Source: a virus
Virus record (IMG/VR): IMGVR_UViG_3300032046_000014
Span: 20,304 to 84,303 of that record
Direction: 5' to 3' (one strand)
Length of the DNA stretch: 64,000 nucleotides
Part shown: positions 1 through 64,000 of the stretch, piece by piece
How the letters are laid out: the number at the start of each line of letters is the position of its first letter
Position numbering within the stretch: position 1 is the first letter of the stretch
Made by a program: the position numbers and the translations under genes
Notes under the pieces: model-generated
What the model was told of the DNA's origin: nothing
Database searches by the model: none
What the model saw: only the letters and a program-made list of their open reading frames with translations

Positions 1-822
1 CAACCATCGATGCACAAAAGGATAGACACCGTAAGTCATTGCTTCGAAGATGGACTGATGATAACCTTCCTGCATACTGTTACTGATGATGATGTCGAGT
101 CCTTTCAAGAATTCTTTGTATCGGTCCGGTTTCATGTAATTATGAAAAATGATAGGATCAGTTGGTAGTCCTAAACTCTGGATTGTCGCTGCAAACTCTT
201 TTATCATGCTGAAATATTCTAGACTTTCTGCTATTCGCCATGTTGAAGGTGTGCTTCGAATATGCAGCTGCCAGTTAGCATCATAGCCACCGCGTTTTGT
301 TTGCTCGAGCAAATCATAAAAGGTCTCGATTGTAGTGTAGATCCGTTTCCGTGGCAGTCCTGTAATAGCAATGAGTCCGATATTATGACCGAAAACTTGT
401 TTCGGCGTTTTTGTAGGTTCAATATCTACACCGATATTTAAGAAATGGACTTGCGCTGGACTTGGAAGATCTTCCCTTTGAAATCGTGAAAACTGAGGCG
501 ACGAGCAGACCAACTGTACCTTTGACCAGTCAATCTCATGCATCCATGCTTCATACACTTCTAACCCGTGAAGCCTAGCGGTGATCCGGCATTCTCGAGC
601 CATTCGAGTGCCCCATACTAGAGGCGGATTGCAGAAGTCAAAAAATGCATAATCAGCCCACTGCATCAGTTCACAAACATTTATCCTGTTGATAGTCTCG
701 TTGGAGCCGAACATTGTTCTTTTGACTGTGCAGTGACGCTGGGCAAGCTCTGCTAATACTGGGGGAAGAAAGGTTTCGTTGTATGCTATAACCGCAACTT
801 TAGAGGAAGCCAAAACTTTCAA
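1..822 (-). CDS. GT-B (GT4-like) glycosyltransferase, 3' end runs off the window
   Basis: Not in the ORF track; manual translation is open from TTG 822 to base 1 and contains ARLHGLEVY, NIGVDI and LDIIISNSMQEGYHQSIFEAM (E-x7-E motif). Confidence 0.85.
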   Translation of the reverse strand, partial: MKVLASSKVAVIAYNETFLPPVLAELAQRHCTVKRTMFGSNETINRINVCELMQWADYAFFDFCNPPLVWGTRMARECRITARLHGLEVYEAWMHEIDWSKVQLVCSSPQFSRFQREDLPSPAQVHFLNIGVDIEPTKTPKQVFGHNIGLIAITGLPRKRIYTTIETFYDLLEQTKRGGYDANWQLHIRSTPSTWRIAESLEYFSMIKEFAATIQSLGLPTDPIIFHNYMKPDRYKEFLKGLDIIISNSMQEGYHQSIFEAMTYGVYPFVHRWL

Positions 823-1031
823 CCGAGCTTTGCCTGCAGATCAGACGTCTTAACGTGAACTGCCATGCCTCTAGTATATTGGCCGGTGATGTTCTCGCTT
901 GAGGAGCTTGTTATTTGCACGTCTTCGCCTTCAGGGCTTTGACCCTTGAGGATCACCGTGTACTTTTCTTTTTCTTCATCTTCAATTTTCTTCTTTACTA
1001 TTACATCCAACTCCAAATCATTCAGCCTCAA
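819..1031 (-). CDS. Small hypothetical protein
   Basis: 70-aa ORF whose stop overlaps the glycosyltransferase start. Confidence 0.6.
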   Translation of the reverse strand: MRLNDLELDVIVKKKIEDEEKEKYTVILKGQSPEGEDVQITSSSSENITGQYTRGMAVHVKTSDLQAKLG

Positions 1032-1073
1032 AACTTATTCAATTATCAACGGAAAGCCTTTATATGACTTGCG

Positions 1074-1394
1074 ATGAGTTCTTCTCTGCGAACCGATATG
1101 ACAGAAATAGACCGAGCCTGCGAACACTGTGGAAAAGTCACGAAGCATACCGTTACGCCTTTCTATATACCTTCAGTAAACCCAACAATTATCAGCTCGT
1201 CAAACAAGAGCATTGATCTTACAGGAAGAAGCGGACCCCCCGTGACTGTAACAAATACTCTGCCGCAGACCATAGAATATAAATGTAAAGAATGCGGCCA
1301 CCTTACAGTTGAGGCTGGCCCAATTCAAAAGCAATCCGGGGATGATGCTTTTTCTGGTTTGAAACGGGGCTCGGACTGGACGGAGCCAAAATAG
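1074..1394 (+). CDS. Zinc-ribbon protein
   Basis: CEHC...CKEC pair. Confidence 0.6.
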   Translation: MSSSLRTDMTEIDRACEHCGKVTKHTVTPFYIPSVNPTIISSSNKSIDLTGRSGPPVTVTNTLPQTIEYKCKECGHLTVEAGPIQKQSGDDAFSGLKRGSDWTEPK

Positions 1395-1449
1395 TTCGGT
1401 AGACCATAAGCCTTAAAATTCCTCATAACCTTTTTGAATAGCAGTTCAT

Positions 1450-1920
1450 GTGAGAAAAATGGACGTCTCAGAAGTCTTATCCTATATCGGTTCTGCCATC
1501 GGTGTCATCGTGGCAATAGCATCTTTTATTGTTGCGCGCGCGCGTGCTTCTGTGACTGACACGAGAGAGCTTGAGCATCGTCTTACACAGCTGGAAACTA
1601 ATCAGTTCACAAAAGAGGATCGCCAATGTCTGCGAGATAATGATTTGAAGATGAAGCTATTCTGGGGAGTCGTTGAAAAAGAGTTTCCTAAGCTATTGAA
1701 GCAGCATCGAACCCCGATGGTTGACAAGCTTCTAACTAAGGCCGCAATGGGACTCGACAAACTCACTCCGAACGAAACTTCAAAATTGATGAAAGCCCTG
1801 GATAACGAATTCAATATAGCTGTATCCCAAAAGAATCCACGTCGGGCTCTTATGATTGCTTTCTACCTTAAAGTTATGGAGTTCAAGAATGGCATCAGAC
1901 TATCAAGAGCCTGTGTGTAA
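1450..1920 (+). CDS. Membrane-anchored protein (N-terminal TM helix plus coiled coil)
   Basis: Hydrophobic SYIGSAIGVIVAIASFIVA followed by ELEHRLTQLE. Confidence 0.6.
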   Translation: MRKMDVSEVLSYIGSAIGVIVAIASFIVARARASVTDTRELEHRLTQLETNQFTKEDRQCLRDNDLKMKLFWGVVEKEFPKLLKQHRTPMVDKLLTKAAMGLDKLTPNETSKLMKALDNEFNIAVSQKNPRRALMIAFYLKVMEFKNGIRLSRACV

Positions 1921-1956
1921 AGGCATTAATAGTTTACTGATATATATTGCAAGAGC

Positions 1957-2391
1957 ATGTCTCTTCTGATCCAAATAGAACTTTATGATGACATGCATGG
2001 CAGTTTGGGAAGACGACATTTCCTAGCTCAGAACAACATAATTCCTGAGCCCAAACAAGTAATTCACGCAGTAAACTACTCCTATCAGACAAACGATACA
2101 ATCATAGAAGTCTATTTGGATCAGCTCTGCAGAGCAGCCGCTTTCCATTATCCGCTTCAGTATATGGGTGTGGTTATTGCAATGCTTACCGAAGATTTGC
2201 TTGCCCAGATAATTCTGGCTGAACTTCAGTTTCCTCATGATGTCACGGGACCCTCAAGTTTTCTGGCAGCCAGCATCGTAGATGATGCTGTAGAATCCAT
2301 TCTTCTCAGACAGAGTTTCAGCAAAAAAATCAGGGAGAAAGCATTGCCACGGGTTCTGGCCCGATACTCTCCTGATGAACGTTTTGTTTGA
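1957..2391 (+). CDS. Hypothetical protein
   Basis: 144-aa ORF, co-oriented with neighbours. Confidence 0.55.
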   Translation: MSLLIQIELYDDMHGSLGRRHFLAQNNIIPEPKQVIHAVNYSYQTNDTIIEVYLDQLCRAAAFHYPLQYMGVVIAMLTEDLLAQIILAELQFPHDVTGPSSFLAASIVDDAVESILLRQSFSKKIREKALPRVLARYSPDERFV

Positions 2392-2452
2392 CGCTGCATC
2401 ATAACCCTTTAAAACACTTACAGATACAGAAGTCAGGGAAGAGGTTGCTAAA

Positions 2453-3379
2453 GTGGATTCAACGCAGAAACTCTATCTTTTCAACGGTGAAACCTACATC
2501 GTGGTTCCCGAGTCAGCATGGCTAGACGAGCTGAAATCAAACCCGCTGGGCCCCACGGCAATCCATGCCCTGGAAGACCCGCTTATTCAGAAAGGCTGGA
2601 CCAAGCTTCTAGGAGTACAGAACCCGAACAATCATGCTTACACGAGCGAATGGTTTTTCGCTGAAACAGGCACACATCTACGGGTCCTGGTTGATGAACA
2701 AGGTCAATTAACCGTTGACGGAGCACCTGTAGGATCGACTACTACAGGTGAAGCAGTGAAAACACTGCAGAAGATCTCTGAAGAGAAAACCGGCAAATGG
2801 ATAACAGCTGTCCAGGAAGTCAAAGATGCAAATGGTACGCCGATTGTTGTGAAAAGAAAAATCTTCATTCCCACTGACAAACTGCGCAAACCACAGATCT
2901 TCGCTCCCGGCAAAGATGCACGTTTGCCGGAACATATAACCAGGATCGGCGCGGAAAAAGGCGGTCCCCATCCTACCATGGATGTTATGACTTCACAGAA
3001 AATGGATGCGATGAACCAGCTTCTCGGCATCTATACGCCTATACTTTTGAAGGAGCAACCGAGCCCCCAAGAAATGTTGCGGCGCTGCAGTTGCATGTTG
3101 GAAATGGCTGAAAAAGAAGAAAATGAAGAAGAACGGCAGCGACTCTGCGAAACAATTGAAAGAGAACTAGCAGCTCTTGAGGCAATGCAGAAGTCTTTGA
3201 AACCAAGCCAACTGAAACCTTTCGTCGGCGACGAAGCAAAAGACAGAGACAAATACCGAAAACTGGCAGACCAAACTGATGATCCGAAAGAAAAGAAAAC
3301 CCTGACGGAGATCAGCCGGCAAGAAGGAGAACACAACGAGAAAATCCGACAGATGATCGCAAGGTCACATGAACAATAG
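2453..3379 (+). CDS. Protein with C-terminal ferritin/rubrerythrin-like helical hairpin
   Basis: DEAKDRDKYRKLADQTDDPKEKKTLTEISRQEGEH (E..Y / ExxH di-iron pattern). Confidence 0.6.
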   Translation: MDSTQKLYLFNGETYIVVPESAWLDELKSNPLGPTAIHALEDPLIQKGWTKLLGVQNPNNHAYTSEWFFAETGTHLRVLVDEQGQLTVDGAPVGSTTTGEAVKTLQKISEEKTGKWITAVQEVKDANGTPIVVKRKIFIPTDKLRKPQIFAPGKDARLPEHITRIGAEKGGPHPTMDVMTSQKMDAMNQLLGIYTPILLKEQPSPQEMLRRCSCMLEMAEKEENEEERQRLCETIERELAALEAMQKSLKPSQLKPFVGDEAKDRDKYRKLADQTDDPKEKKTLTEISRQEGEHNEKIRQMIARSHEQ

Positions 3380-3390
3380 GAGAATGAGAA

Positions 3391-3642
3391 GTGTCAGCTC
3401 AAACTCCCCAAGTTGTCAGAGACTCAGCAGGCATCGTAGGCTATTATGTCATTTTGGAAGTTGTTGTTTCCACGGGCGACACGTTTAAGGTGCAACAGCT
3501 TGCAAGTATCAGCGGAGTCGCAGCTCTCAAAATTGCCGACTGGAGCACAGTCACCTGCACATCTGTAGGTAATGTTGTCACAGTCACTCAGGCGGGACTG
3601 AGCGGTGCAAGGATCGTGGCTGTGGTTGGTGGCCAAAAGTGA
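3391..3642 (+). CDS. Small beta-rich putative virion protein
   Basis: 83 aa, V/T/S-rich, coupled to the next gene. Confidence 0.5.
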   Translation: MSAQTPQVVRDSAGIVGYYVILEVVVSTGDTFKVQQLASISGVAALKIADWSTVTCTSVGNVVTVTQAGLSGARIVAVVGGQK

Positions 3643-4391
3643 CCCTTTTCCCCGGAGCAAAGACTCTTTCTTCAAGCGTCTATCTTAACCCGCATTTCCA
3701 ACAAGAAGCATATCAACCAAAATATTGCACTCTCGAGGACTTCGAAGATTATTATCAAGCAGACGTAACTGCAGATACTGTGCCAACTGTTTCGCAGGCC
3801 CTTAAACTACTACAGATCGGGGAAGCAGAAATCGACTCGCATGAATGGGGAAGATACATTCAGGAAGACGAATACTTAGACGGTCAATATGAAATCCTCA
3901 CCTTCCAATGGCGATACGTCGGCTTCTTCGCCCAAGTCTTTTATCCGCACCACACGAACATTCTACGAGTAATCGACTGCGCTTACAACTCCGGAGGAGT
4001 ACCTTCCAGCGACGCAACCTGGACAAAAGTCACCGAGGGCCCAGCAAACAACAGCAGCTTCGTAGTGCTGAGAAAACCCAAACTGAAAACCCAGGTGGGA
4101 AGTGCACTTCTTTTCTATTCAAACGTACCCTATCCAGGTCCGCTGCGGCTCAGACTCACGTACGAATACGGAATGGACATCGACAAAGCTTTACTGCGTG
4201 AATGGGCCGGCAAAAAAGCAGCCAAAGATGCATTGGAAATGCGTTCCGCAGCAGAACATGTTAACATCAATCTGGATGCGGGGCCATGGGCCGCTCTGTA
4301 CAAGGCATATGGAGACCGACTTAAAGAACTAGCAAATGACTTGTTCCCGAAGAAAGTGCGCAAAATTTGGGTCTATCCAAGCACAATGTAA
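3639..4391 (+). CDS. Putative head-tail adaptor (gp6/gp15-like)
   Basis: YCTLEDF N-terminal motif, EAEID, LTYEYG typical of adaptor proteins. Confidence 0.6.
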   Translation: MTLFPGAKTLSSSVYLNPHFQQEAYQPKYCTLEDFEDYYQADVTADTVPTVSQALKLLQIGEAEIDSHEWGRYIQEDEYLDGQYEILTFQWRYVGFFAQVFYPHHTNILRVIDCAYNSGGVPSSDATWTKVTEGPANNSSFVVLRKPKLKTQVGSALLFYSNVPYPGPLRLRLTYEYGMDIDKALLREWAGKKAAKDALEMRSAAEHVNINLDAGPWAALYKAYGDRLKELANDLFPKKVRKIWVYPSTM

Positions 4392-4441
4392 ACGTCCGCT
4401 AGACCATAACACTAAAAACACAAAACTTCTAAAACAGAACT

Positions 4442-4639
4442 ATGCCAATTCCACAGTTAACATGCCCAAAATGCGACAGCTCTCTCGAACAGGAAATCCG
4501 CGTTTCAAAAATGACCCATATCGTCAAAAATCCGAAGAGATCTACCAAAACCAAACGTGGTTACGTCTATCACTGTCTTCGCTGCAAGACATACTACAAA
4601 CCTGCCATGGCTCTAGTCGAGTGTGTCATAGTCGAATGA
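4442..4639 (+). CDS. Zinc-ribbon protein
   Basis: CPKC...CLRC. Confidence 0.6.
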   Translation: MPIPQLTCPKCDSSLEQEIRVSKMTHIVKNPKRSTKTKRGYVYHCLRCKTYYKPAMALVECVIVE

Positions 4640-5235
4640 CTCTGTCGCCAGCTTTGATGATGCTCATACCGATTCTGATTGTTCTCGTAACAGCATACTT
4701 CTTACATGAACTGTATATCATCATCAGAAAACTCTCGGCTTTCCAGCTTTCTAGCAGTTGGATAAAAATAGGCACCATAATCCTAGCATTCGCCTTGGCT
4801 GCAGTCTCAGGTATGATGGTGTATCAAAGCACTTTTGAAATATTCGCCGCGTCGATGCTGCTTGTCCCTTCACAAGGAACAATAAAAACTGCTGGCCTTG
4901 ACTTTGGAGTATACTGGGACATCACAGGAACTCAGCCCGTGACTTCTGTTGATTGGGGCACATTGAGCCCGGGAGACCACAAAACCGTGACTTTCTGGGT
5001 GAAAAATCAGGCTGCAATCCCGATTTATTGTGGTGCACAGCCGGACAGTGGAACATGGCAGCCTGCAACTGCAAGCAATTATCTTACGTTGAGCTGGACC
5101 TTTGGCACAAAGTCGCTGGGAGTCTCTATGCTTCGACGCATCAACATGACTCTTACCGTGAGCCCGACCATTAAGGACATCACAATTTTCAGTTTCACCA
5201 TAATAGTCAACGCGCAAGAAACTCCTCTCAGCTGA
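4636..5235 (+). CDS. Membrane-anchored beta-sandwich surface protein
   Basis: Likely start ATG 4636; two TM helices, then GVYWD...VDWGTLSPG...VKN...LTLSW. Confidence 0.65.
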   Translation: MTLSPALMMLIPILIVLVTAYFLHELYIIIRKLSAFQLSSSWIKIGTIILAFALAAVSGMMVYQSTFEIFAASMLLVPSQGTIKTAGLDFGVYWDITGTQPVTSVDWGTLSPGDHKTVTFWVKNQAAIPIYCGAQPDSGTWQPATASNYLTLSWTFGTKSLGVSMLRRINMTLTVSPTIKDITIFSFTIIVNAQETPLS

Positions 5236-5276
5236 AACCCCACAAATGTTATTTAGTCCCACAGAAGAAGAATAGT

Positions 5277-5675
5277 TTGACCATTATGCCATCGTTATGG
5301 TTCTGGATAGTCCTATGGCTATGCATTCTAGCAATAGTCATAATTGCTATCTGGTTCGGGAAGCATGTCTCTGTGCCGACGATAACCGTAAACACAAACA
5401 AGGACAGTTACGCCAGGAACGAAGTTGTACAAATCACAGGCACGGTAAAGCAGGGGGCCACCCCCCTTCCAGGAAAGACGGTCAAACTGGCAATCCAAGG
5501 GCCGGGACCTGATGCTTGGTCTTTGCCCGACGCGACCACGGATTCCAACGGCTTATTCAGTACAAGCTGGACCGTCCCCGCTGACGCTGCAAACGGAGAT
5601 TATACCCTGAATGTTTCGTGTTTAGGTTCGTCGGCTAGTAAGACCTTCAGACCGGACCAGATGGCAATCAACTAA
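5277..5675 (+). CDS. Membrane-anchored Ig-like domain protein
   Basis: N-terminal TM helix; TNKDSY..NEVVQITG, TTDSNG.F, GDYTLNV. Confidence 0.65.
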   Translation: MTIMPSLWFWIVLWLCILAIVIIAIWFGKHVSVPTITVNTNKDSYARNEVVQITGTVKQGATPLPGKTVKLAIQGPGPDAWSLPDATTDSNGLFSTSWTVPADAANGDYTLNVSCLGSSASKTFRPDQMAIN

Positions 5676-5719
5676 AGGTATAAACTCCATCGAACAAAAA
5701 AAGAAGGGAGTTACTGAGT

Positions 5720-6013
5720 TTACTCTTCTTCTATGTAGGCTTCGATTTTGGCGAGCAGTTTCAGTATGGATTTCGAGAGCATCATTAGTGTCCCGATGAT
5801 GAGGATGAACACTGTCAGGATGATCCAGTTCACCCATGTCATCATGGTAGCGGTTTCAGCTTGCAGTGCAGGCACTACGACGTATGCTCCGTAGAGAAAG
5901 TTAAGTGCCAAGCCGAAGATCGTCCAGAGCAGTAGAATCAGTGTTTTCAAGCCTTTAGGGATTCCTTTTCCATTTTCTGACAAAATGATCCCTGAAGAAC
6001 CATCGTGTAGCAT
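5720..6013 (-). CDS. Small two-TM membrane protein
   Basis: Two hydrophobic helices. Confidence 0.55.
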   Translation of the reverse strand: MLHDGSSGIILSENGKGIPKGLKTLILLLWTIFGLALNFLYGAYVVVPALQAETATMMTWVNWIILTVFILIIGTLMMLSKSILKLLAKIEAYIEEE

Positions 6014-6137
6014 CTATTTAACTTTTGTTGAGCAACCATAGGGTTTTGCGGGAAAACGAAAAGAGTCTATTATTCCGTTCACTGTTCTGAGAAACGCAAA
6101 ACTTATATCATGAATATACGTTTTATCATTTGGTGAA

Positions 6138-6407
6138 ATGATGCTGCTTAACACAGACCTTGTCCGAGAAGTAGTGAATGAACTTATTAAAGAGGATCGA
6201 GAGTTTCATTCAACCGAATTGGCTGAAGCATTGGGCAAAAGGATTGGTATGGTCATAAAAGTAGATACCGCCAGATACTGGGCGAACAAGTTCACTCTTG
6301 ATGGGTTGCTTGAGAGACGCCCGATCAATAAAAAACTTCGAGTCTACCGCAGAAGAAAAGGCATAGATCTTTCTTCATCATTGACAGTTCAGAAACCATC
6401 TAATTAA
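6138..6407 (+). CDS. Winged-helix DNA-binding protein
   Basis: FHSTELAEAL...TARYWANKFTLDGLLER. Confidence 0.6.
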   Translation: MMLLNTDLVREVVNELIKEDREFHSTELAEALGKRIGMVIKVDTARYWANKFTLDGLLERRPINKKLRVYRRRKGIDLSSSLTVQKPSN

Positions 6408-8617
6408 CTATCAGTGTAACCCTTATATAATCCTTTGACGAAATGCAGAGTTCTTGTTCCACCGCCAACCTTTGCGACATCTACATCTCCATCCCATCCG
6501 TCAAGCCTCGCATCTGGAACAGTGCCGCTGCTGAGATCGGATGCGCTCAAATCAACATTATGCACTGCCCTAGCAGAACTGATTATTTCCGTTCCCTGTA
6601 TCTGCAATGAGCTCGCATTCACTACAGCTGAAGAAGCATCTAACGTCGTGATTATTACAAGCGTATTGAATTTGCCGCTATAACCACGTATGTAAGACCA
6701 TCTATAACTATCATTCCCCAATGCTCTAGCATTATCTGTAAGGGGCAACCAATCAGCATTGACGCCGGCAAGAACTTGAAGCTGATTAAATCTTCCTGTT
6801 TCCGCTCTGATCATCGACCAGCGATAATCATCCTTGCCTAAAGAATAGACATTATCCACACCTGGATAGAGAGACTCGAAAACCTTGCCATAAAGGTAGA
6901 GGTCCATCAGATGAAGTTCTTTCCATCTACGCGGGGGCATTCCCAAATCAAAAGTTTCGTCGCTGTCGGGTATGAAATCATTAGCGGAAGCAATAACGGG
7001 CGCGTTAAGAAGGATTTTGCTGTTCGCAGCGAGAAGAAGTTCGCCGTAGAGCCGTGGATTCTGCAGTGTGAGCAGATTTCCCGTGTACATTAGCACTGTC
7101 TGCGGAGTTTCTTCTGTATCCTTGAAAGCTAGATATCCCGAGTTCTCGAAAGTCAGCACTCCTCTAAACGCCATGTCCATTATGTATAAGCGTCGCCAGT
7201 AGGCGTCCTCACGTCCCAGATCATACATATCGCCTGCCAGAGGCACTATATTATAACAGTCGAATTCTGTTCCCCATTTGGCTTGAAACTCCATTCTTGA
7301 ATCAGTTACATTCCAGAGTTTGAAAGCGTCAATTCCTAATGCGATGACTACGGTTTTTCCGCCGGGAGCCGCGTTTCTCAGTCTGAAAATGTCCGTGGTG
7401 GTTGCTGTTATGTCAACAGTATTCGGTGTTCCACGGCTGTTATCGTCAACAATCAGTCGAGGAATGATTTTCAATCCTCTTGACTGGTCGCTCTGGGCTG
7501 GACTGTCAGCTCTCATGAAGGTGAGATTTTGATTATCAATTAGTTCCGTGTATGGTGGTGGCGGATGGCCTGCGCCAACATCAAAGTCAGCATGGCAGTC
7601 TTGGAGAATGTTGCTTTTGCTTTCTTTTCCTGCTGCTTGATACCAGCTGCTTTCTTTTGTGCCGATCCAGCTGGCATCATGCTCGTCGAAAAGGTCTATT
7701 CCTATGAGGTAATGAGTCCATTCAATGTCTAAGAATCTGTGTTGGCAGTTGTATCCGTGGATTCTGATGAAGAACGCATTGTAGGGTGCTTCGTCATTGC
7801 TTTGATTGCCAACTTTGATGGCTGCATTTGTGGTTTTGGAGATTACAATGTCGTCTCCCCAACACCAGTCACACTGACAGTCAATAGCGGTTGCTATCTG
7901 GTATTCTCCTTCTATTCGAATATTTTTTAATTCTTTAGAATTTCCCTTCAAAGAACTATAGGCCAGATTGATTGCGCTTTCGCTTGCATATCCGGTGAGG
8001 GCTATTACTTTCAGTTGAGCAAAGTCACAGTTGCCAACGCGAATGTGGCCTTTGGCTGAGGTATTCGTGTTTTTGATGGCAATATTTTCTATGTCAACAT
8101 TATTCTTTTTTCCGCTTTCAGTCTTTTCTCTTATTGCATAGTCTGTACCGGTGTAGGTGATGTTCGGTATTATGGTTCCGCCGCCGCCTAGCACAGTATT
8201 GCTCAAGATTAGGATGTTGTCCTTCCATAGAATCGGCGCATTGGTTATAATTGGATCGCGTATGAACAGTATCCCATAGGACATCCGATTGATACAAGCA
8301 TTTGCAACTGCAGCTGCATCTGTTCCATCGATTCCGCCTTCATTGTCTGCTCCTCCAAATTCAAGTCGAAGTGCTTCACCATTTATCCCACAGTAATAAC
8401 CGCCTTCTTCGATGAGTAAATAGGATTCTGCAATCATACTATATGTTGTCATATCCCCGATTTTTCCCACTACTTCAGGCCGGTTGGAGTCAGCATCGCT
8501 GAAAATCAGTGCAAGTTGATCGCCTGGAATGAAGTCTGCTTCGCTCTGAACTCTATAATCCGTGTATGGAGCCGTATTGACCTTGCTGCGATAGACTCTT
8601 ACAGTATAGGTTTTCAT
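6404..8617 (-). CDS. Tail fibre/spike
   Basis: Last gene of the tail operon; beta-helix-like middle; four P..D..(Y/F)xLG....RW repeats. Confidence 0.75.
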   Translation of the reverse strand: MKTYTVRVYRSKVNTAPYTDYRVQSEADFIPGDQLALIFSDADSNRPEVVGKIGDMTTYSMIAESYLLIEEGGYYCGINGEALRLEFGGADNEGGIDGTDAAAVANACINRMSYGILFIRDPIITNAPILWKDNILILSNTVLGGGGTIIPNITYTGTDYAIREKTESGKKNNVDIENIAIKNTNTSAKGHIRVGNCDFAQLKVIALTGYASESAINLAYSSLKGNSKELKNIRIEGEYQIATAIDCQCDWCWGDDIVISKTTNAAIKVGNQSNDEAPYNAFFIRIHGYNCQHRFLDIEWTHYLIGIDLFDEHDASWIGTKESSWYQAAGKESKSNILQDCHADFDVGAGHPPPPYTELIDNQNLTFMRADSPAQSDQSRGLKIIPRLIVDDNSRGTPNTVDITATTTDIFRLRNAAPGGKTVVIALGIDAFKLWNVTDSRMEFQAKWGTEFDCYNIVPLAGDMYDLGREDAYWRRLYIMDMAFRGVLTFENSGYLAFKDTEETPQTVLMYTGNLLTLQNPRLYGELLLAANSKILLNAPVIASANDFIPDSDETFDLGMPPRRWKELHLMDLYLYGKVFESLYPGVDNVYSLGKDDYRWSMIRAETGRFNQLQVLAGVNADWLPLTDNARALGNDSYRWSYIRGYSGKFNTLVIITTLDASSAVVNASSLQIQGTEIISSARAVHNVDLSASDLSSGTVPDARLDGWDGDVDVAKVGGGTRTLHFVKGLYKGYTDS

Positions 8618-10437
8618 GGCAGGACCTCTCCTACCGCCGGGAACATTGCTTTTGAATCCTGCAGACTCTGTGTTCCAGTCTGGCCTTTAGCAATGTCTGT
8701 GAAGACTCCGGACAACAGGTTTGGACTTATTACCTGCGTGAACCTTCTCAACACCAGCTCCTGAATGTACCCATCTGGTCCAAGCTTATCAATGACGCCT
8801 GTTAGAAAGTAGGTGCCAGCAAGACCTGTAATACCATCATCTGTGAAGTTGCAGGCACTACCAGGCAGCAACTCCGGATCCCCGATGACTGTAATTCTAA
8901 TTTCATTCTCGGGATAAAGCAGTTTGAACAATGTCGAATAGGAAAGTACATCACAGTAAATTGGACTTTTCAATGTGCCATCTGTGATTATGGTTTGTTT
9001 TCGCCCATATCTTGCTTGGAAGTTTAGATCAAAACAGGGATTAGTTTGTCCTGAAGGAAATAATGTTGGACTGTTCGTGTCCGCAATAGAATATGCGCCC
9101 TCACCATAAACGGCAACTCTGTTCCGCATCGGAACCCCAGTGACTCTAACTTGCAAGCTTACGATGTCGATGCCCCACTTTTTAACTGCTGGCTTAATAA
9201 TTTCGGTGCTGAGCACGGGTCCCCATGCCAGAGGGAAATCAAAGTTGATGCCTCCTCCCGCTGGATTAATTGTTACCTTACCTGTAACCAAATCTACAGC
9301 TGTAGCTTGAACCATGTCTGCATAAGCCGGAACCATTCCAGGCTTATTGGCACAGATGAATAATGTTTCACCAACCCAACTTGAGAATAATATTGGGTCT
9401 TTAACATAGAGATAAGAATTACCGGCAGTTATGGGCTGCACAACTGCGCTGATGCGAATATGATCCTTCCACATCAATGTTGGAGTACCATAATGCTCGC
9501 CAGAATCCATCCAATAATACATTTTGTAGAGGCTGCTGATTTTCTCTATGGCTTCCAGAATCGTGGAATCATTGAATGGTAAATATGATACCCATGGATT
9601 CCAAGCCCAGTACGCCCAGTTTGGTGAGCCCAGCCCAGCTGTGGATAAACCTGCTCTGGTGCCGATGAGATCTTCCATCATGTCTTGCGGGTACATATCT
9701 ATGTAAGTGCCGTCGAAGTTTGTGCCTTCTGCAAGCTTCGCCATATAGTCGCGGCCTGTCACCCGGACCGTGCTGCCTCCGCCTTTGGTGACTGTATAGT
9801 CTACAGTGTCGATTAGGCCCCATAATCTGATGGTGTTTACGCCGTTATAGCCTATGTATATTTTGACGTTGCGGAAATAGTCAAAGACGGGCTGCTCCCA
9901 TGGGCCAACTAAAGCATTTTGTCCGTCTCGGTTGTCGAAGGTCATGTCAAAGGAAGCAGCTTGGCCGCCGAACTGACGTTCTATATTAAGTTCGATGAGG
10001 CCAACTGGTTCGACATACACGCCTATCTCGTTTGCAACAAGCACCTGCCATGATGGTTTCTGGAAGACTGTTGTGTCTGGAAGAAGTAAAAAGTCAATTC
10101 GGAAAGGAATCTGGCGTTCATAATATTTGATTTGTTCAGCTGAGAATTCCAGTTCCGTGATGACGGCATTTTCGCCCCCGTAATATGTTGGCGTTACAAG
10201 CTTGGCAACTGTGCCGTTTACCCATGCTATTTCCAGTTGGTTCATCACGGTCTCAGCGTCTGTGCCTGAGAGAATTCCTTCTAAACTTACTTTGACAAGG
10301 TGCCGCTGCTTGCTTTCCAGCGTCTGTCCAATTCCAAGAATGTTTTTGCGAGCTACAGACCGCATGTACGTTCTAATCATGCTTTCTGGATTAATAGGAA
10401 AAGTGATACTTCCGAATTTTGTTTGAGTCAAGACCAT
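8614..10437 (-). CDS. Baseplate hub/tail tip protein
   Basis: SFDMTFDN, VKIYIGY, GLID, VTGRD, NRVAVYG, GDPELLPG; position downstream of tape measure. Confidence 0.75.
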   Translation of the reverse strand: MVLTQTKFGSITFPINPESMIRTYMRSVARKNILGIGQTLESKQRHLVKVSLEGILSGTDAETVMNQLEIAWVNGTVAKLVTPTYYGGENAVITELEFSAEQIKYYERQIPFRIDFLLLPDTTVFQKPSWQVLVANEIGVYVEPVGLIELNIERQFGGQAASFDMTFDNRDGQNALVGPWEQPVFDYFRNVKIYIGYNGVNTIRLWGLIDTVDYTVTKGGGSTVRVTGRDYMAKLAEGTNFDGTYIDMYPQDMMEDLIGTRAGLSTAGLGSPNWAYWAWNPWVSYLPFNDSTILEAIEKISSLYKMYYWMDSGEHYGTPTLMWKDHIRISAVVQPITAGNSYLYVKDPILFSSWVGETLFICANKPGMVPAYADMVQATAVDLVTGKVTINPAGGGINFDFPLAWGPVLSTEIIKPAVKKWGIDIVSLQVRVTGVPMRNRVAVYGEGAYSIADTNSPTLFPSGQTNPCFDLNFQARYGRKQTIITDGTLKSPIYCDVLSYSTLFKLLYPENEIRITVIGDPELLPGSACNFTDDGITGLAGTYFLTGVIDKLGPDGYIQELVLRRFTQVISPNLLSGVFTDIAKGQTGTQSLQDSKAMFPAVGEVLP

Positions 10438-10502
10438 TAGGTAATCTCCACCAGCGCGCGCCGCAGTCTTATTCTGGATAGATAACTTACGTCCGTCATG
10501 TT

Positions 10503-11117
10503 TTACACTCCGTAAATGTAAGTATCATCTATATTGCCGCAATAATGGGTTGCGTACGAATAATATCCATAGACTCTTATTCCTACTCTTCCCCCTATCG
10601 TCTTCCAGAGATTAAGAGTATCATAATAATCAAAGAGGGATGTCCAAACAGAGCCATTATAGTATTCTGCTCTTATTACCAGACCAACAGCATCATTCCA
10701 CCAAGTAATTCTTACATTGGTCCAGTTTGAGTCTATAGTATAAAGAGTTTTAACAGTAGTACCAAGTTGAGTTTGAATTCCAGCAACCACTTTGTAACAA
10801 GCGGCTTGTAAGCCATAACCACTAAGATAATTATAAGGAGAAAACTGCACATAATAATAGTTGTTGTCATCTTGGTATCTAAAGACAATATTTATTTGTC
10901 CAGCGCCAGCTTCCTGTCTCCATTGCGTTTCCATTTTACCTTCTTTTACACTCGCTATTGGTACAATACCAATTTTTATTAGGGCAAGCACACTATCAGT
11001 TGTCCACTGCACATGATGATCTTCTCTTAAACTGCTTGGAGAAGAAACATAATGAACACTATCCAATACCCAATTGGTATTACTGAAATCCCAATTACCT
11101 GTTGTCATGTAGTCCAA
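10503..11117 (-). CDS. Lectin/ConA-like putative receptor-binding tail protein
   Basis: FRYQDDNNYY motif, GGRVGI; W/Y-rich; visibly AT-richer than its neighbours. Confidence 0.55.
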   Translation of the reverse strand: MDYMTTGNWDFSNTNWVLDSVHYVSSPSSLREDHHVQWTTDSVLALIKIGIVPIASVKEGKMETQWRQEAGAGQINIVFRYQDDNNYYYVQFSPYNYLSGYGLQAACYKVVAGIQTQLGTTVKTLYTIDSNWTNVRITWWNDAVGLVIRAEYYNGSVWTSLFDYYDTLNLWKTIGGRVGIRVYGYYSYATHYCGNIDDTYIYGV

Positions 11118-11638
11118 GCCTCACTGAATATAACCGCAAATGTTGGTGGATTAAGATAGTTCCAGTCCTCTGAATAGAGGGGCGCGGCAAAGGTTGGAGG
11201 TCCATAGTTCCAAGGTTCATAATACTTGAGAGATGGTGGTGTGGGTTCGCTAATATCGATAGTCACTATTGTAATCGTTATTTCATAGTACACTTGATAT
11301 ATGCTTGGAGGAGAATCACTTCCTATTCCTGCTATATGTTGCGGGGGGATTCCCTTCTTTTCAATTGATACAATGTTTGTGATTCGCACTGTTGCTTCTT
11401 CCTCAAAATCGGGAATATTCAAAACCATCAGAGTCTCAGCATCCCAAGCAGCAAGAAGATCATTCAACGTGTCAACAGTTACTTCTACACCTGTAAGAGT
11501 AACCTCCCTGTTTGTGCGACCCATCCAATGAGCATGGTCCGTGCCGTCTGGAATCTCAACAATGACTATATGTGAGGACATAGTTTTTCGCGGAGCTGGT
11601 CCTGCCAGAAAAGTATGCGCACCCAACGTGACTGTCAT
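11105..11638 (-). CDS. Distal-tail-like protein, copy 2 (C-terminal extension)
   Basis: Near-identical paralog of 11635..12024. Confidence 0.6.
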   Translation of the reverse strand: MTVTLGAHTFLAGPAPRKTMSSHIVIVEIPDGTDHAHWMGRTNREVTLTGVEVTVDTLNDLLAAWDAETLMVLNIPDFEEEATVRITNIVSIEKKGIPPQHIAGIGSDSPPSIYQVYYEITITIVTIDISEPTPPSLKYYEPWNYGPPTFAAPLYSEDWNYLNPPTFAVIFSEAWTT

Positions 11639-12024
11639 GTAGTCTTCACTACTGTAATCGTTATTTCGTAATAAACTTGGTATATGCTTGGCGGAGAATC
11701 GCTGCCGATTCCCATTATGTGCTGTGGTGGAATTCCTTTCTTTTCTACCGATATAATATTTGTAATTCGAACGGTTGCTCCTTCTTCAAAATCGGGAATA
11801 TTTAGAACCAGTGAAGTTTCAGCATTCCAAGCAGTAAGAAGATCGTTCAATGTGTCGATGGTTACTTCTATGCCTGTGAGAGTGATTTCTTTGTTTGTGT
11901 GGCCCATCCAATGAACTCTATCTTCTCCGTCTGGGATCTCGATCATGCCTATGTGCGAAGACATGATTTTTCGTGGAGCCGGCCCGGCAAGAAAAGTATG
12001 CGCACCTAGTGTGACTATAGACAT
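11635..12024 (-). CDS. Distal-tail-like protein, copy 1
   Basis: Immediately after tape measure; EIPDG...MG...EITLTG. Confidence 0.6.
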   Translation of the reverse strand: MSIVTLGAHTFLAGPAPRKIMSSHIGMIEIPDGEDRVHWMGHTNKEITLTGIEVTIDTLNDLLTAWNAETSLVLNIPDFEEGATVRITNIISVEKKGIPPQHIMGIGSDSPPSIYQVYYEITITVVKTT

Positions 12025-13826
12025 TAAGCTCCTCCTGGCACCCTTACTATTTCATTTTGAATATGTCGGCGAAGTCTCAAGGCAACAGTCCGCATGTCTT
12101 CCTCTCTGGCCACCTGTTGCACTTGGATGATAATATCGCCAAAACTGTAATGGTAAGTGATTTGCGATGGCTCAGTTGCACCTCCAAGCTCAGTTCTAGC
12201 TGCAGCATTAAGAATTGCCGCTGACTCGCCTATCTCATTTCCAATTGACATCAAACGGTCAGCTGGAGCCTCAACTCCTACAGGTGTGACTTTCTCGCCT
12301 TTACCAAGCACATAAGGACCCGGTTTGGAAACTTCTTCTATTCCGAATTGACCGCCTGGTAGTTTAAGGCCAGTTGCTGCCTCTATCGCCCGCCTCGAAG
12401 CCTGTTCATCACCACCAACCATTGCTCTAAGACCCGCCGCCGGTGCACCCAGTCCAGTTAGAACTTGGCCTGGCAAAGACTTTTTGAATTCTTCGTAGGC
12501 ATATTGCCCTCCTCCTAGCCACCAATCCCAATAGCTTTGTTTATCAGGGTTCCATCCCGCTTTCTTTGCTGCTTCCTCACGATCTTTTTGCGCCTGACCA
12601 GAAATCTCGGTACTAATACCATAGCCAATTACTGGTGCCATGGCCGCCATCATCCCTGCATAAGGCAACGTTCGAGCTCCAATACTCACTGCAGCTTCAC
12701 CGACTCCTCCTCCTGCAGGTGCAAGACCCCCTAATGTTCCTCCTCCTCCGATCCCGCCTCCGATCCCGCCTGCGAGTCCCCCAAGCCCCCTGCAAGCAGC
12801 AAGACCGCCGCACGCCGCTGACAACAATCCTAGATTTGTAACGAGCATAATTACTTGTCCTGCCATTCCAACAACTTCTAACCCAAAGGCTATTCCTTGA
12901 AGTCTAGCTTCTTGCTCAGCAGCCGCGATTTTTTGCATGTCCGCAACTATGTCTCTGCGAGTGTTTTCAACAGTGTCTTTCCAGTCGCCCGTCAACTTGT
13001 TAAGTTTCTCTTGGTCAGTTGCTGTGTTCTTGAAGTCTTCCTGGATTCCTTTCGTAGCCATGTCAATAACAGAGTTCGCGTTCATTGCGAAAGTTCCAAG
13101 AGGGCCAAACTGTTCTGCGTTCCAGCCAATCTCTTCTCCGAGAGCTCGCCAGTTTGGAATTTGGCCATTCTTAATAGAATTCGTCAGCACGTTCATTATT
13201 GCATTGATTTGTCCTAACGGTACGCCCATTTCTCGAGCTTTTTCTCCCCAGCTTATCAGAGAGCCTTCCCAGTTGGCAACTGCGGCTGCGGCTTCATCGC
13301 TTTGCGGTCCGAATCTGCCAATGGCAATTATAGTGTCGCCTGTAGCGCGTCTCAGGTCATTGAATGCTGTTGGTGCAAGCACAGCAGCTTTGGCCATGTT
13401 CTGAAGTTGAGTTGCTATCTGGAAAGTTATCTGACCAAGATCTTTGTCTACTCTGATGACTTCTCTTTGTTGGGCAGCTTGTCTTTTCAAGGAGTCTAGA
13501 AGTTGACTCTGATATTGGATAAGACGGATTTGCCAAACATTCCACTGCGTATACATGCCGATGACTTGGCGGCCGAGACTGCCGACGGTCATCATGGCAC
13601 TCGCCATCTGGCTCAACGAAACACTAGCGGAGCGTGTGCTGCCTGTTAGAGCGCCTGCGGAACTGCCTGTCTTATTCAATGTTCCCTGAAATGCGAATAG
13701 GTTCTGATTTGTTCCTTCCTTAACAACGTTGAATTGTTGAAGGGACTGCTGTGCTTTCAAAAAGTTTGAACTGAAATTACTTGTGTCAGCTACCAGAGTA
13801 TAGCCAAGTTGAGGCCCTGCAGACAA
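12024..13826 (-). CDS. Tail tape measure protein
   Basis: N-terminal LVADTSNF, helical A/Q/G-rich, follows chaperone and gp10-like gene. Confidence 0.85.
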   Translation of the reverse strand: MSAGPQLGYTLVADTSNFSSNFLKAQQSLQQFNVVKEGTNQNLFAFQGTLNKTGSSAGALTGSTRSASVSLSQMASAMMTVGSLGRQVIGMYTQWNVWQIRLIQYQSQLLDSLKRQAAQQREVIRVDKDLGQITFQIATQLQNMAKAAVLAPTAFNDLRRATGDTIIAIGRFGPQSDEAAAAVANWEGSLISWGEKAREMGVPLGQINAIMNVLTNSIKNGQIPNWRALGEEIGWNAEQFGPLGTFAMNANSVIDMATKGIQEDFKNTATDQEKLNKLTGDWKDTVENTRRDIVADMQKIAAAEQEARLQGIAFGLEVVGMAGQVIMLVTNLGLLSAACGGLAACRGLGGLAGGIGGGIGGGGTLGGLAPAGGGVGEAAVSIGARTLPYAGMMAAMAPVIGYGISTEISGQAQKDREEAAKKAGWNPDKQSYWDWWLGGGQYAYEEFKKSLPGQVLTGLGAPAAGLRAMVGGDEQASRRAIEAATGLKLPGGQFGIEEVSKPGPYVLGKGEKVTPVGVEAPADRLMSIGNEIGESAAILNAAARTELGGATEPSQITYHYSFGDIIIQVQQVAREEDMRTVALRLRRHIQNEIVRVPGGA

Positions 13827-13829
13827 TTA

Positions 13830-14228
13830 TTATCCTCCTGCCAATTCATTCAGACGTGCGGTAATGTATTCTGGTATTTTTGGTCTGACAGTTTCTACCG
13901 CATTAGTGAGAAAGAGTTTCGGAGGTACACTTGTTCCTGCTCGAGTTGTCCAGCCGAACTCTTGAAAAAAAGGATATCCAAGAACATTGCTACCGACTTG
14001 AACTTTTACAATGTTTCCTTCAATGGACTGGTCTAGCATTTGAAGGCTATTGATCAATGTGCCTGTTCTTGACTTCAGGACTGCCATAGCATTTGTCCTT
14101 GCTAAAGACACAATCTCATTAGCCCCATCCCGCATACCTGCTAGTACGACTTCAAGCACTTTTGCTCTCATGCCCTGTAATTTTCTGAGAGCTTCAGGCA
14201 TTCCTATCTCTATGATTCTGGCACTCAT
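13830..14228 (-). CDS. HK97 gp10-like tail completion protein
   Basis: RTGTLINS, YPFFQEFG, PPKLFLTNA. Confidence 0.8.
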   Translation of the reverse strand: MSARIIEIGMPEALRKLQGMRAKVLEVVLAGMRDGANEIVSLARTNAMAVLKSRTGTLINSLQMLDQSIEGNIVKVQVGSNVLGYPFFQEFGWTTRAGTSVPPKLFLTNAVETVRPKIPEYITARLNELAGG

Positions 14229-14988
14229 GTTGGTGGCGCCTTTTGAAATATCATTCCTTCCGGAAGCAGACTTATGCCCTTCTGCTGTCCCCGTCTCGAT
14301 TTTGCAGCTGCCATATGCAGTTGCACCTTTAATATAGTCTTCAGTAATTCAGCGTCCACAGCGTCCATCGCCTCAACCTGGGCTGGCGTGAATCCGTAGG
14401 CGGTGGCAAACTGATGTTTTTCAATTGCTTCTTTTGCGAGCGTATCGTCGCCGCAGAGACTTATGTTGTTGGAGTAGATCGCTGCCGCGAGACGCTGAAT
14501 GGTGCTAAAGGGGGCGAGTTCCATGCCAGAATTTGAGTGTATAGTATATCCAGGATTGCTCCGTCCAATGTTGTTTTATCAAGGTCTTCTTTGGTTTTCA
14601 GTGGTTCAGGACTTTTGACTGCGCATGTGGTGATGGCAAAATCCATGACGTCAGAAGTAACTTTGACGCCTGAAGATTGTCCTTCACCTGTTTGAGTAAA
14701 TGTGCCTGTCAGCCTGTAAAATTCCTGTCTTTCTCGGTATGTCCAGCGTCTTATCTTGAATGTGTTGCTTTCAGTTGGTTTGATTTTGTGGGTACAAAGT
14801 ATAGGAGTCGGAGTCTTGTGTTCTGGGTCTTCTGTGTCAAGCATTCCTATTTTTGTGTTACAGACGATTTCTGCTTTGCCCCGGCTTTCGATGATGCCAT
14901 TTGTTAGTCTATCGACATGTAGTGTGTTGCATTCGGGACATATTTCGATGAGTATGTCTTTTGTTTTTGTGGAGCTTTCTTCGCTCAT
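14225..14988 (-). CDS. Tail assembly chaperone G (14461..14988) and GT via -1 frameshift into 14225..14524
   Basis: Overlapping ORFs between tube and tape measure with an in-frame slippery heptamer C CCT TTA. Confidence 0.8.
14506..14512 (-). other. -1 ribosomal frameshift slippery site CCCUUUA
   Basis: X XXY YYZ in the G frame; -1 frame reads FSTIQRLAA. Confidence 0.8.
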
Positions 14989-15006
14989 GCCTGTCTTGGT
15001 CTCCGT

Positions 15007-15919
15007 TTAAGTGAGAGATGCTGAGAGTGCTGTGAATGCCCAGCGTTCCAGTGCTACTTCTGTGGGTCGAATGGTGAAGCTATCGAGTCTGTGGAATTTG
15101 CATTTTGTCAGTGTCAGTATGGATGACGGTGAACTGTTCAAGGTCCAGGCAATAGTACGATCTGTATAATCTACTAGATCAGTGTAGCGGTTTTGGCTAA
15201 TCCAGATGAGAGTCATTGTGCCTGTGATGGCTCGTTGTTTTGGCGGAATGAATTCTGCTTGGCCGCTTCCCATCACGTAGATTACTTCTGGGTTGCGTTC
15301 TATTGTCACGGTGATTTCTGTGCATGGAACACCTGGACCGCCTACTGTTACTGGGTTGAGGCCGCCGCTTGTGAAGATCCATGGAGGTGTTGCAACATCA
15401 CCTGCCCAGCTGCCCGTGCCTACTGGATCTGCTGTGCTTGGCTTCGGGATTTCTCGGCATACGATTTCGCCTCTGAGTCTGATTGCTTCGTTCGGTCTTC
15501 CTGTCAAGGTAAGAGTTCTTGGTCTACAACCATTGAGCTTGTAATAGTAGACTGTGCCTGCTGCTCCGCCCATTTTGATGCCGAAGGCTAAGCTTAGACT
15601 TTTGTCAATGCTGCCAGCTCCTCCGCCCTGTGGATTGATGAAGTATTTGGCCCAAGTGCTTCCTTGCATGAAATGTTCAAGCGTGAACTCATATGATTCT
15701 TGTCCTTTCAATAGATACGCAGGATCTTCGCTTCCGAGCTGTCGAACTATGATCGGCGGTATGTCTGCTCTGGGATCCCAGCTTTCTGACGGACCTATCC
15801 AGCTGAGATCAGGATTTGTGGGGAACACTCCAAAGGTGACTTCTTCAACATATTGTGGGTGCTTATAGACGAAACCAGCCGCCGCTTGGCGGGGTTGTGA
15901 AGCTCGGTGGTGAGCTCAT
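15007..15919 (-). CDS. Major tail tube protein (5' end apparently frameshifted)
   Basis: QYVEEVTFG..P..P.L.WIG N-terminal motif lies upstream of the tracked start; the ATG at 15919 with an RBS is out of frame by 1 nt. Confidence 0.75.
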
Positions 15920-15960
15920 TTCTTTTTCATCTCCTTTTTTCATTCTTTTTTGTTGTACGC

Positions 15961-16488
15961 TTAGCGGTTAACCTGGATTCCGCCTACTATGGCATTACGG
16001 AATTCGCGCGCCCGGACCGGAAGTATCGAGTGAAGTATGGGGAAGCCTGCTCTTGACGCTGCAGCAGAAGATTTCTGAGAACGCAAAATATCATCATCAA
16101 TGGCGAAGTATTGGTCAGCGCAGATTTCATTTTCGAAGTAGACCCATTGGATGTCTTCAACAGTGGTTTGGTACAGGTGTAGTATTCGTCTGACTTCCTG
16201 CAGCATATATTTACGATTGTTCTTGGCTTGCGCCAGAGCGTCTTTTTCTGTGGTTCGCGGCCGCACCCAGACGTGTACGTGTGCGAGATGATCAAGTTGT
16301 AGCCATTCTGCCGTTAACACTTTAGGAGTGTCGCCGATGGTGACTACTTCTATGCTTGGGTACTTGCGTGACGGAGCCGTTTCACCGGTGTTAAAATCAA
16401 CATGTTTCTTGTCCAAGTTCCCATGGAGCCGCCAATTGTCATATAGCTTTTGGCGTATTGCCTCGGGAACGTCTGTTGTGAATACCAT
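15961..16488 (-). CDS. Putative tail terminator/neck protein
   Basis: First gene of the tail operon; YPSIEV, HVHVWV, EVRRIL. Confidence 0.6.
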   Translation of the reverse strand: MVFTTDVPEAIRQKLYDNWRLHGNLDKKHVDFNTGETAPSRKYPSIEVVTIGDTPKVLTAEWLQLDHLAHVHVWVRPRTTEKDALAQAKNNRKYMLQEVRRILHLYQTTVEDIQWVYFENEICADQYFAIDDDILRSQKSSAAASRAGFPILHSILPVRAREFRNAIVGGIQVNR

Positions 16489-16596
16489 TGTCTTTGCCTT
16501 CCATCACGCTACACGCGGTATAGGATCGGGTTGGGCTTTGCGCAACGTTGTCTATTTTGAGGTTAGCCGCTGCGCGCCTGGACAGCTGTTTGACCC

Positions 16597-16625
16597 ACTA
16601 TATTTTTAAGCGTTCTGTTATAACG
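16597..16625 (-). promoter_or_regulatory. Late-promoter-like motif copy 1 (CGTTATAACAGAACGCTTAAAAATATAGT)
   Basis: 26/29 identical to 28196..28224; upstream of the tail operon; contains a TATA-like element. Confidence 0.7.
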
Positions 16626-16694
16626 AAAGGAATAATGTAATACTAGAAATTAGTTCTATACATCTTTTTATATAAGCGTGGAGGAATGGAAAGG

Positions 16695-16781
16695 GTAGGT
16701 GGTTGGCTTCAAGGTGCCGGGTTCTTCCTCTCCTTTCTCCCGGGAATGCGCATAGAAATTTTCCATCGAGCCACCACCTAC
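16695..16781 (+). ncRNA. Candidate small structured RNA
   Basis: Ends pair (GTAGGTGGTTGGCTT / GAGCCACCACCTAC); TTTATATA about 20-25 nt upstream. Confidence 0.4.
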
Positions 16782-16922
16782 AAAATCTTAAAATAATTAG
16801 ACGCGCGCGCTAACGCCAAAAGGGACGCAAATATTGCTCTTTTTTAGAAAACTAATGTCCGATATTTAGAAAATTAGAGTAGAGAATTTTTAGGTAAACA
16901 GGACAAGAGAAGATAGACTTCT

Positions 16923-17204
16923 ATGCGGATCACAGTAACTAATCGAGAAGCAGCGGCTTTCATCAAGCTCAGACAGCTCGGATATCCAGTTCACCTAATC
17001 GCAAAAGCTTTTGGAAGAAGCACGAGTGTTGTGCAGCGTCGATTCCGTTTCAACGAGTTTATCCATGCAATCCGGAAAGTTGACTTAAGAAAATTGCCAG
17101 CGCGTATTCGCAGGCTCGCAGCAGCCAGACAATGGACAGCGCTCATGAAGTTTTTGCCCGCTTGGGAAAACTGGATTCTGGGCCCTGGAGGAAAGCCGCC
17201 CTAA
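16923..17204 (+). CDS. HTH DNA-binding protein
   Basis: LRQLGYPVHLIAKAFGRSTSVVQR. Confidence 0.75.
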   Translation: MRITVTNREAAAFIKLRQLGYPVHLIAKAFGRSTSVVQRRFRFNEFIHAIRKVDLRKLPARIRRLAAARQWTALMKFLPAWENWILGPGGKPP

Positions 17205-17302
17205 CCTTCACGTCAAACCTTCAGTCTAACGTTTAATGTTAAGGGTAAAGCTTAAAGTATAACCTTAAAGTTTAAGTTTAAAGGATAATCTTAAAGTAAA
17301 AG
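17203..17302. repeat. AT-rich array with about 6-nt periodicity (TTAAAG/AACCTT)
   Basis: Degenerate tandem hexamers seen directly. Confidence 0.6.
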
Positions 17303-17589
17303 AATCAAGATGCCCGCGCTGCAACACCTCAGAATTTTCTCATAGAAAATCTTTTATCTACATAACGCCAAGGCTTCTCTCAGCACGGCGTGATGAGCTG
17401 CTCCTACAGCAACCCAAAAAGGGAAGCTTGAGAGTAAGACGCTTGCAGAGAACGGGTGATGGAAATCTTGGTAATGCTAACGTTGCCCAAGTGCTGTAAG
17501 GTGCTCACCAGGTCTACACGTGGTCCTTTAGACCAGCATGACGCATGTGACCATAACGGTCACGCGCGCTTGTCAGTCGCACGTGCAAA

Positions 17590-18462
17590 TTGGAGATATC
17601 GAGAGTGCCTATACAAACAATCGAAGAACTGAAAGCAAAGTTTCCCAAAGAAGAAGTAAGTCCGTATGGTCCTTGCCTCATTATCCCTGGAACTGAGTTT
17701 GATCCAGACTCGGAAGATCCTCTTGAAGAACAAGGATATAGAATAATCAACATGTCTTTTAAAGGAAAGATGGTTACTCTCGTGAAGCTTACAAAAAAAG
17801 AACAGACCCCAGATGTTCATGAACCGCCTGTGGAAAAAGCCAAAAACGATTCTGTTAAACGTGGACGAGGCCAGAAAATGACAACGGGATTTTGCCGATG
17901 GACTGCCGATGATCAAGCAAAGTTGCTTCGGCTTTGGGATGAAACGCCAGGTATAGCTGCAGAAAAAACTGCAGCTCTAACGGCTCAGTTTCCAAACCGC
18001 ACCGCAAAAGCTCTTGATCTACAGCATCTTAAGCTCTTGCACAAGACCGGTCAAAAGTCAAAGAAATCGAAACATTGGGCTGAGCTTCCTGTTCCACCAA
18101 TATCCAAACGTGGCTATACTTCTGGTGAAGAAATAGAAAAAAATGAAGTGGATGGCAAAGAAGAAAAGAAAGAAGCTCCAGAGATCATGGACACGATCTT
18201 AGACAGCGTCAAATCTCTAGCAGAGGCAATAGACAAGCTTGCTGTGTTGATGGCTGAAGACCATCTCCTACATGAAAAATTAAGCTGCCAAGTGATAATG
18301 CACGGTCTGGAAATCAGCGAAGTTGAAGAAGAATTCCAGATCCCACTATCGCTCAAGTTGCTTCTCAAGAATGCTCTTCTCAGCAATGACGGAATACACT
18401 GCGCTGTTTTTAAAGCGAGAACTAATAAGTTTCTTGAAGCTGTCCGTCCAGTGGAAATGTAG
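17590..18462 (+). CDS. Protein with Myb/SANT-like helical domain
   Basis: RWTADDQAKLLRLW...FPNRTAKAL. Confidence 0.55.
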   Translation: MEISRVPIQTIEELKAKFPKEEVSPYGPCLIIPGTEFDPDSEDPLEEQGYRIINMSFKGKMVTLVKLTKKEQTPDVHEPPVEKAKNDSVKRGRGQKMTTGFCRWTADDQAKLLRLWDETPGIAAEKTAALTAQFPNRTAKALDLQHLKLLHKTGQKSKKSKHWAELPVPPISKRGYTSGEEIEKNEVDGKEEKKEAPEIMDTILDSVKSLAEAIDKLAVLMAEDHLLHEKLSCQVIMHGLEISEVEEEFQIPLSLKLLLKNALLSNDGIHCAVFKARTNKFLEAVRPVEM

Positions 18463-18476
18463 GGGTGGGGTCTAAC

Positions 18477-18611
18477 ATGGATTGTCCTAGATGTGGAAGT
18501 CTATGGATATCTGACAAGGCTATCGTTATGCGGATAACTAAGAGCATCGCTGCCCAGAAGATTGATGGTCAACGGTATAAATGCTTGAACTGTGGAACTG
18601 AATTTTCTTGA
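18477..18611 (+). CDS. Small zinc-ribbon protein (44 aa)
   Basis: Manual translation MDCPRCGS...YKCLNCGTEFS. Confidence 0.65.
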   Translation: MDCPRCGSLWISDKAIVMRITKSIAAQKIDGQRYKCLNCGTEFS

Positions 18612-18847
18612 ATCCTAAGACTAAGAAAAAGAAGAAGAAGAAAAAACCCTCGACATACGTCGTGCAACCTCATCATATCACTTATGATCCTGAATGGGTA
18701 GTTCCTATGTTCAAGGGTGAACACTTCAGTATCACGAAGATGCTGAGACGCAAACGGGTCAGTTTCGGTTTTCTCGAGGCGCTGATGGATTTCATCGAGA
18801 AACATAAAGGGCAGGCAGAAGCCCTACAACTGCCGCCTAAGAAATAA
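18608..18847 (+). CDS. Small basic hypothetical protein
   Basis: 79 aa, HHITYDPE motif. Confidence 0.5.
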   Translation: MNPKTKKKKKKKKPSTYVVQPHHITYDPEWVVPMFKGEHFSITKMLRRKRVSFGFLEALMDFIEKHKGQAEALQLPPKK

Positions 18848-20492
18848 TTACGTTAGGAGCCAGTTTCCAGCGATTGCGATCCGTATGCTTCATGCCAAGC
18901 ACATCAGCTTCTACAAGTTCTACGAGAGTTCCAGTCACAGCTTGAGACGTGTTAGGTCCCAATGCCAATTCGTCAAGTCTACTCTGCACTTCATTTAGGG
19001 CTTTCCAAGTCTTAAAGAAATCTTCCTTTACAAGTCGAAGAACTTTGCCCTTCACAGTGTCGCTTGGAACCTTCGGCAATTCCCTCTTGATCTCTTCCAG
19101 TTCAACCACGGTGACAATAGGTTGAAGTCCTAAAGTGGTATGCACCGGTGTATCTACCGATGTAGGTACTGGTGTAGGCGCGAATTCAATGAGAGCCTTA
19201 TTTAAAGCATCAAAGGCCGCAACTTTCCTTACAACTTCCTTGGGCAACGGGCGCTCTTCTGTTTCAGCATCTGCTCGCCCTCGAGAATAACCATTCAAAT
19301 CAGCTTCAACGACAGCCTTTTGCAATTCATCTTTCGAAACATAGTCCTGCAGAACTTTTCGAAGTTTCTCTTCTACCATCCGATTACTTAGATGTTCAAG
19401 TTGACGAGCGAATTCTTTCTCACATTCTTCACGCTTTCGTTTTTCTTCTTCATACATTTCCTTGTACATTTCATCATTCACTTCCATGTTTGGTTTCAGA
19501 TAAGCTTCCTTCACCTGTAATGGTGTCATGATTCCTCGGGCCACGGCCTCCCCGACATTCTCCGGTACACCTGTAGGCAACACGTAAACTTTCTTGACCA
19601 TGTTACCGATGGCCGCGTAGAAATGGCCCAGGGGCAATGTTTGTATTTCTTCAGCAGGCACCTTCACACCCAACAGCTGTTTGAGAATGCGTTCTATTTC
19701 ATGGGCTTCTTTCATACGTCCCATGAGCCAGTTGTCGACCTGCCGCAGCGGAGTCTTGTCGATTCCCCCGATGTCTTGGCTGTCCAGCCATAGATAATTG
19801 CCCAATGCAGCGCCTTTGCGAATGAACTGCTGTGCAACCCATTTCACCGGCGTCATTCTGCCCTGGGGAATCATTTCCCAAGCTTCAGGAATTATGATGA
19901 TCACATGATCCAGCTTTGCAAAAACATGCTCGATCGTGCTGGCTATCACGAGCTGCTGCGTCTCGAGACGCATGTCCTTTAAGTCCATAACGTTGACACC
20001 GTCTTTCAAGTCAAGATTCACGGTGAAGGTCCACTTGGCCAATTCAGGAATTACGATGTCCAGGTACTCGTCGAGACGTTCGTAGACGGCGCGCATGAAC
20101 CCGCTTTTCTCAGTCTTTGCCAATTCACGAGATACAAGCTGAATTTCCTTCAGGTCTTTTCGTCCACGACAAACCTTCATGATCGCAGAACGCATGCCCG
20201 GCTCATACTTTACCTTCTCACCAAGGGCCACATTCACAAGACTTTCGACATACTGCCAGTCAGAACGGGGCTTATAATAGGGCATTAAAAAATTGAATTT
20301 GGTAAAGCCACCTTCACCACGCTTGGTGATGAATGCGATGGCCCTGAGTTTTGAACGACTGATGAATCCTTCTATGCCGGTGGTTTTCCCTGAGAGCGCG
20401 CTCATGCCGAAGATGGCAAGATGATGAAGAGACATGTAGACAGGCAGGCCCGAGCCGATCTCATAGCCGACAAGAACCTGATCAACTGTCAT
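18837..20492 (-). CDS. HerA/FtsK-like P-loop ATPase with coiled coil and C-terminal winged helix
   Basis: HLAIFGMSALSGKTT, IIIPEAW, RKG, DSQ. Confidence 0.75.
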   Translation of the reverse strand: MTVDQVLVGYEIGSGLPVYMSLHHLAIFGMSALSGKTTGIEGFISRSKLRAIAFITKRGEGGFTKFNFLMPYYKPRSDWQYVESLVNVALGEKVKYEPGMRSAIMKVCRGRKDLKEIQLVSRELAKTEKSGFMRAVYERLDEYLDIVIPELAKWTFTVNLDLKDGVNVMDLKDMRLETQQLVIASTIEHVFAKLDHVIIIIPEAWEMIPQGRMTPVKWVAQQFIRKGAALGNYLWLDSQDIGGIDKTPLRQVDNWLMGRMKEAHEIERILKQLLGVKVPAEEIQTLPLGHFYAAIGNMVKKVYVLPTGVPENVGEAVARGIMTPLQVKEAYLKPNMEVNDEMYKEMYEEEKRKREECEKEFARQLEHLSNRMVEEKLRKVLQDYVSKDELQKAVVEADLNGYSRGRADAETEERPLPKEVVRKVAAFDALNKALIEFAPTPVPTSVDTPVHTTLGLQPIVTVVELEEIKRELPKVPSDTVKGKVLRLVKEDFFKTWKALNEVQSRLDELALGPNTSQAVTGTLVELVEADVLGMKHTDRNRWKLAPNVIIS

Positions 20493-20770
20493 TCAGTTTC
20501 CTCTTCTTCTTCTCTTTTCTTGCGGTAATGCTTTTTAAATGCAATCTGTATTCTGTCTCCACAGACGATGCCATAAAGTTCCCAGAGATCTTTGGGCAAG
20601 AACAAACACATGCCTGTGCCTCGAGCAGAAACTGGCAATGTAACAACTTCATCAAGCTTCGCAAGAAGATCCCATTCACTTGTACTGAATCTTCGTTCGA
20701 ATGGTGGGGCTTTCTTCCTTTTTCTAAATCCTCCCCGAAGTTCCCCTCGAACTTCCATGTCTTTTGCCAT
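20489..20770 (-). CDS. AbrB/MazE-like DNA-binding protein
   Basis: GTGMCLFLPKDLWELYGIVCGDRI. Confidence 0.7.
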   Translation of the reverse strand: MAKDMEVRGELRGGFRKRKKAPPFERRFSTSEWDLLAKLDEVVTLPVSARGTGMCLFLPKDLWELYGIVCGDRIQIAFKKHYRKKREEEEETE

Positions 20771-20981
20771 TACATTTCACAACCATAATCCCGATTAATA
20801 ATCATATCTTCAACAACTGATGATGCTATTAATTAGACTAGAATATACACTGAACGAAGTTTCACATCGCACATCTACACTAACCATTGAAAAGACTCCA
20901 TTCATGTCGTCCTCAGCATGTTCTCTGTCTGACAATACATAAAAATCTTACGTAGTATTGAACAATGCTACACTAATCGGG

Positions 20982-21290
20982 TCAAACTGGTCTGCCCCTT
21001 AACCATTTTTGATTAGTGCTCAAAGTAACAGCGTACCCAGCCAAGATAACAGTACCCTCACGCAGACAAGCTGACTTCAAATCCAAATCGTCTGAAGAAC
21101 TTTTCCATACGGAGCCATCATCGTTTCTATGCCAATGTTTCGTCCGTCCTTCACATACCTGCAGGTGTAGCTGATAATCGTAACTGCTCATCAAAAAACA
21201 GGGACAGTAATGGCATTTTCTGCCCCATCCAAGATAGAATATTGTGCCTTCAGGCGCATCATCATGATGAATGACAGATGAAAAACTCAA
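20982..21290 (-). CDS. Zinc-finger hypothetical protein
   Basis: CHYC...H...C. Confidence 0.5.
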   Translation of the reverse strand: MSFSSVIHHDDAPEGTIFYLGWGRKCHYCPCFLMSSYDYQLHLQVCEGRTKHWHRNDDGSVWKSSSDDLDLKSACLREGTVILAGYAVTLSTNQKWLRGRPV

Positions 21291-21544
21291 GCGGGTATCG
21301 CCGTAGCCTTTTTTGCTGCGAAGTCAGCTTTTTCTTGTGCTAGTTGGGCCATTGTTTGGTATGCTTTTGCTTGTCCCGAGTAGTAGCCTGCGCTTACGAA
21401 GCCCATGCCAGAGAGAAGCATTAGAAAAATCGTGTAGATATCACTCCATGGAGCAACGTGAGCAAGAGCCAGCTCAACACATGCGGCGATAATCGCTATT
21501 GCTGTGACGGCCATAAGTATTCTATCGATTGGAATATCTGCCAA
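21287..21544 (-). CDS. Two-TM membrane protein (holin-like)
   Basis: Two TM helices and a charged tail; downstream of the protease. Confidence 0.5.
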   Translation of the reverse strand: MADIPIDRILMAVTAIAIIAACVELALAHVAPWSDIYTIFLMLLSGMGFVSAGYYSGQAKAYQTMAQLAQEKADFAAKKATAIPA

Positions 21545-21576
21545 AACATTTTCACCTCCTCCAATACAGCAAACTG

Positions 21577-22584
21577 TTACCAGATGATTTCAAGGTTTGC
21601 GTCTGTTTCTATGAAGTCGTAGTGGCAGAAGATCGTGTGGGTGTCGCTGCCTGCGAATAGGAGCCCCGCGAATTTCTTGTCCGTTTGGGTGATGATGGCG
21701 CTGCTGCTGTCGCCGCCTGCGCTGAATCCTGTTTTCTGGATGAGGCCACAGGGGCCGAATATGGCTGCTCCGCTTGAATAGCCAACTTCACCGTACCAAG
21801 CGTCGTCGATGAGCAGGCCGTCAGTTGTAAAACAAGTTGTGCGACCGGACTTCATTACCATCTCGCCAACTTTGCCCCGGCGTTTGCCCGTGATTGCACC
21901 TATGCCAATGATCTCGAGAAGGATATCCGATGGATCGACTGAGACGACACCGACGTCCACGCGGTTAAGCGGCTTCTTCGTGCCGAACAAGCATCTGCGT
22001 GCAAACTTTATAGGCACAAATCTTTTAAGAATGCCCAGAAAACTTGGCAAGCCATCGTATGGTGAAGGTTGCATGTAAGAGGCTCCGAAGGGCAATCGGT
22101 TTTCATTGGCAGTACAGTGATTGTTAGCTATGATTACAAGTTTGCCGTCTACTTTGTCTTTGGCAAACCAGCCGAGCGTACATGCAGTGCCTCCATTATA
22201 GATTGCTGAGCAGCCGGCGGATGCTGGCCGTTGCTTGGCCTTCTTAGCCGCTTCCAGTGCCATCTTACCAGGGTCTCCCTCTTCTTTCTTAATTCGACCT
22301 TGTGAATCAAGCTTAACAGGTTTTGGCCATGGTGGTGCTGTTGGGCGATGCATCTCCACAACATCAGTCTCCACACTTTCTTGGTCATTCAGTTTGAGGG
22401 ATAGCGGAATCAGCTGCTTTGGTTTCAGTTTCTGAGTGTCTATCTTTTGAATTACATAGACTCTGAAGACTCGTGTTCCTGGAACTTCTTTTCCGTCCTG
22501 TATTCTCGGTCGCAGTTCACCGCTGTAGCCGATGACGTTGGGTAGATGCTGAACTTGTTTCCAGAGTTTCGTCATATCGGTCAT
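21577..22584 (-). CDS. Trypsin-like serine protease with N-terminal prodomain
   Basis: CTLG, NNHC, DVG, KSGRTT, GGDSSS, GLLFAG. Confidence 0.85.
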   Translation of the reverse strand: MTDMTKLWKQVQHLPNVIGYSGELRPRIQDGKEVPGTRVFRVYVIQKIDTQKLKPKQLIPLSLKLNDQESVETDVVEMHRPTAPPWPKPVKLDSQGRIKKEEGDPGKMALEAAKKAKQRPASAGCSAIYNGGTACTLGWFAKDKVDGKLVIIANNHCTANENRLPFGASYMQPSPYDGLPSFLGILKRFVPIKFARRCLFGTKKPLNRVDVGVVSVDPSDILLEIIGIGAITGKRRGKVGEMVMKSGRTTCFTTDGLLIDDAWYGEVGYSSGAAIFGPCGLIQKTGFSAGGDSSSAIITQTDKKFAGLLFAGSDTHTIFCHYDFIETDANLEIIW

Positions 22585-22629
22585 GTTTTGATTCTTCCTT
22601 TCAGCCTAAAAGTTTTCTCATTTAGCACT

Positions 22630-22833
22630 TTATTCATTGACTTCCCTAGCGAGAATTCTTGGAGTTTCAGGCAGAAAATGGTACGTGAAATCATTGCCAT
22701 CAATCGTTAGTCTCCAGCGAGTTCGCCGTTTGATCTCTCTTTCCTTGGCCGGTTTCTTCGGGACCAGAATGTAGAGACTGGCGTTGATTTCTTTTGTGTC
22801 GCCTACTGCCACTGTTTTTCCATTATTACTCAT
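22630..22833 (-). CDS. AbrB-like DNA-binding protein
   Basis: SLYILVPKKPAKEREI. Confidence 0.55.
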   Translation of the reverse strand: MSNNGKTVAVGDTKEINASLYILVPKKPAKEREIKRRTRWRLTIDGNDFTYHFLPETPRILAREVNE

Positions 22834-22915
22834 GAGCTTTCACCGAAATCTCAATACAAAACACGTATATATCTTTTGGCAGAACGCGCGCGGCACGCTA
22901 AAAATAAAGAGAAAA

Positions 22916-23872
22916 TTAGCCGCCTGTCCGACTTTTCAGGGCTGCCCAAGCGCGACTGTTGCTACTGGGAGTCTTGTTCTTTGCTTGAACTCTGACTTTT
23001 TCAAATTCTCCGGTGAATGATGCTATGGTGCCCATGTTGTCAGGGTCGCTGACTGTGATATCAACGTCGACCTGGTTCGGTATCCCTACCCATACGTTCG
23101 GACGGTCTCTGGTGGCTGCTTGGATTCTGTAGGTTATGTCGTTAGGGGCTCCTGCAGCAATTGCTATGCTGTGACTGAAATAGCCAATCACATCCTGCTC
23201 CATGATCGTCGCGTAATTGTCAGTTGTTGGACGTGATGCTGGGCTACATGACTTCTGGATGACGAAGTTGTTGATGCGCTCCACCGTGTACGTCGGTGCT
23301 GTGATCCAAAAGCTACATGAAAGATTCGCATTTTGGGTGATGCCAAATTTGCAGCTGAGATTTGCAAATCGGGCAACTCCGAATTTAATGCTTAAATTCT
23401 TAGAGCTGCTCTTCCGAACAGTGATGCTTGAGCTCAGTGCTTTGGTTGCCGATTTTCGAATGGTGAGGCTTGAAGATAGGGCCTTAGTGCCTGCTCCTCG
23501 AACAGTAATATTCGAATGCAACGGTGTACTGGCTGACCTTTGGATCGTAAAACTGGATGAAAGGATTTTTGAGCTCCTCTTCTGAATGGTGATGCTGGAA
23601 GAAAGGGACTTGATCCCTTGGCTTGTGAAGCTACATGAAAGATCTGCTGAATCAGCATTTCTGATGGTGATACTATTGCTGAGAGCTTTCATGGATGTTT
23701 TCCGAAGTGTGATGCTTGAAGAAAGAGATATGACTGCTTGGCTTGTGAAGCTGCTTGAAACATTTGCTGAACCAATATTCCGAACGGTAATGCTGCTGCT
23801 CAGGTTTTTCAGAGAAGCTTTCCGTATTGTGAAACTGATGGATTCTCCGTCTACAGAGTCATATTCTACCAT
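22916..23872 (-). CDS. Ser-rich repeat virion protein (fibre-like)
   Basis: About 13 repeats of LSSS(I/F)T(I/V)R spaced 12-14 aa. Confidence 0.65.
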   Translation of the reverse strand: MVEYDSVDGESISFTIRKASLKNLSSSITVRNIGSANVSSSFTSQAVISLSSSITLRKTSMKALSNSITIRNADSADLSCSFTSQGIKSLSSSITIQKRSSKILSSSFTIQRSASTPLHSNITVRGAGTKALSSSLTIRKSATKALSSSITVRKSSSKNLSIKFGVARFANLSCKFGITQNANLSCSFWITAPTYTVERINNFVIQKSCSPASRPTTDNYATIMEQDVIGYFSHSIAIAAGAPNDITYRIQAATRDRPNVWVGIPNQVDVDITVSDPDNMGTIASFTGEFEKVRVQAKNKTPSSNSRAWAALKSRTGG

Positions 23873-23953
23873 TTGTTCAGCCTCGATTTTTCCATAGCTC
23901 GGAATGTCTGCCCGAAAAAAACTTGGGAAAGGTAGTGACCTCTAATTGGAACA

Positions 23954-24208
23954 CTAATCCTTTGGCTTTTCAGGCCAAACAGGTCTATCATTCACTACCT
24001 TAAAGGGTACATCGCTTTGTGGTTGGACTGGAGAATTGCCGTAACACAGCACGACTGCGCCGGGCGGTAGCATCGGATTTTTGGCTGGTTCGATTCCTGG
24101 TTCGCCGAAAGCTTTCCGTTCGCCTTTGGGCAATGGTTTCATGCCGATTGTTTTGGTCGGATTTCCGAAGAACAGTCTCTTCATGTTTGATTCTGCCATG
24201 TTATTCAC
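23954..24208 (-). CDS. Pro-rich hypothetical protein
   Basis: Coupled to head decoration genes. Confidence 0.5.
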   Translation of the reverse strand: MNNMAESNMKRLFFGNPTKTIGMKPLPKGERKAFGEPGIEPAKNPMLPPGAVVLCYGNSPVQPQSDVPFKVVNDRPVWPEKPKD

Positions 24209-24539
24209 CGACCACTACGAATGGGATTTCAAGCGCGCTGACATCAACTTTGTCTGAAACTTGAGAGTTAACGTCCGAGTACATCTTCAGCTTTTTGTTT
24301 GCATGATCATACAGATTGTAGTAGGTTCCTGTGTTGTCTAGTTGGCAGATGAGTCGATAGTTTTCCAGCGGAAAATATTTTGTGAGTGCTGCTAGGTTGC
24401 AGAGGATACCGCCTGTCTTGTAGTATTTCGGTTTGAATATTCCTCGGATGAGCGTTTGTGATCGTCCGGTGGTTCGCTCTGTGATTTCACATTCGAACGC
24501 TGCATCGTCTAGGGTGGTGACTGGTATGCCGCCTGCCAC
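24201..24539 (-). CDS. Putative head decoration protein 2
   Basis: Paralog of 24587..24934 (YDH.NKKLK.Y, VGE end). Confidence 0.6.
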   Translation of the reverse strand: MAGGIPVTTLDDAAFECEITERTTGRSQTLIRGIFKPKYYKTGGILCNLAALTKYFPLENYRLICQLDNTGTYYNLYDHANKKLKMYSDVNSQVSDKVDVSALEIPFVVVGE

Positions 24540-24586
24540 TGAAAATGAGCTGCTTATGGCTTTTGATGCGTCAGTCGCCGTTTAAG

Positions 24587-24934
24587 TCACTCTCCGACAG
24601 CTATGAAGCCGAAGATTCCGTTCACAGACTGGTCGCCGGTTGCTTCCGCACCTAATCCAGTGTAGACTTTGAGTTTCTTGTTCGTGTGATCGTAGACGCC
24701 AAGTCGGTTGCCCGTGTTGGACAACGGGTTCAGGATAACGCGGTACTTGACGGTTTGGTCAAAGCCGGAGCGTGGAAAATAGTTGGCAAGATTGCAAAGA
24801 TCGCCGTTGCTTGCATATGAAGCTGAAGCTTTGATGGTGCCTCTGATGATCCTTTGGCCTCTCTGTTGGGCTCTTCCACCGGATACTTCTGATACGAAAG
24901 CAGTTGTATCCAGTGTTACCATGCAAGTTCCCAT
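24587..24934 (-). CDS. Putative head decoration protein 1
   Basis: Directly after the capsid gene; paralogous pair. Confidence 0.6.
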   Translation of the reverse strand: MGTCMVTLDTTAFVSEVSGGRAQQRGQRIIRGTIKASASYASNGDLCNLANYFPRSGFDQTVKYRVILNPLSNTGNRLGVYDHTNKKLKVYTGLGAEATGDQSVNGIFGFIAVGE

Positions 24935-24943
24935 GCTAATCGA

Positions 24944-26158
24944 CTACTCCTTCAAGTCTCTTATTTTGCCTTGGACATTGAAACGAGTGCAGATTATGTC
25001 TCCCATGGTCCTGTACAGGCCCTTGTCTCCGATGAAGTTGATTGCGAATGGGTTGCCGGTGCTGATGCCTGCCTCGAAGTATTGTGTTGGTTTTGCGACT
25101 TTGAAGAGCAAGTAGTCTGTGTCTAGGAAGTAGAGTCTGCTGAGTCCAGCTGGCGTTGCGCTTGGTTGGTCTTGCAGGTTGTTCTTGGTCGGAAGTATGG
25201 GTACTCCGTTGTAGGTTGCAACGATGAATCCGGCTGCGATGCCTTCAATTCCTCTGACTCCGCCGTAGGTTGGGACAACAGTCTTGTATTCGACGAATCT
25301 CTGTTGCGCCTGGAGCAGTCTCTGGACTGCTTTGAGTGTGTCGTATCCGGTTTGGATTATCTTGGGGGTTCCGCCTGCCTTCCAGATCTGTCGGAATATA
25401 TCGTCCAAAAGGTCTAGTGTGAGGCTTCTCAGGCTGCCTTTGGTTGCGTGGTAGCTGATGATGGCGTCTGCCCAGCTGTAGTTTGTGGCGTCTGACCTGT
25501 CTATTGTGGTTCCGTTCACGTACACGTCGTTGCTGACTACGTCTGGTGTGGTGGAGCCATCGGCCATGAAGCAGGTTCCATCTGATTCAACTTTTGCTGA
25601 AACAAGTCTGTCAATTGTTTGGATGTCATTGCCTTCTTGGACTGCTGTAGAGGCAACTCCTTCAGCGTTGAGCATGATGTTGATGTGTTCTGCGTGGTGC
25701 AGGCCCATGTATTCTCTCATCTGGCGCATGACATCGCCGAGTGAGTCGTCGATTCCACCCAAGTATTGTATCATTTCAGCTACGTTGAACGTGTGGCCCA
25801 CGATTTTTGGTTTGCTGTAGAGCTGTTTCCATGTTGGCTTTGTCGTGTCTGGCAATGCAGATCCTTCAGCAAGCCCGCCTGGAGCTACTGTGTATGACCC
25901 AACGGGTGGCACTGGAGCTCTTGCGGTTAGGACACGGAAGCCACTGTGGTCCCATACTGCTTTGGGCAGAAAAGCAAAAGTGTTGGCTTCAAGGTTGAGT
26001 TGTGACCATACTTTAGCGCCGTAGATTGGATTATAGATTCCGCCTTGCGTGGTTAGGATTGGTGCGTCTGCCTTCATTACGTCGGCTACGCCGAGACCGT
26101 AGTAGTATCGTTCCATATCTTCGAGGGTTTTGATTTCAAATATGCTTCTTCCTGACAT
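24944..26158 (-). CDS. Major capsid protein (HK97 fold)
   Basis: YGAKVWSQLN, ATYNGVPI, YRTMGDIIC..FNVQGKIRDLK; follows protease/scaffold. Confidence 0.92.
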   Translation of the reverse strand: MSGRSIFEIKTLEDMERYYYGLGVADVMKADAPILTTQGGIYNPIYGAKVWSQLNLEANTFAFLPKAVWDHSGFRVLTARAPVPPVGSYTVAPGGLAEGSALPDTTKPTWKQLYSKPKIVGHTFNVAEMIQYLGGIDDSLGDVMRQMREYMGLHHAEHINIMLNAEGVASTAVQEGNDIQTIDRLVSAKVESDGTCFMADGSTTPDVVSNDVYVNGTTIDRSDATNYSWADAIISYHATKGSLRSLTLDLLDDIFRQIWKAGGTPKIIQTGYDTLKAVQRLLQAQQRFVEYKTVVPTYGGVRGIEGIAAGFIVATYNGVPILPTKNNLQDQPSATPAGLSRLYFLDTDYLLFKVAKPTQYFEAGISTGNPFAINFIGDKGLYRTMGDIICTRFNVQGKIRDLKE

Positions 26159-26160
26159 GC

Positions 26161-28167
26161 TTATGCACTCTCCCGTAAGCGCGCTGCGCGCTGTTGATCA
26201 CTCATGTCATGGACTTTAGTCCATGGCAGCTCATGCAATGTCTGCAAGGTCAATGGTTGGCCGGGTGCAGCTGCACCTGGAGTTCCGGGCGTTTCCGGTG
26301 CGTTGTCGCCTGTGAATGCAGACTTTCTAACTGTTGCGCTTTGGCTCTTCAGAATATCAGCGGTTTTCTTGGCGATGCCATCAACATCGACGGCAGTGGC
26401 GCTCTTCTGTAAGGTTGCTACTGCTTTCGTTAGTTCAGCAACGGCTTTTCCGATGTCTGCGATTCTTTGAGAATCGCTCTTTTTGCGATGTTCCTCAATG
26501 TATCGTTTCAAGCCTGGAGGCATTTTGCCTTTTGCTTCAAGTCCCTCGAGAGTGGAGATGACTTCTGGGTCGTTGAGCATTTTCTCGTCTTCAGGAGGAT
26601 ATGGTAATTTGGTTTTGTCCTTGCCAGCAGCATCCTTAGCATCCTCGTCTTCTTCGTCCTCTTCCTCTCCTGGTTTCGCAGCAGCCTTTGCGGCGCCTTC
26701 TTTCTCGCCTGGCGGTGGATATTTGCCTGCCTTACAGCCAGCATCTTTGACTGCACCTTCCTTCGCTGCACCCTCTTTCTCGGGTTTCTCTTCATCCTCT
26801 GGTTTTGCAGCTTCTTTCTCTGGCTTTTCCTCTTCACCTGGCTTTACTTCAGCTTTGACTGCTCCCTCTTTTCCTTCAGAGGGCAGCATTGCTTCGAGCT
26901 CCTTGATTTTGGAGCGCATGGTCGCTATGTTCGGTCCCGTTGCAGAAGTTCCTGTTACTCCGCCTGTGTTTGGTCCTGTTCCAGTTCCTACGATTCCTGG
27001 TGTTCCAATTGTTTTTTCTACTTTGTCGGACATTTTTGAGTCCTCAGTGGTTGATGTTCGACCTTCTATGTTTTTAAGTGTTATGTTTGACTGAGCGCTA
27101 GACGGTTCGCCTGACTGTGACGTTTCTGCCTTTATCATGTCAACCCTACCGAGACTATCGCAAGGCACGAGTGCAAGATCAAATAGGGGCCTATAAGCAT
27201 CATGAGGCCCTCCTTCGTCGCCGAAGATGAATTCAAGTTTGTCCCAGAGCTCATTAGGCAATGCTTTGAGGATTCGTGTCTCAATATGTCTCCGCATAGG
27301 ATTGTCAGTATCCATTTTTATGAGCAAGTCAAAGTCGTTGCCTTCTCCTTTCTCCACACTGCTTCCGACTTGGCACACGAATTCTTTGCGGATGATGAGG
27401 CTTTTGCCCATGAGGTTCGGCAGAAAAGACAGCTCCTTCACGAGTTTCTCGCTGTTCTTCAGTTCTGCGCTTTTCTGCAGGAACATTTCTTCCGTGATGA
27501 GCCCATGGTCCAAGTAACTTTTGAGAACCTGGAACCCGCTCTCCGTGTTCTTGCCACGCTTGCAAACCGTAATCTCGTAAAGTTCAAGATCATCAATCTT
27601 CCAGAACGCGCCCGAACGTGCCTGCGCTACAAGAGTTTTTCCGCCGAGAGCCCGTCCGCCAATGCTGAAAGCGTTAAGTTCGCCCTTGTTAGCCATTTCC
27701 CAGACTTTGTCAGCGATTTCTATATCATCGCGTAATTCAGCGACCACATAGAGGCCCTTATCGTCGACGTGGCTCCAGTATTTCTTGCCTTCTGAATCTT
27801 CAACGGTTTCTTTGAGAAGGATTTTGCCGATGGTAATGTTGCTGTGTTCCAGGTTGATGTTAGCGTATTTTTCGCCGGCTGCCTTCATTCTGTCCCATGC
27901 TTTCTGCAAGGCGGGGATGGTGACAAGTTCGTTTTGTTTGTCGATAACTTCGACACTGGCGTAACCGTGGATGATTCTGCGTTTGCCGTCTTTCAGAAGT
28001 AATCCTGCGGCTGGAATATCGAATCGTATGTAGGCGGGGACGGGGGAGTCAACAAGCTCTTTCAGCAGAAGTTCGGTGATGGGATGTTCAAGGACCTGGC
28101 GTGCCATTGGGTCTCCGGCTAATGCGCTTTTCTCAAGCTCAGCCAAAAGTGTTGCAGCATTTGGCAT
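26161..28167 (-). CDS. Prohead protease fused to a nucleotidyltransferase-like domain and a scaffold
   Basis: GYASVEVIDKQNE, H, FSIGG, EITVC; GSSVEKGEGNDFDLLI; E/K-rich C-terminus. Confidence 0.88.
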   Translation of the reverse strand: MPNAATLLAELEKSALAGDPMARQVLEHPITELLLKELVDSPVPAYIRFDIPAAGLLLKDGKRRIIHGYASVEVIDKQNELVTIPALQKAWDRMKAAGEKYANINLEHSNITIGKILLKETVEDSEGKKYWSHVDDKGLYVVAELRDDIEIADKVWEMANKGELNAFSIGGRALGGKTLVAQARSGAFWKIDDLELYEITVCKRGKNTESGFQVLKSYLDHGLITEEMFLQKSAELKNSEKLVKELSFLPNLMGKSLIIRKEFVCQVGSSVEKGEGNDFDLLIKMDTDNPMRRHIETRILKALPNELWDKLEFIFGDEGGPHDAYRPLFDLALVPCDSLGRVDMIKAETSQSGEPSSAQSNITLKNIEGRTSTTEDSKMSDKVEKTIGTPGIVGTGTGPNTGGVTGTSATGPNIATMRSKIKELEAMLPSEGKEGAVKAEVKPGEEEKPEKEAAKPEDEEKPEKEGAAKEGAVKDAGCKAGKYPPPGEKEGAAKAAAKPGEEEDEEDEDAKDAAGKDKTKLPYPPEDEKMLNDPEVISTLEGLEAKGKMPPGLKRYIEEHRKKSDSQRIADIGKAVAELTKAVATLQKSATAVDVDGIAKKTADILKSQSATVRKSAFTGDNAPETPGTPGAAAPGQPLTLQTLHELPWTKVHDMSDQQRAARLRESA

Positions 28168-28195
28168 AATACATACCTGTTCTAGCGTGCAGTTG

Positions 28196-28224
28196 ACTAT
28201 ATTTTTAACTGTTCTGTTGTAACG
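28196..28224 (-). promoter_or_regulatory. Late-promoter-like motif copy 2 (CGTTACAACAGAACAGTTAAAAATATAGT)
   Basis: 26/29 identical to 16597..16625; about 30 nt upstream of the protease ATG. Confidence 0.7.
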
Positions 28225-28267
28225 GCAACACTTTTTAGTCTCGCATTACCACTACAACAAGATAATC

Positions 28268-28678
28268 ATGAAAGATGTTATCGGCATATTAGTTTGCAAC
28301 AGCCAGAAAGTGCTTGACCATAAATTGAAGGATGGTAAAAAGAGCGAACATTGCTATTGTTTTTGGAACATGACTCGTTTTCCTCGACGAATTCTCCAGC
28401 GCGTATTTCCTGAATCTATAGGTGCAGTTTCTGAAGCAGCAAAAGCGCCTGGCTTCGGATGGTATGCTGAAGATGATATAGGGGTTCCAGAGGATTTTGA
28501 GGTTCACCTTTACTTCGCAGTGAAGGGGCAAGTGCTGGGCTATTTTGTTTGTAAGGCAATGGGAGAACGGCATAGAACGCAGGAATTAAGATTTCACAGT
28601 GAATCATGGACTCCGATAAAACCAGTAACTATCAAGCCGAGCCAGGGATTCCGATACTTCAAGCATGACTTAGACTAG
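28268..28678 (+). CDS. Hypothetical protein, possibly PUA/ASCH-like
   Basis: LYFAVKGQVLGYF...PSQGFRY. Confidence 0.5.
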   Translation: MKDVIGILVCNSQKVLDHKLKDGKKSEHCYCFWNMTRFPRRILQRVFPESIGAVSEAAKAPGFGWYAEDDIGVPEDFEVHLYFAVKGQVLGYFVCKAMGERHRTQELRFHSESWTPIKPVTIKPSQGFRYFKHDLD

Positions 28679-28707
28679 CGCGCATTTAATGGTTATAACA
28701 GCAAAGG

Positions 28708-29238
28708 GTGAAAAATACGGAACGTAAACTGAAATATCACTTGTTCCCTGAGCAAATCGTAAACTATGTTTGGCAAGGAAAGCAGTGTTCAGTACAAGGT
28801 ATTCATAAAGCCCTAGATATGGAATATGATAAAGAACACAAAACTTGGCTCAGATTTGAACAAAAACCTGACGACAGAGGATACTTCTGGTGGGAGGAAG
28901 CTGATCTTATTGCGATAGTTAAAGGGCAGAGATCATTCTCATGTGACATTTGCCGAAAAACATTTTCGCCAAAGAGAGTAGGCTTTCTTTCTTCCCAAAG
29001 GATAGTCGAACCTGCTTACTATGTTGGGTTACTCGATATGGAGGGTTGTACTCCTCCACCTTGGGGATACACTACTAAAATCTGCTTAGACTGCGCTTCG
29101 GAAATCTTCAAGGATGCCATAGTTTACAAGTGTGATCCAGATTCGGACTGGTGGTGCGGATGGCATTCAGAAGCACCGAAAATAGATAGACCAAAAATCA
29201 AGCTGATAGACGAATTATTCCCTTTTCTTTGCGGTTAA
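28708..29238 (+). CDS. Cys/Trp-rich hypothetical protein
   Basis: CDIC...CLDC. Confidence 0.55.
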   Translation: MKNTERKLKYHLFPEQIVNYVWQGKQCSVQGIHKALDMEYDKEHKTWLRFEQKPDDRGYFWWEEADLIAIVKGQRSFSCDICRKTFSPKRVGFLSSQRIVEPAYYVGLLDMEGCTPPPWGYTTKICLDCASEIFKDAIVYKCDPDSDWWCGWHSEAPKIDRPKIKLIDELFPFLCG

Positions 29239-29289
29239 CTTAGTTTGTGCGAAAAGGATGAAAAGAATAGCGCGCGTATGAGGTATATT

Positions 29290-29577
29290 TCAATTCCGCA
29301 GAGATAGGAGCTGCTGGCGCACCGCCTTATTCCATCTGAGCTGCATAACGGCTCTGATGCTGATTTTCTGCATCTTAGAATTGCCACAGATAGGACATTT
29401 GTTTCCCCGACCAGTTTTATGGAAAAGAAATGGTATGGCATGACCCTTTTTTGAACTGTCCTCACAAGTACAGCATTTATAGACTGACAGTTTGTCTTGC
29501 ATTCGCCGACCTAGAAACTCCGTGGTTTTCGGCGTTTCCCTCTCCATTCCTAAAAACTTCTTCAAACTCATCTTCAT
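29290..29577 (-). CDS. Zinc-ribbon protein
   Basis: CCTC...CPICG; coupled to the polyprotein stop. Confidence 0.55.
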   Translation of the reverse strand: MKMSLKKFLGMERETPKTTEFLGRRMQDKLSVYKCCTCEDSSKKGHAIPFLFHKTGRGNKCPICGNSKMQKISIRAVMQLRWNKAVRQQLLSLRN

Positions 29578-32500
29578 CCCTCTATCGGCTTCTTTTCTTC
29601 TCCTGGGCTTTGGACCGGGGCTTCAGTCTCTCCCGCAAGTCTATAGTGGCCATCATCTTCATGTTTAATTGGGTCCATGGGTTGCTGATCGGATGGTCGA
29701 AAGGCAAGCCATCTAGGGCTGCCAGACGCAAGCTTAAGGAGCCGGAAGATCCATCTGCCCCGGAGGAGTTTTCCATAGAAGAAGTATTCGTGGAGATTGT
29801 TTCTTTGGACCCCGTACTTGAACGTGCCTTCTTCCAAAATCTCATAGAAACCACACCTGTTTGTTTCAGCTGCAGATCCTTCTCCGCCGAGAAGCACTGG
29901 TTTACGTAGGCCCTGGACGTCTAGCCAGCCTCTAGGAAACTTTTTGCTGCTCTGTTTAGGAATGGCCGGTTTGGCCGTGGTCATGCCCTTAATGCTGCCG
30001 CTGAAGAATCTCTGAGTTTTCTCCCAAGGATATGTGAGGAAAGTCCAGCCGATCATGCTTTTCGCGTCGCCTGTGTCCTGGCGAGTTTCCCAATGTTCAC
30101 GAAAACCGCCCACGCCCTTCCTTATTTCTTCAGGTTCAGAGTCTCCGAATTCGATGTCTGGCTCTTCAGACTTTGCTAAGTCAGGTTTCAATTGTTCCCA
30201 GACGTAACGTTCAGCCGAGCTTGGGTCTCTTGGTGCAGAAATGGCGTCTCCGGGCGGATTGCCGCCTGCGCTGCTAGGCGGAGAACCTGTGATCTTGATA
30301 TCGCCGGCAGTGTCTGGTTCTATTCTTTTCTCCTTGTTGATCTTGGGTCCATATGGAAAATGATGATGGACGATGAATGTGAAAGCTTTTCCATGCAGCC
30401 ATTCGGCCCCCTTGTAAAACTGGGCGGGATATGGATTGCCTTCCTTGGTCTCGGGCAGCTGAGGTTCAGCAGCTTTTTTCAGTCCTCCAGGCAATACGAA
30501 ACCATCATGTGCAGCGAGCACTGGCTTGTCATATTCTGCTTCCAACGCAATCTTTGACAAAGCTTCCGGCATATCCTCTTGCTTCACGCCCAAGTGTCCA
30601 ACATGGGTAATTATCACTTGGGGCACACCGTTTTTCTTCGCCTGTTTCAGACTATTCAAGATGCTTTGATGCCCATAATCTTCACCATCTTGCTCTCGAA
30701 CGATGTCTCGAGTGAGGCTTGCGCCGTCTATGATCCAGGTTTCCACACCGCCAAGCCACTTGTCACTTATTTCTAGGCAGTCGGGACTATAGAGTACGAT
30801 GCCGTTGATGCGGATGGCGAACGTTTGAACCTTCAAGCTGTGTTTAACTGGGAGCCAGCGGACCTTCACGTTTCCGATTCTGATGGCGTTATAGCTGCTG
30901 TAGAAGTGAAGTTCTCGATGACTCAGTTTCTCAGCGTATTCAGGACGCTGCTCACGTATGTCACGCCATATAGAACGGTGCATGTATATGGGCACGTCTT
31001 CAGACAGAAATTCCAGGCCGTCTATATGGTCCGGATGTGCATGAGTGACGCAGACTGCATCAAGGCGTGTTTGAACCTTCTCCGCGAGCTCCTTGCTTCC
31101 GCAGTCAAGCAGAACGTTCGTACCGCTGTTTTCGAATATGGCGCTTGCATTCAACCTTTTATCGGTGCGACACTGCTCATCATCGCAGTCTTTGCGCGGA
31201 AAAGTTTTCTCTCCGCTTGTACCGAGGAACCGGAGATTCCAGGTTGCAAGCTCAACCGCGTCGGCTGCTGCTCCCCGGCTCGGAGTCCATGTTACAGGAC
31301 CTTGCCGAGTTGATTCTTCGGGCGGCATCTGTTTTTCCGTCGGGTTAACGGGCGGCTTTTCAGACGAAAGAGGCTTTCCCGTTTTCGGGTCTGCTCTATG
31401 GCCAGTCCACGGCGGCCATAACTGTTTCTGCAGAGTGTCTATGCGTTCTTTCAGTTTTTCAGGGTCAGTTGCTGAGGCTCTCACGGTGGCGACCCAACCG
31501 TCTGCTTCTTCATCGACAGAGATTTTGTAGTTGCTGATGCCGATGCTTTCAAACAGGTTTTCTACTTGAGCTTTCCATTGTTGGGCTTTCGCGTATCCTT
31601 CGGGCCCTTTGAAGAAAACATGAGATGTCAATGATGTCTCGTCAGCGCGCATATACTGTAACGGTGTGATTTCATGGAAAGTATTGTCTGCAGGGTCGGG
31701 AACTCTTTCGCCGCCGCCCATTCCAGGAACGCCTATGACCCCACCGGGAGCATAAGTAAATCCGCCATTTGCTTTCGTCAGCTCTTCCTTTTCTAATGGT
31801 GTGTTATGGTTCATTCCGCGTTTTTCAATTTCTCTGGCGATGGCATCGTGAAGAGCTTTGACCGTTGGCTTATCATGCACTAGAGGTTTGCCGCTTTGCA
31901 GTGTGCTCCACCAAGCATGTGTGATTCTGTGATCATCGAGAAGGACGCGGTCATCAATCTTGGCCGGATCATACGTGTCTACGTCCTTGATTTTTGTTAT
32001 GCCAGCTGAACCTTCTGGACCCGTAGAATCTGCGCTGGGCTCGGGCTTCGTTGTCGTAGTCATGATGCCCTGGTCAAGTCTGCCCGGTTCAAACTGCTGT
32101 GAACCGCTGTCAGGATCAGATGCAAACTGTTTCTGAACTTTCTCATCATGCTGTTGAGAATGTTCTTTCCAGTGGACAGGAACTTCACCATCTGTGACTT
32201 TGTAGACTTTGCAAATGTCCTTCTCATGCGTGTAAGCAGCATCGTATTCGGGATCTTCTTTTTCCCAGGGACCGCCGGGCTCTTGTTTCCATTCTTCGAA
32301 GTCTTTGTCGCAGAACCAAGCGCGGCCCATTCCTTCAGCATAGAGTACGTCGACTGTCGGAGGGTCTTCGCAGCGCATGCATTTTTGGCGATTAGCCCTT
32401 TTTTCTATGTAGTCAGAGGCTTTCTTGAACTGGGTGATTTCTTCAGGTGTAGGAAGCGATCGTCCTGGACTAATCGGCGCCAGCATATGCAGATATCCTG

Positions 32501-34643
32501 CTACGTCATCGGCTTTCTGAAGGGTTTGACTGGCCAATTCTTCAGCTGTATCCAAACCGTCTGGCACATTCTTTTCAGGCTGGTACATGGGAACAGCATT
32601 CTGGTATGTGTAGTCGTAACTGTTGTTTTTGACGATTTCCAAGCAGCGAACTCGGAGGATATCCCCCTCAGCTGCTTCTACGCCTGAGACGTGCGTGTGG
32701 CCCATGATAAGCCATTTCTTGCCTTTCATTTCTGCAATACGGTTTGCCGGCAGAGTCTTCGCCTGCGCGTCATTGATGGGGCCTATTGCGCCGAGATAGC
32801 GCCAGCCTTCCTGTTTGCGTTCTTTCTTGACGACGAGGACGTCGATTTCTTTCTGCTTCTTCCATTTTGCCCATCCGAAATTGATGATTCGCTTAGTATT
32901 CCATTGGCTTTGTGCGTCGAAGAGCATGGCGCCTTCGCTGCCCTTCAGGTTGCCCATGCGTTCAGCTGCTTCTGCGGTTTTACTTGGCGGTACAACGGTA
33001 AACTGTTCAGGTTTTATGATGGGCAGATGCACGGTTCCTTTGAATTCTTTTCTGAGCAGTTTCAGTCTGTCTATCATGGGCATGTCCGCGAGGCTTTTTC
33101 CGTCTAACTCGATGATGTCGAAGATCCATATTCGGAGGTTGCGGCCTTCCTCTACCGGGGCCTCCCCATTCAAGTATCCGATTGCTAATGTCCGGTGCAT
33201 CGGCTGACTGTCCGAATACATCATCGCTTGTCCATGGAGGATGAATGATTCGTGGGGCCAATTTTTCAACTCCTCAATAATATGGGGAACACGACTTGTC
33301 TTGTCAAGTCCCCTGCCACTCCAAACTTTTTCTTTGCTCAGCATCATGTCCATGCCGTCAAACTTCTGCTGAACAAGAACATTGGCAAACCTTCTGAGAA
33401 GGGATGGAAGCTTCTTGACGTCATAGTACCGGGTGGCAGGCTTGTTTGCTTTCGGCAATGATGCCTTCGCTATAAGCTGGCCGTCCTCGACAATGAGGTC
33501 GCTTTTGCCGATTTGCTCTGGAGAATGAACGGTTCTGACGGCTTCCTGGTAAGTGGTGGGGTGCATTTCGACTGCTGTTTCTCCGCCGGGCCCTGCAGAT
33601 TCGGGAGTTTGTTTTTCTTCGCTGAACATTTCAGCAGCAGCATGGGCTACTCCGACAACATCTCTCCAGTTGTCGCAGAAGTTCACTCCTAAATCGTCAA
33701 TGTACATGTCGGCAACGGGCTTGCCTAGTATGAGCTCATCATAAGAAATTCCGTTCTTGTCGAGCCATCCTGCAGTGAGCTCATAGTACCGGGGATCTCG
33801 AGCGGTGTAAATGACGATGTTTGCCAGGTCATTAAGGTCTTTCATGCTTTCCTGCGCGAGAGTTTTCGGTTTTGCTTGTGTATAGCATTCTGGAATCGGC
33901 AGGTTAGTGTCGGTGTCGGCTATTGTGCCATCCAGGTCGACGGCGATTGTGAGGTCTTGAGTGTCGCTTTTCCATTCAGGCGTCGGGAAAAAGACTTGTA
34001 CTCCTCGCTGGTACTTGTAGGATTGTGGAGTTTTGAAGCGGTTGAGAATCTTGAGAGTGTAGGCGTAGAGCATGTTGGCGTCGGGCCACCATCGGGTTCG
34101 CTCTTTGTCGCTGATCTTGTGCTGGGGCTGGAGCTTCTTGAACTGCTCGAGCGTAATGGGCTCGATGTCCGTGAATTTGAGAACTCCATAGACATATTCA
34201 TCGTCGGCCCAGTAGAGCGGTTTGTTGAGCATGCCGCTGTAATTGCGGCATTTTACAGTGAGACTTTTTTCGCCGTTCCAGATCATACGTGCATGGGGCG
34301 GGGCAAGATAAACGCTTTTGGCGTTTATTTGTGAAACTGTGCTCTTGAGACTTTGAACAGTGCTTTTGCCCACGGTCACGCCGTCTAGGTCATCGTAAGT
34401 TTTATGGATGAAACCGCGTCTGTCCATTTCTGCTTGGAGCAACCAGTGATAATCAACCAGATCCTCTATCGACCAGCCTGGCACCGCGTCTGGCACATCT
34501 TTTTTTCTGCACCAGAGCGCGTGACATAAGGCATGGTCAAACAGCAACTGTTGATCAACAAGTTCTCCAGGAACCGACATGGCAGTTAGGCTCTCCGGCT
34601 TAAATCCTCCTTGTTTACCCGCTGTTTCGTAGGGTCTACCCAT
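29574..34643 (-). CDS. Multidomain nucleic-acid repair polyprotein (ASCH; HAD phosphatase; ATP-dependent ligase; Zn finger; MBL hydrolase; LigD-like phosphoesterase)
   Basis: PHARMIWNGEK; IAVDLDGT/YTAR/KP.ADMYIDD; QKFDG/WIFDII/EGAM/WAKWK; THAHPDHIDG/GHQS/THVGH; FIVHHH..HWETR..EEGTF..FYGKLLRGRW. Confidence 0.85.
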   Translation of the reverse strand: MGRPYETAGKQGGFKPESLTAMSVPGELVDQQLLFDHALCHALWCRKKDVPDAVPGWSIEDLVDYHWLLQAEMDRRGFIHKTYDDLDGVTVGKSTVQSLKSTVSQINAKSVYLAPPHARMIWNGEKSLTVKCRNYSGMLNKPLYWADDEYVYGVLKFTDIEPITLEQFKKLQPQHKISDKERTRWWPDANMLYAYTLKILNRFKTPQSYKYQRGVQVFFPTPEWKSDTQDLTIAVDLDGTIADTDTNLPIPECYTQAKPKTLAQESMKDLNDLANIVIYTARDPRYYELTAGWLDKNGISYDELILGKPVADMYIDDLGVNFCDNWRDVVGVAHAAAEMFSEEKQTPESAGPGGETAVEMHPTTYQEAVRTVHSPEQIGKSDLIVEDGQLIAKASLPKANKPATRYYDVKKLPSLLRRFANVLVQQKFDGMDMMLSKEKVWSGRGLDKTSRVPHIIEELKNWPHESFILHGQAMMYSDSQPMHRTLAIGYLNGEAPVEEGRNLRIWIFDIIELDGKSLADMPMIDRLKLLRKEFKGTVHLPIIKPEQFTVVPPSKTAEAAERMGNLKGSEGAMLFDAQSQWNTKRIINFGWAKWKKQKEIDVLVVKKERKQEGWRYLGAIGPINDAQAKTLPANRIAEMKGKKWLIMGHTHVSGVEAAEGDILRVRCLEIVKNNSYDYTYQNAVPMYQPEKNVPDGLDTAEELASQTLQKADDVAGYLHMLAPISPGRSLPTPEEITQFKKASDYIEKRANRQKCMRCEDPPTVDVLYAEGMGRAWFCDKDFEEWKQEPGGPWEKEDPEYDAAYTHEKDICKVYKVTDGEVPVHWKEHSQQHDEKVQKQFASDPDSGSQQFEPGRLDQGIMTTTTKPEPSADSTGPEGSAGITKIKDVDTYDPAKIDDRVLLDDHRITHAWWSTLQSGKPLVHDKPTVKALHDAIAREIEKRGMNHNTPLEKEELTKANGGFTYAPGGVIGVPGMGGGERVPDPADNTFHEITPLQYMRADETSLTSHVFFKGPEGYAKAQQWKAQVENLFESIGISNYKISVDEEADGWVATVRASATDPEKLKERIDTLQKQLWPPWTGHRADPKTGKPLSSEKPPVNPTEKQMPPEESTRQGPVTWTPSRGAAADAVELATWNLRFLGTSGEKTFPRKDCDDEQCRTDKRLNASAIFENSGTNVLLDCGSKELAEKVQTRLDAVCVTHAHPDHIDGLEFLSEDVPIYMHRSIWRDIREQRPEYAEKLSHRELHFYSSYNAIRIGNVKVRWLPVKHSLKVQTFAIRINGIVLYSPDCLEISDKWLGGVETWIIDGASLTRDIVREQDGEDYGHQSILNSLKQAKKNGVPQVIITHVGHLGVKQEDMPEALSKIALEAEYDKPVLAAHDGFVLPGGLKKAAEPQLPETKEGNPYPAQFYKGAEWLHGKAFTFIVHHHFPYGPKINKEKRIEPDTAGDIKITGSPPSSAGGNPPGDAISAPRDPSSAERYVWEQLKPDLAKSEEPDIEFGDSEPEEIRKGVGGFREHWETRQDTGDAKSMIGWTFLTYPWEKTQRFFSGSIKGMTTAKPAIPKQSSKKFPRGWLDVQGLRKPVLLGGEGSAAETNRCGFYEILEEGTFKYGVQRNNLHEYFFYGKLLRGRWIFRLLKLASGSPRWLAFRPSDQQPMDPIKHEDDGHYRLAGETEAPVQSPGEEKKPIEG

Positions 34644-36568
34644 CTTTTCTTCTTCGGGATTGAAGCGGTCGGGTTCAGGATGCCCGGTGTTGCAGTGGTG
34701 ACGGGAGAGTCTTCTTTAGCAAGGATCGGTTCCGTTGTTGTTTCTTGCAGTTTTGGGTTAACGAAGCTTGTTTTCTGGGGGCCATGATACCATTGTTCTT
34801 TATCTTTCCAGAAGGCGCCGCAGAAATCTTCAGGGTCTTTCACCCAGCCTTTAACCCGGACCTTGCAGGCTTCCATGAAAGGATCTATAGAGGAACTTGA
34901 CTTCGAAAGCAATATTAGATCATCTATCATGGATTTGTTGTAGTTTTCAGCTTGTTGCCCCGCAGGTTTCGGCGCGAAGCGTCCGGTTCTTTCTCGAATT
35001 TCGCCGGTGGCTTCAGATTCGATGCCAATTTTCTCGGGCGGTGATGGCGTACTCTTTTTACCTTGTTCTGTAAGTTCTCCTTCTCCAGAAACTTCCAGTT
35101 CCCCTCTTTCGTTGAGGCGAACATCAAAACCTGCTTTCAGCCAAGTGAAGGCAGTGTTTGCTTTGATTTGGCCAATCTCGGTGAGCCGCAGTTCATCTCG
35201 AAGTTCCAGCGTGTTAAACCTGAATTTCCAGTCTGTAATGTTGAAGGCTGGAAACACACGGTTGTTCATTATGTCCTCGCGGTTCTTGTGATGCTCGCGT
35301 ATGGCACGGTCTTGGACTGTGACCTGCATCATAGGTGTGGTGCCTGCTTTGCCTGATTCTATGTCGCCTGTGAAGACTGGCTGGGCCGAGTACACGGCGC
35401 CGCAGGCTGCTCTCCAGAACTTGTAGAATTCGATGCTTTGCATGCGTTTGAAGTCTTCCATGACTCGAGTGACTTTGATGGGGTCTTTGCTAGCTATCAT
35501 CATAGTGCGGACTTTCTTGCTTGTCCGGAATCTGCGGAGCACGGGGTCGTAGACTCGTTTGCGCAAGGCTTCCTGCTCAAACTGATCCATGATCTCGTTG
35601 ACTTCTTCCTGTTCGTGGCCTGGAAAATTGACGATGCTGCCCAGTTTTCCTTCAGTATAGAGTTCTATGTTGAAGTCATCCATTGCCTGTATGCTGAGCA
35701 GGATTTTCCAGAGGCAGATGATTCTGCTTTCACCATACAAATTCGGTACCCAGCGGTCACTGCTGCCGTGGATAACTTCGTCTTTGGTGAATCTTGCTTT
35801 GACAGCTCCGCCCACACGCTGCACGTATGCTGTTTTCTGCAATGGTTTGCCGCAGACTAGACAGGTAACTGTTGGAGGCGCATAGACAAAATCTGGTTTC
35901 CAGCATTCTGGACAGAAAAGCTGGTTAGGATCTCCGATGTGGCCTTTATCATCGGCAACAACACGGAAGTATCGCGGGTCTTCCACGTTAAGTTCAGCCG
36001 GGATCTTGAGTAGTTCACTGGCTTTCTCGGGTTCGGGGTTGATCACATACTTGTAGCTGATAGTCATGAAATAGTTGTCCAAGCTCAGGTCATACATCAG
36101 CGTGCTCTTCAAGAGTTCATAGAAGGTGTTTTCCTCATTTGGTTTCGTCAGCAGTTCCAGGGCTCTTTGCTCCTGTTCCGTGTCAGGAGGCACGAGTGAT
36201 TCTTTGTCCTTTGGACATTTGTTGTCAGGCGGCGGATCCTTGAATTCCTTCTTGCATTTTGGACATTTGCCGATGAAAGCAGGTTCTAAACGCCAGCCGG
36301 GACTCATGGTTTCACGGATGATTGTGCCGAAAACATTCTTCAAAACCCAGTGAGTGCGCGCGATCAGCATGAGCTCTTCGAAGTTGTAGATAGGCTCACG
36401 TATCTTGTAGCTAGGTTCCCATATGTATTCCGGAATTACTGTACGGTCAGCTTTGCGGATTTCCTTTTCAAACTCGGTCAACGGCGCAGTTGCCTTGACC
36501 ATTACTTCGGCTTTTTCAACAATGTTTTCCCATGGCATTATTTTTTGCTCCTTTTGATGTTGCTGCAT
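34586..36568 (-). CDS. Portal protein with zinc-binding insertions
   Basis: Position after terminase; KPNEENTFYELL, DEVIH, YGESRI; CPKC/CPKD and CPEC/CLVC insertions. Confidence 0.85.
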   Translation of the reverse strand: MQQHQKEQKIMPWENIVEKAEVMVKATAPLTEFEKEIRKADRTVIPEYIWEPSYKIREPIYNFEELMLIARTHWVLKNVFGTIIRETMSPGWRLEPAFIGKCPKCKKEFKDPPPDNKCPKDKESLVPPDTEQEQRALELLTKPNEENTFYELLKSTLMYDLSLDNYFMTISYKYVINPEPEKASELLKIPAELNVEDPRYFRVVADDKGHIGDPNQLFCPECWKPDFVYAPPTVTCLVCGKPLQKTAYVQRVGGAVKARFTKDEVIHGSSDRWVPNLYGESRIICLWKILLSIQAMDDFNIELYTEGKLGSIVNFPGHEQEEVNEIMDQFEQEALRKRVYDPVLRRFRTSKKVRTMMIASKDPIKVTRVMEDFKRMQSIEFYKFWRAACGAVYSAQPVFTGDIESGKAGTTPMMQVTVQDRAIREHHKNREDIMNNRVFPAFNITDWKFRFNTLELRDELRLTEIGQIKANTAFTWLKAGFDVRLNERGELEVSGEGELTEQGKKSTPSPPEKIGIESEATGEIRERTGRFAPKPAGQQAENYNKSMIDDLILLSKSSSSIDPFMEACKVRVKGWVKDPEDFCGAFWKDKEQWYHGPQKTSFVNPKLQETTTEPILAKEDSPVTTATPGILNPTASIPKKKRWVDPTKQRVNKEDLSRRA

Positions 36569-36635
36569 GTAACGCAGCCTAACCCGTATTCACTGCATTT
36601 TCTGCAGAGGTCACGGTTAATCACCTGGCGTTTCA

Positions 36636-36824
36636 TCATGGTTCCTTCTTTTCCCTTACTATGCGAACTTCCTGAAGCTTGATTGTCTTGGTAATATCGA
36701 CGCCGTTGACAAGTATGTGAAGTTCCTTTATGTTGCAGTCTAAAGTCATGCCGAGCGCTTTCACTTCACTGTCATTGGCGCCGGGAACGCTTGGAGCTTT
36801 AGCTTTGAAAAGTTCTTCTTCCAA
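36636..36824 (-). CDS. Small hypothetical protein
   Basis: RBS AGGTGA upstream; in the packaging operon. Confidence 0.5.
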   Translation of the reverse strand: MEEELFKAKAPSVPGANDSEVKALGMTLDCNIKELHILVNGVDITKTIKLQEVRIVREKKEP

Positions 36825-36835
36825 TCGTCATCACC

Positions 36836-37174
36836 TCATGTTTTGAATGCTTCCTGGATGGCCAGCATCATCCGCTCGTTCGCTGCTTGCTGGCGAGAAT
36901 CCAGCCCTGTTGGTTTCCTGTTGACGACATGGACCGTTCCGCAGGCTGGACATTTTTTTTCCCATTCACCACCGATGTCTTTAACGGCGACCTTAAGCAG
37001 ACAACCGCAGCTTCCGCAACGGAATCGGACAGTTCTACCTTGTTGGACGAATGGGTTCAAACCTCTTGTAGGCTCTACAGCCTTACGGTATCGAAGGTCT
37101 TTTCCTGCTGGTTTTCGGTCAAAACTCATGCTTTCGTCTCCAAAGCTTTTTTGAGGCCAAATGGCGTGAGCCAA
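36836..37174 (-). CDS. Zinc-ribbon protein
   Basis: CGSCG...CPACG. Confidence 0.6.
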   Translation of the reverse strand: MAHAIWPQKSFGDESMSFDRKPAGKDLRYRKAVEPTRGLNPFVQQGRTVRFRCGSCGCLLKVAVKDIGGEWEKKCPACGTVHVVNRKPTGLDSRQQAANERMMLAIQEAFKT

Positions 37175-37338
37175 ATTACTTTACGGCCGAACTCATCGAC
37201 GCCTGTTTTGCAATAGCCATTCGCTTCCAAGCTTGTTAGAACTTTGGCAGAGCCTGGATCTCGAAGATTCTGCAGCCAGTTTTGCAGTTTATCCTTTCGG
37301 GTTTGTTTCAGTCCACTACTCATACTCTCAATCTCCAT
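37126..37338 (-). CDS. Small winged-helix-like protein
   Basis: LTSLEANGYC...WLTPFG. Confidence 0.45.
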   Translation of the reverse strand: MEIESMSSGLKQTRKDKLQNWLQNLRDPGSAKVLTSLEANGYCKTGVDEFGRKVIWLTPFGLKKALETKA

Positions 37339-37973
37339 GTACAGAACCAGGCAAGGTTGCTGTTGTCAGCAGTAACGCCGTCGAAAGAATCTATCAATAT
37401 GTAGTTACTGTTGAGGAGCTGGCGAAATTCTTTCCGACCCATCGTTAAAACGTGACTTGCAGTCCAGCCCTTCCAATCTTGCCCTTCTTCATTAATTGGG
37501 ATTTGGAAGGCTAGGTACTTCACTCTGGCTTCTGCCACATAATTCATGAGGTACATCACTTCCTCATCGTTGAAGTGTTCCAGCGTTTCTGAAGCTATGA
37601 GTAGGTCGTACTTTTGCAGGGGAACTCGTTCCACCCATAGGGGCAGGGTTAAAACGTGTTCTCTGTAGGTCTGGGGCAAGCCCTGCATTGGATTGTGCTG
37701 GATAATTTCAATGTTAAGCCACGACTTGCATCCTACGCTGCAGCTTACGGCTTGGGCAAGTTCGCCTTGGTAGCCGCCGATTTCCACGATGTCCAGCAGA
37801 GGCTTCTTCAATTCTTCACTGGCGGTTCGAACAGCGTTGCAGAAGAATTCCTGTCTGAAATGCAGTTGTTCAGGAAATATGTGGTACCAAGTCAGGTTCA
37901 GCATTTTCAAATCGTTGAAGCTGAGGCTACTGTATTGCTGACGGTACTCTTCGAAGTTTCGAGGCAACGTCAT
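37320..37973 (-). CDS. Class I SAM-dependent methyltransferase
   Basis: IVEIGGYQGELA, YDLLIASETLEH. Confidence 0.8.
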   Translation of the reverse strand: MTLPRNFEEYRQQYSSLSFNDLKMLNLTWYHIFPEQLHFRQEFFCNAVRTASEELKKPLLDIVEIGGYQGELAQAVSCSVGCKSWLNIEIIQHNPMQGLPQTYREHVLTLPLWVERVPLQKYDLLIASETLEHFNDEEVMYLMNYVAEARVKYLAFQIPINEEGQDWKGWTASHVLTMGRKEFRQLLNSNYILIDSFDGVTADNSNLAWFCTWRLRV

Positions 37974-38239
37974 CGTTCCAGACTCCTGACAGCCAATTTC
38001 ACAGACAGCCTGTTTTTGTCAAACATGATTTTATATATGATTCCGTTGCTCGAATTCCAGTTTGCGTCAATAATCTTGCCTATTTTCAGGCCCGCATCAT
38101 CAAGAATGGGCTTTCCAGTCATGGACAAGGCGAATTCTTCAAGTTCTTTCTGCATCATCTTATGCGCAATCAAAAGTCTACACTCCTGATAGCCAATTTC
38201 ACAGGCGGCTTCAATATGCTTCGCAGCATGAGCCCACAA
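37970..38239 (-). CDS. Small hypothetical protein, possibly PRC-barrel-like (true start probably near 38160)
   Basis: MTGKPILDDAGLKIGKI. Confidence 0.4.
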   Translation of the reverse strand: MWAHAAKHIEAACEIGYQECRLLIAHKMMQKELEEFALSMTGKPILDDAGLKIGKIIDANWNSSNGIIYKIMFDKNRLSVKLAVRSLER

Positions 38240-39666
38240 CTCTTGGGATAGTCATCATGCTTATCGTAGCCTTCCGGCGCGGCCAAATGCAGCATGTTGC
38301 CCTTCCAGAGCATGTTCAGGTCTAGGAATTCTCTGATAAACCTGTCTCGTTGGCGACGCTGGCGTCTGGCAATTGCTTCATTGATACTGGGAAAATCTAT
38401 GAGTTTCTTTCTGAAGCAGTTAAGCATGAGTTTGCTTGTGATGTCTTCTTCGCGTATCTCGTTTGTTCGGATGCCCTGGATGTCCAGGCGAGCTCCGCCG
38501 CCGGGCAGATTACGCCATTCTTTGCGGAAGTAATCCAGCACAGGATCTCCGACGCCGGCACTGTCTATGCAGATCTGCCGCGCGCCCAGTTCCAGGCATC
38601 GTTGAGCTACATGCTGGCTTTGCACTGGATAGTCTGTGCCTTCAAACTCCATCCATTCCAGAATATGGGCCATGTCACCTTCACCATAGCCGAAGGTGAT
38701 GACGCTGCGGTCGCTTTGTTTTGCCACATCCCAGCCAGCATAAATGTTGAACACTGGCTTTCCATCAACCATCGGTACTACGAGAGGCTGTTTCCTGCTC
38801 ATGTCCTGCAACGTTTCCAGTGTGGTGAATTTGTCAATGCCTAAAGCCCATTGCAGCTCGTACTGAGTTCGGAACCCGATGCTTTCCGGACCCAGTCTTT
38901 CACGTTCATTCTCCACGAATAGAGCGTATCGTTTGTTCCATCGGCTTGCTTCGTGGCAGTCGACACGTGTAATATTGCTGCGGTCTTCCCGTTTGGTACA
39001 GGCATCATAGAAGTAGCTGTTGATAACCACGTTTTTCGGTGTGCCATCCAAGATGCGCGCTCCACCTACAGCAGCGCTCATGGGGAATACTTCCTGCGTC
39101 ATCTTCAACGGGTCCACATCTTCGCTTTGTTCGATGACAATGAGGTTCAATGTTTCGCTGGTTACATTGCTTTTTTCTCCTATGCTTAGGCAGCGGATGC
39201 GGGCATCAACGTTTTCAGCAATGTTCCGTATAACGAAAAGTTCGCTATATACTGAATCTCCGGTTATTAGTCTAAGGCCAAGCATATCGAGTAACAGTTT
39301 GATCCGCATATATCTGCGTCTGAGACGTTCCTTTACAACCAGGATTGACTGGCTTGCAGCAGGAGCGAACACGCCAATGCGCACGTGCTGCTTCAAAATT
39401 TTCGTGAAGAAGATGCTGAGCGTGAGGAAGCTTATGCATACCGCCTCTGTTTTGCCACTTTGCCGGCACTGCAGTATGAAGAGTTCTTCTCCTTTCGCGT
39501 TCAAAGTCACACGCATGATGTCATCGCTAACCCTCGTCTCATAAGGGTAAAGTCCTTCTGGCAAGTCTTCTTTGAGAGCGGCGACGATGATCTTTCGTAA
39601 TGCACGACAAATATCCAAGGAACTATGACCGTTATTACTGGTTAGAAGTTCCTGGAGTTGATTCAT
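38170..39666 (-). CDS. terL: Terminase large subunit
   Basis: CRQSGKT Walker A, GWDVAKQSD, IDSAGVG, HDD. Confidence 0.93.
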   Translation of the reverse strand: MNQLQELLTSNNGHSSLDICRALRKIIVAALKEDLPEGLYPYETRVSDDIMRVTLNAKGEELFILQCRQSGKTEAVCISFLTLSIFFTKILKQHVRIGVFAPAASQSILVVKERLRRRYMRIKLLLDMLGLRLITGDSVYSELFVIRNIAENVDARIRCLSIGEKSNVTSETLNLIVIEQSEDVDPLKMTQEVFPMSAAVGGARILDGTPKNVVINSYFYDACTKREDRSNITRVDCHEASRWNKRYALFVENERERLGPESIGFRTQYELQWALGIDKFTTLETLQDMSRKQPLVVPMVDGKPVFNIYAGWDVAKQSDRSVITFGYGEGDMAHILEWMEFEGTDYPVQSQHVAQRCLELGARQICIDSAGVGDPVLDYFRKEWRNLPGGGARLDIQGIRTNEIREEDITSKLMLNCFRKKLIDFPSINEAIARRQRRQRDRFIREFLDLNMLWKGNMLHLAAPEGYDKHDDYPKSCGLMLRSILKPPVKLAIRSVDF

Positions 39667-40204
39667 TTTCCTTCTGCTCGTTCTGACCCATTACTCTTTC
39701 AAGCAGTTCTCTGAGAGCTTCATCGCTCATGCCCTTCGAAACATCGCCACTGCTTATTCGTGCCCGTAGGCCCAAGTCCATTTCTATTCCAAGTATACTC
39801 TTCAAGATATCTCCGAGAGTGGCTACGCCCTTATCGACAATGCCGCTCATCGTGTTTTTGTCTTCTTCCAGCTTCAAGCCTATGCTCAAACGCTTCATCT
39901 GTAACTGAACAAGCTTATACAATTCTAGCAGCGCATCAATCTTCTCTTTCGCGCCGAGCACTGCTTTAGCATAATGCGTGTCTTTTAGAGCAGTTATGAC
40001 TCCTAAAACATTTCTGCGATAATCACTGACGCAGTGGGTGCCAATATTCTTGTGCCTCTCCTGTTTCAGCCAGCCGCTGATCTGCACTGAACTCTGGCCA
40101 TTAACAATCTTTTGTTCAATTTCGTCTCGCAAGTCAGGGTTGAGATACTCGATTTTGCTCTTCTTCTGCAGCCTTTTCTTTTTCTCTGTAACCTGTTCAG
40201 TCAC
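39635..40204 (-). CDS. terS: Terminase small subunit (Mu gp27/DUF3486-like N-terminus)
   Basis: SKIEYLNPDLRDEIEQKIVNG.S..QISGWL; overlaps the terL start. Confidence 0.7.
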   Translation of the reverse strand: MTEQVTEKKKRLQKKSKIEYLNPDLRDEIEQKIVNGQSSVQISGWLKQERHKNIGTHCVSDYRRNVLGVITALKDTHYAKAVLGAKEKIDALLELYKLVQLQMKRLSIGLKLEEDKNTMSGIVDKGVATLGDILKSILGIEMDLGLRARISSGDVSKGMSDEALRELLERVMGQNEQKENESTPGTSNQ

Positions 40205-40312
40205 TCAGAAATCGCCTACACCTGTACTAATCGAGTTTTCAGTGTTAAAACGTTTACGCTCAACCAAACAGCAGAGAACACGTTAGAACCGAAAAGTTTA
40301 CGCAGCTGACGA

Positions 40313-40408
40313 CATGCCGGCATAGGGCTCCTGCAATCTTATGGGGAAGGGTCCCTTCGGAGAGAGACAGTGTCTCCCCAGACCGCGCGGAGCCCCTAGC
40401 CGAGCATG
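40313..40408. ncRNA. Long branched hairpin upstream of terS
   Basis: CATG/CATG, CGGC/GCCG, GGGCTCC/GGAGCCC, GGGGA/TCCCC nested stems. Confidence 0.45.
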
Positions 40409-40658
40409 GCGCTGTTCTTTGTTGGTGGTTGATGCGCGGTTGTGAACGCGCAAAGTATACTAGATCAGGGAAAATATAAAAGAGTTTCGTAAATAGCAAG
40501 GAATAAAAGGCAGAGAGAAAATAGGATTCGGCTTGAGGGGACTGCTGTTGGGTGCAAGCACTTTTCTCTTCTCCTTTCAGATGTCAGAATTGAAATCCTT
40601 GTTCGGCAGCAGCAGGTCCCCGGCAATATCATAATGAAAAGGGAGTTGTTCTTCCAAA

Positions 40659-41039
40659 TTGGCTTTTCGAGAGCGCATGCATCCGACTGTGAGCAATGCT
40701 GAATGGGACGTGAGAATCGACCTTACTCTTCTGCGAGATCGTCTTGAGAAAGCAAGCGTGCACATGGAATACCAAAAGCAGATTGTGTTGGATGCAACAA
40801 CCATGGATGCCTACGCTGAACTTTCTAACGGGGAGAAACACTGCTTCCTCCTAGATGGACCTGTACACTTGAAAAGCGAGAAGGTCAAGTTACGCGATGA
40901 GTATGTGGAGCAAGTGCTGCAGAAAAGACACTACAAGATCCACCGATATCCTTACGTACCGCCACTGAGCAAAGAGAAACTTGCGGAGATCGAGGCAGAC
41001 ATCCTTAAGGCTTTAGGGGTCAAGATGAAGAATGAATGA
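40659..41039 (+). CDS. DUF559/Vsr-like endonuclease domain protein
   Basis: LDGPVH...RDEYVEQVLQKRHYKIHRY. Confidence 0.6.
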   Translation: MAFRERMHPTVSNAEWDVRIDLTLLRDRLEKASVHMEYQKQIVLDATTMDAYAELSNGEKHCFLLDGPVHLKSEKVKLRDEYVEQVLQKRHYKIHRYPYVPPLSKEKLAEIEADILKALGVKMKNE

Positions 41040-41180
41040 AGAAAAATTAAGAGAACTTCGATTGAGAACAGGCAGACAATGGGCCTGGTACTTCTATCAA
41101 GAACTTGGTTATCGAATAACTGAAGATTTTGAGCAGGAAGAATCGCTGAAGAAAGCAATAGCCAAAATCCTAGATGGGAC

Positions 41181-42071
41181 ATGTTGAATGTTATGAGTGT
41201 TTGGCTAACCGTATCGCCGGAGGATCCGTACCTACAAACAATCGCTGTAGAATTCACTAATTATTGTAATCTGCAGTGTGACCCTTGTTATGGACAAAAT
41301 CCGAGACTCTATAAGGCCAGATCTAAAGGTTACATGACACTTGAAAATTTCCGCGTTTTGCTGGAACAATTAAAGAGGCTGCCAAGACTGAGAATTCTGA
41401 ACCTCAGCTACAATGGCGAATCATTGCTGCATCCGCAGTTTGAACTGATGGCTCAAGAGGCAAGGGCAGTTCTGCCTAACATGATGATAGGGATTGTTAC
41501 AAACGCAACTTTGATTACACGGTCGAAAGCTTTTGCCATTCTTAAGAACTGCAGCAGTATAATTGTCAGCATGCACCATGGCCCTAAGCTTGATGAAGCC
41601 TTAGACGGCCTCGAGACCCTTTCAACTATCAATCAGCAGGCCAAGAACCCGCGCAGCCTATTCGTTAACGTGATGGCTGACGAGTTCAAACATCATGAAA
41701 TCATAGCGTTGGCTGATCGAGTGAAGGAAAGGAAGATTGTTGTGCAGTTTAGGCGAGGGTGGCCGATGACGGAAGACTTGAAAAGGCCAATGCAACATCC
41801 GCAAACTACTACCACATGGACAGATGTTCCCGCGCCTTTTCACTCAGACAAATTCTGTCTGGCGCCCTTCTATTACACGGCGGTCCTCTGGAACGGCGAC
41901 ACGTTGCCGTGCTGTCACATATTAAACGGCGGCGACTTCAGTTTAGGCAACGTCTTCAACACCAGCCTTCTTGACGTTTGGAACGGCCAAGCCTATGGAA
42001 GACTACGGAACGAAAACTACGAGTCATCATGTCCTTGCGTTGCATGTGAAGTTCGTGAGCTTCCGGTTTAG
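41181..42071 (+). CDS. Radical SAM enzyme with SPASM/twitch domain
   Basis: CNLQCDPC, GESLLHP, TNAT, C...GDTLPCC...LGNV...WNG...C..C. Confidence 0.92.
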   Translation: MLNVMSVWLTVSPEDPYLQTIAVEFTNYCNLQCDPCYGQNPRLYKARSKGYMTLENFRVLLEQLKRLPRLRILNLSYNGESLLHPQFELMAQEARAVLPNMMIGIVTNATLITRSKAFAILKNCSSIIVSMHHGPKLDEALDGLETLSTINQQAKNPRSLFVNVMADEFKHHEIIALADRVKERKIVVQFRRGWPMTEDLKRPMQHPQTTTTWTDVPAPFHSDKFCLAPFYYTAVLWNGDTLPCCHILNGGDFSLGNVFNTSLLDVWNGQAYGRLRNENYESSCPCVACEVRELPV

Positions 42072-42076
42072 CGCTC

Positions 42077-42196
42077 ATCGTATCACACATCATATTGCTT
42101 ATCATATCGCAAATCGTATCACACATCATATTGCTTATCATATCGCAAATCATATAGTGTACTATATGGCGTAGGATATGGCGTAGGATAAGGTGT
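42077..42196. repeat. 12-bp periodic tandem array (ATCRTAT...) including an exact 36-bp duplication
   Basis: atcgtatcacac atcatattgctt atcatatcgcaa x2, then four degenerate units. Confidence 0.85.
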
Positions 42197-42618
42197 ATCG
42201 TATGCGAGAGGAACTGGAAAAGTTTCATGGGGAAAGACGCCGCTTCCAAGGAGAATTCATACGTTACGGCCAGAAAAGAGGATGGAAACATCCTCTCACT
42301 ACAATAGTTCTCAGAAACGTCATCGACGTCAAGACCGGCAGAATAGTCACGGACCATCTGTGGTTTACGCAGGGCAAGCAGTTCGAACGGCTTTATCTTG
42401 AACCGGGGGACATAGTAAGTTTTACGGCTCGAGTGACAAAGTATCTGAAAGGCTACCAGGGACGAAGAGACGAATATGATGACCGGCCTCCCGTAGAAAT
42501 TGATTGTCGCCTCAGTTACCCAGCCAAACTTGAGAAGAAAACTACTGAAACTGCACATAATAGTACAGTACAAAATGGGACCCGAACAACAGTTCTTACG
42601 CGCTGGACAAGCCCATAA
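42193..42618 (+). CDS. Conserved phage-type hypothetical protein (OB-fold-like)
   Basis: MREEL...F.RYG.K...TDHLWF...GD.V.F.ARV..Y.KGY. Confidence 0.6.
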   Translation: MYRMREELEKFHGERRRFQGEFIRYGQKRGWKHPLTTIVLRNVIDVKTGRIVTDHLWFTQGKQFERLYLEPGDIVSFTARVTKYLKGYQGRRDEYDDRPPVEIDCRLSYPAKLEKKTTETAHNSTVQNGTRTTVLTRWTSP

Positions 42619-42628
42619 AATATAAAAG
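42615..42628 (+). promoter_or_regulatory. TATA box for the 42653 RNA
   Basis: AAAATATAAAAG ending about 25 nt before the paired 5' end. Confidence 0.55.
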
Positions 42629-42652
42629 AAAGCTGAGAATACATACTTCTGA

Positions 42653-42872
42653 GGCTGGTGTCCTTTAGCAGACTAGGCCAAGGCAGCTTCGTTCAAGCTG
42701 CTACGTTCCCGCTCCTAGGCGGGAACTAAGAACCTGCGGCGAAGGAGGTTCAAAGCACCGAGTTTTACGGTGCTAAAAGACCATTTGATCAGGTCTTGTA
42801 AGGCGCTCGGCACCCGAAGACGAAATCGGCTTCATAACCGAGGGTCGTCAGGGAGTCCCAGAGAGCCAGCCA
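42653..42872 (+). ncRNA. Candidate 220-nt structured ncRNA
   Basis: GGCTGGT/GCCAGCC-A closing stem; hairpins GCAGC/GCTGC, GTTCCCGC/GCGGGAAC, AGCACCG/CGGTGCT, AGACC/GGTCT, TCGG/CCGA. Confidence 0.65.
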
Positions 42873-42873
42873 G

Positions 42874-42921
42874 TTAGGTACCCAAAATTCGCTTTAGGCA
42901 CCTAATCAGAGTTTAGGTACC
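42874..42921. repeat. Three TTAGGYACC direct repeats
   Basis: At 42874, 42894 and 42913. Confidence 0.6.
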
Positions 42922-43014
42922 GAACTGGTGTGTCTGGAGAAGGTATGAAGCTTAAGGGCTACAGCCTCCCTGACTGAACTGAATTGAACTGCCATTGACA
43001 CAACAATGCCATAA

Positions 43015-43139
43015 ACAGGGGTGGTGTAGTCAGGCTATCGCGCTGGGTCCATAAGGCTATGGTCTGGCAAGCCCAGAGATCAGAGGTTCAAAAATGCATA
43101 AGAAAAGCTTATGTGTTGAAAGTCCTCTCCCCTGTACCA
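43015..43139 (+). tRNA. tRNA-iMet(CAT) with two BHB introns (37/38: 43054-43070; 59/60: 43093-43122), CCA encoded
   Basis: A1-U72 pair, GGG/CCC anticodon stem, T-loop TTCAAAT after splicing. Confidence 0.9.
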
Positions 43140-43141
43140 CT

Positions 43142-43188
43142 ATTTCATTAAATTGAATTTGCTTATAAGTAGTTCAATTTTATGAAAT
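43142..43188. terminator. AT-rich inverted repeat between convergent tRNA transcripts
   Basis: ATTTCAT-T-AAATTGAA ... TTCAATTT-T-ATGAAAT. Confidence 0.55.
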
Positions 43189-43262
43189 GGCGGTCTGTGC
43201 GGGAGTTGAACCCGCCTCAGTCGAGTGACAGTCGACCATCCGCACCGGCGGACTTACAAACC
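43188..43262 (-). tRNA. tRNA-Asp(GTC), CCA encoded
   Basis: Cloverleaf; GTCGA-CTGTCAC-TCGAC anticodon arm. Confidence 0.9.
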
Positions 43263-43268
43263 TTGATG

Positions 43269-43339
43269 TGCACCCGCCGGGATTTGAACCCGGCCGTCAG
43301 CGTGGAAAGCTGAGATCCTAGCCACTGGACCACGAGTGC
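43269..43339 (-). tRNA. tRNA-Gly(TCC)
   Basis: Cloverleaf; TCAGC-TTTCCAC-GCTGA; GGTTCAAATCC. Confidence 0.9.
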
Positions 43340-43351
43340 GATGATCCTGTT

Positions 43352-43513
43352 TGGTGCAGAGGACCGGATTTGAACCGGCGCGTCCGCCTTGCGGAAAGAG
43401 GTTTCTCACAGGCTGAACAGTCGTTCCTAACCGTCCTTAGCTTCGAGCTTACGACTTGAGCTTCGAGCTGGGTCTTAAGCCTCTCGCTTTCAGCCATGCT
43501 TGGCTACCCCTGC
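43352..43513 (-). tRNA. tRNA-Leu(TAA) with a 71-nt 37/38 intron (43403-43473), CCA encoded
   Basis: Long variable arm TCCGC/GCGGA; central BHB helix CTTA/TGAG. Confidence 0.88.
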
Positions 43514-43541
43514 ATTAACGGATGGTACTGATAGATCGTAC

Positions 43542-43617
43542 TGGTGGAAGCTGTGGGATTCGAACCCACGGCCTACTGCTTGCAAAGCAGCTGCTCATTC
43601 CGCTGAGCTAAGCCCCC
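43542..43617 (-). tRNA. tRNA-Ala(TGC), CCA encoded
   Basis: Cloverleaf with G3:U70. Confidence 0.92.
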
Positions 43618-43629
43618 AACAAAACGGTT

Positions 43630-43764
43630 CAAGGGTCAAAACAACGTGGATGCAACACCGCTTTACTGGGCGGCCTGCGCTTCAGCGGGATCTTTTTGTT
43701 CGTACTGTGGTCTACTCAGGCGGCTATGACCGCCTCCTAAGAAGTTAGGCAACTTAGACCCTTG
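43630..43764 (-). ncRNA. Candidate 135-nt structured RNA heading the tRNA operon
   Basis: CAAGGGTC/GACCCTTG closing stem; hairpins CCTAA/TTAGG, AGGCGG/CCGCCT, CCGC/GCGG. Confidence 0.55.
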
Positions 43765-43848
43765 CACGAAACACATTGTCATCCACGCTGCCATTTAGAG
43801 TGTGCAGACATTTATTTAAATATGATGTTTCACACAAGGATTGATGGA

Positions 43849-44584
43849 ATGAATCCTCAAGAATTTGTCAAAGAATACAGTATCAGAAGCATTGCATGCT
43901 GCTTCAGTGGCGGCAAAGATAGTCTCGTGGCCACGCATCTGATGATGACCGCGCTTGGAGACAGATATGACATTGATAAGCACGTGGTCTACGCTGATAC
44001 CGGCTGTATGTTGCCTATTACAGAACCTTTCGTGGTCGACATTTGCAAAAGGTTCGGTTGGCCTTTGACGATTGTTCGCGGCTACTTCTTCGAGAAAGCC
44101 CATTAAGAATGGCATGCCCCGGATGAAGCATCGCTGGTGCTGCCATACCTGCAAAGTGGGCCCCATGCAAGAATATGTAAAAACTCTCAAGCCCCAACGT
44201 GCAGAGGTTCTCGGCCTAAGACGAGAGGAATCAGTGGCCAGGAGCAAGCTGCCGCAGATCCTCTATAAGAAAAGAGTGCCCTCATGGGGTTATTGTCCGC
44301 TCATAACATGGACAGGAAAGGAAGTGGCCAGTTACCTGAGAAGAAACGACTTGCCAGTGCCGCCTAACTATCGACTTGGTTTGAAAGAACCGTGTATGTG
44401 CGGTGTCTTCTCAACCAAGAAGCAGATGCTTATTCTCAAGGCGCAGTTTCCGGAGCTCTTCGACAAGTTCATACAGCTGGAGAAACAGTTCAGAAGCGGC
44501 GGCGCCTGCTTCTACTTCCACGACAAACCAGTGCGCGCCGGGGACCTAGCGAAACAGAAAACGCTTGGAGAACCTTTAAGTTGA
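43849..44584 (+). pseudogene. PAPS-reductase-family (PP-loop) protein split by a 1-nt frameshift near 44100
   Basis: SGGKDS and DTG in one frame; RWCC..CK, GLRREES.AR, PLITWT in the +1 frame. Confidence 0.8.
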
Positions 44585-45015
44585 TACTTTACCACGGAAC
44601 AGGAGCTCGAAGAAAGCAGAGCATCAAACGGCGAGGGCTCTTGCCGAAGCCCAGCTCATTCGTTTTTGCTTCGCCTATACGGTTGATCGGCGTTGTTTTT
44701 GCAGCTGCCAGGTCAGAACTCGAGGACGACTTCGGGCTTCTAGTGTCTTTTGAGGCAGAGGAGAAGTGGAAAGAAGATCCTCTGTTCCCTTTGAGTGTTC
44801 GTTCCAGAAAGTCTGTGAAGCCTGAGAAGATCATAGCGATGAAGATTGTTAAGCCGGATGAAGAGCTTAAAGGCAATGAGTTTCTCTGGAAACTGGTGAA
44901 GTCAATCAGGCTTCCAACAGGCCAGCTTGAACTGCCAAACGTTACTACTCGAGCGCAGTTTGTGGATGCAGTCCGAAGCTCGGACTCAAAGGCCTCATCG
45001 GTCTTCTCGTCCTAA
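44581..45015 (+). CDS. ADP-ribosyltransferase-fold protein (Tpt1/KptA-like signature)
   Basis: LYHGT......SI...GL.P, VFAS; likely TTG start at 44581. Confidence 0.6.
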   Translation: MILYHGTGARRKQSIKRRGLLPKPSSFVFASPIRLIGVVFAAARSELEDDFGLLVSFEAEEKWKEDPLFPLSVRSRKSVKPEKIIAMKIVKPDEELKGNEFLWKLVKSIRLPTGQLELPNVTTRAQFVDAVRSSDSKASSVFSS

Positions 45016-45340
45016 CATTCTGCCTGAATGCCAGGCTCGCCCCGGTGCAATCATAGAATTCTGCAGAACAACATTTAAACATTTTCTATGTTGTCACTGT
45101 CTGGACAGACCACATCAACGTTGTAGGCGGCTGGGCAGATTCTTCTTCGACTGCAGCCGTCGCACCTGGTTTTTCTGTTTTCCGCAGTTTCTTCCCAGGA
45201 ATCATTCATGCTAATCCATCGTTTCTTTTCTTAAATCTTCTTCTCCGCTCTGAAATTAGAAAGATAGCTACAATAATAATAATCGGTGCTAAGTAATACA
45301 GAACGTCAATCATTCTTTCATCTAAACACTCTGGACTCTT

Positions 45341-45748
45341 CTATTCCTTTTTGAGATGTTGGCGTATCGATAGGGCATGCAAGAATTGTTCTAGGCAATC
45401 AATATGAAATCCGTTTGGTTCTAAAGAAGGCTTTTTCCCGTGTGATACTGCTGTCAAACCACAGAACAAGCATTCACGCTTATCCTTTTGGCTCTGGTCG
45501 TCTCGATAAAACATATCAAGCTTTGGAATCAAGGCGGCTTCCGGCAGATCCGGGAACTCTGCGCTCTCAAGAATAACCTGCAACACATTCGAAACCTGTC
45601 CGGACATGTACTGAACACGAACTACCCTCGCATCCACCGGTATATTCGTCTCAATCGACAGCCGCAATGGCAGCTCCTCTTCTGGAAGGTGGCCCTTAAG
45701 CACACCGCCCAACCATTCTACGCCCACTTCAACATACATCAACCTCAT
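45341..45748 (-). CDS. Hypothetical protein
   Basis: IPVDARVVRV, LESAEFP, C-terminal CxxC/HxxC. Confidence 0.55.
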   Translation of the reverse strand: MRLMYVEVGVEWLGGVLKGHLPEEELPLRLSIETNIPVDARVVRVQYMSGQVSNVLQVILESAEFPDLPEAALIPKLDMFYRDDQSQKDKRECLFCGLTAVSHGKKPSLEPNGFHIDCLEQFLHALSIRQHLKKE

Positions 45749-45754
45749 ATTTTC

Positions 45755-46336
45755 TCAGCTCCAATCGGACCGTATTTTCTGTTGTTGGATAAATTCTTTC
45801 CTGCCTTCTACACTACCGTTATATTGGACCCTTGCATAGTCGAGAAACATATGAAAAGCTTTGAGCACTTCATTTTCCAATACTTCAGAATCAAAGATTT
45901 TGGAAGGCGCTAATCTGTAGACGAACGTTTGAGTGTTTTCCTTCGACATTAAAGTGATGACCACGTCGTCTTGAAGGAGATATTTGCGCGCCCAAGACTC
46001 AAGCAATAATGCATTAGGAATCCTCCGCAGTCCCTTCAAGTCTGCTTCAGCAGCGGAGAAGCCAAGCCAGAAAGCTACATCCCTAAACTTGTTTCCCAAC
46101 ACAACATTCTCACTCATAGGCCGCTTCGCAAGATCCTCCACTGTTAACCTGTCAATATCAGCCGCAAGATAATACACAACCTTCCCCCAGCGCGCCAAAA
46201 AATTCTGCTGATCCGCAGTCAACACTTTCAACCATTCACGGTCAGAAATCGCCGGCCCTTCAGCTGGCCCCTTACAGAGATTCATCAACTGCCGAAGTTT
46301 TCTGCGAAGAATCTTGAAACAATCCTGGCCTATCAT
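45755..46336 (-). CDS. Hypothetical protein
   Basis: 193-aa ORF transcribed away from the first skew element. Confidence 0.55.
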   Translation of the reverse strand: MIGQDCFKILRRKLRQLMNLCKGPAEGPAISDREWLKVLTADQQNFLARWGKVVYYLAADIDRLTVEDLAKRPMSENVVLGNKFRDVAFWLGFSAAEADLKGLRRIPNALLLESWARKYLLQDDVVITLMSKENTQTFVYRLAPSKIFDSEVLENEVLKAFHMFLDYARVQYNGSVEGRKEFIQQQKIRSDWS

Positions 46337-46389
46337 ACGTCAGGTTCCTCAACACCGAAAACTCTTAAGATTCCACAGAATTATAAACT

Positions 46390-46945
46390 TTTCCCACAAC
46401 ACCAAAACTAAACAGCACAAACAACACAAACAGCACACACCACACATAAACACAATATCATAAAGTCACAAAAGACACAGAGCAGCAAAAATAGAAGAAG
46501 CAACAAAAGACCCTCCGGCACCGCGTCAACGCCGTACACAAAATACACGCCGTCCACAACATCAACACCGTACACAAAACTTGTTACCCACCCCATCACC
46601 TACTAACCGCCCCTTCACCCGCCTACCCATCCTACACCATCACCTACCAAACTCTCCAACACCACCCCAACAGTCCAAAAACAGAACCCACCAACCCACA
46701 AACACAATCCCCCCCACAACATAGCGGGTGGTTTAATTGTTTATTCAATTATTTGTCATTTTGGTTGGTTTGTTGGTTGGTTTGTTTTAGTGTTAACTGT
46801 TGGTTGGTTTTTCTGTTTGGTTCGGTGTTATGGTTGGTTCGGTTCGGGTCTCTTGTTTGGTCACTGCAGAAAATCGTTAGGCTTTTTCTGGAACGGTTTT
46901 CTGTGTATCGTTATGGTGAGTTTAATTGTTTATTATCCTTTTTTG
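46390..46945. other. AC-rich to GT-rich compositional switch element 1 (centre about 46722); candidate origin
   Basis: About 330 nt strongly depleted of G/T, then strongly G/T-rich; coincides with the gene-strand switch. Confidence 0.6.
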
Positions 46946-46959
46946 CGAAAAGTATATAT
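46946..46959 (+). promoter_or_regulatory. BRE-TATA promoter of the rightward early operon
   Basis: CGAAAAGTATATAT. Confidence 0.65.
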
Positions 46960-47022
46960 TCTTCCGTGTGTACCATAGTAGTGTAAAAGAAAAGCACAAC
47001 ACGGAAAAAAGGTGAGAAAAAA

Positions 47023-47118
47023 ATGACAGTAAAAAACTTCATCATTGGAACGCTTCTCATAAGCACAATGGCAGCGATAACCTACTATTTCACCTTTATG
47101 TATAGGTGGTTCGCATGA
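47023..47118 (+). CDS. 31-aa single-TM peptide
   Basis: AGGTGA RBS; MTVKNFIIGTLLISTMAAITYYFTFMYRWFA; ATGA overlap with the next gene. Confidence 0.55.
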   Translation: MTVKNFIIGTLLISTMAAITYYFTFMYRWFA

Positions 47119-47642
47119 ACAGCGATTACCTAAGCGTCAACAAGACAACTGGAAAACCACACTATACATACGGACAGAGCCAACAATGCCATGAACGGGA
47201 GCACGGACTGTTCTTTCATCCGAGAACGGGAGAAAAGATAGTTTGCCTAAGCGAAGCCAACATACGATATAAGACGATCTGGAAGCCAAAAGCGGAACGC
47301 ATGATCGTCAACGGTGACACGGTGATCAAGGTTCCAAGCACCGACAAGGTCAACGGCACAATACCGCAAACAGCTTATCACCGAATAGTAAACGCGATAA
47401 CGGAAACACCAGTCAAGGTATGTAAGACGGGAGACGGTCACACGTTCCTAGAGAATCCCGCAGCATGGCAGCTTAAAGCGGTCAACACTAAGAAGCACTT
47501 TTACGGAGAACGCAAGCATGGATACGCAAGCAAGGCAATAATCGAGGCACACCAACAACCAAGATGGAGACCGCCAGAAAAAGAAGCACCTCATAAGCTG
47601 AGGATAAGCAGCAGCGGTAAACTCAAGCTCTGCAGAATCTAA
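47115..47642 (+). CDS. Basic hypothetical protein
   Basis: ATG 47115 after a GGTGG RBS. Confidence 0.6.
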   Translation: MNSDYLSVNKTTGKPHYTYGQSQQCHEREHGLFFHPRTGEKIVCLSEANIRYKTIWKPKAERMIVNGDTVIKVPSTDKVNGTIPQTAYHRIVNAITETPVKVCKTGDGHTFLENPAAWQLKAVNTKKHFYGERKHGYASKAIIEAHQQPRWRPPEKEAPHKLRISSSGKLKLCRI

Positions 47643-47966
47643 GCGCAGAGTTGGCAAGCGGAACCTAAAAGGTTCATTCCGCAAGCCTCGAGCACTGGGA
47701 ACCTTTGAGAAGCCTAAGTTTCCCTTGGCGAGAAAATCCGCTGAGAAGCCATAGCTTTTCAATCCTAGTTATTCCCTTCGGAGAATAGCTACATACGCAA
47801 GCTCTTTGCGTACGACGGACTGACCCGTAGTGGAATGAAAGTCCGAATCCACGAAATTTTAGTAGTGGATCAAAAAGGGAGAAAATAATAAAGCCCAAGC
47901 CCATGGGCACACATCCAATTAATGACAAAGTTTTCATTAATCCGCAAAGCTCGACAACTTTGCGCT
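47642..47966 (+). ncRNA. Candidate large (325 nt) multi-hairpin ncRNA
   Basis: 12-bp closing helix AGCGCAGAGTTG/CAACTTTGCGCT, inner TCGAGC/GCTCGA, at least eight hairpins. Confidence 0.75.
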
Positions 47967-48043
47967 AAGGTGAAAACTTAAACAAAGATATTATACGATG
48001 AGGTCGCCAGTAGCGCGGCGACTGAGCTAAGCTCCTAACATTC

Positions 48044-48108
48044 TTTTTTCTATTCTCCCTAGCAAGGGATTGACAATGACCGTGAAACTCGGTCGAAAAT
48101 AGAAAAGG
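48044..48108 (+). ncRNA. Type III hammerhead ribozyme, U3-A8 variant; predicted cut after C48055
   Basis: Stem III TTTTCTAT/ATAGAAAA, UUC site, stem I TCCCT/AGGGA, core TTGACAA+T, stem II GACCG/CGGTC, GAAA. Confidence 0.8.
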
Positions 48109-48224
48109 ATGGTGATATAAAGAATGTTAAGCGGAAACCAAGCTCGAAAACTTCGCCTTAGAATACTCGGCGAAGACCAGTACAAGATCCTCATGCAACT
48201 GCATGGACGGAAGGTGAAGACGCA

Positions 48225-48467
48225 ATGAGAATACCAGTAGGCAATAGTTGTTCATGGCTTCCAGCTGAAGCGCTCGCAAAGATCACGAAGCTGCAGCTGT
48301 ACCGTGAAAGATGCATGAACTGGAACGTCAAAGCCTTCATGCCTAAGCAGGAAGCGGCGTTGGTAAGAGTTCCTATGACAGCGAAGCCACAGGAAACATT
48401 AGCGAGCCTGTTTGAACGATTGCAGATTCTCACAGACAAGATGGATGAAGGGCTGCAAAAATGTTGA
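48225..48467 (+). CDS. Hypothetical protein
   Basis: AGGTGA RBS. Confidence 0.55.
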   Translation: MRIPVGNSCSWLPAEALAKITKLQLYRERCMNWNVKAFMPKQEAALVRVPMTAKPQETLASLFERLQILTDKMDEGLQKC

Positions 48468-48868
48468 ATGCAAACCAAGAACTTGCTCGGAACATAGCGC
48501 ACTTACAGGAAGTCTACAATAGCGATTGCGCTTTCTGCAATCGGTACGGTGACTGCCACCCATGTCCCGACCCGGATCTCCTGCAGAAACGAGCCGACGA
48601 ATGGGCAGCAGAATATGTCCTCACCGACATCGTACCATTACTGTTGAAGCAAATCCAAGAGCTCCAGTTTAAAGCTGGCCTCACAGGCAAGACCAAGCTA
48701 GTGCATGTCACAGTGTACATGGATGAAGAAGGCAACATAGTTCTCGGCGGCTACGGATGGCAAGAATTCTACAACTATGAACAGGTTCAGACTCAACGCT
48801 GGCGAGATCTTGAAGCTGAACGGATAAGACGTGCAGTCGAACCCTTGCCAATGCTGGTCGGACCCTAA
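48461..48868 (+). CDS. Hypothetical protein with Cys cluster
   Basis: CAFC....C.PC. Confidence 0.6.
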   Translation: MLNANQELARNIAHLQEVYNSDCAFCNRYGDCHPCPDPDLLQKRADEWAAEYVLTDIVPLLLKQIQELQFKAGLTGKTKLVHVTVYMDEEGNIVLGGYGWQEFYNYEQVQTQRWRDLEAERIRRAVEPLPMLVGP

Positions 48869-48881
48869 CCCTTCCTTTTGT

Positions 48882-48954
48882 GGACCGTAAGTTGAGCAGC
48901 CTCCACGACGGCGCGGTCTGGAACAGGATTATTCACCTGTACTAAGTGCTCAGC
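48882..48954 (+). ncRNA. HDV-like self-cleaving ribozyme 1; predicted cut 5' of G48882
   Basis: P1 GGACCGT/GCGGTCT with G1.U; P2 GTTGAGCA/TGCTCAGC; P3 GCC/GGC; L3 TCCACGAC; P1.1 CC/GG; P4 ACAGG/CCTGT; J4/2 ACTAAG (catalytic C48942). Confidence 0.92.
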
Positions 48955-48987
48955 AGATTACCTGCAGGTGCAGGAGGTGAAACAAAG

Positions 48988-49821
48988 ATGATGAAAAAGC
49001 AAGTTGCGATACTTCTGGTTGCTGCATTGGCAACTGTACTTGTAGCTTCAGCCATAGTCAGCGCATGTGATCCTCCCAGATGTCCACCGGGTCCTCAAGG
49101 ACCAATTGGACCAGCAGGTCCTAAAGGTGACAAAGGAGATGTAGGAGCAACTGGCCCAACAGGACCTCAAGGTGCAACAGGAGCAACAGGACCAGAAGGT
49201 GCAATAGGACCAATGGGTTCTCAAGGACCCAGAGGAATAAGAGGACCGCAAGGTGAAACAGGATCTCAAGGGCTAACAGGACAGGCTGGAATCAACGGAA
49301 CCGATGGAGTTAACGGAACTGACGGAGTCAACGGAACAGATGGAACTGACGGAAAAGACGGTTCCACTTGGTATAATGGAAACGGCACAGCAACTTCAGA
49401 CTTAGGCAAGGATGGAGACTACTACCTACAAACAACAAACGGTGACATCCTCTACAAGATAGAAGGAACTTGGACTTTCCTGATGAACATCAAAGGCTCC
49501 GATGGAAGCAATGGACTCAACGGACTCGATGGACTCAACGGACAAGACGGCATCGATGGGAAAGACGGAATTGATGGTCTCAATGGAACAGATGGAGAGG
49601 ATGGTAAAGATGGACTTGACGGTCTTAACGGACAAGATGGACTCGATGGAGAAGATGGATTCAACGGACAAGACGGCAATGATGGAACAGACGGAATGTC
49701 TGCACAATCTTCAAGCGGATGCGATTGCAAACTATTGATTCTAATGCTCTTCCTGACCATGATAGCAATCTGGATAATCGCAATCAAAATGCTAAGGTGC
49801 AAGTGCAAGCAGCCCAACTAA
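48988..49821 (+). CDS. Collagen-like surface protein (signal peptide, Gly-X-Y repeats, C-terminal TM anchor)
   Basis: GGAGGTGA RBS; two Gly-X-Y blocks; several NGT sequons. Confidence 0.88.
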   Translation: MMKKQVAILLVAALATVLVASAIVSACDPPRCPPGPQGPIGPAGPKGDKGDVGATGPTGPQGATGATGPEGAIGPMGSQGPRGIRGPQGETGSQGLTGQAGINGTDGVNGTDGVNGTDGTDGKDGSTWYNGNGTATSDLGKDGDYYLQTTNGDILYKIEGTWTFLMNIKGSDGSNGLNGLDGLNGQDGIDGKDGIDGLNGTDGEDGKDGLDGLNGQDGLDGEDGFNGQDGNDGTDGMSAQSSSGCDCKLLILMLFLTMIAIWIIAIKMLRCKCKQPN

Positions 49822-49843
49822 AACCAACAGACTCTTTCTTTGT

Positions 49844-49901
49844 GAGTTGCAAGCTGAGACGCCTCCACGTGGCGCAACTTGGAATACGCGAAGAGCTCAG
49901 C
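49844..49901 (+). ncRNA. Minimal (P4-less) HDV-like ribozyme 2; predicted cut 5' of G49844
   Basis: P1 GAGTTGC/GCAACTT with G1.U; P2 GCTGAG/CTCAGC; P3 GCC/GGC; L3 TCCACGT; GG; J4/2 CGAA. Confidence 0.85.
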
Positions 49902-49928
49902 AAAACGATTGGAGTGTGAAAAAAGAAA

Positions 49929-50105
49929 ATGACTGTAGTATTCTTGGTGCAACGACTGGTCCACGGCAGATGGCAAAGCATCGGAGCTGTCTTCTGCAGG
50001 TACGACCGCAAGGCAGCACTACACCGCGCGCATGAAAACCCAATCATGCATGAACTACTGGCTGGCCACTGTGAAGACGTAGAGTTTTTGAGGTGGCTAC
50101 TGTGA
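49929..50105 (+). CDS. 58-aa hypothetical protein
   Basis: GGAGTGTGA RBS; manual translation MTVVFLVQRL... Confidence 0.5.
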   Translation: MTVVFLVQRLVHGRWQSIGAVFCRYDRKAALHRAHENPIMHELLAGHCEDVEFLRWLL

Positions 50106-50287
50106 AGACACTGAAGATCCCGACGCTTGTGAAGATCATGGGCGGCTGGGTTATGATCCAGCTCGGCAGCTTCCAATGGTGCAGCATAGGCGATCCACTC
50201 GGCGGAATCCTAGCCGTGACAGTCGGTCTCTCCCTGTTTCTTTGGGGACTATCAAACATAACCAACAATTGTGAGGTGATAGAATGA
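50093..50287 (+). CDS. Small membrane protein
   Basis: Two hydrophobic segments. Confidence 0.5.
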   Translation: MATVKTLKIPTLVKIMGGWVMIQLGSFQWCSIGDPLGGILAVTVGLSLFLWGLSNITNNCEVIE

Positions 50288-50640
50288 CAAGTATAACCGT
50301 AGAGGTTAAGGAAGAAGTCTGGCATGATCCCATCGAAGACGCGGAACTCGTGATACTGAGATTCAAGAATCCAGAAGAGCTAATGATGGCAGCGCATGAA
50401 GGCGTCACCGACATCGGCCTCTGGAAGAAGAAGGCCGGGATCGCGGTGCCGCTCCACGTGCAGAACCTCGTGGAATACCTGATGCAAAGACGCGAGATCA
50501 TAACTGCAAAAGCAGTCACAAATCTTCTCTGCCATTCACTGACAGTCCTACCGATCCTGGAAGGCATACAAGAAGCTCTCGACCTCGAATACTGTGAAGC
50601 GGAAGACAAGCTGCACCTGCAAGGAGGCGAACAAGTATGA
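50284..50640 (+). CDS. Hypothetical protein
   Basis: GAGGTGA RBS. Confidence 0.6.
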   Translation: MTSITVEVKEEVWHDPIEDAELVILRFKNPEELMMAAHEGVTDIGLWKKKAGIAVPLHVQNLVEYLMQRREIITAKAVTNLLCHSLTVLPILEGIQEALDLEYCEAEDKLHLQGGEQV

Positions 50641-50786
50641 AGCCGGAACTCACAGAACTCAGCCGCATAATCTGCAAACCCTGCAAAGCCTCGGACTACG
50701 AAGACTGCGCTCACTGCAGAATCCACGTACTCGTCAACAAGCTAGACTGCTGAGAGCAAGAAGCCGGCCGTTCAAAGGTCGGCAAT

Positions 50787-50847
50787 CCAAGCGTAATCGC
50801 TTGGCAGCAGGAAACCGCTGAGCCCAAATTGAAGGGCTGAAAAAGAG
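50787..50847 (+). ncRNA. Three-hairpin RNA motif, copy A
   Basis: Homologous to 57551..57611 with compensatory changes. Confidence 0.7.
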
Positions 50848-51007
50848 GCCAATGATCTTTTGGAGTGTGAAAGAAAGATGGAAAAGAAATCTACACGTTT
50901 GTGCGACCAGATACAAATGGTCAAGTCGTACACCATCAAAGAACCAGACGGCGGCAAAACAGTCGTCTATGTTAGTAGTCAACCGTGGAGAGAGAGGTGA
51001 GTGAAAG

Positions 51008-52675
51008 TTGACATGGCTAGATAAGTCAATCATAGAACGGCTCTGCCAAAGAAGCTGCGGCTTCATCTTCCAGACAGAAGACAAAGTGCGAATTGAACAG
51101 CTGATCAACTCGGCAAGACAATGCAACCTAAGCAAAGCCTTCAAGGCAAACTACGCAAGCATCCTCGAATACAATATCCTCCGCAGAGAACTTAAAGAAC
51201 TCAAGCCGACCAGCGAAACCATACTCGCGCCGGAACCTGGCAAGTCATACTTGCAGATCATAGACGAACGACTACACCAAACAGCCTCGCGTACAGACCA
51301 GCCGCAAGGCGCTCTCGTCATAATCCACTGGGTCCTAACCAAAGCCCACGCTGACAACATAGCGGACATGCTTGCCAGCTGGAGCCAAGACAAGACAATG
51401 TACAAGACCACGAGCACAGTATTCGTGTTCACGAGCGACGAAGGATTATTCAGCGAAACAGTCAGACGCCTATGCTACACAACTGAGATCGAGCCAGGCT
51501 CAGACGCAGAGTACCGGGACGTTCTCGATACACTTGCAGCTAAGATGAAGCCAGCCTTGAAGCTCAACGTCACAGAACAGTTTGTGCAAGCGCCAAGAGG
51601 ATTAACATTGCATCAGACGGAAACAGCAGCCTTGAAAGGAATCTACACGAACCCGGAAAGGCAGTTGTCACTGCCGCCGTTCACTGACCTCAAGATACAG
51701 ATACTGCGTTCAAGCGGCCTAGAATTCATAACGCCGAGCTTCGGCTATGAAGCAATAGGCGGCTTCGAAAGTATCAAGCAAGAATTCGCTGACTTCGTAG
51801 TGGCGCCATTGCAAGACCCGGCGAAAGCATTGTACTATGGCCTCGGCAGCCCAAGAGGAATCATCGAGTATGGACCTCCAGGCGTCGGCAAAACAGTGTT
51901 CGCCATAGCCACAGCCAAGGCGTTAGAACTGCCAATGGTAAAGCTTACACCTGCAGACCTGTACCGCAGCCTCGTAGGCGAATCAGAATCCCGAGTGAAA
52001 CACTTGACGGAACTCATTGAAAGCCTCTCGCCAATCGTAGTGTTCATAGACGAAGTAGACCAGCTGTTCATCGCAAGAAACCAAGTTATGATGACGGACT
52101 CAGGAGTCAACAGACGCATACTCAACGGCTTGCTTGACTGGCTAGGCCAACCAAGCAGACGAAGCTTCGTTATCGGAGCAACCAACTGCATAGAACAGAT
52201 GGACGAAGCAGCAACCCGGGCAGGAAGGTTCGACGAGATCCTCTTCATCCCGTACCCGAACCGCAAAGCCAGAGAAGACATCTTCAAGATACAATGCACT
52301 ATGACGCACAAGATACCGGTAGCCAAAGAACTCAGCTACAAAGAGCTCGCAGCAGAAAGCCAGTTGCTAAGCGGCGCAGAAATTGAGAAGTGGTGCATAC
52401 TCGCATCACGAGCAGCAATGCGTCACGGCGACAAATACGTCACTCAAGACCACTTCAAAGACACGGTAAGCCAGATAGTTATTGACCCGAAGAAACGCTG
52501 GGATGATCTGCAGGTGCAGGTGAAACGTCTTAGGACGATGAGCAACGTGAACGTACCCTTGTTGGAAGAGAGCCTGCAAGAATTCTATGATTCAGAGAAA
52601 GAAGTAGGCGATGAAAGAACAAGTAGTTTCCTGAAGATAATAGGTGAAAATGGAACGGAGGGAACAGCACTATGA
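51008..52675 (+). CDS. AAA+ ATPase (Ycf46-like: degenerate N-terminal and intact C-terminal AAA domain)
   Basis: GPPGVGKT, VFIDEVD, GATN, RAGRFD. Confidence 0.9.
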   Translation: MTWLDKSIIERLCQRSCGFIFQTEDKVRIEQLINSARQCNLSKAFKANYASILEYNILRRELKELKPTSETILAPEPGKSYLQIIDERLHQTASRTDQPQGALVIIHWVLTKAHADNIADMLASWSQDKTMYKTTSTVFVFTSDEGLFSETVRRLCYTTEIEPGSDAEYRDVLDTLAAKMKPALKLNVTEQFVQAPRGLTLHQTETAALKGIYTNPERQLSLPPFTDLKIQILRSSGLEFITPSFGYEAIGGFESIKQEFADFVVAPLQDPAKALYYGLGSPRGIIEYGPPGVGKTVFAIATAKALELPMVKLTPADLYRSLVGESESRVKHLTELIESLSPIVVFIDEVDQLFIARNQVMMTDSGVNRRILNGLLDWLGQPSRRSFVIGATNCIEQMDEAATRAGRFDEILFIPYPNRKAREDIFKIQCTMTHKIPVAKELSYKELAAESQLLSGAEIEKWCILASRAAMRHGDKYVTQDHFKDTVSQIVIDPKKRWDDLQVQVKRLRTMSNVNVPLLEESLQEFYDSEKEVGDERTSSFLKIIGENGTEGTAL

Positions 52676-53067
52676 GTCACACAACAGTCTACCTAACCAA
52701 ACTCGGCAACCTTAACCCGCAAATGCTCAAGGCAGCAGTTGAATACTTCGCCAAGATGCTTGGAGCCACCGTCTTCCATGGCACGATCCACAATGAATAC
52801 GATGACGAGACCAGACAGATAATCGTCGGATTCAAAACCGACGACCTGCCCCATGGCATAGGCTTCAACTTGGACCACGCCGGCAACCTCGTAATCGTCG
52901 GCGACCCATACGACCAAGCGGAAGCATACCAAAAATTCATTGACATGGCCACCAGCGGCCAGATCACCAACGCCTATCAGATCGCAATGAACGCGCAAGA
53001 GAACAATGAAACAGTAGATTCAAGAGTCGAAGGCGACAGCATCATAATGGAAGTGAACCCACAATGA
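52672..53067 (+). CDS. DUF1257/Ycf35-like protein
   Basis: MSH.T..T.L, IGF, GDPY, AY; follows the AAA gene. Confidence 0.6.
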   Translation: MSHTTVYLTKLGNLNPQMLKAAVEYFAKMLGATVFHGTIHNEYDDETRQIIVGFKTDDLPHGIGFNLDHAGNLVIVGDPYDQAEAYQKFIDMATSGQITNAYQIAMNAQENNETVDSRVEGDSIIMEVNPQ

Positions 53068-53246
53068 AAACCACAATAGTTCTCACGAAGGACGGAAAGA
53101 TCCATACGGACGCTGAAGGCTTCAACGGACCACAATGCATGATAGAGATCCAGAAGTTGCTCGCCGGTTTGGTCACGCAAGAAGTAGACACGAAACGGAA
53201 GAATGAGTATTATGCAAACGAAACAGAAGCTTCAACTGGTGCTTAG
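53064..53246 (+). CDS. DUF2997-like protein
   Basis: KDGKI..DAEGFNGPQC...K.EYY. Confidence 0.7.
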   Translation: MKTTIVLTKDGKIHTDAEGFNGPQCMIEIQKLLAGLVTQEVDTKRKNEYYANETEASTGA

Positions 53247-53381
53247 AAGCAACGCGATAGTTCCTGTTGGTTACATCGATGACCAAGAGGAACACCGCGT
53301 AGACGAGCTCCTAAAGAACATAGAAGTCACAGGCAAAACACAAGTGCCTTGTGGCTAAAACAGGTATGGAGTGTGAAAAGA

Positions 53382-54521
53382 ATGACAGATGAACAGCCTA
53401 AACTGCCAGACATAAACGTTCCAACATTGCCCTTGCCAGTCGACAGCAACCGTGTTGACCAGTTCCTAGCACACTTGCCACCGCCAGAACACACCGAATT
53501 CGAATTACTCTGTATGAAACGGCCAGTCATGCTGCAGGGCATACTGTTCGACATGCACTTCCACGGCGACGACCTCTTGAAAACGCAGGCGCCGGGACTC
53601 GGCGAAGACGTCTTCAACCAACTGAAGAATCATCTTGAAGACCAGATGATAGTCCTAGACCGCAAGTATGCACACAGAGAAACAAGCGGAGCCGCAAGCT
53701 GGGAAGCATACGGCAGCCGCAGCAAAGAACAGGAAGACGGCACTGACAGAACTCGCAGCATAAAAATCAGAGTGTTCCCGCGCAGCTTCTATAACAAGTT
53801 AGCCAGCTTCAAAGACCGCTTGGTCACAGAGCGACTGAGCAAATGCATAATGATTGAAAGCTACAAGAGCGGCAGATACAAGGAATGCATATACATTCTG
53901 CCCTATGAAAGCGCGCCCAGCATGGTAGCGCTCATAGAGGCGGTCAACCGGGAAATCGACATGTTCAACAAGGAAGTACAAGAGTACCTCGGCAGCCAAG
54001 ACTACCAGAACGTACGCGGAGTGCTTGAACGGTTCCACATGGAACATTTAGTAGACAAGAAATCCTTTATGATTCCGCATGTTGAGTACAGACTGATCCC
54101 GCTTGCATTGAATCCGAACGTAGTCATGGACATGGTTAAAACTAAGGAAGGCACATTGAACGAGAAACTGCAGCAAGAGTATGAATCAGGAAGACAACTG
54201 CTTCAAGAGAGCTTGGAACGTCAAAGCCAAGAGCTTGTTACAGCTGCATTAGCAAAGCTGAAGAAGGAAATCGACGCCAACGTGACACAAATAGTCATGA
54301 AGATGAAGACTGACCCTGACCGTGTGAAGGCTGACTTGGACAACATCAGACGAAAGGCAGACATGATCGGGCTTGAAGCATTAGCAGACAGCGTCATCAA
54401 CCCATTGAAACTGCTCATCGACACGCCAGACAGAGTCGAAGAACTATTCGGAGTCTCAGTGCTCGGCACGTTGCCTGAAGCAGTTGACGAAAGAATCAAA
54501 GCCCTGCTCAAAAGCCTCTAA
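53382..54521 (+). CDS. Helical hypothetical protein (possibly DUF3150-like)
   Basis: Context after the AAA/DUF1257/DUF2997 genes; YILP motif, coiled coil. Confidence 0.5.
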   Translation: MTDEQPKLPDINVPTLPLPVDSNRVDQFLAHLPPPEHTEFELLCMKRPVMLQGILFDMHFHGDDLLKTQAPGLGEDVFNQLKNHLEDQMIVLDRKYAHRETSGAASWEAYGSRSKEQEDGTDRTRSIKIRVFPRSFYNKLASFKDRLVTERLSKCIMIESYKSGRYKECIYILPYESAPSMVALIEAVNREIDMFNKEVQEYLGSQDYQNVRGVLERFHMEHLVDKKSFMIPHVEYRLIPLALNPNVVMDMVKTKEGTLNEKLQQEYESGRQLLQESLERQSQELVTAALAKLKKEIDANVTQIVMKMKTDPDRVKADLDNIRRKADMIGLEALADSVINPLKLLIDTPDRVEELFGVSVLGTLPEAVDERIKALLKSL

Positions 54522-54538
54522 CCTACAGGTGAAGCGAA

Positions 54539-54736
54539 GTGAACAAGAAACAGTTCAAGAAAGCGATTAGAAGCCTGCCTCTTGGAGCACAGCAGACAAT
54601 GGCAAGAGCGCTCTCAGGTGAAGAAAGTTACCTAGTGAGAGTATGCACTTGCGGTTGCAAGTACGTGAGCCGAGACTACGGCTTCCATTATGAGCCCTTG
54701 GAGAGATGCCAGAAACATCTGAGCAAAGGGAGGTGA
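54539..54736 (+). CDS. Small Cys-rich protein
   Basis: CTCGC...CQKH; CTACAGGTGA RBS. Confidence 0.55.
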   Translation: MNKKQFKKAIRSLPLGAQQTMARALSGEESYLVRVCTCGCKYVSRDYGFHYEPLERCQKHLSKGR

Positions 54737-54744
54737 GATAAAGA

Positions 54745-55143
54745 ATGTCAGCGCAACAGAGCTACTATGCAGAACAGTTCCACGTGAGAAGTGAGACGCG
54801 GAACAAATGCAACAGGTGTAGAAACAAGTTTCCCAACGCTCAAGACAGCTGCCCTAAATGCGGAAGTACCGACGTCGCTCCGCTCGAACACACCGTCAGT
54901 CTCAGACATGATGGCGGATGGGAATGCGGATGCGAAAGCTGGATCTTCGGACGCAAACGACATTCGTCAGGCTGGGGATGCAAACACATAGAAGAAGTCC
55001 GCGCAAGTTATGATGCTGCAGCTGTAGCCGCAAACCGTAGAGCAGGGCAACGCACCGTCATCCGAACCGCCGAGAGCACAATCGAACTCGCCGAAGACCC
55101 CGATGGTCGCATCAAAGGCTTCCTCGACAAACTCGACAAGTAG
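54745..55143 (+). CDS. SWIM zinc-finger protein with zinc ribbon
   Basis: CNRC/CPKC; CGC...CKH. Confidence 0.75.
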   Translation: MSAQQSYYAEQFHVRSETRNKCNRCRNKFPNAQDSCPKCGSTDVAPLEHTVSLRHDGGWECGCESWIFGRKRHSSGWGCKHIEEVRASYDAAAVAANRRAGQRTVIRTAESTIELAEDPDGRIKGFLDKLDK

Positions 55144-55251
55144 GCTTCCTGCAATTCCGAGGGACTGTATGCTGGTCGTTTCATCCTAGCAGAGTCTGCA
55201 GTGCCGCCAAAGTCGGTCTAGCGAGCCCTGATGACGAGCAGAGAGAAGCCT
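55143..55251 (+). ncRNA. Candidate intergenic structured RNA
   Basis: GGCTTC/GAAGCC and CTGC/GCAG closing stems; internal GACT/AGTC and TGCTGG/CTAGCA. Confidence 0.45.
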
Positions 55252-55379
55252 GCTTCCCAATTTCATACACCTGTATTTTCCTTCAGAATTCTTAAGCCCC
55301 ACACGCCTGTGGGGAGGCTGGACATCCTGCCACGGGAACGGTGGCGAAACAGCCAATAAATGGAGTGTGAAAAGAAAGC

Positions 55380-55574
55380 ATGAAAACTTTTGGAAAGAAG
55401 CCTGAGTCCTCCGCCCGCGCCCACGTCGTTGTCAGATGGTGGGAAGCTGGCAAGCTCAGGTACTTGACCGTTGGCACGGTGTATGCTGCACCTGCAGAAG
55501 TCGCCAAGTATCTTGAAGAGAAGCTTGCTGAACACTGGGGAAGCGGGGTGAACCACACCCCTACAGGTGCATGA
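55380..55574 (+). CDS. Hypothetical protein
   Basis: GGAGTGTGA RBS. Confidence 0.55.
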   Translation: MKTFGKKPESSARAHVVVRWWEAGKLRYLTVGTVYAAPAEVAKYLEEKLAEHWGSGVNHTPTGA

Positions 55575-55704
55575 CCTTGGCGACCCATTGTGACTGGTGC
55601 GGCAATGAGATTGAAGGAACTCCCATCAGAGCCTACGAAAAACGGGATGGCTGCTGCCTTGAACTTTCACGAAGCCCCATCAAAGGCGGCAAACCAATAG
55701 TCCT

Positions 55705-56046
55705 ATGCAGGAGGTGCGCAGAATGAAAAACCCGCAGCTTAAAATCTGGAACCTAAAAGCAGTTGAAACCGCACTGCGAAACAGAAGAAACAGCTCAACC
55801 GCCTACACCATAAGACAAGTGCTAGACCTCCTCTCCTCCAACTGGGACACCGCCATGACCCCTGAAGAGATACAGCTAAAGTTTGCTGAAGCACTCAACA
55901 ATGCAACAGACGAACTAGCCGAAGCACTCGCAGACTTCGACGCTTGCATTTCTCCAGACGAAGAAGCGTACGAGGCAATGCGAAGACACGTTGAAGAAGC
56001 ACAGAAGCATTTGCTGCCGCTCCTACAGGTGAAGAATCATGCCTGA
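55705..56046 (+). CDS. Hypothetical helical protein (true start probably 55723)
   Basis: GGAGGTG RBS. Confidence 0.55.
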   Translation: MQEVRRMKNPQLKIWNLKAVETALRNRRNSSTAYTIRQVLDLLSSNWDTAMTPEEIQLKFAEALNNATDELAEALADFDACISPDEEAYEAMRRHVEEAQKHLLPLLQVKNHA

Positions 56047-56167
56047 ACAATCCTGCCTAACCTGCAAACACAGGGGCGACTGTGAAGACACGGCTGAAAC
56101 GACAACCCACTGCATAGACTACGAACCTGACTACGAACCTGCAACAACAAACTACAGGTGAATCAGC

Positions 56168-56455
56168 ATGAGCGAAGAAGCCGTCAAGTTCAAGCCGCTT
56201 GAAGGCTACGTCTACTATCCTGAAGGCACACCTCGACAGGTAATCAGCGTTCTCCAACATGCCCGCGCCGAACACACGCGACTCCACCTCTGCTACGGCG
56301 ACCCAGCTACAGGTGAAGACTGGAACGAAATCTACGATTGCACGGGCATCATCGGCCGCACCACGGGCCCAGAGCCCATTCCCATCCTCCTCTACAACAA
56401 GCGCAGCCTCGGCGGAACAGCAGTCCTCACCAAAAACATCATCAAAATCACATGA
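56168..56455 (+). CDS. Conserved phage-type hypothetical protein
   Basis: YGDP.TG.DW.E...G.IGRTTG...IPILL...SLGG. Confidence 0.65.
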   Translation: MSEEAVKFKPLEGYVYYPEGTPRQVISVLQHARAEHTRLHLCYGDPATGEDWNEIYDCTGIIGRTTGPEPIPILLYNKRSLGGTAVLTKNIIKIT

Positions 56456-57250
56456 AACAAGGTACACCTACACTCGAACTCACAAAGAATCCCAAGGGGC
56501 ACATGGCAGGCCAACACACTCCACCTGCCAAGCCCCACAACCCAGAACAGTCGCCAACCATCCCTACCTACACCTGCACCAACAAACTCACCATCAAACA
56601 CTCACCATCCCTCACAACCACGCATGGGGTTTTGTGTTTAGTTTTTGTTGTTGTGTTGTGGTTGTGTTGGTTTTGTTGGTTGTTCTTGTAGGGGTTGTTC
56701 TTGTTGGGAAGGGTTGTGGTTTTGGTTGGTTGGTGTGTGTTGGTTTGTTTGTTGTTGTTTGTTTGGTGTTTTTCTTCTTGTTTGGGCGTAATGTTTATAG
56801 TTTTGTGTGTGGTGTTGTTCTTGTGGATGGTGTTTGATTGAAGCCGTTGATTTTTAGTGAGGAAGATTTTCGTCTTCGTCTTGTGGATGGGCATGAGGAG
56901 TATGATGTGTGTGAGGATAGGCGTATGTTGCATGTGGAGTTTTCTGGGGAGAAGAGTTTTTGGAAGATTGAGAAGGTTGTGGTGTTGGAGCAGAGCTTCA
57001 CGGTTATGCTTTCACGGGTGAAGAGGGAAGAGGAGAAGGGAAGGGATGGATAGTGCTCGTAGGCTTGAGTTGCTTTGTGTTGTTGTTGTTTGTTTGGAGC
57101 GTAGGTGTAGTCCGAATGTGGTTTTGGAGAGGCTGCTTGGGTTGCAGGTGAAGGGAGAAGAGCTTGTGGAGGTTGCCGCTGCGGCTTCGGCTTTGCTGTT
57201 TGACCAGTTGGAAGTGGAGTATGGTGGCAGGTGGGCGGCGGAGGCGCGGG
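56455..57250. other. AC-rich to GT-rich compositional switch element 2 (centre about 56622)
   Basis: Same architecture as element 1; GT bias decays through the downstream genes. Confidence 0.6.
56838..57053 (+). CDS. Hypothetical protein with GT-shifted codon usage
   Basis: Normal amino-acid composition; chained overlap with the next genes. Confidence 0.45.
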   Translation: MKPLIFSEEDFRLRLVDGHEEYDVCEDRRMLHVEFSGEKSFWKIEKVVVLEQSFTVMLSRVKREEEKGRDG

Positions 57251-57297
57251 AACGGGCAAGAGCGTTAGTTGCAGGTGTAGGAAGTGAACAGGGATGA
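57046..57297 (+). CDS. Hypothetical protein with GT-shifted codon usage
   Basis: Overlapping start/stop chain. Confidence 0.45.
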   Translation: MDSARRLELLCVVVVCLERRCSPNVVLERLLGLQVKGEELVEVAAAASALLFDQLEVEYGGRWAAEARERARALVAGVGSEQG

Positions 57298-57560
57298 TGC
57301 AGGATAGGCCAGTTGACGAGCGTTTGAAGGAGATGTTGGATAGGGTAGAAGCGGCGGCGAAGAGACTTAGAAAATGGAAGCGGAGAAACATTGTAAGGGG
57401 ATGGCATCCGACTAAAGAGAAGTGCAGCGAATGCAGCAGGCCGCTCCCGTACAACAATGATAGGAAACGAAGCCTTTGTAACCCGTGCAGCGCAAGAAGA
57501 CAAAGCCGCTTGAACAGGCAGAAGCACCTGCAACAAAAGGAGAGAGAAAACCAAGCGTAA
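57294..57560 (+). CDS. Basic zinc-finger protein
   Basis: CSEC...CNPC. Confidence 0.6.
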   Translation: MMQDRPVDERLKEMLDRVEAAAKRLRKWKRRNIVRGWHPTKEKCSECSRPLPYNNDRKRSLCNPCSARRQSRLNRQKHLQQKERENQA

Positions 57561-57611
57561 CTCGTTTGGCAGCAACGGAGCCGCTGGGCACAAGTGAGTG
57601 CCGAAAAAGAG
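57551..57611 (+). ncRNA. Three-hairpin RNA motif, copy B
   Basis: Homologous to 50787..50847. Confidence 0.7.
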
Positions 57612-57643
57612 CTCCCTCTAAAAATGTGAGGTGCAACGAAAAA

Positions 57644-58519
57644 ATGAAGTTAAGGTACGGCGAATTTGAAGCCGAAGTTTCAAAAGACCTTTTAGACGTG
57701 AACAAACTGGGTGATCAGCCAGTAATAATTGAACTGGTCAAAAACCACGCGGAAATCTGCAGCAAATGCCCACAGCACGTTGACTGCAAACAGTTTCCAT
57801 GGTGCAGCCAGATACAGGTGAAAGAGTGGCAAGTGCCCCTGTACCCTAACGGCGTAGCCCCTGATGAGCATGGCAAGCCTAAGACGGTGTGGCGTAAGGG
57901 CGACATCTGCACGTGCCACAGCAACGCGCGCGTAGTCATCGCAGACGGCAAACCACGTGAAGTGTTTGCTGAAGACGTGCAAGGCTACGAAGTCCTGCCC
58001 GACGGCAACGGCGGAGTACGCTTAGAAGTTAGGGTGCCCTTCATGGAAAGCACAAGCACACTGGACATCGGCGACTCTGACCTATATCCTGCAGGTGTAG
58101 CAACCAATTTTCTGCAGGAAAAGAACTATGAACTGTACGCGAAGCCCATCAAGAAACAGGCGGACAGCATCCGCAACGAACGCCGATTCTACGAGCTGGT
58201 TAAGAAGCTGTTCGAGAAGCATGTGGTCGTTGTGAAGACGGGGTTCGTGTTCAAAAGCGGAGTCTACGTCAGCTGGGCAGTAGTGCTGGAGCCAATCATC
58301 TTTGAGGACGGCAGCTATGACCTTCACATGTTCACCACCAAATGCAATTTGGTGTGGCAGCATCGACGGCCAGTTCCGCCCGAAGCAACTGCACCTGCAG
58401 AAGCATCAACAGTCAACAACCTGAAGGCGCTGAGCAGCTTCTTGGAACACGCTAAAACCGCGAAGGCCACCACGCCAATCGCGGCTTCTCCGCCACTCCA
58501 ACTCCAACAGAACCAGTAA
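57644..58519 (+). CDS. Divergent Ku-like DNA end-binding protein with Cys-rich insertion
   Basis: LRYGEFEAEV, EDVQGYE, EKNYELY, RFYELVKKL, GFVFKSG..AVVLEP, LHMFT parallel the prokaryotic Ku core. Confidence 0.55.
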   Translation: MKLRYGEFEAEVSKDLLDVNKLGDQPVIIELVKNHAEICSKCPQHVDCKQFPWCSQIQVKEWQVPLYPNGVAPDEHGKPKTVWRKGDICTCHSNARVVIADGKPREVFAEDVQGYEVLPDGNGGVRLEVRVPFMESTSTLDIGDSDLYPAGVATNFLQEKNYELYAKPIKKQADSIRNERRFYELVKKLFEKHVVVVKTGFVFKSGVYVSWAVVLEPIIFEDGSYDLHMFTTKCNLVWQHRRPVPPEATAPAEASTVNNLKALSSFLEHAKTAKATTPIAASPPLQLQQNQ

Positions 58520-58543
58520 CCCCAAGGCTACAGGTGAAAGAAG

Positions 58544-58765
58544 ATGGTGACTAAAGCAGTGAAGATAGTGACCGAATGGGTTGACGGCGGAGTAATCGCG
58601 GACGCACTTGCCGAGAACCTGAAGATACGCGGCGTACCCGCCTCCGTCAACAACATGAAAGGCTTATGGCTGGCCACCTTAGAAAGCCTACCCAGAATGT
58701 TCGACGATGTTCCCGACGAAAGAATCATCAGGGAAGCCCAGAAGCTACAGGTGAAGAAGCCATGA
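58544..58765 (+). CDS. Hypothetical protein
   Basis: CTACAGGTGA RBS. Confidence 0.55.
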   Translation: MVTKAVKIVTEWVDGGVIADALAENLKIRGVPASVNNMKGLWLATLESLPRMFDDVPDERIIREAQKLQVKKP

Positions 58766-59142
58766 TCATCTACGTTGTAACCCACGTCAGCGCAGGAATC
58801 CATCAGGGAATTCACGCCTTCAGCAAGAAGAAAGACGCAGACGCTTACGAGAAGTATCTCTGCCAACAAAACAGTGTACCCTATGAAGCCGCAGCCCGCG
58901 ACCAATACTACGAAGAGAACGAAGTTGACGACGATATTATCCAGTGGACAGTGGAAGTAGACCAGCTCCTACAGGACAGCATGCCCCACCTCAAAACCAA
59001 AGTAAAGAAGACTGGCACAACGATCGAGGTCATTGACTACGGCGAAAATTTTGTTCCCCGCTACTGGTCAAAACCAAACCGACAAGGAGTAAGCCATGGA
59101 TACCAGCCTGACAAGCTGGAACTACAGGTGAAGAACCCATGA
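58762..59142 (+). CDS. Hypothetical protein
   Basis: CTACAGGTGA RBS before ATG 58762. Confidence 0.55.
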   Translation: MIIYVVTHVSAGIHQGIHAFSKKKDADAYEKYLCQQNSVPYEAAARDQYYEENEVDDDIIQWTVEVDQLLQDSMPHLKTKVKKTGTTIEVIDYGENFVPRYWSKPNRQGVSHGYQPDKLELQVKNP

Positions 59143-59597
59143 CAACCGTTGAAGCTCTCATCAAACGGCTCCAAGAAGACTACAAGCCAACAACAATGTT
59201 GGCTGTGGCCATGTGGGGAATAGAGGATGTGCAAAGCCGCGCCAAAGAACGGCGCATCTACCTGTCGAAAGCAGCAGCCCAAAACATCATCGACTACATC
59301 GACAATGAGCAAGATGCGACACAGGGCATCAACTGGGACACGCTGGACTGTGCAACGGACAAGTATCTTGACGACCATCCACAGGTGCAGTACGTCTGCC
59401 CCGACTGCAGTTGGACAGTGAAAAGCAGAGCTCGCCGAATCAGGTGCAGCCATTGCGGCAGCCTCAACCTTGAACGCAAACTAGAGGACGGCAGACTCAT
59501 CAAGGCAGACGCGGACGAGAACACGCCTGAAGGACAGAAGCTCATTCATAAGGACGGAGAACCAACCTTTTGGCAGAAGGAAGGAAGTAAACAATGA
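59139..59597 (+). CDS. Hypothetical protein with zinc ribbon
   Basis: W.IEDV...GINWDT; CPDC/CSHC. Confidence 0.6.
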   Translation: MTTVEALIKRLQEDYKPTTMLAVAMWGIEDVQSRAKERRIYLSKAAAQNIIDYIDNEQDATQGINWDTLDCATDKYLDDHPQVQYVCPDCSWTVKSRARRIRCSHCGSLNLERKLEDGRLIKADADENTPEGQKLIHKDGEPTFWQKEGSKQ

Positions 59598-60004
59598 CAA
59601 GTCTCGCAAGACAGTTTGAAGAATGGATGGTTAACGAACGCAGCATGGACAAGGACGAAATAACGGCCGTGTGGTTCAGACAACACGAAGGCTGCTATCC
59701 CGAAGGCTATCTCAAAGACGAAATAAGCATCAACATCATCGACAAATTCTATTACCCAATAGACTTTCTGCTGGAACTGGTTGAACGACAAATCCCAAAC
59801 CTACACCTGAAAACACGAGTCAACGTCATGCCCAGTCTGGAAGACACCACCTACGCAGTGGCCTACGTCATAGACGGACAAGTGCTCTTGGAGGAACAGG
59901 CCAAATGCTGGGGCTTCAAATTCTCGAACCGAAGAGAGTTTACCCAGTGGGCTAAGACGACACTGAAGTATATGCTGAAGGCAGCCACAGGTGAAGCGTC
60001 ATGA
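59594..60004 (+). CDS. Hypothetical protein
   Basis: 136-aa ORF in the operon chain. Confidence 0.55.
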   Translation: MTSLARQFEEWMVNERSMDKDEITAVWFRQHEGCYPEGYLKDEISINIIDKFYYPIDFLLELVERQIPNLHLKTRVNVMPSLEDTTYAVAYVIDGQVLLEEQAKCWGFKFSNRREFTQWAKTTLKYMLKAATGEAS

Positions 60005-60216
60005 AAGAGAAGCGCAAAGTCCTCGGCTCAGACCTTATCCTCAAAGCAAACTGGACAGAGGAAGCAACACCCCAGCTTGAGAGCGTAAGCCTCCAGCCGA
60101 ACAGCATCAAACCCGCAGACATTCCAGAAGTAATTGACATCCTGCAAAGCATCTACCGCGACTACACAGTGCAAGTTGGAACCAAGGCACGCAGAACTAC
60201 AGGTGAAGCGCCATGA
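60001..60216 (+). CDS. Hypothetical protein
   Basis: CCACAGGTGA RBS. Confidence 0.5.
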   Translation: MKEKRKVLGSDLILKANWTEEATPQLESVSLQPNSIKPADIPEVIDILQSIYRDYTVQVGTKARRTTGEAP

Positions 60217-60382
60217 GCGTGCACACCGAAGAAGAACTGAAGGCAATGCCGAAGCATCCGAAGATAAAGGCAGTCAAGAAGGCTCTGGACAACCTAGTCG
60301 GACAGAAGATTTCTTACCCGATTATTCTTGAGATACAGCATGAAGTAGACGCTCTCTCGAAGAAACTGGAGAAGCTGGGCTA

Positions 60383-60577
60383 TTGATGAAATACAATTTC
60401 CCACCTGAAAAAGAATCGATCAACATGACTGAAGCAAGAAAAATACCGCATGAAGTAAGACGAATAGAGGAACATATCGAGTACATACGTTCTGAAATAG
60501 AAATGTATGAACGGTGTGTACTTGAACCGCGCACTTCAAACGCGCGCGTAAAGCGGAGGAATCCTGATGACGTTTGA
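60383..60577 (+). CDS. Small coiled-coil protein
   Basis: 64-aa ORF in the operon chain. Confidence 0.45.
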   Translation: MMKYNFPPEKESINMTEARKIPHEVRRIEEHIEYIRSEIEMYERCVLEPRTSNARVKRRNPDDV

Positions 60578-60730
60578 AGTAGCAATGTATGCGAAGCGGC
60601 CTTCAGGCCACAAGATCCTGATCGTCCGCGCCGAGTTCTCATGTGAAGGCGAAGCAGCCATCAAGAAAGAGTTCGGAGCTCTCATTCAGAAGTATGCAGC
60701 TGTAGCCACAATCAAGAGGGGACTTGCAAC

Positions 60731-61702
60731 ATGACAAGCAAAGAGAACGTGATGCTCGGCATCGACGGTTCACTCACGGATCTGCACTCTCATCCTGACA
60801 TGTACTGGCAAGCTAAGTGGGACGGGTATCGCGGCAAACTCGTATTCCAAAATGGCCACGTCAGCGTACTCAATAGAAACGGCAGCGATGAATGGACGCC
60901 GCGACTGCCAGACGTCGTTGAAGGATTGCAGCAGTTCGCAACTGCTACAGGTGCAGCAAGATTCACCCTCGACGCAGAACTCGTCGTTTTCCAAGAGGGC
61001 CACAGCAGCCTCAGCGCCATAGCGAGCAGATGCAAAACTCAGAACCTACAGATGATACAGCTGAAACTACGCAGACTCTACCCAGTGGACGTCATGCTCT
61101 TCGACATCATCGAATGGGACGACCAGCGCCTCGAGAGCGACCCGCTCATGAACAGGCACAACCTCCTAACATCACTCTACAGCACATACAGCAAAGCAGT
61201 TGCAGGCCAGCCTAAACATGTTCAGCTTACCCCGAACTATCTTGATGTGGACACGGCGTGGAACGAGTGGGTTGTCAAGCGGCATGAAGAAGGACTCATG
61301 GCCAAAGATCCTATGAGTCCATACGTGTATGAGCGGAGCTCCAGCTGGCTTAAGGTCAAGATACGGGACAGCGGCACCTTTCATGTGGTCGGCTACACGG
61401 CGGGCGATGGGAACCGCAGCGACACGTTCGGCGCTTTGATTCTGGCTGACGATGTAGGTGTATGCAGAGGACGATGCGGCGGAGGCTTCAGCTGGGCAGC
61501 ACAGGACAGCACCGCACGCCAGATCCTCCAAGCGTTACGGCAGGCGCCGGTAATCAACCCGCCATTCTCAGAAGCCGAGGTTGGATTGCCCTACACTGCT
61601 GTCGACACGAAGATGCAGGTGAAGGTAGCTTTCCTGAAAACGTTCAATGGGTCCAGCAAGCTTCGAAGCCCACAACTAATAGACTGGTGGATACCACAAT
61701 GA
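60731..61702 (+). CDS. lig: Minimal ATP-dependent DNA ligase (LigD/LigC-like)
   Basis: KWDGYR, LDAELV, FDII, EGLMAK, WLKVK, FGALIL. Confidence 0.92.
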   Translation: MTSKENVMLGIDGSLTDLHSHPDMYWQAKWDGYRGKLVFQNGHVSVLNRNGSDEWTPRLPDVVEGLQQFATATGAARFTLDAELVVFQEGHSSLSAIASRCKTQNLQMIQLKLRRLYPVDVMLFDIIEWDDQRLESDPLMNRHNLLTSLYSTYSKAVAGQPKHVQLTPNYLDVDTAWNEWVVKRHEEGLMAKDPMSPYVYERSSSWLKVKIRDSGTFHVVGYTAGDGNRSDTFGALILADDVGVCRGRCGGGFSWAAQDSTARQILQALRQAPVINPPFSEAEVGLPYTAVDTKMQVKVAFLKTFNGSSKLRSPQLIDWWIPQ

Positions 61703-62070
61703 GCGACCCGCTAACACTGCAGGAATGTAACAAGCTGGAGGCTTGGCTTGAAACAATCAAGCCTGAAGATGCAGCTGTAGCCAGGGACATATGGAACATG
61801 TTTGCAGCATTGATGGATGGACAGACGATGTCTGCCGAATACGCTGCCCCCTTATTGAAAAGAACGAAGGGACTTCTCACGCGCATGGGCGACACCGTTA
61901 CCGCGAAGTATGTTGAATGGGTGAGACTGAAAGAAGGCGATGCTCAAGCGTCCGAATGGGACAACATCCGCAACCTCCTTCACCTGATCTTTGAACCCAA
62001 GAGCGGCGGCGGCTGGAGCTGGGCCGAAATCAGACGCGGCAAATATAAAGACAATCGGGGGCGAGTTTGA
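61699..62070 (+). CDS. Hypothetical protein
   Basis: ATG 61699 overlaps the ligase stop. Confidence 0.55.
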   Translation: MSDPLTLQECNKLEAWLETIKPEDAAVARDIWNMFAALMDGQTMSAEYAAPLLKRTKGLLTRMGDTVTAKYVEWVRLKEGDAQASEWDNIRNLLHLIFEPKSGGGWSWAEIRRGKYKDNRGRV

Positions 62071-62255
62071 TGGGAAAATGGGCAAACAAGATCGTGACCA
62101 AACGACACCCAAAGTACGGCTGGCCAACAGAACATCATTGGGCATGCTCAAAATGCGGCAAAGAATACGAAGACCAATCTGACGCGATGAACTGCTGCGG
62201 CAAAGAAAAAGGGTTGCCGTGGCTGGAAAGAAGCGAACATGATGGAGGCATATAA
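62067..62255 (+). CDS. Small zinc-finger protein
   Basis: CSKCG...CC. Confidence 0.55.
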   Translation: MMGKWANKIVTKRHPKYGWPTEHHWACSKCGKEYEDQSDAMNCCGKEKGLPWLERSEHDGGI

Positions 62256-63209
62256 ATGGTAAGCCGCATACTTGATCCGCACCTATTGACCATGGATGTA
62301 CCAACAGACCTTCTCTACACGCCACTTGAAACGGAAGACAAAATCATCCTAGACCTGGGAGACGTCGAAGGCGACACATCCCCCGCTGCACCTGTACCAC
62401 TGCTCATCTTGGATGTGCCCTGCGGAGCCGGTGGAATCAGCCTCGGAATGAAGGAAGCTTTCTGCCGCACTGAACCCAGAATGGATGATTGGCATGAACT
62501 TCGACGCAGGACACGGCCGAAATATGATGAGACAAAAGCAACTTTCATCGGCGTTGACTTTGACCGAAACTGCTGCCAAACATATCAGATTAACAGAGTT
62601 GGTCAAGCGATAAGAGCAGACATGGCGCACCTGCCATTCAGGGACGGGATAGTGTTTGACTTCATCGTCGGCGGCCCACCATGCCAAGGCTTCAGCACAA
62701 TCAACACAAAAGCCCGAACGAAGAAAAGGGCGGACTCCACTTATGAAGATCCGCGTAATAATCTCAGCTATATCTTCGCTGATATAGTTAAGATATATCA
62801 GCCTGCCTACTTCATGTTTGAAAACGTGCCTGGCATACGAAGCTGGGACAAGGGCGAAATCTTCAAGCACCTGCACTGGCTCTTCCACAAGGCAGGATAC
62901 CATTATGAATGGCGCCTCACAAACTACGTGCACTACGGCATCCCACAGTCGAGAAACCGCGTCATAATTCTCGGCTGGATGCCGGGAATGCCACGATGGA
63001 TTTTTCCAGAGCCCACAAACTACTGTCCAACATGGAAAGAGAAGGGCTACTGTATGGAATGCGGCGGCTACATGATCAGAGATCTAGTCCGCAACTACAC
63101 TCGGAACCATCCGAAGCAGACGCGGCAGACCCAACTGCCCAATTTTGCAGGTACAGCTGCAGGTGTATCACAGTCTTACCCATTATCAAAAGGTAAGCAG
63201 GGGAGGTGA
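62256..63209 (+). CDS. DNA cytosine-C5 methyltransferase (motifs IX-X not evident)
   Basis: PCGAGG, GGPPCQGFS, FENV, PQSRNRV. Confidence 0.85.
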   Translation: MVSRILDPHLLTMDVPTDLLYTPLETEDKIILDLGDVEGDTSPAAPVPLLILDVPCGAGGISLGMKEAFCRTEPRMDDWHELRRRTRPKYDETKATFIGVDFDRNCCQTYQINRVGQAIRADMAHLPFRDGIVFDFIVGGPPCQGFSTINTKARTKKRADSTYEDPRNNLSYIFADIVKIYQPAYFMFENVPGIRSWDKGEIFKHLHWLFHKAGYHYEWRLTNYVHYGIPQSRNRVIILGWMPGMPRWIFPEPTNYCPTWKEKGYCMECGGYMIRDLVRNYTRNHPKQTRQTQLPNFAGTAAGVSQSYPLSKGKQGR

Positions 63210-63216
63210 AAAGAAT

Positions 63217-64000
63217 ATGGAAAAATCTAAGAAAGTAAAGAAGAGCAAGAAACAAGGAATATCACTCAGCAAAAGATCAATAGCAGCTCTGGTCATCGCC
63301 TGTCTTGGCATGGCATTCTTGGGCAGCTACATTTTTGCAGCTGTATTTCTGCCAGTCGGTATTGTCCAGCCGCTTTCAGGCGGAGGCAGAATCATCGTGC
63401 CAGCAATCCTCGACGTCTATCCGACACAGATAGAATGGGGCAGAATCAAACTGGACCAACCGCTTACCGCAAGCGACAGCCAAACGATACAGGTGAAGAA
63501 CAAGGGCCTCGTTCCATTACGGCTTCAAGCATTCGCAGTTGACAACACCGTAACTCCAGACTGGCTCCAGCAAGACTATTACTATCTGCTCGCCTGGACC
63601 GCAGACGGCTTCGTTCTCGGCGCACATGAAACAATCAACTCAACGTTCAAACTGCTGCTCAGAGGCTACGACATACAAGACTACATGATAAGCCACAACA
63701 TGACTTCACAGCAGGGAATCGGCGAATTCGACTTCAGCTTCGACATCAAAATGGATGCGGCCACACCGCAAAGCAACAGCACCCTCGTACAATACTGCAG
63801 CAACCTAGACTATGACGCTGCCCTACTCATAGCGGACAACCAGAGTCTGCCATTGATCAGAGGACTAAACAAAGTGTTCGGAATCAAAGATCCCGCAGTC
63901 TACGACCCATTATATGACACGAACAACATCATAGCATTAGGCGGCTGGATTACCAACCCCTACGTTGCCTATTATTTCACGGAGTACCATGTTGAGAACG
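63217..64000 (+). CDS. Membrane-anchored surface protein, runs off the window
   Basis: Not in the track; GGAGGTGA RBS; basic N-terminus plus TM helix; IEWG..VKNKG..LLAW like 4636..5235. Confidence 0.7.
   Translation, partial: MEKSKKVKKSKKQGISLSKRSIAALVIACLGMAFLGSYIFAAVFLPVGIVQPLSGGGRIIVPAILDVYPTQIEWGRIKLDQPLTASDSQTIQVKNKGLVPLRLQAFAVDNTVTPDWLQQDYYYLLAWTADGFVLGAHETINSTFKLLLRGYDIQDYMISHNMTSQQGIGEFDFSFDIKMDAATPQSNSTLVQYCSNLDYDAALLIADNQSLPLIRGLNKVFGIKDPAVYDPLYDTNNIIALGGWITNPYVAYYFTEYHVEN

Follow-up and report, generated by a model that had tools for sequence, protein, structure and literature searches.

The head proteins encoded on the minus strand of the window, the 64,000-nucleotide stretch analysed here, share a recurrent motif, [VLIMFYW]-x-K-[SA] (hydrophobic residue at P3, Lys at P1, Ser or Ala at P1'), which is likely the cut site of the virus's own S78 prohead protease in these proteins, including the linkers of a 1689-aa putative cargo protein. 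The virus is uncultured and known from an IMG/VR record alone; it is a marine virus whose host is probably archaeal. Its major capsid protein (MCP) shows 30.8% identity to those of the haloarchaeal siphoviruses HVTV-1 and HCTV-1, the former being the nearest cultured virus, and about 50% identity to those of many marine IMG/VR contigs; no bacterial phage was among the matches of the MCP search. Two ligases are encoded in the window, one in the structural module (29574-34643) and one at 60731-61702, and the additional ligase in the structural module, together with an MCP, portal and protease homologous to those of haloarchaeal siphoviruses, places the virus with the marine archaeal tailed viruses related to magroviruses/Druskaviridae. 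Among cultured phages, almost no matches to the protease or the giant protein were obtained, and PDB sequence searches gave no close solved structure for the capsid protein or the protease. The order on the minus strand is TerL, portal, 1689-aa ORF, protease-scaffold and MCP, with the protease located between portal and MCP. The four large head genes are:

24944..26158, minus strand: MCP, 404 aa, HK97 fold family (phrog_24667, SU10_MCP)
26161..28167, minus strand: prohead protease fused to a scaffold-like region, 668 aa
29574..34643, minus strand: multi-enzyme protein, 1689 aa, between portal and protease
34586..36568, minus strand: portal protein, 660 aa

The recurrence of the motif in head proteins, noted in the initial annotation, is real. 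The six head ORFs together contain 34 copies where 11.3 are expected (Poisson P = 3.9e-8), compared to 41 copies versus 32.7 expected in the non-head ORFs of the rest of the window, corresponding to a 3.0-fold and a 1.25-fold excess, respectively. Expectations per protein were obtained from composition-preserving residue shuffles (3000 for the protease-scaffold), and analytic expectations were used in addition. According to the shuffles, the protease-scaffold carries 12 copies (2.85 expected; 0 of 3000 shuffles reached 12), the portal 7 (1.9 expected, P = 0.002) and the MCP 3 (0.93 expected), while the excess in the 1689-aa protein is modest (10 versus 4.87, P = 0.02). The small ORFs orf95 and orf112 harbor one copy each, which equals the chance level, so the proposal that the motif predicts which ORFs are cargo fails for them. 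The tetrapeptides originally quoted as examples were all found in the minus-strand ORFs, although one of them, EWKS (residues 223-226 of the 1689-aa protein), has Glu at P3. In an unbiased scan of the head proteins of the window, KA ranked first and KS second among 222 testable hydrophobic-x-a-b patterns. The motif was picked post hoc, a bias that is lessened by the unbiased scans and by the relatives, yet the latter are phylogenetically linked.

These relatives comprise about 80 marine, magrovirus-like viruses from IMG/VR contigs (approximately 50% MCP identity). Their head genes carry the same motif bias, while their tail genes are at expectation. Nine to 12 copies were counted in their protease-scaffold proteins (about 1.8 expected) and two to four in the small ORFs adjoining the portal (0.3-0.6 expected). 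In the non-redundant relative sets, KA (47 versus 13.4, rank 1) and KS (38 versus 11.1, rank 2) were enriched after hydrophobic-x, and RS, RA, ES and EA were not. A position-specific profile revealed the hydrophobic preference as one sharp peak at P3 (2.1-2.3-fold) with no i-4 or i-7 periodicity around K[SA]; no such peak was seen at R[SA], E[SA], K[DE] or K[LIV], nor in tail proteins. Helix periodicity was rejected as an explanation because of this single P3 peak and its absence for R, E and other P1' residues. A coiled-coil or heptad origin, suggested by three scaffold sites located seven residues apart, was likewise rejected in view of the profile.

Judged from its sequence, the protease is an HK97-type prohead serine protease (MEROPS S78). 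Its S78 domain (protease residues about 60-216, with His108 and Ser168) matches PF04586 (Peptidase_S78) with 29.3 bits against a cut-off of 21 (E = 1.1e-6) and PHROG head maturation protease families; the match to TIGR01543 (proheadase_HK97) reached 32 bits, which is under the cut-off of 59. In BLASTP, the protease is 27% identical to HK97 gp4 over 162 aa (E = 1e-5), and Ser168 (FSIGG) is aligned with HK97 Ser114. His108 (LEHS) is kept in all homologues and was paired with HK97 His65 by inspection, not by the BLAST alignment; His65 and Ser114 are what we take to be the catalytic residues of HK97 gp4. The following candidate sites were assigned in the protease-scaffold (here and below, a slash marks the bond that is or would be cut):

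28126..28137, minus strand: LEK/S, protease residues 11-14, upstream of the catalytic domain; the same in L005
27517..27528, minus strand: VLK/S, protease residues 214-217, at the exact end of the S78 domain
27127..27480, minus strand: four sites of the middle region, LQK/S 232, MGK/S 255, ILK/A 301 and MIK/A 346
26320..26454, minus strand: cluster of five sites, IGK/A 574, LTK/A 581, LQK/S 588, ILK/S 607 and VRK/S 615

The VLK/S site (K216) is aligned with AMK/S of HK97 gp4. The cluster of five is located directly upstream of the conserved C-terminal tail of the protease-scaffold, and two of its members, IGK/A 574 and VRK/S 615, are conserved in magrovirus-like homologues.

In the capsid protein, an N-terminal candidate site was assigned:

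26069..26080, minus strand: VMK/A, MCP residues 27-30, with a predicted loss of a 29-aa N-terminal propeptide

This site is invariant in 53 close marine homologues (hydrophobic-x-K-A-D-x-P) despite indels in the preceding segment. The HVTV-1 capsid protein has MSK/A aligned with it and four further copies, of which three fall in the longer extension at its N-terminus. In the portal, candidate sites are found at the N-terminus (K19, K25 and K39) and in the C-terminal extension (K545 and K556), while K154 and K478 are within the conserved core. The placement of the motif "at domain boundaries", as initially described, applies to a part of the copies: nine out of ten lie outside recognised folds in the 1689-aa protein, but protease K89, portal K154 and K478, MCP K66 and K260, and K1019 of the 1689-aa protein are located in conserved or folded regions, and several of the tetrapeptides quoted at first are in folded cores. 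Since protease K89 and portal K478 are conserved even though they lie in folded regions, conservation alone is no proof of cutting.

The true start of the 1689-aa ORF is probably Met22 (nt 34580). The following domains were assigned to the protein:

Residues 22-86: endoV-like domain
Residues about 226-345: HAD phosphatase
Residues about 399-700: ATP-dependent ligase
Residues about 895-950: second endoV-like copy
Residues 1001-1073: small alpha/beta domain
Residues 1136-1389: MBL hydrolase, followed by a LigD-phosphoesterase-like C-terminus

Candidate sites between and behind these domains are:

34362..34373, minus strand: VGK/S (K93), directly behind endoV-like domain 1; kept in P0003 and P0004
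33447..33512, minus strand: IGK/S (K380), IAK/A (K393) and LPK/A (K398), phosphatase-ligase linker
32511..32522, minus strand: LQK/A (K710), past the ligase OB region; all homologues keep K with S or A after it
31770..31781, minus strand: LTK/A (K957), after the second endoV-like copy and before a Gly-rich stretch
30471..30482, minus strand: LKK/A (K1390), directly after the MBL domain
30168..30179, minus strand: LAK/S (K1491), C-terminal region, in an acidic stretch of low conservation

Both endoV-like repeats terminate in a motif site. The sites at 93, 393, 710, 957, 1390 and 1491 recur in homologues with 49-65% identity; K393 is kept in five out of five homologues, and the K957 site is kept in P0004 downstream of an extra module of about 300 aa. 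Recognised folds, which were defined by homology and leave about half of the chain without an assigned fold, cover 49% of the residues and 47% of the lysines of the 1689-aa protein, but only one of the ten motifs and three of the 19 K[SA] (P about 0.005). Moreover, the flanks of its motif sites are less conserved than those of its other lysines (0.42 versus 0.57, P = 0.002). AlphaFold2 models of the two halves of the protein, based on 5-sequence alignments, had mean pLDDT values of 39 and 42 and were confident only for the MBL and the 1001-1073 domains, too poor to place most sites in loops. A general rule confining motif sites to variable linkers failed when tested on the giant proteins of magroviruses, where the conserved sites are near both ends and in conserved sequence. 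In a distant homologue, P0006, one chain unites a ligase, a UDG and a capsid-protease-like domain of the XkdF type (Peptidase_S78_2).

The cut in HK97 gp5, which we take to be at K103/S104, reads F-N-K/S and thus has a hydrophobic P3, Lys at P1 and Ser at P1', with three further copies of the motif in the degraded delta domain. The HK97 gp4/gp5 system also resembles that of the window in the protease family (by profile), in the order of portal, protease and capsid protein and in the K/S aligned at the catalytic-domain end of both proteases. It differs in that the capsid protein supplies the scaffold through its delta domain and no large cargo protein is known from it; in the window, the protease itself carries a scaffold-like region, the MCP propeptide would be only 29 aa long and a motif-bearing 1689-aa protein is present. 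In phage T5, pb8 presumably has a 159-aa delta domain and is cut at K159/A160. This bond is of the K/A type, all five motif copies of pb8 are in the removed delta domain, and the T5 protease, pb11, has copies near its own C-terminus. The mapped T5 site has His at P3, so the hydrophobic P3 rule is not absolute; the host of T5 is a bacterium, and no enzyme cargo polyprotein is known from it. Literature searches on pb11/pb8 cleavage found nothing. In phage phi12, either K or R is found at P1 (PMC8569155). The proteases gp21 of T4, gp175 of phiKZ and gp245 of SPN3US process internal or ejection proteins at a consensus motif, with one short motif reused in the capsid protein, the self-cutting protease and many head-packaged proteins, and with extra propeptide sites that aid clearance (PMC5694885). 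These enzymes differ from the protease of the window in belonging to the T4-type family and in cutting after Glu (L/I-x-E, A/S-x-E). Each of their substrates is a protein of its own with an N-terminal propeptide, in contrast to a single multi-enzyme chain. Magroviruses encode two ATP-dependent ligases, one of them inside the structural module (Philosof et al. 2017; PMC5434244). Like HVTV-1, they have giant ORFs between portal and protease and the same motif bias, but the protein of the window is related to the magrovirus giants in its ligase region only and has another domain set. No publication was found that ties the giant genes of magroviruses or HVTV-1 to protease processing or packaging.

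If the motif is a cut site, the protease in the assembled procapsid would cut accessible copies: it would take the 29-residue propeptide off the capsid protein, free itself from its scaffold-like C-terminal half, sever the scaffold from the capsid-binding tail and trim the ends of the portal. The 1689-aa protein would be cut at its inter-domain linkers, giving endoV-like, phosphatase, ligase, MBL and phosphoesterase-like pieces, while no cutting is expected at copies buried in folded cores. The enrichment of the motif, its specificity, its conservation and its position are observations, from which cleavage and the packaging of the 1689-aa protein are inferred. The initial reading of the motif as a maturation site is supported in part: it agrees with the HK97-type protease, the match to the HK97 cut site, the specificity for head proteins and residues, the conservation and the inter-fold placement in the 1689-aa protein; it does not account for the copies in folded cores or for the magrovirus giants, whose conserved sites are not between enzyme domains.

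Chance or composition is a very improbable source of the motif. Head proteins do have a higher Lys and Ala content than the other proteins of the window, and the single copies in orf95 and orf112 are no more than chance would give, but the 3-fold excess (P about 4e-8) was obtained over composition-preserving shuffles and analytic expectations, it is replicated in the relatives and absent in tail genes, and for the large proteins this explanation is refuted. A function without cleavage, as a docking or capsid-interior binding motif or as a helix-end motif of scaffold-like proteins, appears quite unlikely. Many copies are indeed in helical, coiled-coil-like scaffold regions, three of those in the scaffold tail are spaced by exactly seven residues, and some conserved copies lie in folded cores. 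These points are opposed by the lack of helical periodicity, the strict specificity for K (not R) and S/A, the identity of the motif to experimentally known cut sites of the HK97 family and the position of the capsid-protein site in an N-arm that is not scaffold.

The protease code might also be real for capsid protein, scaffold and portal, with the 1689-aa protein being a cytoplasmic repair or replication enzyme that is neither packaged nor cut, which we consider unlikely, albeit with some evidence in its favor. The enrichment in this protein itself is weak (10 versus 4.9), no capsid-targeting signal was identified in it, and the ligase in the magrovirus structural module was called merely unexpected by its authors, without virion evidence (PMC5434244). 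On the other hand, nine of its ten motifs, and K[SA] overall, avoid recognised folds, six sites are kept in diverged linkers, and a site ends each endoV-like repeat. Furthermore, its gene is located between those of portal and protease and co-oriented with them, an arrangement shared by the large genes of HVTV-1, and the fusion of ligase, UDG and Peptidase_S78_2 domain in the distant homologue argues against a purely cytoplasmic role. Cleavage by the S78 protease, extending to the linkers of the 1689-aa protein, is the reading we prefer.

Processing by an S78 prohead protease is a known kind of system, of which a multi-enzyme cargo polyprotein is probably a new variant. Tentatively, the probably archaeal virus may package a single 1689-aa chain of repair enzymes, which would be cut at K/S and K/A linkers in the head and would enter the cell with the DNA. 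Its predicted content (two endoV-like modules, a 3'-phosphatase, an ATP-dependent ligase, an MBL hydrolase and a LigD-type phosphoesterase-like domain) would then amount to a delivered end-healing and sealing kit, e.g. for repairing an incoming genome harmed by UV or nucleases. A tailed virus would in this case apply to its cargo the kind of polyprotein processing known from RNA viruses of eukaryotes. Should the motif be the protease code, it would allow mature capsid proteins, the points of scaffold release and capsid cargo to be predicted from sequence only in uncultured marine viruses that form a large and abundant group, and delivery with the genome would be a possible reason for the "unexpected" ligase in the magrovirus structural module. 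Ordinary trypsin-based virion proteomics would be blind to these sites because the predicted cut is after Lys. To our knowledge, most head-internal proteins described so far are anti-restriction factors or RNA polymerases; repair enzymes packaged together and set free by the capsid protease would add a new use. In phage P1, DarA is cut by the protease Pro, and DarB of about 2000 aa is packaged (PMC12810830). The Dar system is similar in that large enzymes are packaged as head cargo and that the prohead protease trims a protein inside the head; it differs in showing no sequence relation, in consisting of separate gene products and in its anti-restriction role.

The window comprises the final 64 kb of an IMG/VR virus record of 84.3 kb. 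Its head module is encoded on the minus strand (24944-39666), with the genes in this order:

38170-39666, minus strand, large terminase
34586-36568, minus strand, portal
29574-34643, minus strand, multi-enzyme ORF (1689 aa)
26161-28167, minus strand, protease-scaffold, a prohead protease fused to a scaffold-like region (668 aa)
24944-26158, minus strand, major capsid protein (404 aa)

Among cultured viruses, the capsid protein matches only the haloarchaeal siphoviruses HVTV-1, HCTV-1 and HCTV-5 (30.8% identity) and one methanogen-associated virus; the virus is probably archaeal. Capsid proteins of approximately 50% identity are found in about 240 marine IMG/VR contigs, and a single locus (L005) reaches 75%. 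In the marine relatives, a giant ORF (approximately 1950 aa) with a ligase-like region is located between portal and protease. Two plus-strand ORFs without any family match (28268-28678, 136 aa, and 28708-29238, 176 aa) break the head operon of the window between giant ORF and protease. An HNH endonuclease is encoded at the equivalent place in HVTV-1, and a homing endonuclease has been reported there for magroviruses.

The initial annotation had interpreted the recurrent motif [VLIMFYW]-x-K-[SA] (hydrophobic at P3, cut after Lys at P1) as the maturation site of an HK97-type prohead protease. All tetrapeptides quoted there were found in the window; EWKS is among them, but its P3 residue is not hydrophobic.

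Motif counts, observed versus expected from residue shuffles
Capsid protein: 3 versus 0.93 (P = 0.06)
Protease-scaffold: 12 versus 2.85 (P < 3e-4)
1689-aa protein: 10 versus 4.87 (P = 0.02)
Portal: 7 versus 1.9 (P = 0.002)
Small head ORFs orf95 and orf112: 1 each (chance level)
Head ORFs pooled: 34 versus 11.3 (P = 3.9e-8)
Other window ORFs of at least 100 aa: 41 versus 32.7

As a guard against post hoc choice of the motif, all hydrophobic-x-a-b patterns were scanned. Of the 222 patterns that could be tested in the head proteins, KA ranked highest and KS next; in the non-head proteins they ranked 13th and 204th. Contrary to what the initial annotation had proposed, the motif by itself does not predict cargo, since single matches in small ORFs are at chance level and carry no information.

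Loci with approximately 50% capsid protein identity served as replication set. Their protease-scaffold proteins contain 9-12 motifs (about 1.8 expected), three small ORFs adjoining the portal 2-4 (0.3-0.6 expected) and the giant ORFs 6-10 (about 4.5 expected), while counts in tail and other downstream genes equal expectation. After redundancy had been reduced to 60% identity, KA (47 versus 13.4) and KS (38 versus 11.1) again led all 400 patterns in the set of protease and small-ORF proteins, where KG was likewise raised and RS, RA, ES and EA were not; the downstream genes showed no excess (KS 26 versus 27.8, KA 32 versus 32.7).

Because the exact seven-residue spacing of three scaffold-tail sites suggested a coiled-coil periodicity, hydrophobic residues were profiled around every K[SA]. 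The excess forms one sharp peak at P3 (2.1-2.3-fold); P4 is slightly depleted, and an i-4 or i-7 periodicity is not seen. The peak does not occur around R[SA], E[SA], K[DE] or K[LIV], nor in tail proteins. Helix bias does not explain this profile, which fits a recognition motif rather than amphipathic helices.

Residues 60-216 of the protease-scaffold match Peptidase_S78 above the Pfam cut-off and TIGR01543 (HK97 family prohead protease) below cut-off, and align with HK97 gp4 at 27% identity. Ser168 is aligned to the catalytic Ser of HK97, and His108 is kept in all homologues. HK97 gp5, whose known cut separates Lys103 from Ser104, reads F-N-K/S at this position (/, known or putative cut) and has three further motif copies in the removed delta domain. 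T5 pb8, which loses a delta domain of 159 residues, has K/A at residues 159/160, and its five hydrophobic-x-K-[SAG] copies (L087, the T5 locus, 26609-28635) are confined to residues 1-146 of the delta domain. Two such copies are located near the C-terminus of the T5 protease pb11. For phage phi12, P1 is reported to be K or R (PMC8569155). The HK97 premise of the initial annotation was right, as the motif agrees with all three of these known S78 substrates.

The 53 close marine homologues aligned all retain the capsid site VMK/A (residues 27-30), in the form hydrophobic-x-K-A-D-x-P, despite length variation in the segment directly before it. SKQD stands at this position in L001 and L002, two loci that are more distant. 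In the HVTV-1 capsid protein, MSK/A aligns with the site, and the motif occurs four further times, three of these within the N-terminal extension, which is longer in HVTV-1 (five in total, 0.77 expected). In the protease-scaffold, one site lies upstream of the catalytic domain and K216/S, aligned with AMK/S of HK97 gp4, lies in the final residues of the protease domain; IGK/A (574) and VRK/S (615), upstream of the conserved C-terminal tail, are retained in magrovirus-like homologues. A conserved, folded-looking segment (residues ~250-340; 27150-27420, minus strand) separates the protease domain from the scaffold region, which is acidic or Pro-rich. The segment is flanked by MGK/S (255) and MIK/A (346), and is common to L005 but not to magrovirus-like homologues. 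Candidate portal sites are K19, K25 and K39 before the conserved core and K545 and K556 in the C-terminal extension; K154 and K478 are within the core.

Domains of the 1689-aa protein were assigned by profile, PDB-sequence and language-model searches; the AlphaFold models were poor (pLDDT 39 and 42), and half of the protein is without assigned fold:

Residues 22-86, endoV-like (weak Pyr_excise match)
Residues ~226-345, HAD phosphatase (profile and PDB-sequence matches)
Residues ~399-700, ATP-dependent ligase (profile and PDB-sequence matches)
Residues ~895-950, second endoV-like copy (pairwise E = 3e-5 versus the first)
Residues 1001-1073, small alpha/beta domain (one of two confident AlphaFold islands)
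Residues 1136-1389, MBL hydrolase (profile and PDB-sequence matches, AlphaFold island)
Residues 1391-1689, LigD 3'-phosphoesterase-like (Atlas score 0.92, lead only)

Translation probably begins at Met22 (nt 34580) rather than at the longest-ORF start, the interval concerned being 34580-34643 on the minus strand. Two homologues (P0003 and P0004) begin at a Met aligned with Met22. With this start, the ORF no longer overlaps the portal gene by 58 nt, and the His of LLFDH is 16 residues from the start, as in T4 endonuclease V. In the two homologous, putatively endoV-like modules of ~65 aa (34365-34580 and 31773-31976, minus strand), the Glu that is catalytic in the T4 enzyme appears to be replaced (H-A-x-W motif); a K/S or K/A site follows each copy after 14-17 residues. 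A Pfam search with the C-terminal 300 aa (29577-30473, minus strand) gave no match, and this LigD-like domain appears to be split by a ~85-aa insertion containing the K1491 site. The homologue P0002 (93% identical to 29574-34643) is interrupted by two intein-like insertions: the first follows NFGW in the ligase, and the second splits LLDDHRI/THAWW, a conserved motif in the second endoV-like module. The window allele is without intein. These insertion points likely mark catalytic sites.

The recognised folds hold 49% of the residues and 47% of the lysines of the 1689-aa protein but only one of its ten motifs (K1019, not conserved) and 3 of 19 K[SA] dipeptides (P about 0.005), whereas K[DE] and E[SA] are spread evenly. 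Flank conservation is 0.42 at motif sites versus 0.57 at other lysines (P = 0.002). Sites 93, 393, 710, 957, 1390 and 1491 recur amid diverged linkers in the alignment with four homologues (49-93% identity), and in P0004 an extra MBL module of ~300 aa is inserted directly upstream of a retained LQK/A site. As motifs are enriched and mostly outside recognised folds, the protein shows neither of the two outcomes, background frequency or placement in folded cores, that would have spoken against the initial annotation.

Five conserved hydrophobic-x-K-[SAG] sites are common to the giant proteins (approximately 1800-2000 aa) of the magrovirus-like loci L039, L060 and 14 others (ORF ~2600-8500). One lies near residue 18; the remaining four follow the ligase-like region and fall in the C-terminal ~220 residues. 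Unlike those of the 1689-aa protein, all five sit in conserved sequence, which suggests that these giants may undergo end-trimming rather than domain release. In the distant homologue P0006, a single chain of 1252 aa, an ATP-dependent ligase is joined to a uracil-DNA glycosylase and to a capsid protease domain of XkdF type (Peptidase_S78_2).

In T4, phiKZ and SPN3US, one short motif, cut after Glu by the prohead protease, is shared by the capsid protein, the protease itself and the packaged proteins (PMC5694885), whereas the motif of the window has Lys. In P1, large Dar proteins are packaged and DarA is trimmed (PMC12810830). Judged by sequence, the motif is rather likely to be the cut site of the window's own protease; that the 1689-aa protein serves as a repair kit which is packaged and processed is a more tentative reading, somewhat short of an even chance. 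Reuse of one motif by prohead proteases (T4, phiKZ, SPN3US) is already known, as is the Lys preference of S78 proteases at single sites. New with respect to the literature searched are the motif-level signature throughout a clade of archaeal-type marine viruses and the placement of the motif between enzyme domains of a single long head-module chain. The non-structural part of the window encodes, on the plus strand, a second, stand-alone ATP-dependent DNA ligase (60731-61702, 323 aa) and an AAA ATPase (51008-52675, 555 aa).

Follow-up and report, generated by a model that had tools for sequence, protein, structure and literature searches.

The 64,000-nt stretch of viral DNA analysed here (the window) is part of an 84-kb virus record that is 78% complete, and the virus is probably an archaeal tailed virus. 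The head module reads TerL, portal, giant ORF, small ORF, protease/scaffold and MCP (Table 1), i.e., TerL lies upstream and MCP downstream of the portal–giant ORF–protease stretch. An earlier note on this sequence had placed a 1689-codon ORF between the portal and prohead protease genes, and we found its reading frame to be uninterrupted. The true start is probably Met22 (position 34580), a codon 5 nt past the portal stop at which the homologues begin too; the product would then be 1668 aa, and the giant protein has a mass of ~185 kDa. Homologues P0002–P0005 are 49–93% identical to it, and with the ORF recurring in at least four independent metagenome contigs, the objection that it is an assembly chimera fails. 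The order portal–giant ORF–protease–MCP is kept in L003, a relative at 65% identity, and the protease/scaffold protein can be aligned over its full length with the corresponding L003 protein. The conserved C-terminal tail of the giant protein could possibly act as a capsid-targeting peptide. A canonical stand-alone ligase is encoded elsewhere in the same virus (60731-61702), so the ligase domain of the giant ORF is not the replicative one.

Table 1. Features of the head-module region (residues are those of the giant protein unless stated otherwise).
Feature	Residues	Position	Strand	Remarks
Portal protein		34586..36568	-	Immediately upstream of the giant ORF; PHROGs 18178/2662/12
Giant multidomain ORF		29574..34643	-	Uninterrupted; 1689 codons from first ATG
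Helical unit 1	21-90	34374..34583	-	Two-helix module like endonuclease V/Pyr_excise, catalytic Glu missing
ASCH (PUA-like) beta-barrel	109-212	34008..34319	-	AF2 pLDDT 78-95
HAD-superfamily phosphatase	229-336	33636..33959	-	Profile matches and DLDGT
ATP-dependent ligase nucleotidyltransferase	400-610	32814..33446	-	PF01068
Post-ligase region	611-705	32529..32813	-	Local HMM matches 18 further relatives, likewise just past the ligase domain
Zinc-ribbon-like module	745-800	32244..32411	-	C757-x2-C760...C782-x2-D785
Helical unit 2	884-952	31788..31994	-	Paralogue of unit 1
Small domain	985-1075	31419..31691	-	Poorly conserved, no family match; DUF5661 instead in P0005
Metallo-beta-lactamase (MBL) hydrolase	1133-1388	30480..31247	-	HxHxDH = HAHPDH 1201-1206
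Divergent LigD-type 3'-phosphoesterase (PE)	1412-1676	29616..30410	-	Profile match to LigD PE structures
Conserved C-terminal tail RLAGETEAPVQSPGEEKKPIEG		29577..29639	-	In all five homologues at 50-65% overall identity
95-aa zinc-ribbon ORF		29290..29577	-	Overlaps the giant-ORF stop; kept in L003
Prohead protease (S78/HK97) + NTase-like domain + scaffold-like tail		26161..28167	-	668-aa gene
NTase-like domain	235-350 of the protease/scaffold protein	27118-27465		Homologous domain in 57/150 PE-family proteins

Helical unit 1 fell marginally below the Pfam cut-off for Pyr_excise (PF03013; 22.9 bits, cut-off 23), matched TIGR02328 with an E-value of 0.0025, and gave an AF2 model (pLDDT 79–89) that superimposed on 1enj with a Z of 5.7 (21% identity, residues 3–94), a score tied with generic helical hairpins. 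Unit 2 aligned with it convincingly in hhalign (probability 92%, E 5e-7), and helical units are present in about 35 relatives; P0155 matched Pyr_excise with 21 bits (E 4e-4) over positions 12–77 of the 81-position profile. Two copies of a unit resembling pyrimidine-dimer glycosylases had been claimed for this protein; both copies and the distant likeness stand, but the catalytic Glu is missing, as Glu23 of endonuclease V corresponds to Leu39 in unit 1 and Ile905 in unit 2 (by the offset of the 1enj superposition, model 19..92 to chain 3..94). The N-terminal amine nucleophile is likewise absent, the units being internal or ~20 residues in from the N-terminus. They are probably DNA-binding modules and not glycosylases. 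Inteins interrupt helical units in two relatives; in P0002 an intein lies inside unit 2.

The ASCH region had no Pfam sequence match (PF04266); its assignment was an Atlas lead at 0.92, and its AF2 model compared best with ZmASCH (5guq; Z 11.2) and YqfB (9kyf; Z 10.0), above unrelated entries, while Foldseek returned 2dp9 (2e-7) and ZmASCH (2e-5), the top 14 matches all being ASCH-type proteins. The HAD domain matched PHROG 1238 (9e-18), the Pnkp-type PHROGs 415 and 505 (~3e-5) and PDB 1xpj (8e-4), with only 15.8 bits against Pfam NIF (cut-off 21.8); its motifs, read by eye, are DLDGT (236–240), T280, K308 and DD316–317. The ASCH fold and HAD phosphatase proposed in the earlier note are borne out, as are the ATP-dependent ligase and PhnP/RNase Z-like MBL treated below, and its "Zn finger" is a zinc-ribbon-like module of the pattern Cys-x2-Cys...Cys-x2-Asp. 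The Asp is replaced by His in two relatives, and the module is present in 5 further relatives (local HMM).

The ligase domain scored 41.8 bits against PF01068 (cut-off 26.2, E 1.2e-10), matched structure 3gde (1.4e-5), and scored best with NHEJ (LigD) and archaeal DNA ligase models. It keeps KFDG with the nucleophile Lys427 (motif I) and AKWKK (motif V), and is replaced at four nucleotide-contact positions, namely the motif I Arg, the Asp and Glu of motif III, and the motif IV Lys, residues which contact the ribose and phosphate of AMP. The altered motifs read KFDGMD, LHGQA (HGQ for DGE) and SEGAMLF, and are invariant in five close homologues. When 58 ligases of the family were aligned this loss was confined to a five-member clade, the other 52 and the stand-alone ligase of the virus being largely canonical; because of these replacements, the giant-ORF ligase of the clade may be inactive or may have other chemistry. 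The region that follows is probably an OB domain, in which motif VI, read by eye, is QPEK where RxDK is expected. In P0002, ligase motif V is the site of an intein.

The MBL domain matched PF12706 strongly (66.7 bits, cut-off 27, E 2.8e-18), and PhnP (1.4e-10) and RNase Z (1.2e-7) at scores that are both under the equivalog/family cut-offs; it also matched structure 6kns (5.5e-6). The PE domain of the giant protein had no Pfam match of its own, and a profile built from 16 family members matched LigD PE chains only (3n9b/2lj6 2e-6, 3p4h 1.6e-4, 3p43 3.7e-4); in addition, 9 of 58 PE relatives matched Pfam LigD_N (PF13298), the best at 6e-12. The earlier assignment to the LigD-type PE family therefore holds, with the amendments that the domain is interrupted by an insert of ~80 aa (residues 1431–1510) and that equivalents of His84 and Tyr88 are missing. 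By alignment, the counterparts of His42/His48/Asp50/Arg52 are His1426–1428, His1517, Glu1519 and Arg1521, the AF2 model being unreliable here (pLDDT 36); across the family, conservation of the metal-binding His, the His-x-Asp and the Arg is 90% or higher. In place of the phosphate-contacting LigD His84/Tyr88 (HPLEY), the profile alignment puts FPRGW (Phe1569, Trp1573), adjoined by a family-conserved Lys (1567/1568).

Non-canonical active sites in both the ligase and the PE domain mean that catalytic activity cannot be taken for granted. The replacement of four contact residues in the ligase and of two catalytic residues in the PE domain might even indicate a partly decayed cargo, in which the ligase and PE folds would persist as internal head proteins with a structural or DNA-binding role, catalysis being confined to the MBL and HAD domains. 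We regard this as very unlikely, since all homologues, even at 49% identity, share the replacement residues, the ligase has kept its Lys nucleophile and motif V, the His/His/acid/Arg set of the PE domain is retained by alignment, and P0002 carries an intein at ligase motif V, inteins usually being found at functional sites.

The domain list also bears on the alternative, raised in the earlier note, of an RNA repair kit for rejoining tRNA or mRNA after cleavage by anticodon nucleases of the host or by viral ribozymes. RNA binding is frequent among ASCH domains, and ZmASCH is an RNase. MBLs of the PhnP type open cyclic phosphates, and the LigD PE is active on 3' ribonucleotides. Against this, we found no P-loop/Walker A motif in the giant protein and neither a polynucleotide kinase nor RtcB in the 84-kb record (78% complete), so 5'-OH ends cannot be turned into substrates for an ATP-dependent ligase; the ligase domain itself belongs to the DNA-ligase/LigD type, and no ribozyme in the window passed the Rfam gathering threshold. 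RNA repair thus appears highly improbable.

A phmmer search with the PE domain against 1.84 billion representatives (clusters at 50% identity) identified 203 relatives, mostly multidomain proteins of 600–2100 aa. The PE domain defines a large family of uncultured-virus proteins, a description of which was absent from the literature searched. A Pfam census of 58 of these relatives found ligase domains in 24, XkdF prohead proteases in 18, MBL in 7, UDG in 4, MuF in 2, and a Mu I protease and DUF2213 in one each; fusion to head-morphogenesis domains (prohead proteases, MuF) occurs in 22 of the 58. The NTase-like domain of the protease/scaffold protein matched P0142 (phmmer 1e-14), and in this gene the protease portion and the NTase-like portion each match their equivalents in PE-family polyproteins. 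The kit is here split over two genes, with ligase through PE in one and protease, NTase-like domain and scaffold in the other.

This recurrent combination also weighs against a role as counter-defence cargo, with which host signalling or modified nucleotides would be destroyed instead of DNA being repaired: the MBL would act like the anti-Pycsar protein Apyc1, the HAD and PE domains as nucleotide phosphatases, and the ASCH domain as a modified-base reader or amidohydrolase. Such a role would agree with a weak match of the MBL to Apyc1 (7u2r, E 0.25), the presence of the ac4C amidohydrolase YqfB among the ASCH relatives, the dUTPase genes adjoining the nearest phage homologues of the HAD domain, and the mostly counter-defence content of polyvalent proteins (PMC5512222). 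Nevertheless, the best MBL matches are to PhnP, RNase Z and YycJ-like hydrolases rather than Apyc1, and ligase, PE and NTase-like domain (with UDG in some) form a coherent nucleic-acid repair set; we therefore consider counter-defence quite doubtful.

The linkers between the domains are enriched in Lys-Ser/Ala dipeptides: 11 of the 19 are located there, versus 26 of 116 Lys in other contexts (Fisher p 0.0025, with linker boundaries drawn by the analyst and not blind). The HK97 protease cleaves at Lys|Ser. In the AF2 model linkers 91–108 and 213–230 are disordered and contain K93|S, K100|S and K225|S, and most of the linker sites are kept in homologues despite otherwise divergent linkers. Capsid loading is predicted because the slot between portal and protease is conserved, 22 of 58 PE relatives are fused to head-morphogenesis domains, the NTase-like domain is on the protease/scaffold protein, and Lys-Ser/Ala sites are concentrated in the linkers. 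These same observations speak against the giant protein being an unpackaged, late intracellular enzyme train that repairs or processes replicated viral DNA before or during packaging, its position among the head genes reflecting timing. That explanation, which we think unlikely, would account for the lack of MuF, portal-binding and protease domains in the giant protein and for the giant ORF and protease being separate genes, and it would avoid the capsid space that a cargo of ~185 kDa would occupy.

The reading we prefer, with a probability of roughly 55%, is that the giant protein is a polyvalent-type head-module protein with LigD-like DNA end healing and sealing cargo, which is loaded into the capsid and cut by the protease. 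The domains, their order, their conservation, the gene context and the family-wide head-protease fusion support, and do not prove, this loading and cutting; the confirmed domain list also upholds the earlier view of the protein as a set of enzymes that would convert damaged ends to ligatable ones. We envisage that the giant protein would be synthesized late, alongside the head genes, and incorporated into the procapsid with the protease/NTase/scaffold protein, after which the HK97-type protease would probably cut at the linker Lys-Ser/Ala sites, freeing single enzymes which would enter the host along with the viral DNA. There the PE-like, HAD and PhnP/RNase Z-like MBL domains may clear blocked 3' ends, e.g., 3'-phosphate, 2',3'-cyclic phosphate or terminal ribonucleotides, as the biochemistry of their families suggests; binding of nucleic acid may fall to the ASCH domain and both endonuclease-V-like helical units, and the ligase domain may seal 5'-phosphate/3'-OH ends. 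Nicks, breaks or termini of the incoming genome would in this way be mended ahead of viral gene expression.

More tentatively, tailed archaeal and bacterial viruses might commonly pack a protease-processed repair kit that acts on entry independently of the host, with a ligase that in the clade studied here has re-tooled ribose contacts and maybe a non-ATP cofactor. Such a kit would consist of ligase, LigD-like PE and small NTase (here with MBL, HAD, ASCH and endonuclease-V-like DNA binders in addition), and its targets could be nicks in the virion genome, blocked ends, base-excision intermediates, or genome termini to be joined. If packaged and active, these proteins would mean that virions come with repair and end-joining machinery for their DNA, and would add a new class to the ejected proteins, which include RNA polymerases, anti-restriction proteins and ADP-ribosyltransferases. 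This would bear on how viral genomes withstand damage outside the cell and, during the first minutes of infection, the nucleases of the host, on the use of capsid proteases for cargo release, and on the circularisation of linear genomes in hosts that have no NHEJ, which to our knowledge include most archaea. The endonuclease-V-like helical unit is an uncharacterised module common in PE-family proteins, and the HGQ for DGE variant of the ligase amounts to a natural experiment in how the cofactor is recognised.

One close precedent is that of the polyvalent proteins known from phages and conjugative elements (PMC5512222; Iyer, Burroughs, Anand, de Souza, Aravind 2017), which, like the giant protein, are very large, have many unrelated effector domains, and are encoded among portal and terminase head genes; they were predicted to be packaged, delivered with the DNA, and to act ahead of viral gene expression (PMC5512222). 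The giant protein differs in having no MuF or portal fusion. The cargo listed in that survey is without ATP-dependent ligase, MBL, HAD, ASCH or LigD-PE, its 2H domains were never associated with ligases, and it reported a paucity of these proteins in archaea, those of >1000 aa being almost all bacterial (PMC5512222). While the idea of polyvalent proteins is thus already known (Iyer 2017), we found no description of this cargo in the literature searched.

Bacterial LigD (PE structures 3n9b, 2lj6, 3p4h) likewise has an ATP-dependent ligase and a PE-fold domain in one polypeptide, and its PE His/His/acid/Arg set is, by alignment, retained in the giant protein. It differs in its primase-polymerase domain, absent from the giant protein, where a small NTase-like domain is instead found on the neighbouring protease gene; moreover, the giant protein has a PE domain without His84/Tyr88 equivalents and with an 80-aa insert, altered ligase motifs I, III and IV, and a setting in a viral head module. 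Of the Ku and primase-polymerase that a complete LigD/Ku NHEJ system would include, neither was detected: there was no Ku match in the 84-kb record (78% complete) and no Pol domain in Pfam or NCBIfam scans. T4 endonuclease V has 138 aa, a catalytic Glu23 and a free N-terminal amine, unlike the helical units, which are ~60 aa, have neither, and match most of the 81-position Pyr_excise profile under its cut-off. The related haloarchaeal siphovirus HVTV-1 (Druskaviridae), whose MCP is 31% identical to that of this virus, encodes gp115 ("zeta toxin", 1313 aa) in the same slot from portal/head-assembly genes to prohead protease; it too is giant and multidomain, with no domain in common by local domain HMMs. 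In P0006 and other polyproteins of uncultured viruses, a prohead protease is fused to NTase, ligase and PE, all four parts being homologous to those of this virus, whose kit differs in being divided between two genes and in adding MBL, HAD and ASCH domains, two helical units and a zinc ribbon.

The giant ORF between the portal and prohead protease genes is best explained, at odds we put slightly better than even (roughly 55%), as encoding a DNA-end healing and sealing kit that would be loaded into the capsid and processed by protease. The ORF runs for 1689 codons without interruption within the window and sits in a head module, as the earlier note had observed. Its first ATG lies 58 nt inside the portal gene; Met22 (34580) is 5 nt past the portal stop with a GGAG in front of it, the homologues begin at Met22, and residues 1–20 are disordered in an AF2 model, so the true protein probably starts at Met22 and has 1668 residues, the 1689 aa first reported being the length of the ORF from the first ATG (from which residues are numbered here). 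An assembly chimera, a concern raised at the outset, is ruled out by identical architecture in independent contigs (98%, 93%, 62–65% and 49% identity). Synteny is based on a search for related loci, which yielded one from IMG/VR and two from metagenomes; the two unassigned plus-strand ORFs in the head operon have no counterpart in the syntenic relative L003 (giant-protein homologue 65% identical), and haloarchaeal virus HVTV-1 has an HNH endonuclease in their place. A tblastn search of a phage collection returned single-domain matches only (MBL, HAD), with no comparable protein in isolated phages.

Features of the window and domains of the giant protein
Feature	Position	Strand	Details
Large terminase (TerL)	38170-39666	-	head module
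Portal	34586-36568	-	head module, directly before giant ORF
Giant ORF	29574-34643	-
Zinc-ribbon ORF, 95 aa	29290-29577	-	CxxC...CxxC motifs; overlaps giant ORF stop (ATGA)
Two ORFs in head operon	28268-28678, 28708-29238	+	opposite orientation to operon
HK97/S78 prohead protease + scaffold-like tail, 668 aa	26161-28167	-
GS...DxD segment of protease gene	27118-27465 (residues 235-350)	-
Major capsid protein (MCP)	24944-26158	-
Radical SAM/SPASM protein	41181-42071	+	non-structural part of genome
tRNA cluster	43191-43617	-	Gly(UCC), Ala(UGC), further Rfam tRNA 43191-43262, Leu(UAA)
Collagen-repeat protein	48946-49821	+	non-structural part of genome
AAA ATPase	51008-52675	+	non-structural part of genome
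Stand-alone canonical ATP-dependent DNA ligase, NHEJ-ligase type	60731-61702	+	PF01068 1.5e-24; NHEJ-ligase model 1.8e-39
C5 cytosine DNA methylase	62256-63209	+	adjoins stand-alone ligase
Helical units 1, 2	residues 21-90, 884-952		paralogues by hhalign
ASCH barrel	residues 109-212		AF2 model
HAD phosphatase	residues 229-336		PHROG 1238 9e-18; Pnkp-type PHROGs 415/505; DLDGT motif
ATP-dependent ligase nucleotidyltransferase	residues 400-610		PF01068 41.8 bits
Probable ligase OB domain	residues 611-705
Conserved Cys module	residues 745-800		Cys-x2-Cys...Cys-x2-Asp/His
Small domain without family name	residues 985-1075
MBL	residues 1133-1388		PF12706 66.7 bits; HAHPDH motif

The ASCH, HAD, ligase and MBL domains recognized in the earlier note are each backed by a profile or fold match. 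The ASCH domain was modelled with residues 1–230 (24-sequence alignment, mean pLDDT 74.7, both domains 78–95) and matched 2dp9 by Foldseek (2e-7) and ZmASCH and YqfB by VIA (Z 11.2 and 10.0); the MBL domain matches the PhnP and RNase Z models under those models' cut-offs. The proposed zinc finger is a conserved Cys module, also found by a local HMM in five further relatives; its fourth position is Asp/His. The units likened to pyrimidine-dimer glycosylases are indeed two paralogous copies (hhalign probability 92%, E 5e-7) with a near-threshold match to Pfam Pyr_excise (22.9 bits, threshold 23; the unit of a further relative, P0155, scored 21 bits over profile positions 12–77 of 81), but the catalytic Glu23 of T4 endonuclease V corresponds to Leu39 in unit 1 and Ile905 in unit 2. 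Superposed on T4 endonuclease V the helical-unit model gave Z 5.7 at 21% identity, a score that generic helical hairpins equal, and we read the units as probable DNA-binding modules and not glycosylases.

The C-terminal phosphoesterase (PE) domain (residues 1412-1676) had no Pfam or PDB match as a single sequence, an AF2 model of the last 295 residues of the protein, built on five aligned sequences, had a pLDDT of 36, and an Atlas match (0.83) served as a lead only. An exhaustive phmmer search collected 203 relatives, and the only PDB structures matched by a profile of 16 of them were LigD 3'-phosphoesterases (3n9b and 2lj6, each 2e-6, followed by 3p4h and 3p43); with Pfam LigD_N matching 9 of 58 PE relatives (best E-value 6e-12), this bears out the LigD-type assignment made from the sequence. 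The LigD PE signature is recognizable in the family consensus, FVxQxHWRG...SxHxDLRxE, for which the giant protein has FIVHHHF, an insert of ~80 aa and REHWETRQD, giving His/His/Glu/Arg; the LigD HPLEY segment is FPRGW, and the equivalents of His84 and Tyr88 are absent.

The ligase active site is also altered. We aligned its motifs with those of 57 other family ligase domains and the virus's stand-alone ligase: Lys427 and motif V (AKWKK) are retained, the Arg of KxDGxR is gone (KFDGMD), DGE is replaced by LHGQA and the motif IV Lys is lost (SEGAMLF), a combination confined in the aligned set to five close homologues. In ligases that have been studied (Chlorella virus ligase, LigD) the replaced residues make the contacts to the ribose and phosphate of AMP, so the domain is either re-tooled or impaired. 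Simple decay is argued against by the three substitutions being unchanged down to 49% identity, and by two inteins with LAGLIDADG/Hint signatures in P0002, a 93% identical homologue of 2020 aa, one directly before ligase motif V (aligned residue ~591 of the giant protein) and the other inside helical unit 2 (aligned ~906, between DDHRI and HAWW). A further relative, P0126, has a ~390-aa gap in helical unit 2 that may hold an intein too.

The earlier note had read these domains as a toolkit for converting broken nucleic-acid ends into ligatable ones, either DNA or RNA cut by host defences or by the virus's own ribozymes. The toolkit stands, and RNA repair fares poorly: an ATP-dependent ligase needs a 5' kinase before it can seal the ends that ribozymes or anticodon nucleases leave, the giant protein has no Walker A motif, and we found no polynucleotide kinase, RtcB or Ku in the 84-kb record (78% complete). 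A whole-window Rfam scan gave tRNAs only and no ribozymes at gathering score. The best matches of the ligase are to archaeal DNA ligases in the PDB and NHEJ ligases in NCBIfam, marking it as of DNA-ligase type, and the UDG domains of relatives together with the endonuclease-V-like units point towards lesions in DNA and blocked 3' ends. On these grounds we favour DNA-end healing and sealing over RNA repair.

Relatives show the mosaicism that the earlier note had suggested comparing, with diverse domains variously joined to PE. Pfam searches of 58 PE-domain relatives identified an ATP-dependent ligase in 24, an XkdF-type prohead protease in 18, MBL in seven, UDG in four, Dam methylase in three, MuF in two, and Mu protease I and DUF2213 in one each. 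Local HMMs built from the giant-protein domains found the ligase in 65 of 150 relatives, the helical unit in about 35 (frequently N-terminal), ASCH in 20 and MBL in 17; the HAD domain was confined to close kin. The neighbouring protease gene is itself a three-part fusion of an S78 protease (~residues 60–220), a ~110-aa GS...DxD domain and a Lys/Glu/Pro-rich low-complexity scaffold-like tail. The GS...DxD segment, which we call NTase-like on the basis of that motif, retrieved no named family in Pfam or PDB sequence searches, and has a homologous domain in 57 of the 150 polyproteins (phmmer run directly, 1e-14 to P0142 and 1.9e-8 to P0006, both further relatives); the protease domain matches the C-terminal protease of relatives' polyproteins. 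Since both parts match, the usual NTase-ligase-PE-protease polyprotein is split here over two neighbouring genes, with the ligase-PE half enlarged. L003 keeps the split: its protease gene can be aligned over the full length, and downstream of its giant-ORF homologue lies the small zinc-ribbon ORF (E 3e-30).

Packaging and cutting of the giant protein are supported indirectly by the conserved gene slot, by the covalent fusion of PE-family proteins to head proteases and MuF and by the NTase-like partner on the protease/scaffold protein. Lys-Ser/Ala dipeptides placed in linkers are a further indirect sign; the HK97 protease cleaves its own capsid protein between Lys103 and Ser104. There is no overall excess of such dipeptides (19 observed, 16.9 expected), and 11 of the 19 fall in linkers, as against 26 of the 116 remaining lysines (p 0.0025 by Fisher's test, with linkers, 26% of the protein, assigned by us from domain hits and not blind). 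Those at 93, 225, 393, 710 and 1390 are retained in homologues despite otherwise divergent linkers, and the two linkers covered by the AF2 model are disordered and contain three of the dipeptides. The C-terminal tail GETEAPVQSPGEEKKP is conserved, and a targeting peptide is one role that we infer it could have.

The host is likely archaeal, based on the MCP, whose only isolate relatives are the haloarchaeal siphoviruses HCTV-1, HVTV-1 and HCTV-5 (31% identity) and a Methanofastidiosa virus, and on tRNA-Leu(UAA) (about 43352–43513), whose anticodon loop is interrupted by an intron of 71 nt, which suggests an archaeal host. Two tRNA genes of the cluster encode CCA ends. Among isolates, TerL is closest to bacterial phages (about 25% identity) and is no guide to the host, and no host marker emerged when other large genes were scanned with Pfam.

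In HVTV-1 (KC117377) the slot of the giant ORF is occupied by a 1313-aa 'zeta toxin' protein, gp115 (6539–10480), flanked by a head-assembly (MuF-like) gene and the prohead protease; neither gp115 nor the MuF-like gp114 has detectable similarity to the giant protein. Polyvalent proteins of head-gene regions are a kind already known, those encoded with portal and terminase genes of phages having been predicted to be packaged and injected (Iyer et al. 2017, PMC5512222). That survey lists no ligase, MBL, HAD, ASCH or LigD-PE among the cargo, states that 2H domains are never paired with ligases, and notes a paucity of polyvalent proteins in archaea (PMC5512222). Our full-text literature search found no paper joining LigD, phosphoesterase, phage and capsid. 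Particular to this window are the division of the kit over two genes, the additional MBL, HAD and ASCH domains with the pair of helical units, the changes in the active site of the ligase and the probable archaeal host.

Follow-up and report, generated by a model that had tools for sequence, protein, structure and literature searches.

GRINS are duplicated coding regions of more than 500 bp and more than 80% identity, found mostly in bacterial PKS genes, that carry both signs of skew on one strand (PMC8256042). In mitochondrial DNA (mtDNA), the bias between an AC-rich and a GT-rich strand is attributed to deamination of the strand exposed in displacement replication (PMC1794132, PMC3269014). 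At the bacterial oriC, the top strand switches from AC to GT across the start point and the leading strand is keto-rich (PMC2099444). Trypanosomatid divergent strand-switch regions and GC-skewed R-loop promoters combine an AC arm, a G/C centre and a GT arm between divergent units, with the G-rich strand pointing along the direction of transcription. In T5-like and SPO1-like phages the early genes lie within long terminal repeats, and T7 carries strand-asymmetric heptamer arrays beside its terminal repeat. To our knowledge, a dyad of AC and GT composition is not a described feature of T5-, SPO1- or T7-type phages.

We analyzed a stretch of 64,000 nt (the window) from the IMG/VR virus record IMGVR_UViG_3300032046_000014, which represents a tailed, probably archaeal virus belonging to a small clade. 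An earlier note had pointed to an extreme flip from AC to GT at about position 46722. The flip is real. Positions 46390-46721 contain 81.9% A+C (138 A, 134 C, 25 G, 35 T) and positions 46722-46945 contain 78.1% G+T (28 A, 21 C, 61 G, 114 T), with G+T reaching 84% in 46722-46860 alone. Defined as the G+T fraction of the right 150 nt minus that of the left 150 nt, the step amounts to 0.65 at 46721, compared to a next background value of 0.25 genome-wide and a maximum of 0.31 among 200 shuffles within 2-kb blocks. Base fractions are 0.40 C, 0.08 G, 0.42 A and 0.10 T in the AC arm and 0.27 G, 0.09 C, 0.51 T and 0.12 A in the GT arm. The GC and TA skews of the arms, about 0.5-0.7 and of matching sign, are thus correlated and lie above the mean absolute value of 0.15 that is used to recognise GRINS.

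One correction to the note is that this switch is not unique. A stronger switch (0.74) of the same polarity lies at 56622/56623, about 9.9 kb from the first, and these two are the only AC-to-GT switches in the 84.3-kb genome. The early-gene block is bracketed by two related boundary elements, both non-coding and here called element 1 and element 2 (Table 1); the flagged switch lies at the centre of element 1. Compared directly, the two elements of the window resemble each other no better than composition-matched shuffles (z = 0.2-0.3) and do not reach the >80% identity over >500 bp of GRINS.

Each element is built around a core whose sequence is conserved (in element 1 about 140 bp), flanked by two arms that retain composition alone. 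The composition of the arms shows dyad symmetry: on both sides, the strand leading 5' to 3' outward from the core is rich in G+T. In agreement with the earlier description, this is not an exact inverted repeat: a repeat search found no inverted pair in element 1. Composition steps back at the outer edges of element 1 (-0.24 at 46392 and -0.36 at 46947), that is, at the TATA-like boxes. These boxes are the only two matches to GAAAAGTWTATAWT within the window, and both point outward. Between them, the repeat search found a direct repeat whose copies are 100% identical and 189 nt apart; TTGTTTATT was found again in the GT arms of two relatives, G001 and L111. A candidate for an unwinding element, about 35 nt with about 75% A+T at 46729-46765, just right of the centre, is conserved in the relative L110 and not clearly present in all relatives. 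The distal AC arm contains tandem repeats (a 9-mer five times, an 18-mer three times), and the GT arm has 43 repeated 7-mers where 13.9 are expected. An excess of repeated 7-mers marks the arms as internally repetitive in 9 of 12 cases.

Element 1 is located between the short leftward operon and the rightward early genes. Its GT arm adjoins the main rightward promoter-like box, as the note had claimed. The description of this site as the divergence point of the genome holds locally only, since plus-strand genes (44072-44584, 41181-42071) lie left of the minus-strand operon. Right of element 2, the G+T fraction declines smoothly over about 800 nt, starting at 0.97 and reaching 0.40 near 57440. 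Two further T5 runs in the adjoining GT-rich gene (56851 and 56957) form a cluster of four with those of the GT arm. In the two small genes that follow, codon positions 1 and 2 look coding and antisense ORFs lack periodicity. A homologue search with the gene at 56838 yielded only identical copies. This first small gene beyond element 2 is an ORFan with high third-position G+T, for which recoding of an older gene would be conjecture. Strain contigs carry a 6-nt TACACC insertion polymorphism after 56462, in the AC arm of element 2.

Table 1. Features of the two boundary elements and their surroundings (coordinates of the window).
Feature	Coordinates	Strand	Remarks
Short leftward operon, two genes	45341..46336	-	third-position G+T 0.60, 0.62; hypervariable between strains
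Leftward BRE/TATA-like box GAAAAGTTTATAAT	46380..46393	-	outer edge of AC arm; 44 nt before ATG of gene at 46336
Distal AC arm, element 1	46394..46666		G+T 0.10-0.25; composition only, repeat-rich, strain-variable
Sequence-conserved core, element 1	46667..46806		spans 46721/46722; C-run, then short mixed G/C hinge, then AT-rich stretch
GT arm, element 1	46722..46945		78% G+T; middle part 46807-46909 keeps composition only
15-nt direct repeat GTTTAATTGTTTATT, copy 1	46731..46745	+	just right of centre; family D5
15-nt direct repeat GTTTAATTGTTTATT, copy 2	46920..46934	+	12 nt before rightward TATA-like box
Rightward BRE/TATA-like box GAAAAGTATATATT	46947..46960	+	outer edge of GT arm; presumed early promoter; conserved in L110
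Early-gene block between elements	46722..56455	+	9.7-9.9 kb; same order in G001
AC arm, element 2	56456..56622		78% A+C; starts at stop codon of gene 56168-56455
GT arm, element 2	56623..56837		non-coding; 92% G+T; T5 runs at 56642, 56769
Two overlapping small genes	56838..57297	+	in fading GT gradient; third-position G+T 0.90, 0.81; first is an ORFan

Trivial origins of the switch were considered. Were it low-complexity coding sequence, the tracts should encode conserved proteins, which they do not. An ORF scan found no ORF that crosses element 1, and the ORFs of up to 77 aa are chance products of stop-poor two-letter DNA. Indels of 1, 2 and 4 nt relative to L110 break the frame and rule out a conserved ORF in the GT arm. 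An assembly mis-join is contradicted by independent contigs that cross the centre, namely metagenome contigs from X1 and X4, a 64-nt contig from X2 and the IMG/VR contig L110. We therefore rejected both readings, to which, even taken together, we give practically no chance.

The AC arm might also fold onto the GT arm in a read-through RNA or in single-stranded DNA, forming a long imperfect hairpin that would act as a processing or priming structure. About 110-120 inter-arm pairs with -113 to -130 kcal/mol can be drawn, but they follow from composition alone. The fold energy has z = -2.3 to -3.1 relative to arm-wise shuffles, the number of inter-arm pairs does not exceed that of arm-shuffled controls, and the fold comparison of the element across five relatives revealed no consensus base pair. 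Moreover, one strain has an AC arm of 330 nt and the other has one of about 165 nt, next to the same GT arm. A specific hairpin or cruciform was rejected on these grounds, and we consider the hairpin reading as a whole very remote. An Rfam E-value scan of 39.5-58.5 kb matched tRNAs only, and a known RNA family was rejected as well. G-quadruplexes were dismissed as a common feature: judged by eye, runs of three or more G are abundant in the relative L094 and present near some centres but absent at others.

We then compared the locus between relatives. G001, an 84-kb relative with about 45-50% protein identity, has exactly two switches, 9.7 kb apart, syntenic and of the same polarity, and the gene order between them is the same as in the window. 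The first switch is also present in L094, L110 and L111. A GT-to-AC switch of at least 0.4 was found neither in 1.14 Mb of further relatives nor in either genome (1.3 Mb in all). Because place and polarity are conserved at about 50% protein identity, the element is not a product of drift. The core is about 95% identical to that of L110 while neighboring DNA is 74-89% identical, and core blocks are common to L094, G001 and L111. In contrast, the distal AC arm cannot be aligned to L110, where it is about 170 nt shorter, and it is absent or replaced in the X4 contig. The proximal arms share motifs beyond composition (z = 8-12 between G001 and L111, z = 5.3 between elements 1 and 2 of G001). These conserved motifs, made of A and C only or of G and T only, argue that part of the arm composition is selected rather than mutational. 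Outside the known relatives, a phage DNA search gave no match, and nothing was found by single-protein locus searches in IMG/VR or by a TerL profile search of the genome contigs. A search of IMG/VR with the profile of gene 53349 and a 17-nt core motif returned known relatives only, the other nine motif matches being due to chance.

The block between the elements contains the first early gene, ribozyme-separated cistrons, a collagen-like gene, an AAA ATPase and genes 52672, 53349, 54745 and 56168. Its AAA protein resembles PAN/Cdc48. Modelling of the first early gene with AlphaFold (pLDDT 41) gave a structure too poor for a structure search, and gene 53349 matched only DUF3150-like viral proteins in the Atlas and nothing in a PDB sequence search. 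Between strains with different flanks the block shows 0-9 differences in 9.7 kb, although the flanks of strains sharing a near-identical block differ by 4-26%. Gene presence/absence and deletions adjoin both AC arms. The gene at 45755-46336 is missing in L110 and the X4 contig, and 45348-45648 is only 74% identical. In metagenome contigs, strain breakpoints are located at both elements, at element 2 at 56451/56452 with alternative sequences. The X4 contig combines an L110-like left flank with a window-like block (4 differences in 8.7 kb), implying a crossover inside element 1. Of the nine block differences in X2, seven are strand-coordinated and cluster at 54867-55591, 1.0-1.75 kb to the left of element 2. 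The cluster comprises six T>C and one G>A, the direction of change not being polarised, and all four inside gene 54745-55143 are at third codon positions. The depth ratio of block to right flank, calculated from contig means, is 1.95, 2.08 and 2.16 in runs X2, X3 and X4, respectively, and at contig level shifts in depth fall at 46696-46716 and immediately past 56452. Such a depth ratio and such contig breaks could also arise if the block were common to several strains.

The skew is not confined to non-coding DNA. Third-position G+T in the small genes right of element 2 and in the leftward operon (Table 1) compares to about 0.25-0.58, mostly 0.30-0.45, in other genes. The lowest value (0.22) belongs to gene 56168, the immediate left neighbor of element 2. 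No G/T enrichment was seen in the genes right of element 1, and no spill of skew into coding sequence in G001. Genome-wide, the keto skew is opposite in sign to the local switch and does not track its polarity. As it follows the coding strand, the cumulative keto skew peaks near element 1 instead of having a minimum there.

These properties place the elements close to, yet apart from, each of the described systems. With GRINS they share intense, correlated GC and TA skews that change within a few hundred nt and are strongest at third codon positions in genes, as well as an association with recombination and gene conversion. Unlike GRINS, the tracts are mostly non-coding, are not mutual duplicates, always run from AC to GT around a conserved core and occupy fixed syntenic sites in viruses. 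The mitochondrial control region (D-loop) is similar in being a major non-coding region between divergent promoters, with a conserved central block, repeat-bearing hypervariable flanks and a strand bias that reaches third codon positions. There, however, the bias is genome-wide and affects one strand, whereas the viral bias spans only 0.2-0.8 kb, reverses at the core and is present at two sites; D-loop, primer RNA and origin are only putative. The bacterial oriC has the same order of AC and GT on the top strand, but its skew is weak and chromosome-wide; in the virus the skew is extreme and local, its genome-wide sign is opposite to the switch, and no initiator boxes or initiator gene were found. 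T5, SPO1 and T7 offer parallels in an early block of about 10 kb with special edge sequences, in a contig-mean depth about twice that of the flank and in short strand-asymmetric repeats beside the edge. In comparison with T5 and SPO1, the terminal repeat is only a candidate here and is absent at both ends of the 84,303-bp record. Trypanosomatid strand-switch regions match in the arrangement of arms and centre, but they are eukaryotic regions of several kb at which Pol II starts. Moreover, the promoter-like boxes of the virus flank the arms on the outside, so that the arms are upstream of the boxes and not transcribed from them.

The strand that is keto-rich is the one running 5' to 3' away from the centre, and the polarity therefore fits outward DNA synthesis. 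The earlier note had likened the site to a bidirectional origin, an idea that finds partial support: local keto polarity, the non-coding nature of the site, the independent assemblies across its centre, its conservation and its position next to a promoter-like box speak for it. Against this stand the existence of two elements, the mismatch with the genome-wide skew, the absence of any recognised orc1/cdc6 or rep initiator, polymerase, primase or helicase gene among about 70 ORFs, and a repeat search of element 1 that found neither ORB-like inverted repeats nor an iteron array apart from the one 15-nt direct pair. Nor is the polarity specific to an origin. The outward 5'-to-3' strand would be exposed as lagging-strand template in a bubble, by 5' flaps or 3'-to-5' widening of a gap from a nick on either strand, and as non-template strand in outward transcription. 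Nick-primed displacement at a terminal-repeat edge, outward transcription and Chi-like use of GT-rich 3' tails predict AC to GT, too. Canonical 5'-to-3' resection of a central break would be expected to leave the opposite polarity. A telomere-telomere fusion and a central double-strand break with such resection were rejected, as they would predict GT to AC.

Several functions could underlie this arrangement. The early block might be a direct terminal repeat, about 9.7 kb long, that is collapsed in assemblies. The left end of virion DNA would then lie at 46721/46722, where unique DNA meets the repeat, and element 2 just inside the unique region, beside the other edge of the repeat. The twofold depth of the block and the positions at which depth changes are consistent with this, as are the mean depth of 16 of the mixed X4 contig, which fits 1x plus 2x, the bracketing of the same block by two elements in G001, an L094 contig that ends about 800 nt past the last block gene, and two ligases of the virus that fit linear ends. 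A collapsed repeat gives no branch in the assembly graph, yet contigs break at both edges, with alternatives at 56452; strain sharing can mimic the depth; and the 84,303-bp record holds no terminal repeat. The right depth edge, moreover, lies at least about 170 nt left of the centre of element 2, so the two elements would not be equivalent edges. We regard a terminal repeat as a genuine possibility, albeit not a likely one. The elements might instead insulate and terminate transcription units, RNA arriving from either side reading a C-rich, G-poor, structure-free AC tract followed by a GU tract rich in U-runs, and each GT arm serving in addition as the upstream region of the next promoter. The number of U-tracts governs archaeal termination (PMC8716108; review PMC13675443), and on the plus strand, runs of five or more T occur from 50085 to 63001 only in the GT zone of element 2, where there are four: a pair in the non-coding arm and a pair in the first GT-rich gene. 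G001 has a T6 and a T5 exactly at the centre of its own element 2, T-runs are depleted on sense strands, and the arms end at TATA-like boxes, of which there are only four in the window. U4+ tracts beyond the presumed 3' end of a transcription unit are seen at element 2. Element 1, however, is upstream of both neighboring units, between divergent promoters, with nothing there to terminate. Transcription would also leave unexplained the G/T at synonymous sites, the length polymorphism of the arms and the strain breakpoints. We regard such a boundary as unlikely.

Recombination itself could be the primary function, with the core as a patch of homology and the GT-rich strands as 3' tails, favored by RecA/RadA-type recombinases, after breaks distal to the arms. 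Homology in the core and GT-rich tails would then allow the early block to be swapped as a cassette. RecA favors TGG-repeat or GT-rich single-stranded DNA resembling Chi (PMC3763553), and in GRINS a strong keto/amino skew goes together with gene conversion (PMC8256042). A haplotype that recombined within element 1, the near-identity of the block between divergent flanks and the variable gene content and deletions beside both AC arms are in line with this idea. But recombination may follow from another function or from the hypervariable neighboring DNA, and the few haplotypes were seen as contigs only; a dedicated hotspot appears quite unlikely. Finally, the arms might be functionless, microsatellite-like two-letter tracts grown by slippage beside promoters. 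Degenerate tandem repeats, the excess of repeated 7-mers, length polymorphism and the unalignable distal arms are what slippage would leave. It does not account for two elements that keep place and polarity in G001, for the conserved core, for proximal motifs shared beyond composition or for an opposite polarity that is never seen. Given this conservation, lack of function is already disfavored and we think it highly improbable.

We tentatively favor another explanation, to which we give somewhat less than an even chance: DNA synthesis or strand opening starts at the elements and proceeds outward, at an origin or at a terminal-repeat edge, and the same site doubles as a recombination joint. 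The core would be the start site, either of a bidirectional, origin-type bubble or of strand displacement primed by a nick that borders the early or terminal-repeat block. From such a start it would follow that the outward 5'-to-3' strand is repeatedly single-stranded. Its amino bases A and C would deaminate and become G and T, slippage would expand the resulting two-letter tracts, and the same openings may turn the elements into joints at which strains exchange the early block. Speaking for this proposal are the exclusive AC-to-GT polarity of the two switches and their syntenic counterparts in relatives, the conserved core between variable, repetitive arms, the skew at synonymous sites of flanking genes, the X2 cluster, the X4 crossover and the depth ratio. 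Against it weigh the failure to find replication genes or ORB-like repeats, the contrary genome-wide skew, the lack of G/T enrichment right of element 1 and of a spill in G001, the signs of selection in the proximal arm motifs, and strain sharing as another source of the depth ratio and contig breaks. Anatomy, conservation, polarity, repeats, breakpoints and depth ratio are observations, whereas strand opening, deamination and a role in replication are proposals. The terminal-repeat reading overlaps with this proposal because duplication of the repeat requires nick-primed displacement synthesis. A bolder version, whose chances we rate as slim, takes the cores as fixed starts of local strand-directed deamination, by which A and C on the outward strand would turn into G and T over distances of up to about 1 kb. 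The GT tracts, being poor in stop codons, could then give rise to new ORFan genes on the outer flanks, and the process might drive cassette exchange of the early block between strains. The elements would then be the viral equivalent of a mitochondrial D-loop or an immunoglobulin switch region.

In uncultured archaeal tailed viruses, the start of replication, the genome ends and the exchange of modules are almost wholly unexplored. The element pair provides a physical handle on these processes, as it is conserved, 0.4-0.8 kb in size and recognisable from composition alone, brackets the early genes and coincides with strain breakpoints. Should the block prove to be a terminal repeat, it is the elements that would define where the genomes of this virus group end. 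Should the skew be a trace of single-strandedness, it would carry the keto/amino skew of the GRINS type beyond bacterial coding repeats into viral DNA that is non-coding, and would be a rare case outside mitochondria of a local mutational gradient that maps a DNA-opening site from sequence.

The AC-to-GT switch at 46390-46945 (element 1) is centred at 46721/46722, where an A+C-rich tract (AC arm; 46390-46721, 81.9% A+C) gives way to a G+T-rich tract (GT arm; 46722-46945, 78.1% G+T). The G+T step at this point was 0.65 (150-nt half-windows), whereas the third-largest step in the whole genome was 0.25 and shuffles within 2-kb blocks (n=200) never exceeded 0.31. These data bear out the sharp flip described in an earlier note, as well as its statement that the arms form no exact inverted repeat (0 inverted pairs were found). 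As a single strand, the arms of element 1 fold together (about -120 kcal/mol, ~110 pairs), with a number of inter-arm pairs no better than in arm-wise shuffles. Neither an Rfam match for the element nor a consensus secondary structure among its relatives was found. The two objections that the earlier note had raised against itself, a mis-join and protein-coding tracts, can both be rejected. The centre is crossed by contigs from the sediment metagenome runs X1, X2 (64 nt) and X4 (another study) and by L110, an IMG/VR contig of a near strain; the X1 contig covers 45-58 kb without any difference from the window, and X1 is probably its source sample. No ORF longer than 77 aa was present in element 1 in any frame, and the GT arm differs from that of L110 (a 90-96% identical strain) by indels of 1, 2 and 4 nt.

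The switch, which the earlier note placed at the divergence point of the genome, is not unique. Scanning the whole genome, we found a 100-nt keto skew beyond +/-0.5 at exactly two places, element 1 and positions 56425-57181 (element 2), the latter stepping more strongly in the same direction (0.74 at 56622/56623). Profiles built on the AAA ATPase and the terminase (TerL) served to retrieve related loci. In 1.14 Mb of these loci, the sole further step of at least 0.4 was found in L094 (AAA 50%, TerL 46% identical); it is syntenic with element 1, having the terminase side on one flank and a homologue of the first early gene on the other. The related loci L110, L111 and L114 show the switch too. 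The whole relative genome G001 (84,165 bp; protein identity to the window 51% for TerL, 43% for AAA and 74% for capsid) carries two switches in total, 9.7 kb from each other (20921 and 30633). As in the window, the first lies between the terminase and the first-early-gene homologue and the second between homologues of genes 54745 and 57644. In the GT-to-AC direction, steps never went beyond -0.36 in either genome or in the relatives scanned, and the most negative ones were the outer arm edges themselves. The AC-to-GT polarity is unchanged on reverse complementation and is therefore a true property of the element. The original observation is thus confirmed and extended: the element is a conserved, paired, non-coding boundary of the early-gene block, ~10 kb of rightward genes between elements 1 and 2.

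The arms of element 1 stop exactly at two outward BRE/TATA-like boxes, sharing a 14-mer without other match in the window. Since the boxes sit at the outer arm ends, the tracts lie upstream of both promoters and outside their leaders. The looser motif RAAR-N-W-T-W-TA occurs four times in the whole window (6098+, 22866-, 46380-, 46949+). This rarity, together with a strong depletion of T5+ runs on sense strands (8 vs 22 A-runs for plus-strand genes, 18 vs 57 for minus-strand genes), fits very long operons. Comparison of element 1 with L110 showed a core (46667-46806, spanning the switch) of ~95% identity and a conserved right promoter region; the distal AC arm is unalignable and ~170 nt shorter in L110, and in the middle of the GT arm composition alone is kept. 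Among distant relatives, 60-80 nt beside the centre are truly similar (G001-L111, z = 8-12; L094-L111, z = 8-10). Both G001 elements have an AC-side motif in common (z = 5.3) and the GT arms of the two second elements are alike (z = 3.9), while likeness between elements 1 and 2 of the window is limited to a short centre motif. Degenerate tandem repeats are found in the arms, repeated 7-mers exceed composition-matched shuffles in 9 of 12 arms, and in element 2 the AC arm is polymorphic among strains for a 6-nt TACACC unit. The arms look like two-letter simple sequence for which a conserved seed is the starting point of growth by slippage. In G001, a ~34-nt unit stands three times in tandem immediately in front of the AC arm of the second element (L116:10400-10520). 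The L094 contig ends in ~32-nt tandem repeats (L094:16040-16169), roughly 800 nt past the last early-block gene; this may reflect a break in the assembly or the end of the genome.

Promoter-like boxes of element 1 and third-position G+T of genes (window positions)
Feature	Coordinates	Strand	Location	Third-position G+T
Outward BRE/TATA-like box	46380-46393	-	left end of AC arm, element 1	
Outward BRE/TATA-like box	46947-46960	+	right end of GT arm, element 1	
Gene	45341-45748	-	left of element 1	0.60
Gene	45755-46336	-	left of element 1	0.62
Gene	56168-56455		left of element 2	0.22 (genome minimum)
Gene	56838-57053		right of element 2	0.90
Gene	57046-57297		right of element 2	0.81
Other genes			elsewhere	about 0.25-0.58, most 0.30-0.45

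The skewed genes keep the usual coding pattern at positions 1 and 2, and their antisense ORFs lack periodicity. To the right of element 2, G+T declines smoothly from 0.97 to 0.40 over ~800 nt; third-position G+T is normal in the genes right of element 1. This spill into neighbouring genes was seen in the window lineage and is absent in G001. The gene at 56838, for which no homologues except identical copies were found, could just as well have arisen from GT DNA poor in stop codons as by recoding.

Population data were taken from Logan contigs of four sediment metagenomes (X1-X4). Contigs of X2, X3 and X4 break at 46696-46716 and 56451/56452; over the block between these breaks (46713-56452) they show 0-9 base differences from the window. 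At least two versions of the left flank occur, one of them with the indel pattern of L110: it lacks gene 45755-46336, has other sequence in place of the AC arm and is ~80% identical over 45348-45576. In an X4 contig, a flank of this L110-like kind is followed by a block close to that of the window (4 differences in 8.7 kb). As L110 itself is 89% identical to the window in the block, this contig is a recombinant with the crossover inside element 1. Positions 45210-46667 represent a strain-variable island: gene 45755-46336 is missing from L110 and the X4 contig, and 45348-45648 is 74% identical in L110 vs about 90-96% elsewhere. Past 56452, gene 56168 continues into an in-frame longer C-terminus in X2-X4, as in L094, and the window strain therefore carries a deletion beside the AC arm of element 2; this deletion, at 56451-56455, truncates the window gene at ...KIT. 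Seven of the nine block differences of X2 (six T>C, one G>A) cluster at 54867-55591, 1.0-1.75 kb left of element 2, four of them at third codon positions inside gene 54745-55143, with zero differences across the middle 6.4 kb of the block. The cluster appears to be either a patch of strand-coordinated mutations or a short imported tract; its direction is not polarisable, and it fits bottom-strand deamination if X2 is the derived state. The collagen-like gene 49143-49627 gave numerous small contigs, joints and loose ends in every run, and its Gly-X-Y repeat region looks highly polymorphic or ambiguously assembled. A contig in all four runs with ~21-nt matches at 50433-50453 and 55214-55234 (skipping 4760) is probably from another organism with a short word in common.

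Mean contig depths of block and right flank were 21.4/11.0, 38.5/18.5 and 23.8/11.0 in three samples (ratios 1.95, 2.08 and 2.16), and the mean depth of 16 of the mixed X4 contig fits 1x over its 7.1 kb flank plus 2x over its 8.7 kb block. The steady twofold depth points to two copies of the block per genome, which would make it a long direct terminal repeat that holds the early genes and is collapsed in the assemblies. Early genes are located in a long direct terminal repeat in T5-like and SPO1-like phages. Alternatively, several strains might have the block in common, and strain mixing is certainly also present, as shown by alternative flanks and by graph branching at either edge.

The window, bases 20304-84303 of one viral record of 84,303 bp, encodes a large terminase, a portal, a prohead protease, a 1689-aa end-repair polyprotein, a second ligase, a C5 methylase and a PAN/Cdc48-like AAA ATPase. 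The virus is probably archaeal, in agreement with the ATPase, relatives of which occur in contigs from bins of Bathyarchaeia, Nitrososphaerota and other Thermoproteota. The 390-aa product of 53349-54521 resembled only DUF3150-like viral proteins in the ESM Atlas; dozens of archaeal viral contigs carry it, always together with the ATPase and gene 52672. Four tRNA genes cluster at 43191-43617 (-), one Rfam match (43355-43513, 159 nt) probably containing an intron. Radical SAM/SPASM, PAPS-reductase-like, DUF5131 and CxxCxxCC proteins (41181-42071, 44072-44584; L120:20-862, 1550-2131) accompanied by several methyltransferases hint at a DNA or RNA modification pathway.

The element resembles GRINS in its correlated GC and TA skew, abrupt flip, third-position maximum and tie to recombination, but lacks their defining >80%-identity duplication, and its arms lie outside coding sequence, with G/T-rich third positions in the small genes beside them (PMC8256042). 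Its layout recalls the mitochondrial control region, likewise a main non-coding stretch flanked by divergent promoters: both have a conserved centre, hypervariable flanks with repeats, and an AC/GT strand bias, which in mitochondria is attributed to displacement replication (PMC1794132, PMC3269014). In contrast, the viral bias is local, flips at the core and is present twice. No description of paired AC/GT elements in viruses was found in the literature searched, which does not prove their absence.

A transcription boundary is a rival reading. A transcriptional role of element 2 is plausible: the sole cluster of sense-strand T5 runs at 50-63 kb falls into its GT zone, T6 and T5 runs are found at the centre of the second G001 element, and U-tracts signal archaeal termination (PMC8716108, PMC13675443). 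However, this leaves unexplained element 1, which is upstream of both neighbouring units. The earlier note pointed to a bidirectional origin, which finds partial support. Against a classical origin, element 1 contains no ORB-like or iteron arrays except one 15-nt direct repeat pair, no initiator or replisome gene was recognisable among ~70 ORFs, and the genome-wide skew tracks the coding strand with a sign opposite to the local switch.

If the composition records single-strandedness, in which A and C deaminate to bases that read as G and T, the exposed strand on either side should be the one running 5'->3' outward from the core. Candidates for the exposing process are lagging-strand templates in a bidirectional bubble, 5' flaps or 3'->5' gap widening that starts from a nick on either strand, and, during outward transcription, the non-template strands. 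Two alternatives that should give the opposite polarity were rejected: a telomere-to-telomere joint, and a central break with canonical 5'->3' resection. A Chi-like layout, with GT-rich 3' tails from breaks distal to each arm, matches the polarity as well, and RecA prefers TGG-rich DNA (PMC3763553). A primary recombination hotspot is a rival reading, as is functionless simple sequence. In general terms, the polarity supports DNA synthesis or opening that begins at the core and runs outward, and not an origin in particular. We tentatively propose that DNA may be opened or primed outward at the element, which would also serve as a recombination joint and possibly as the edge of a terminal repeat.
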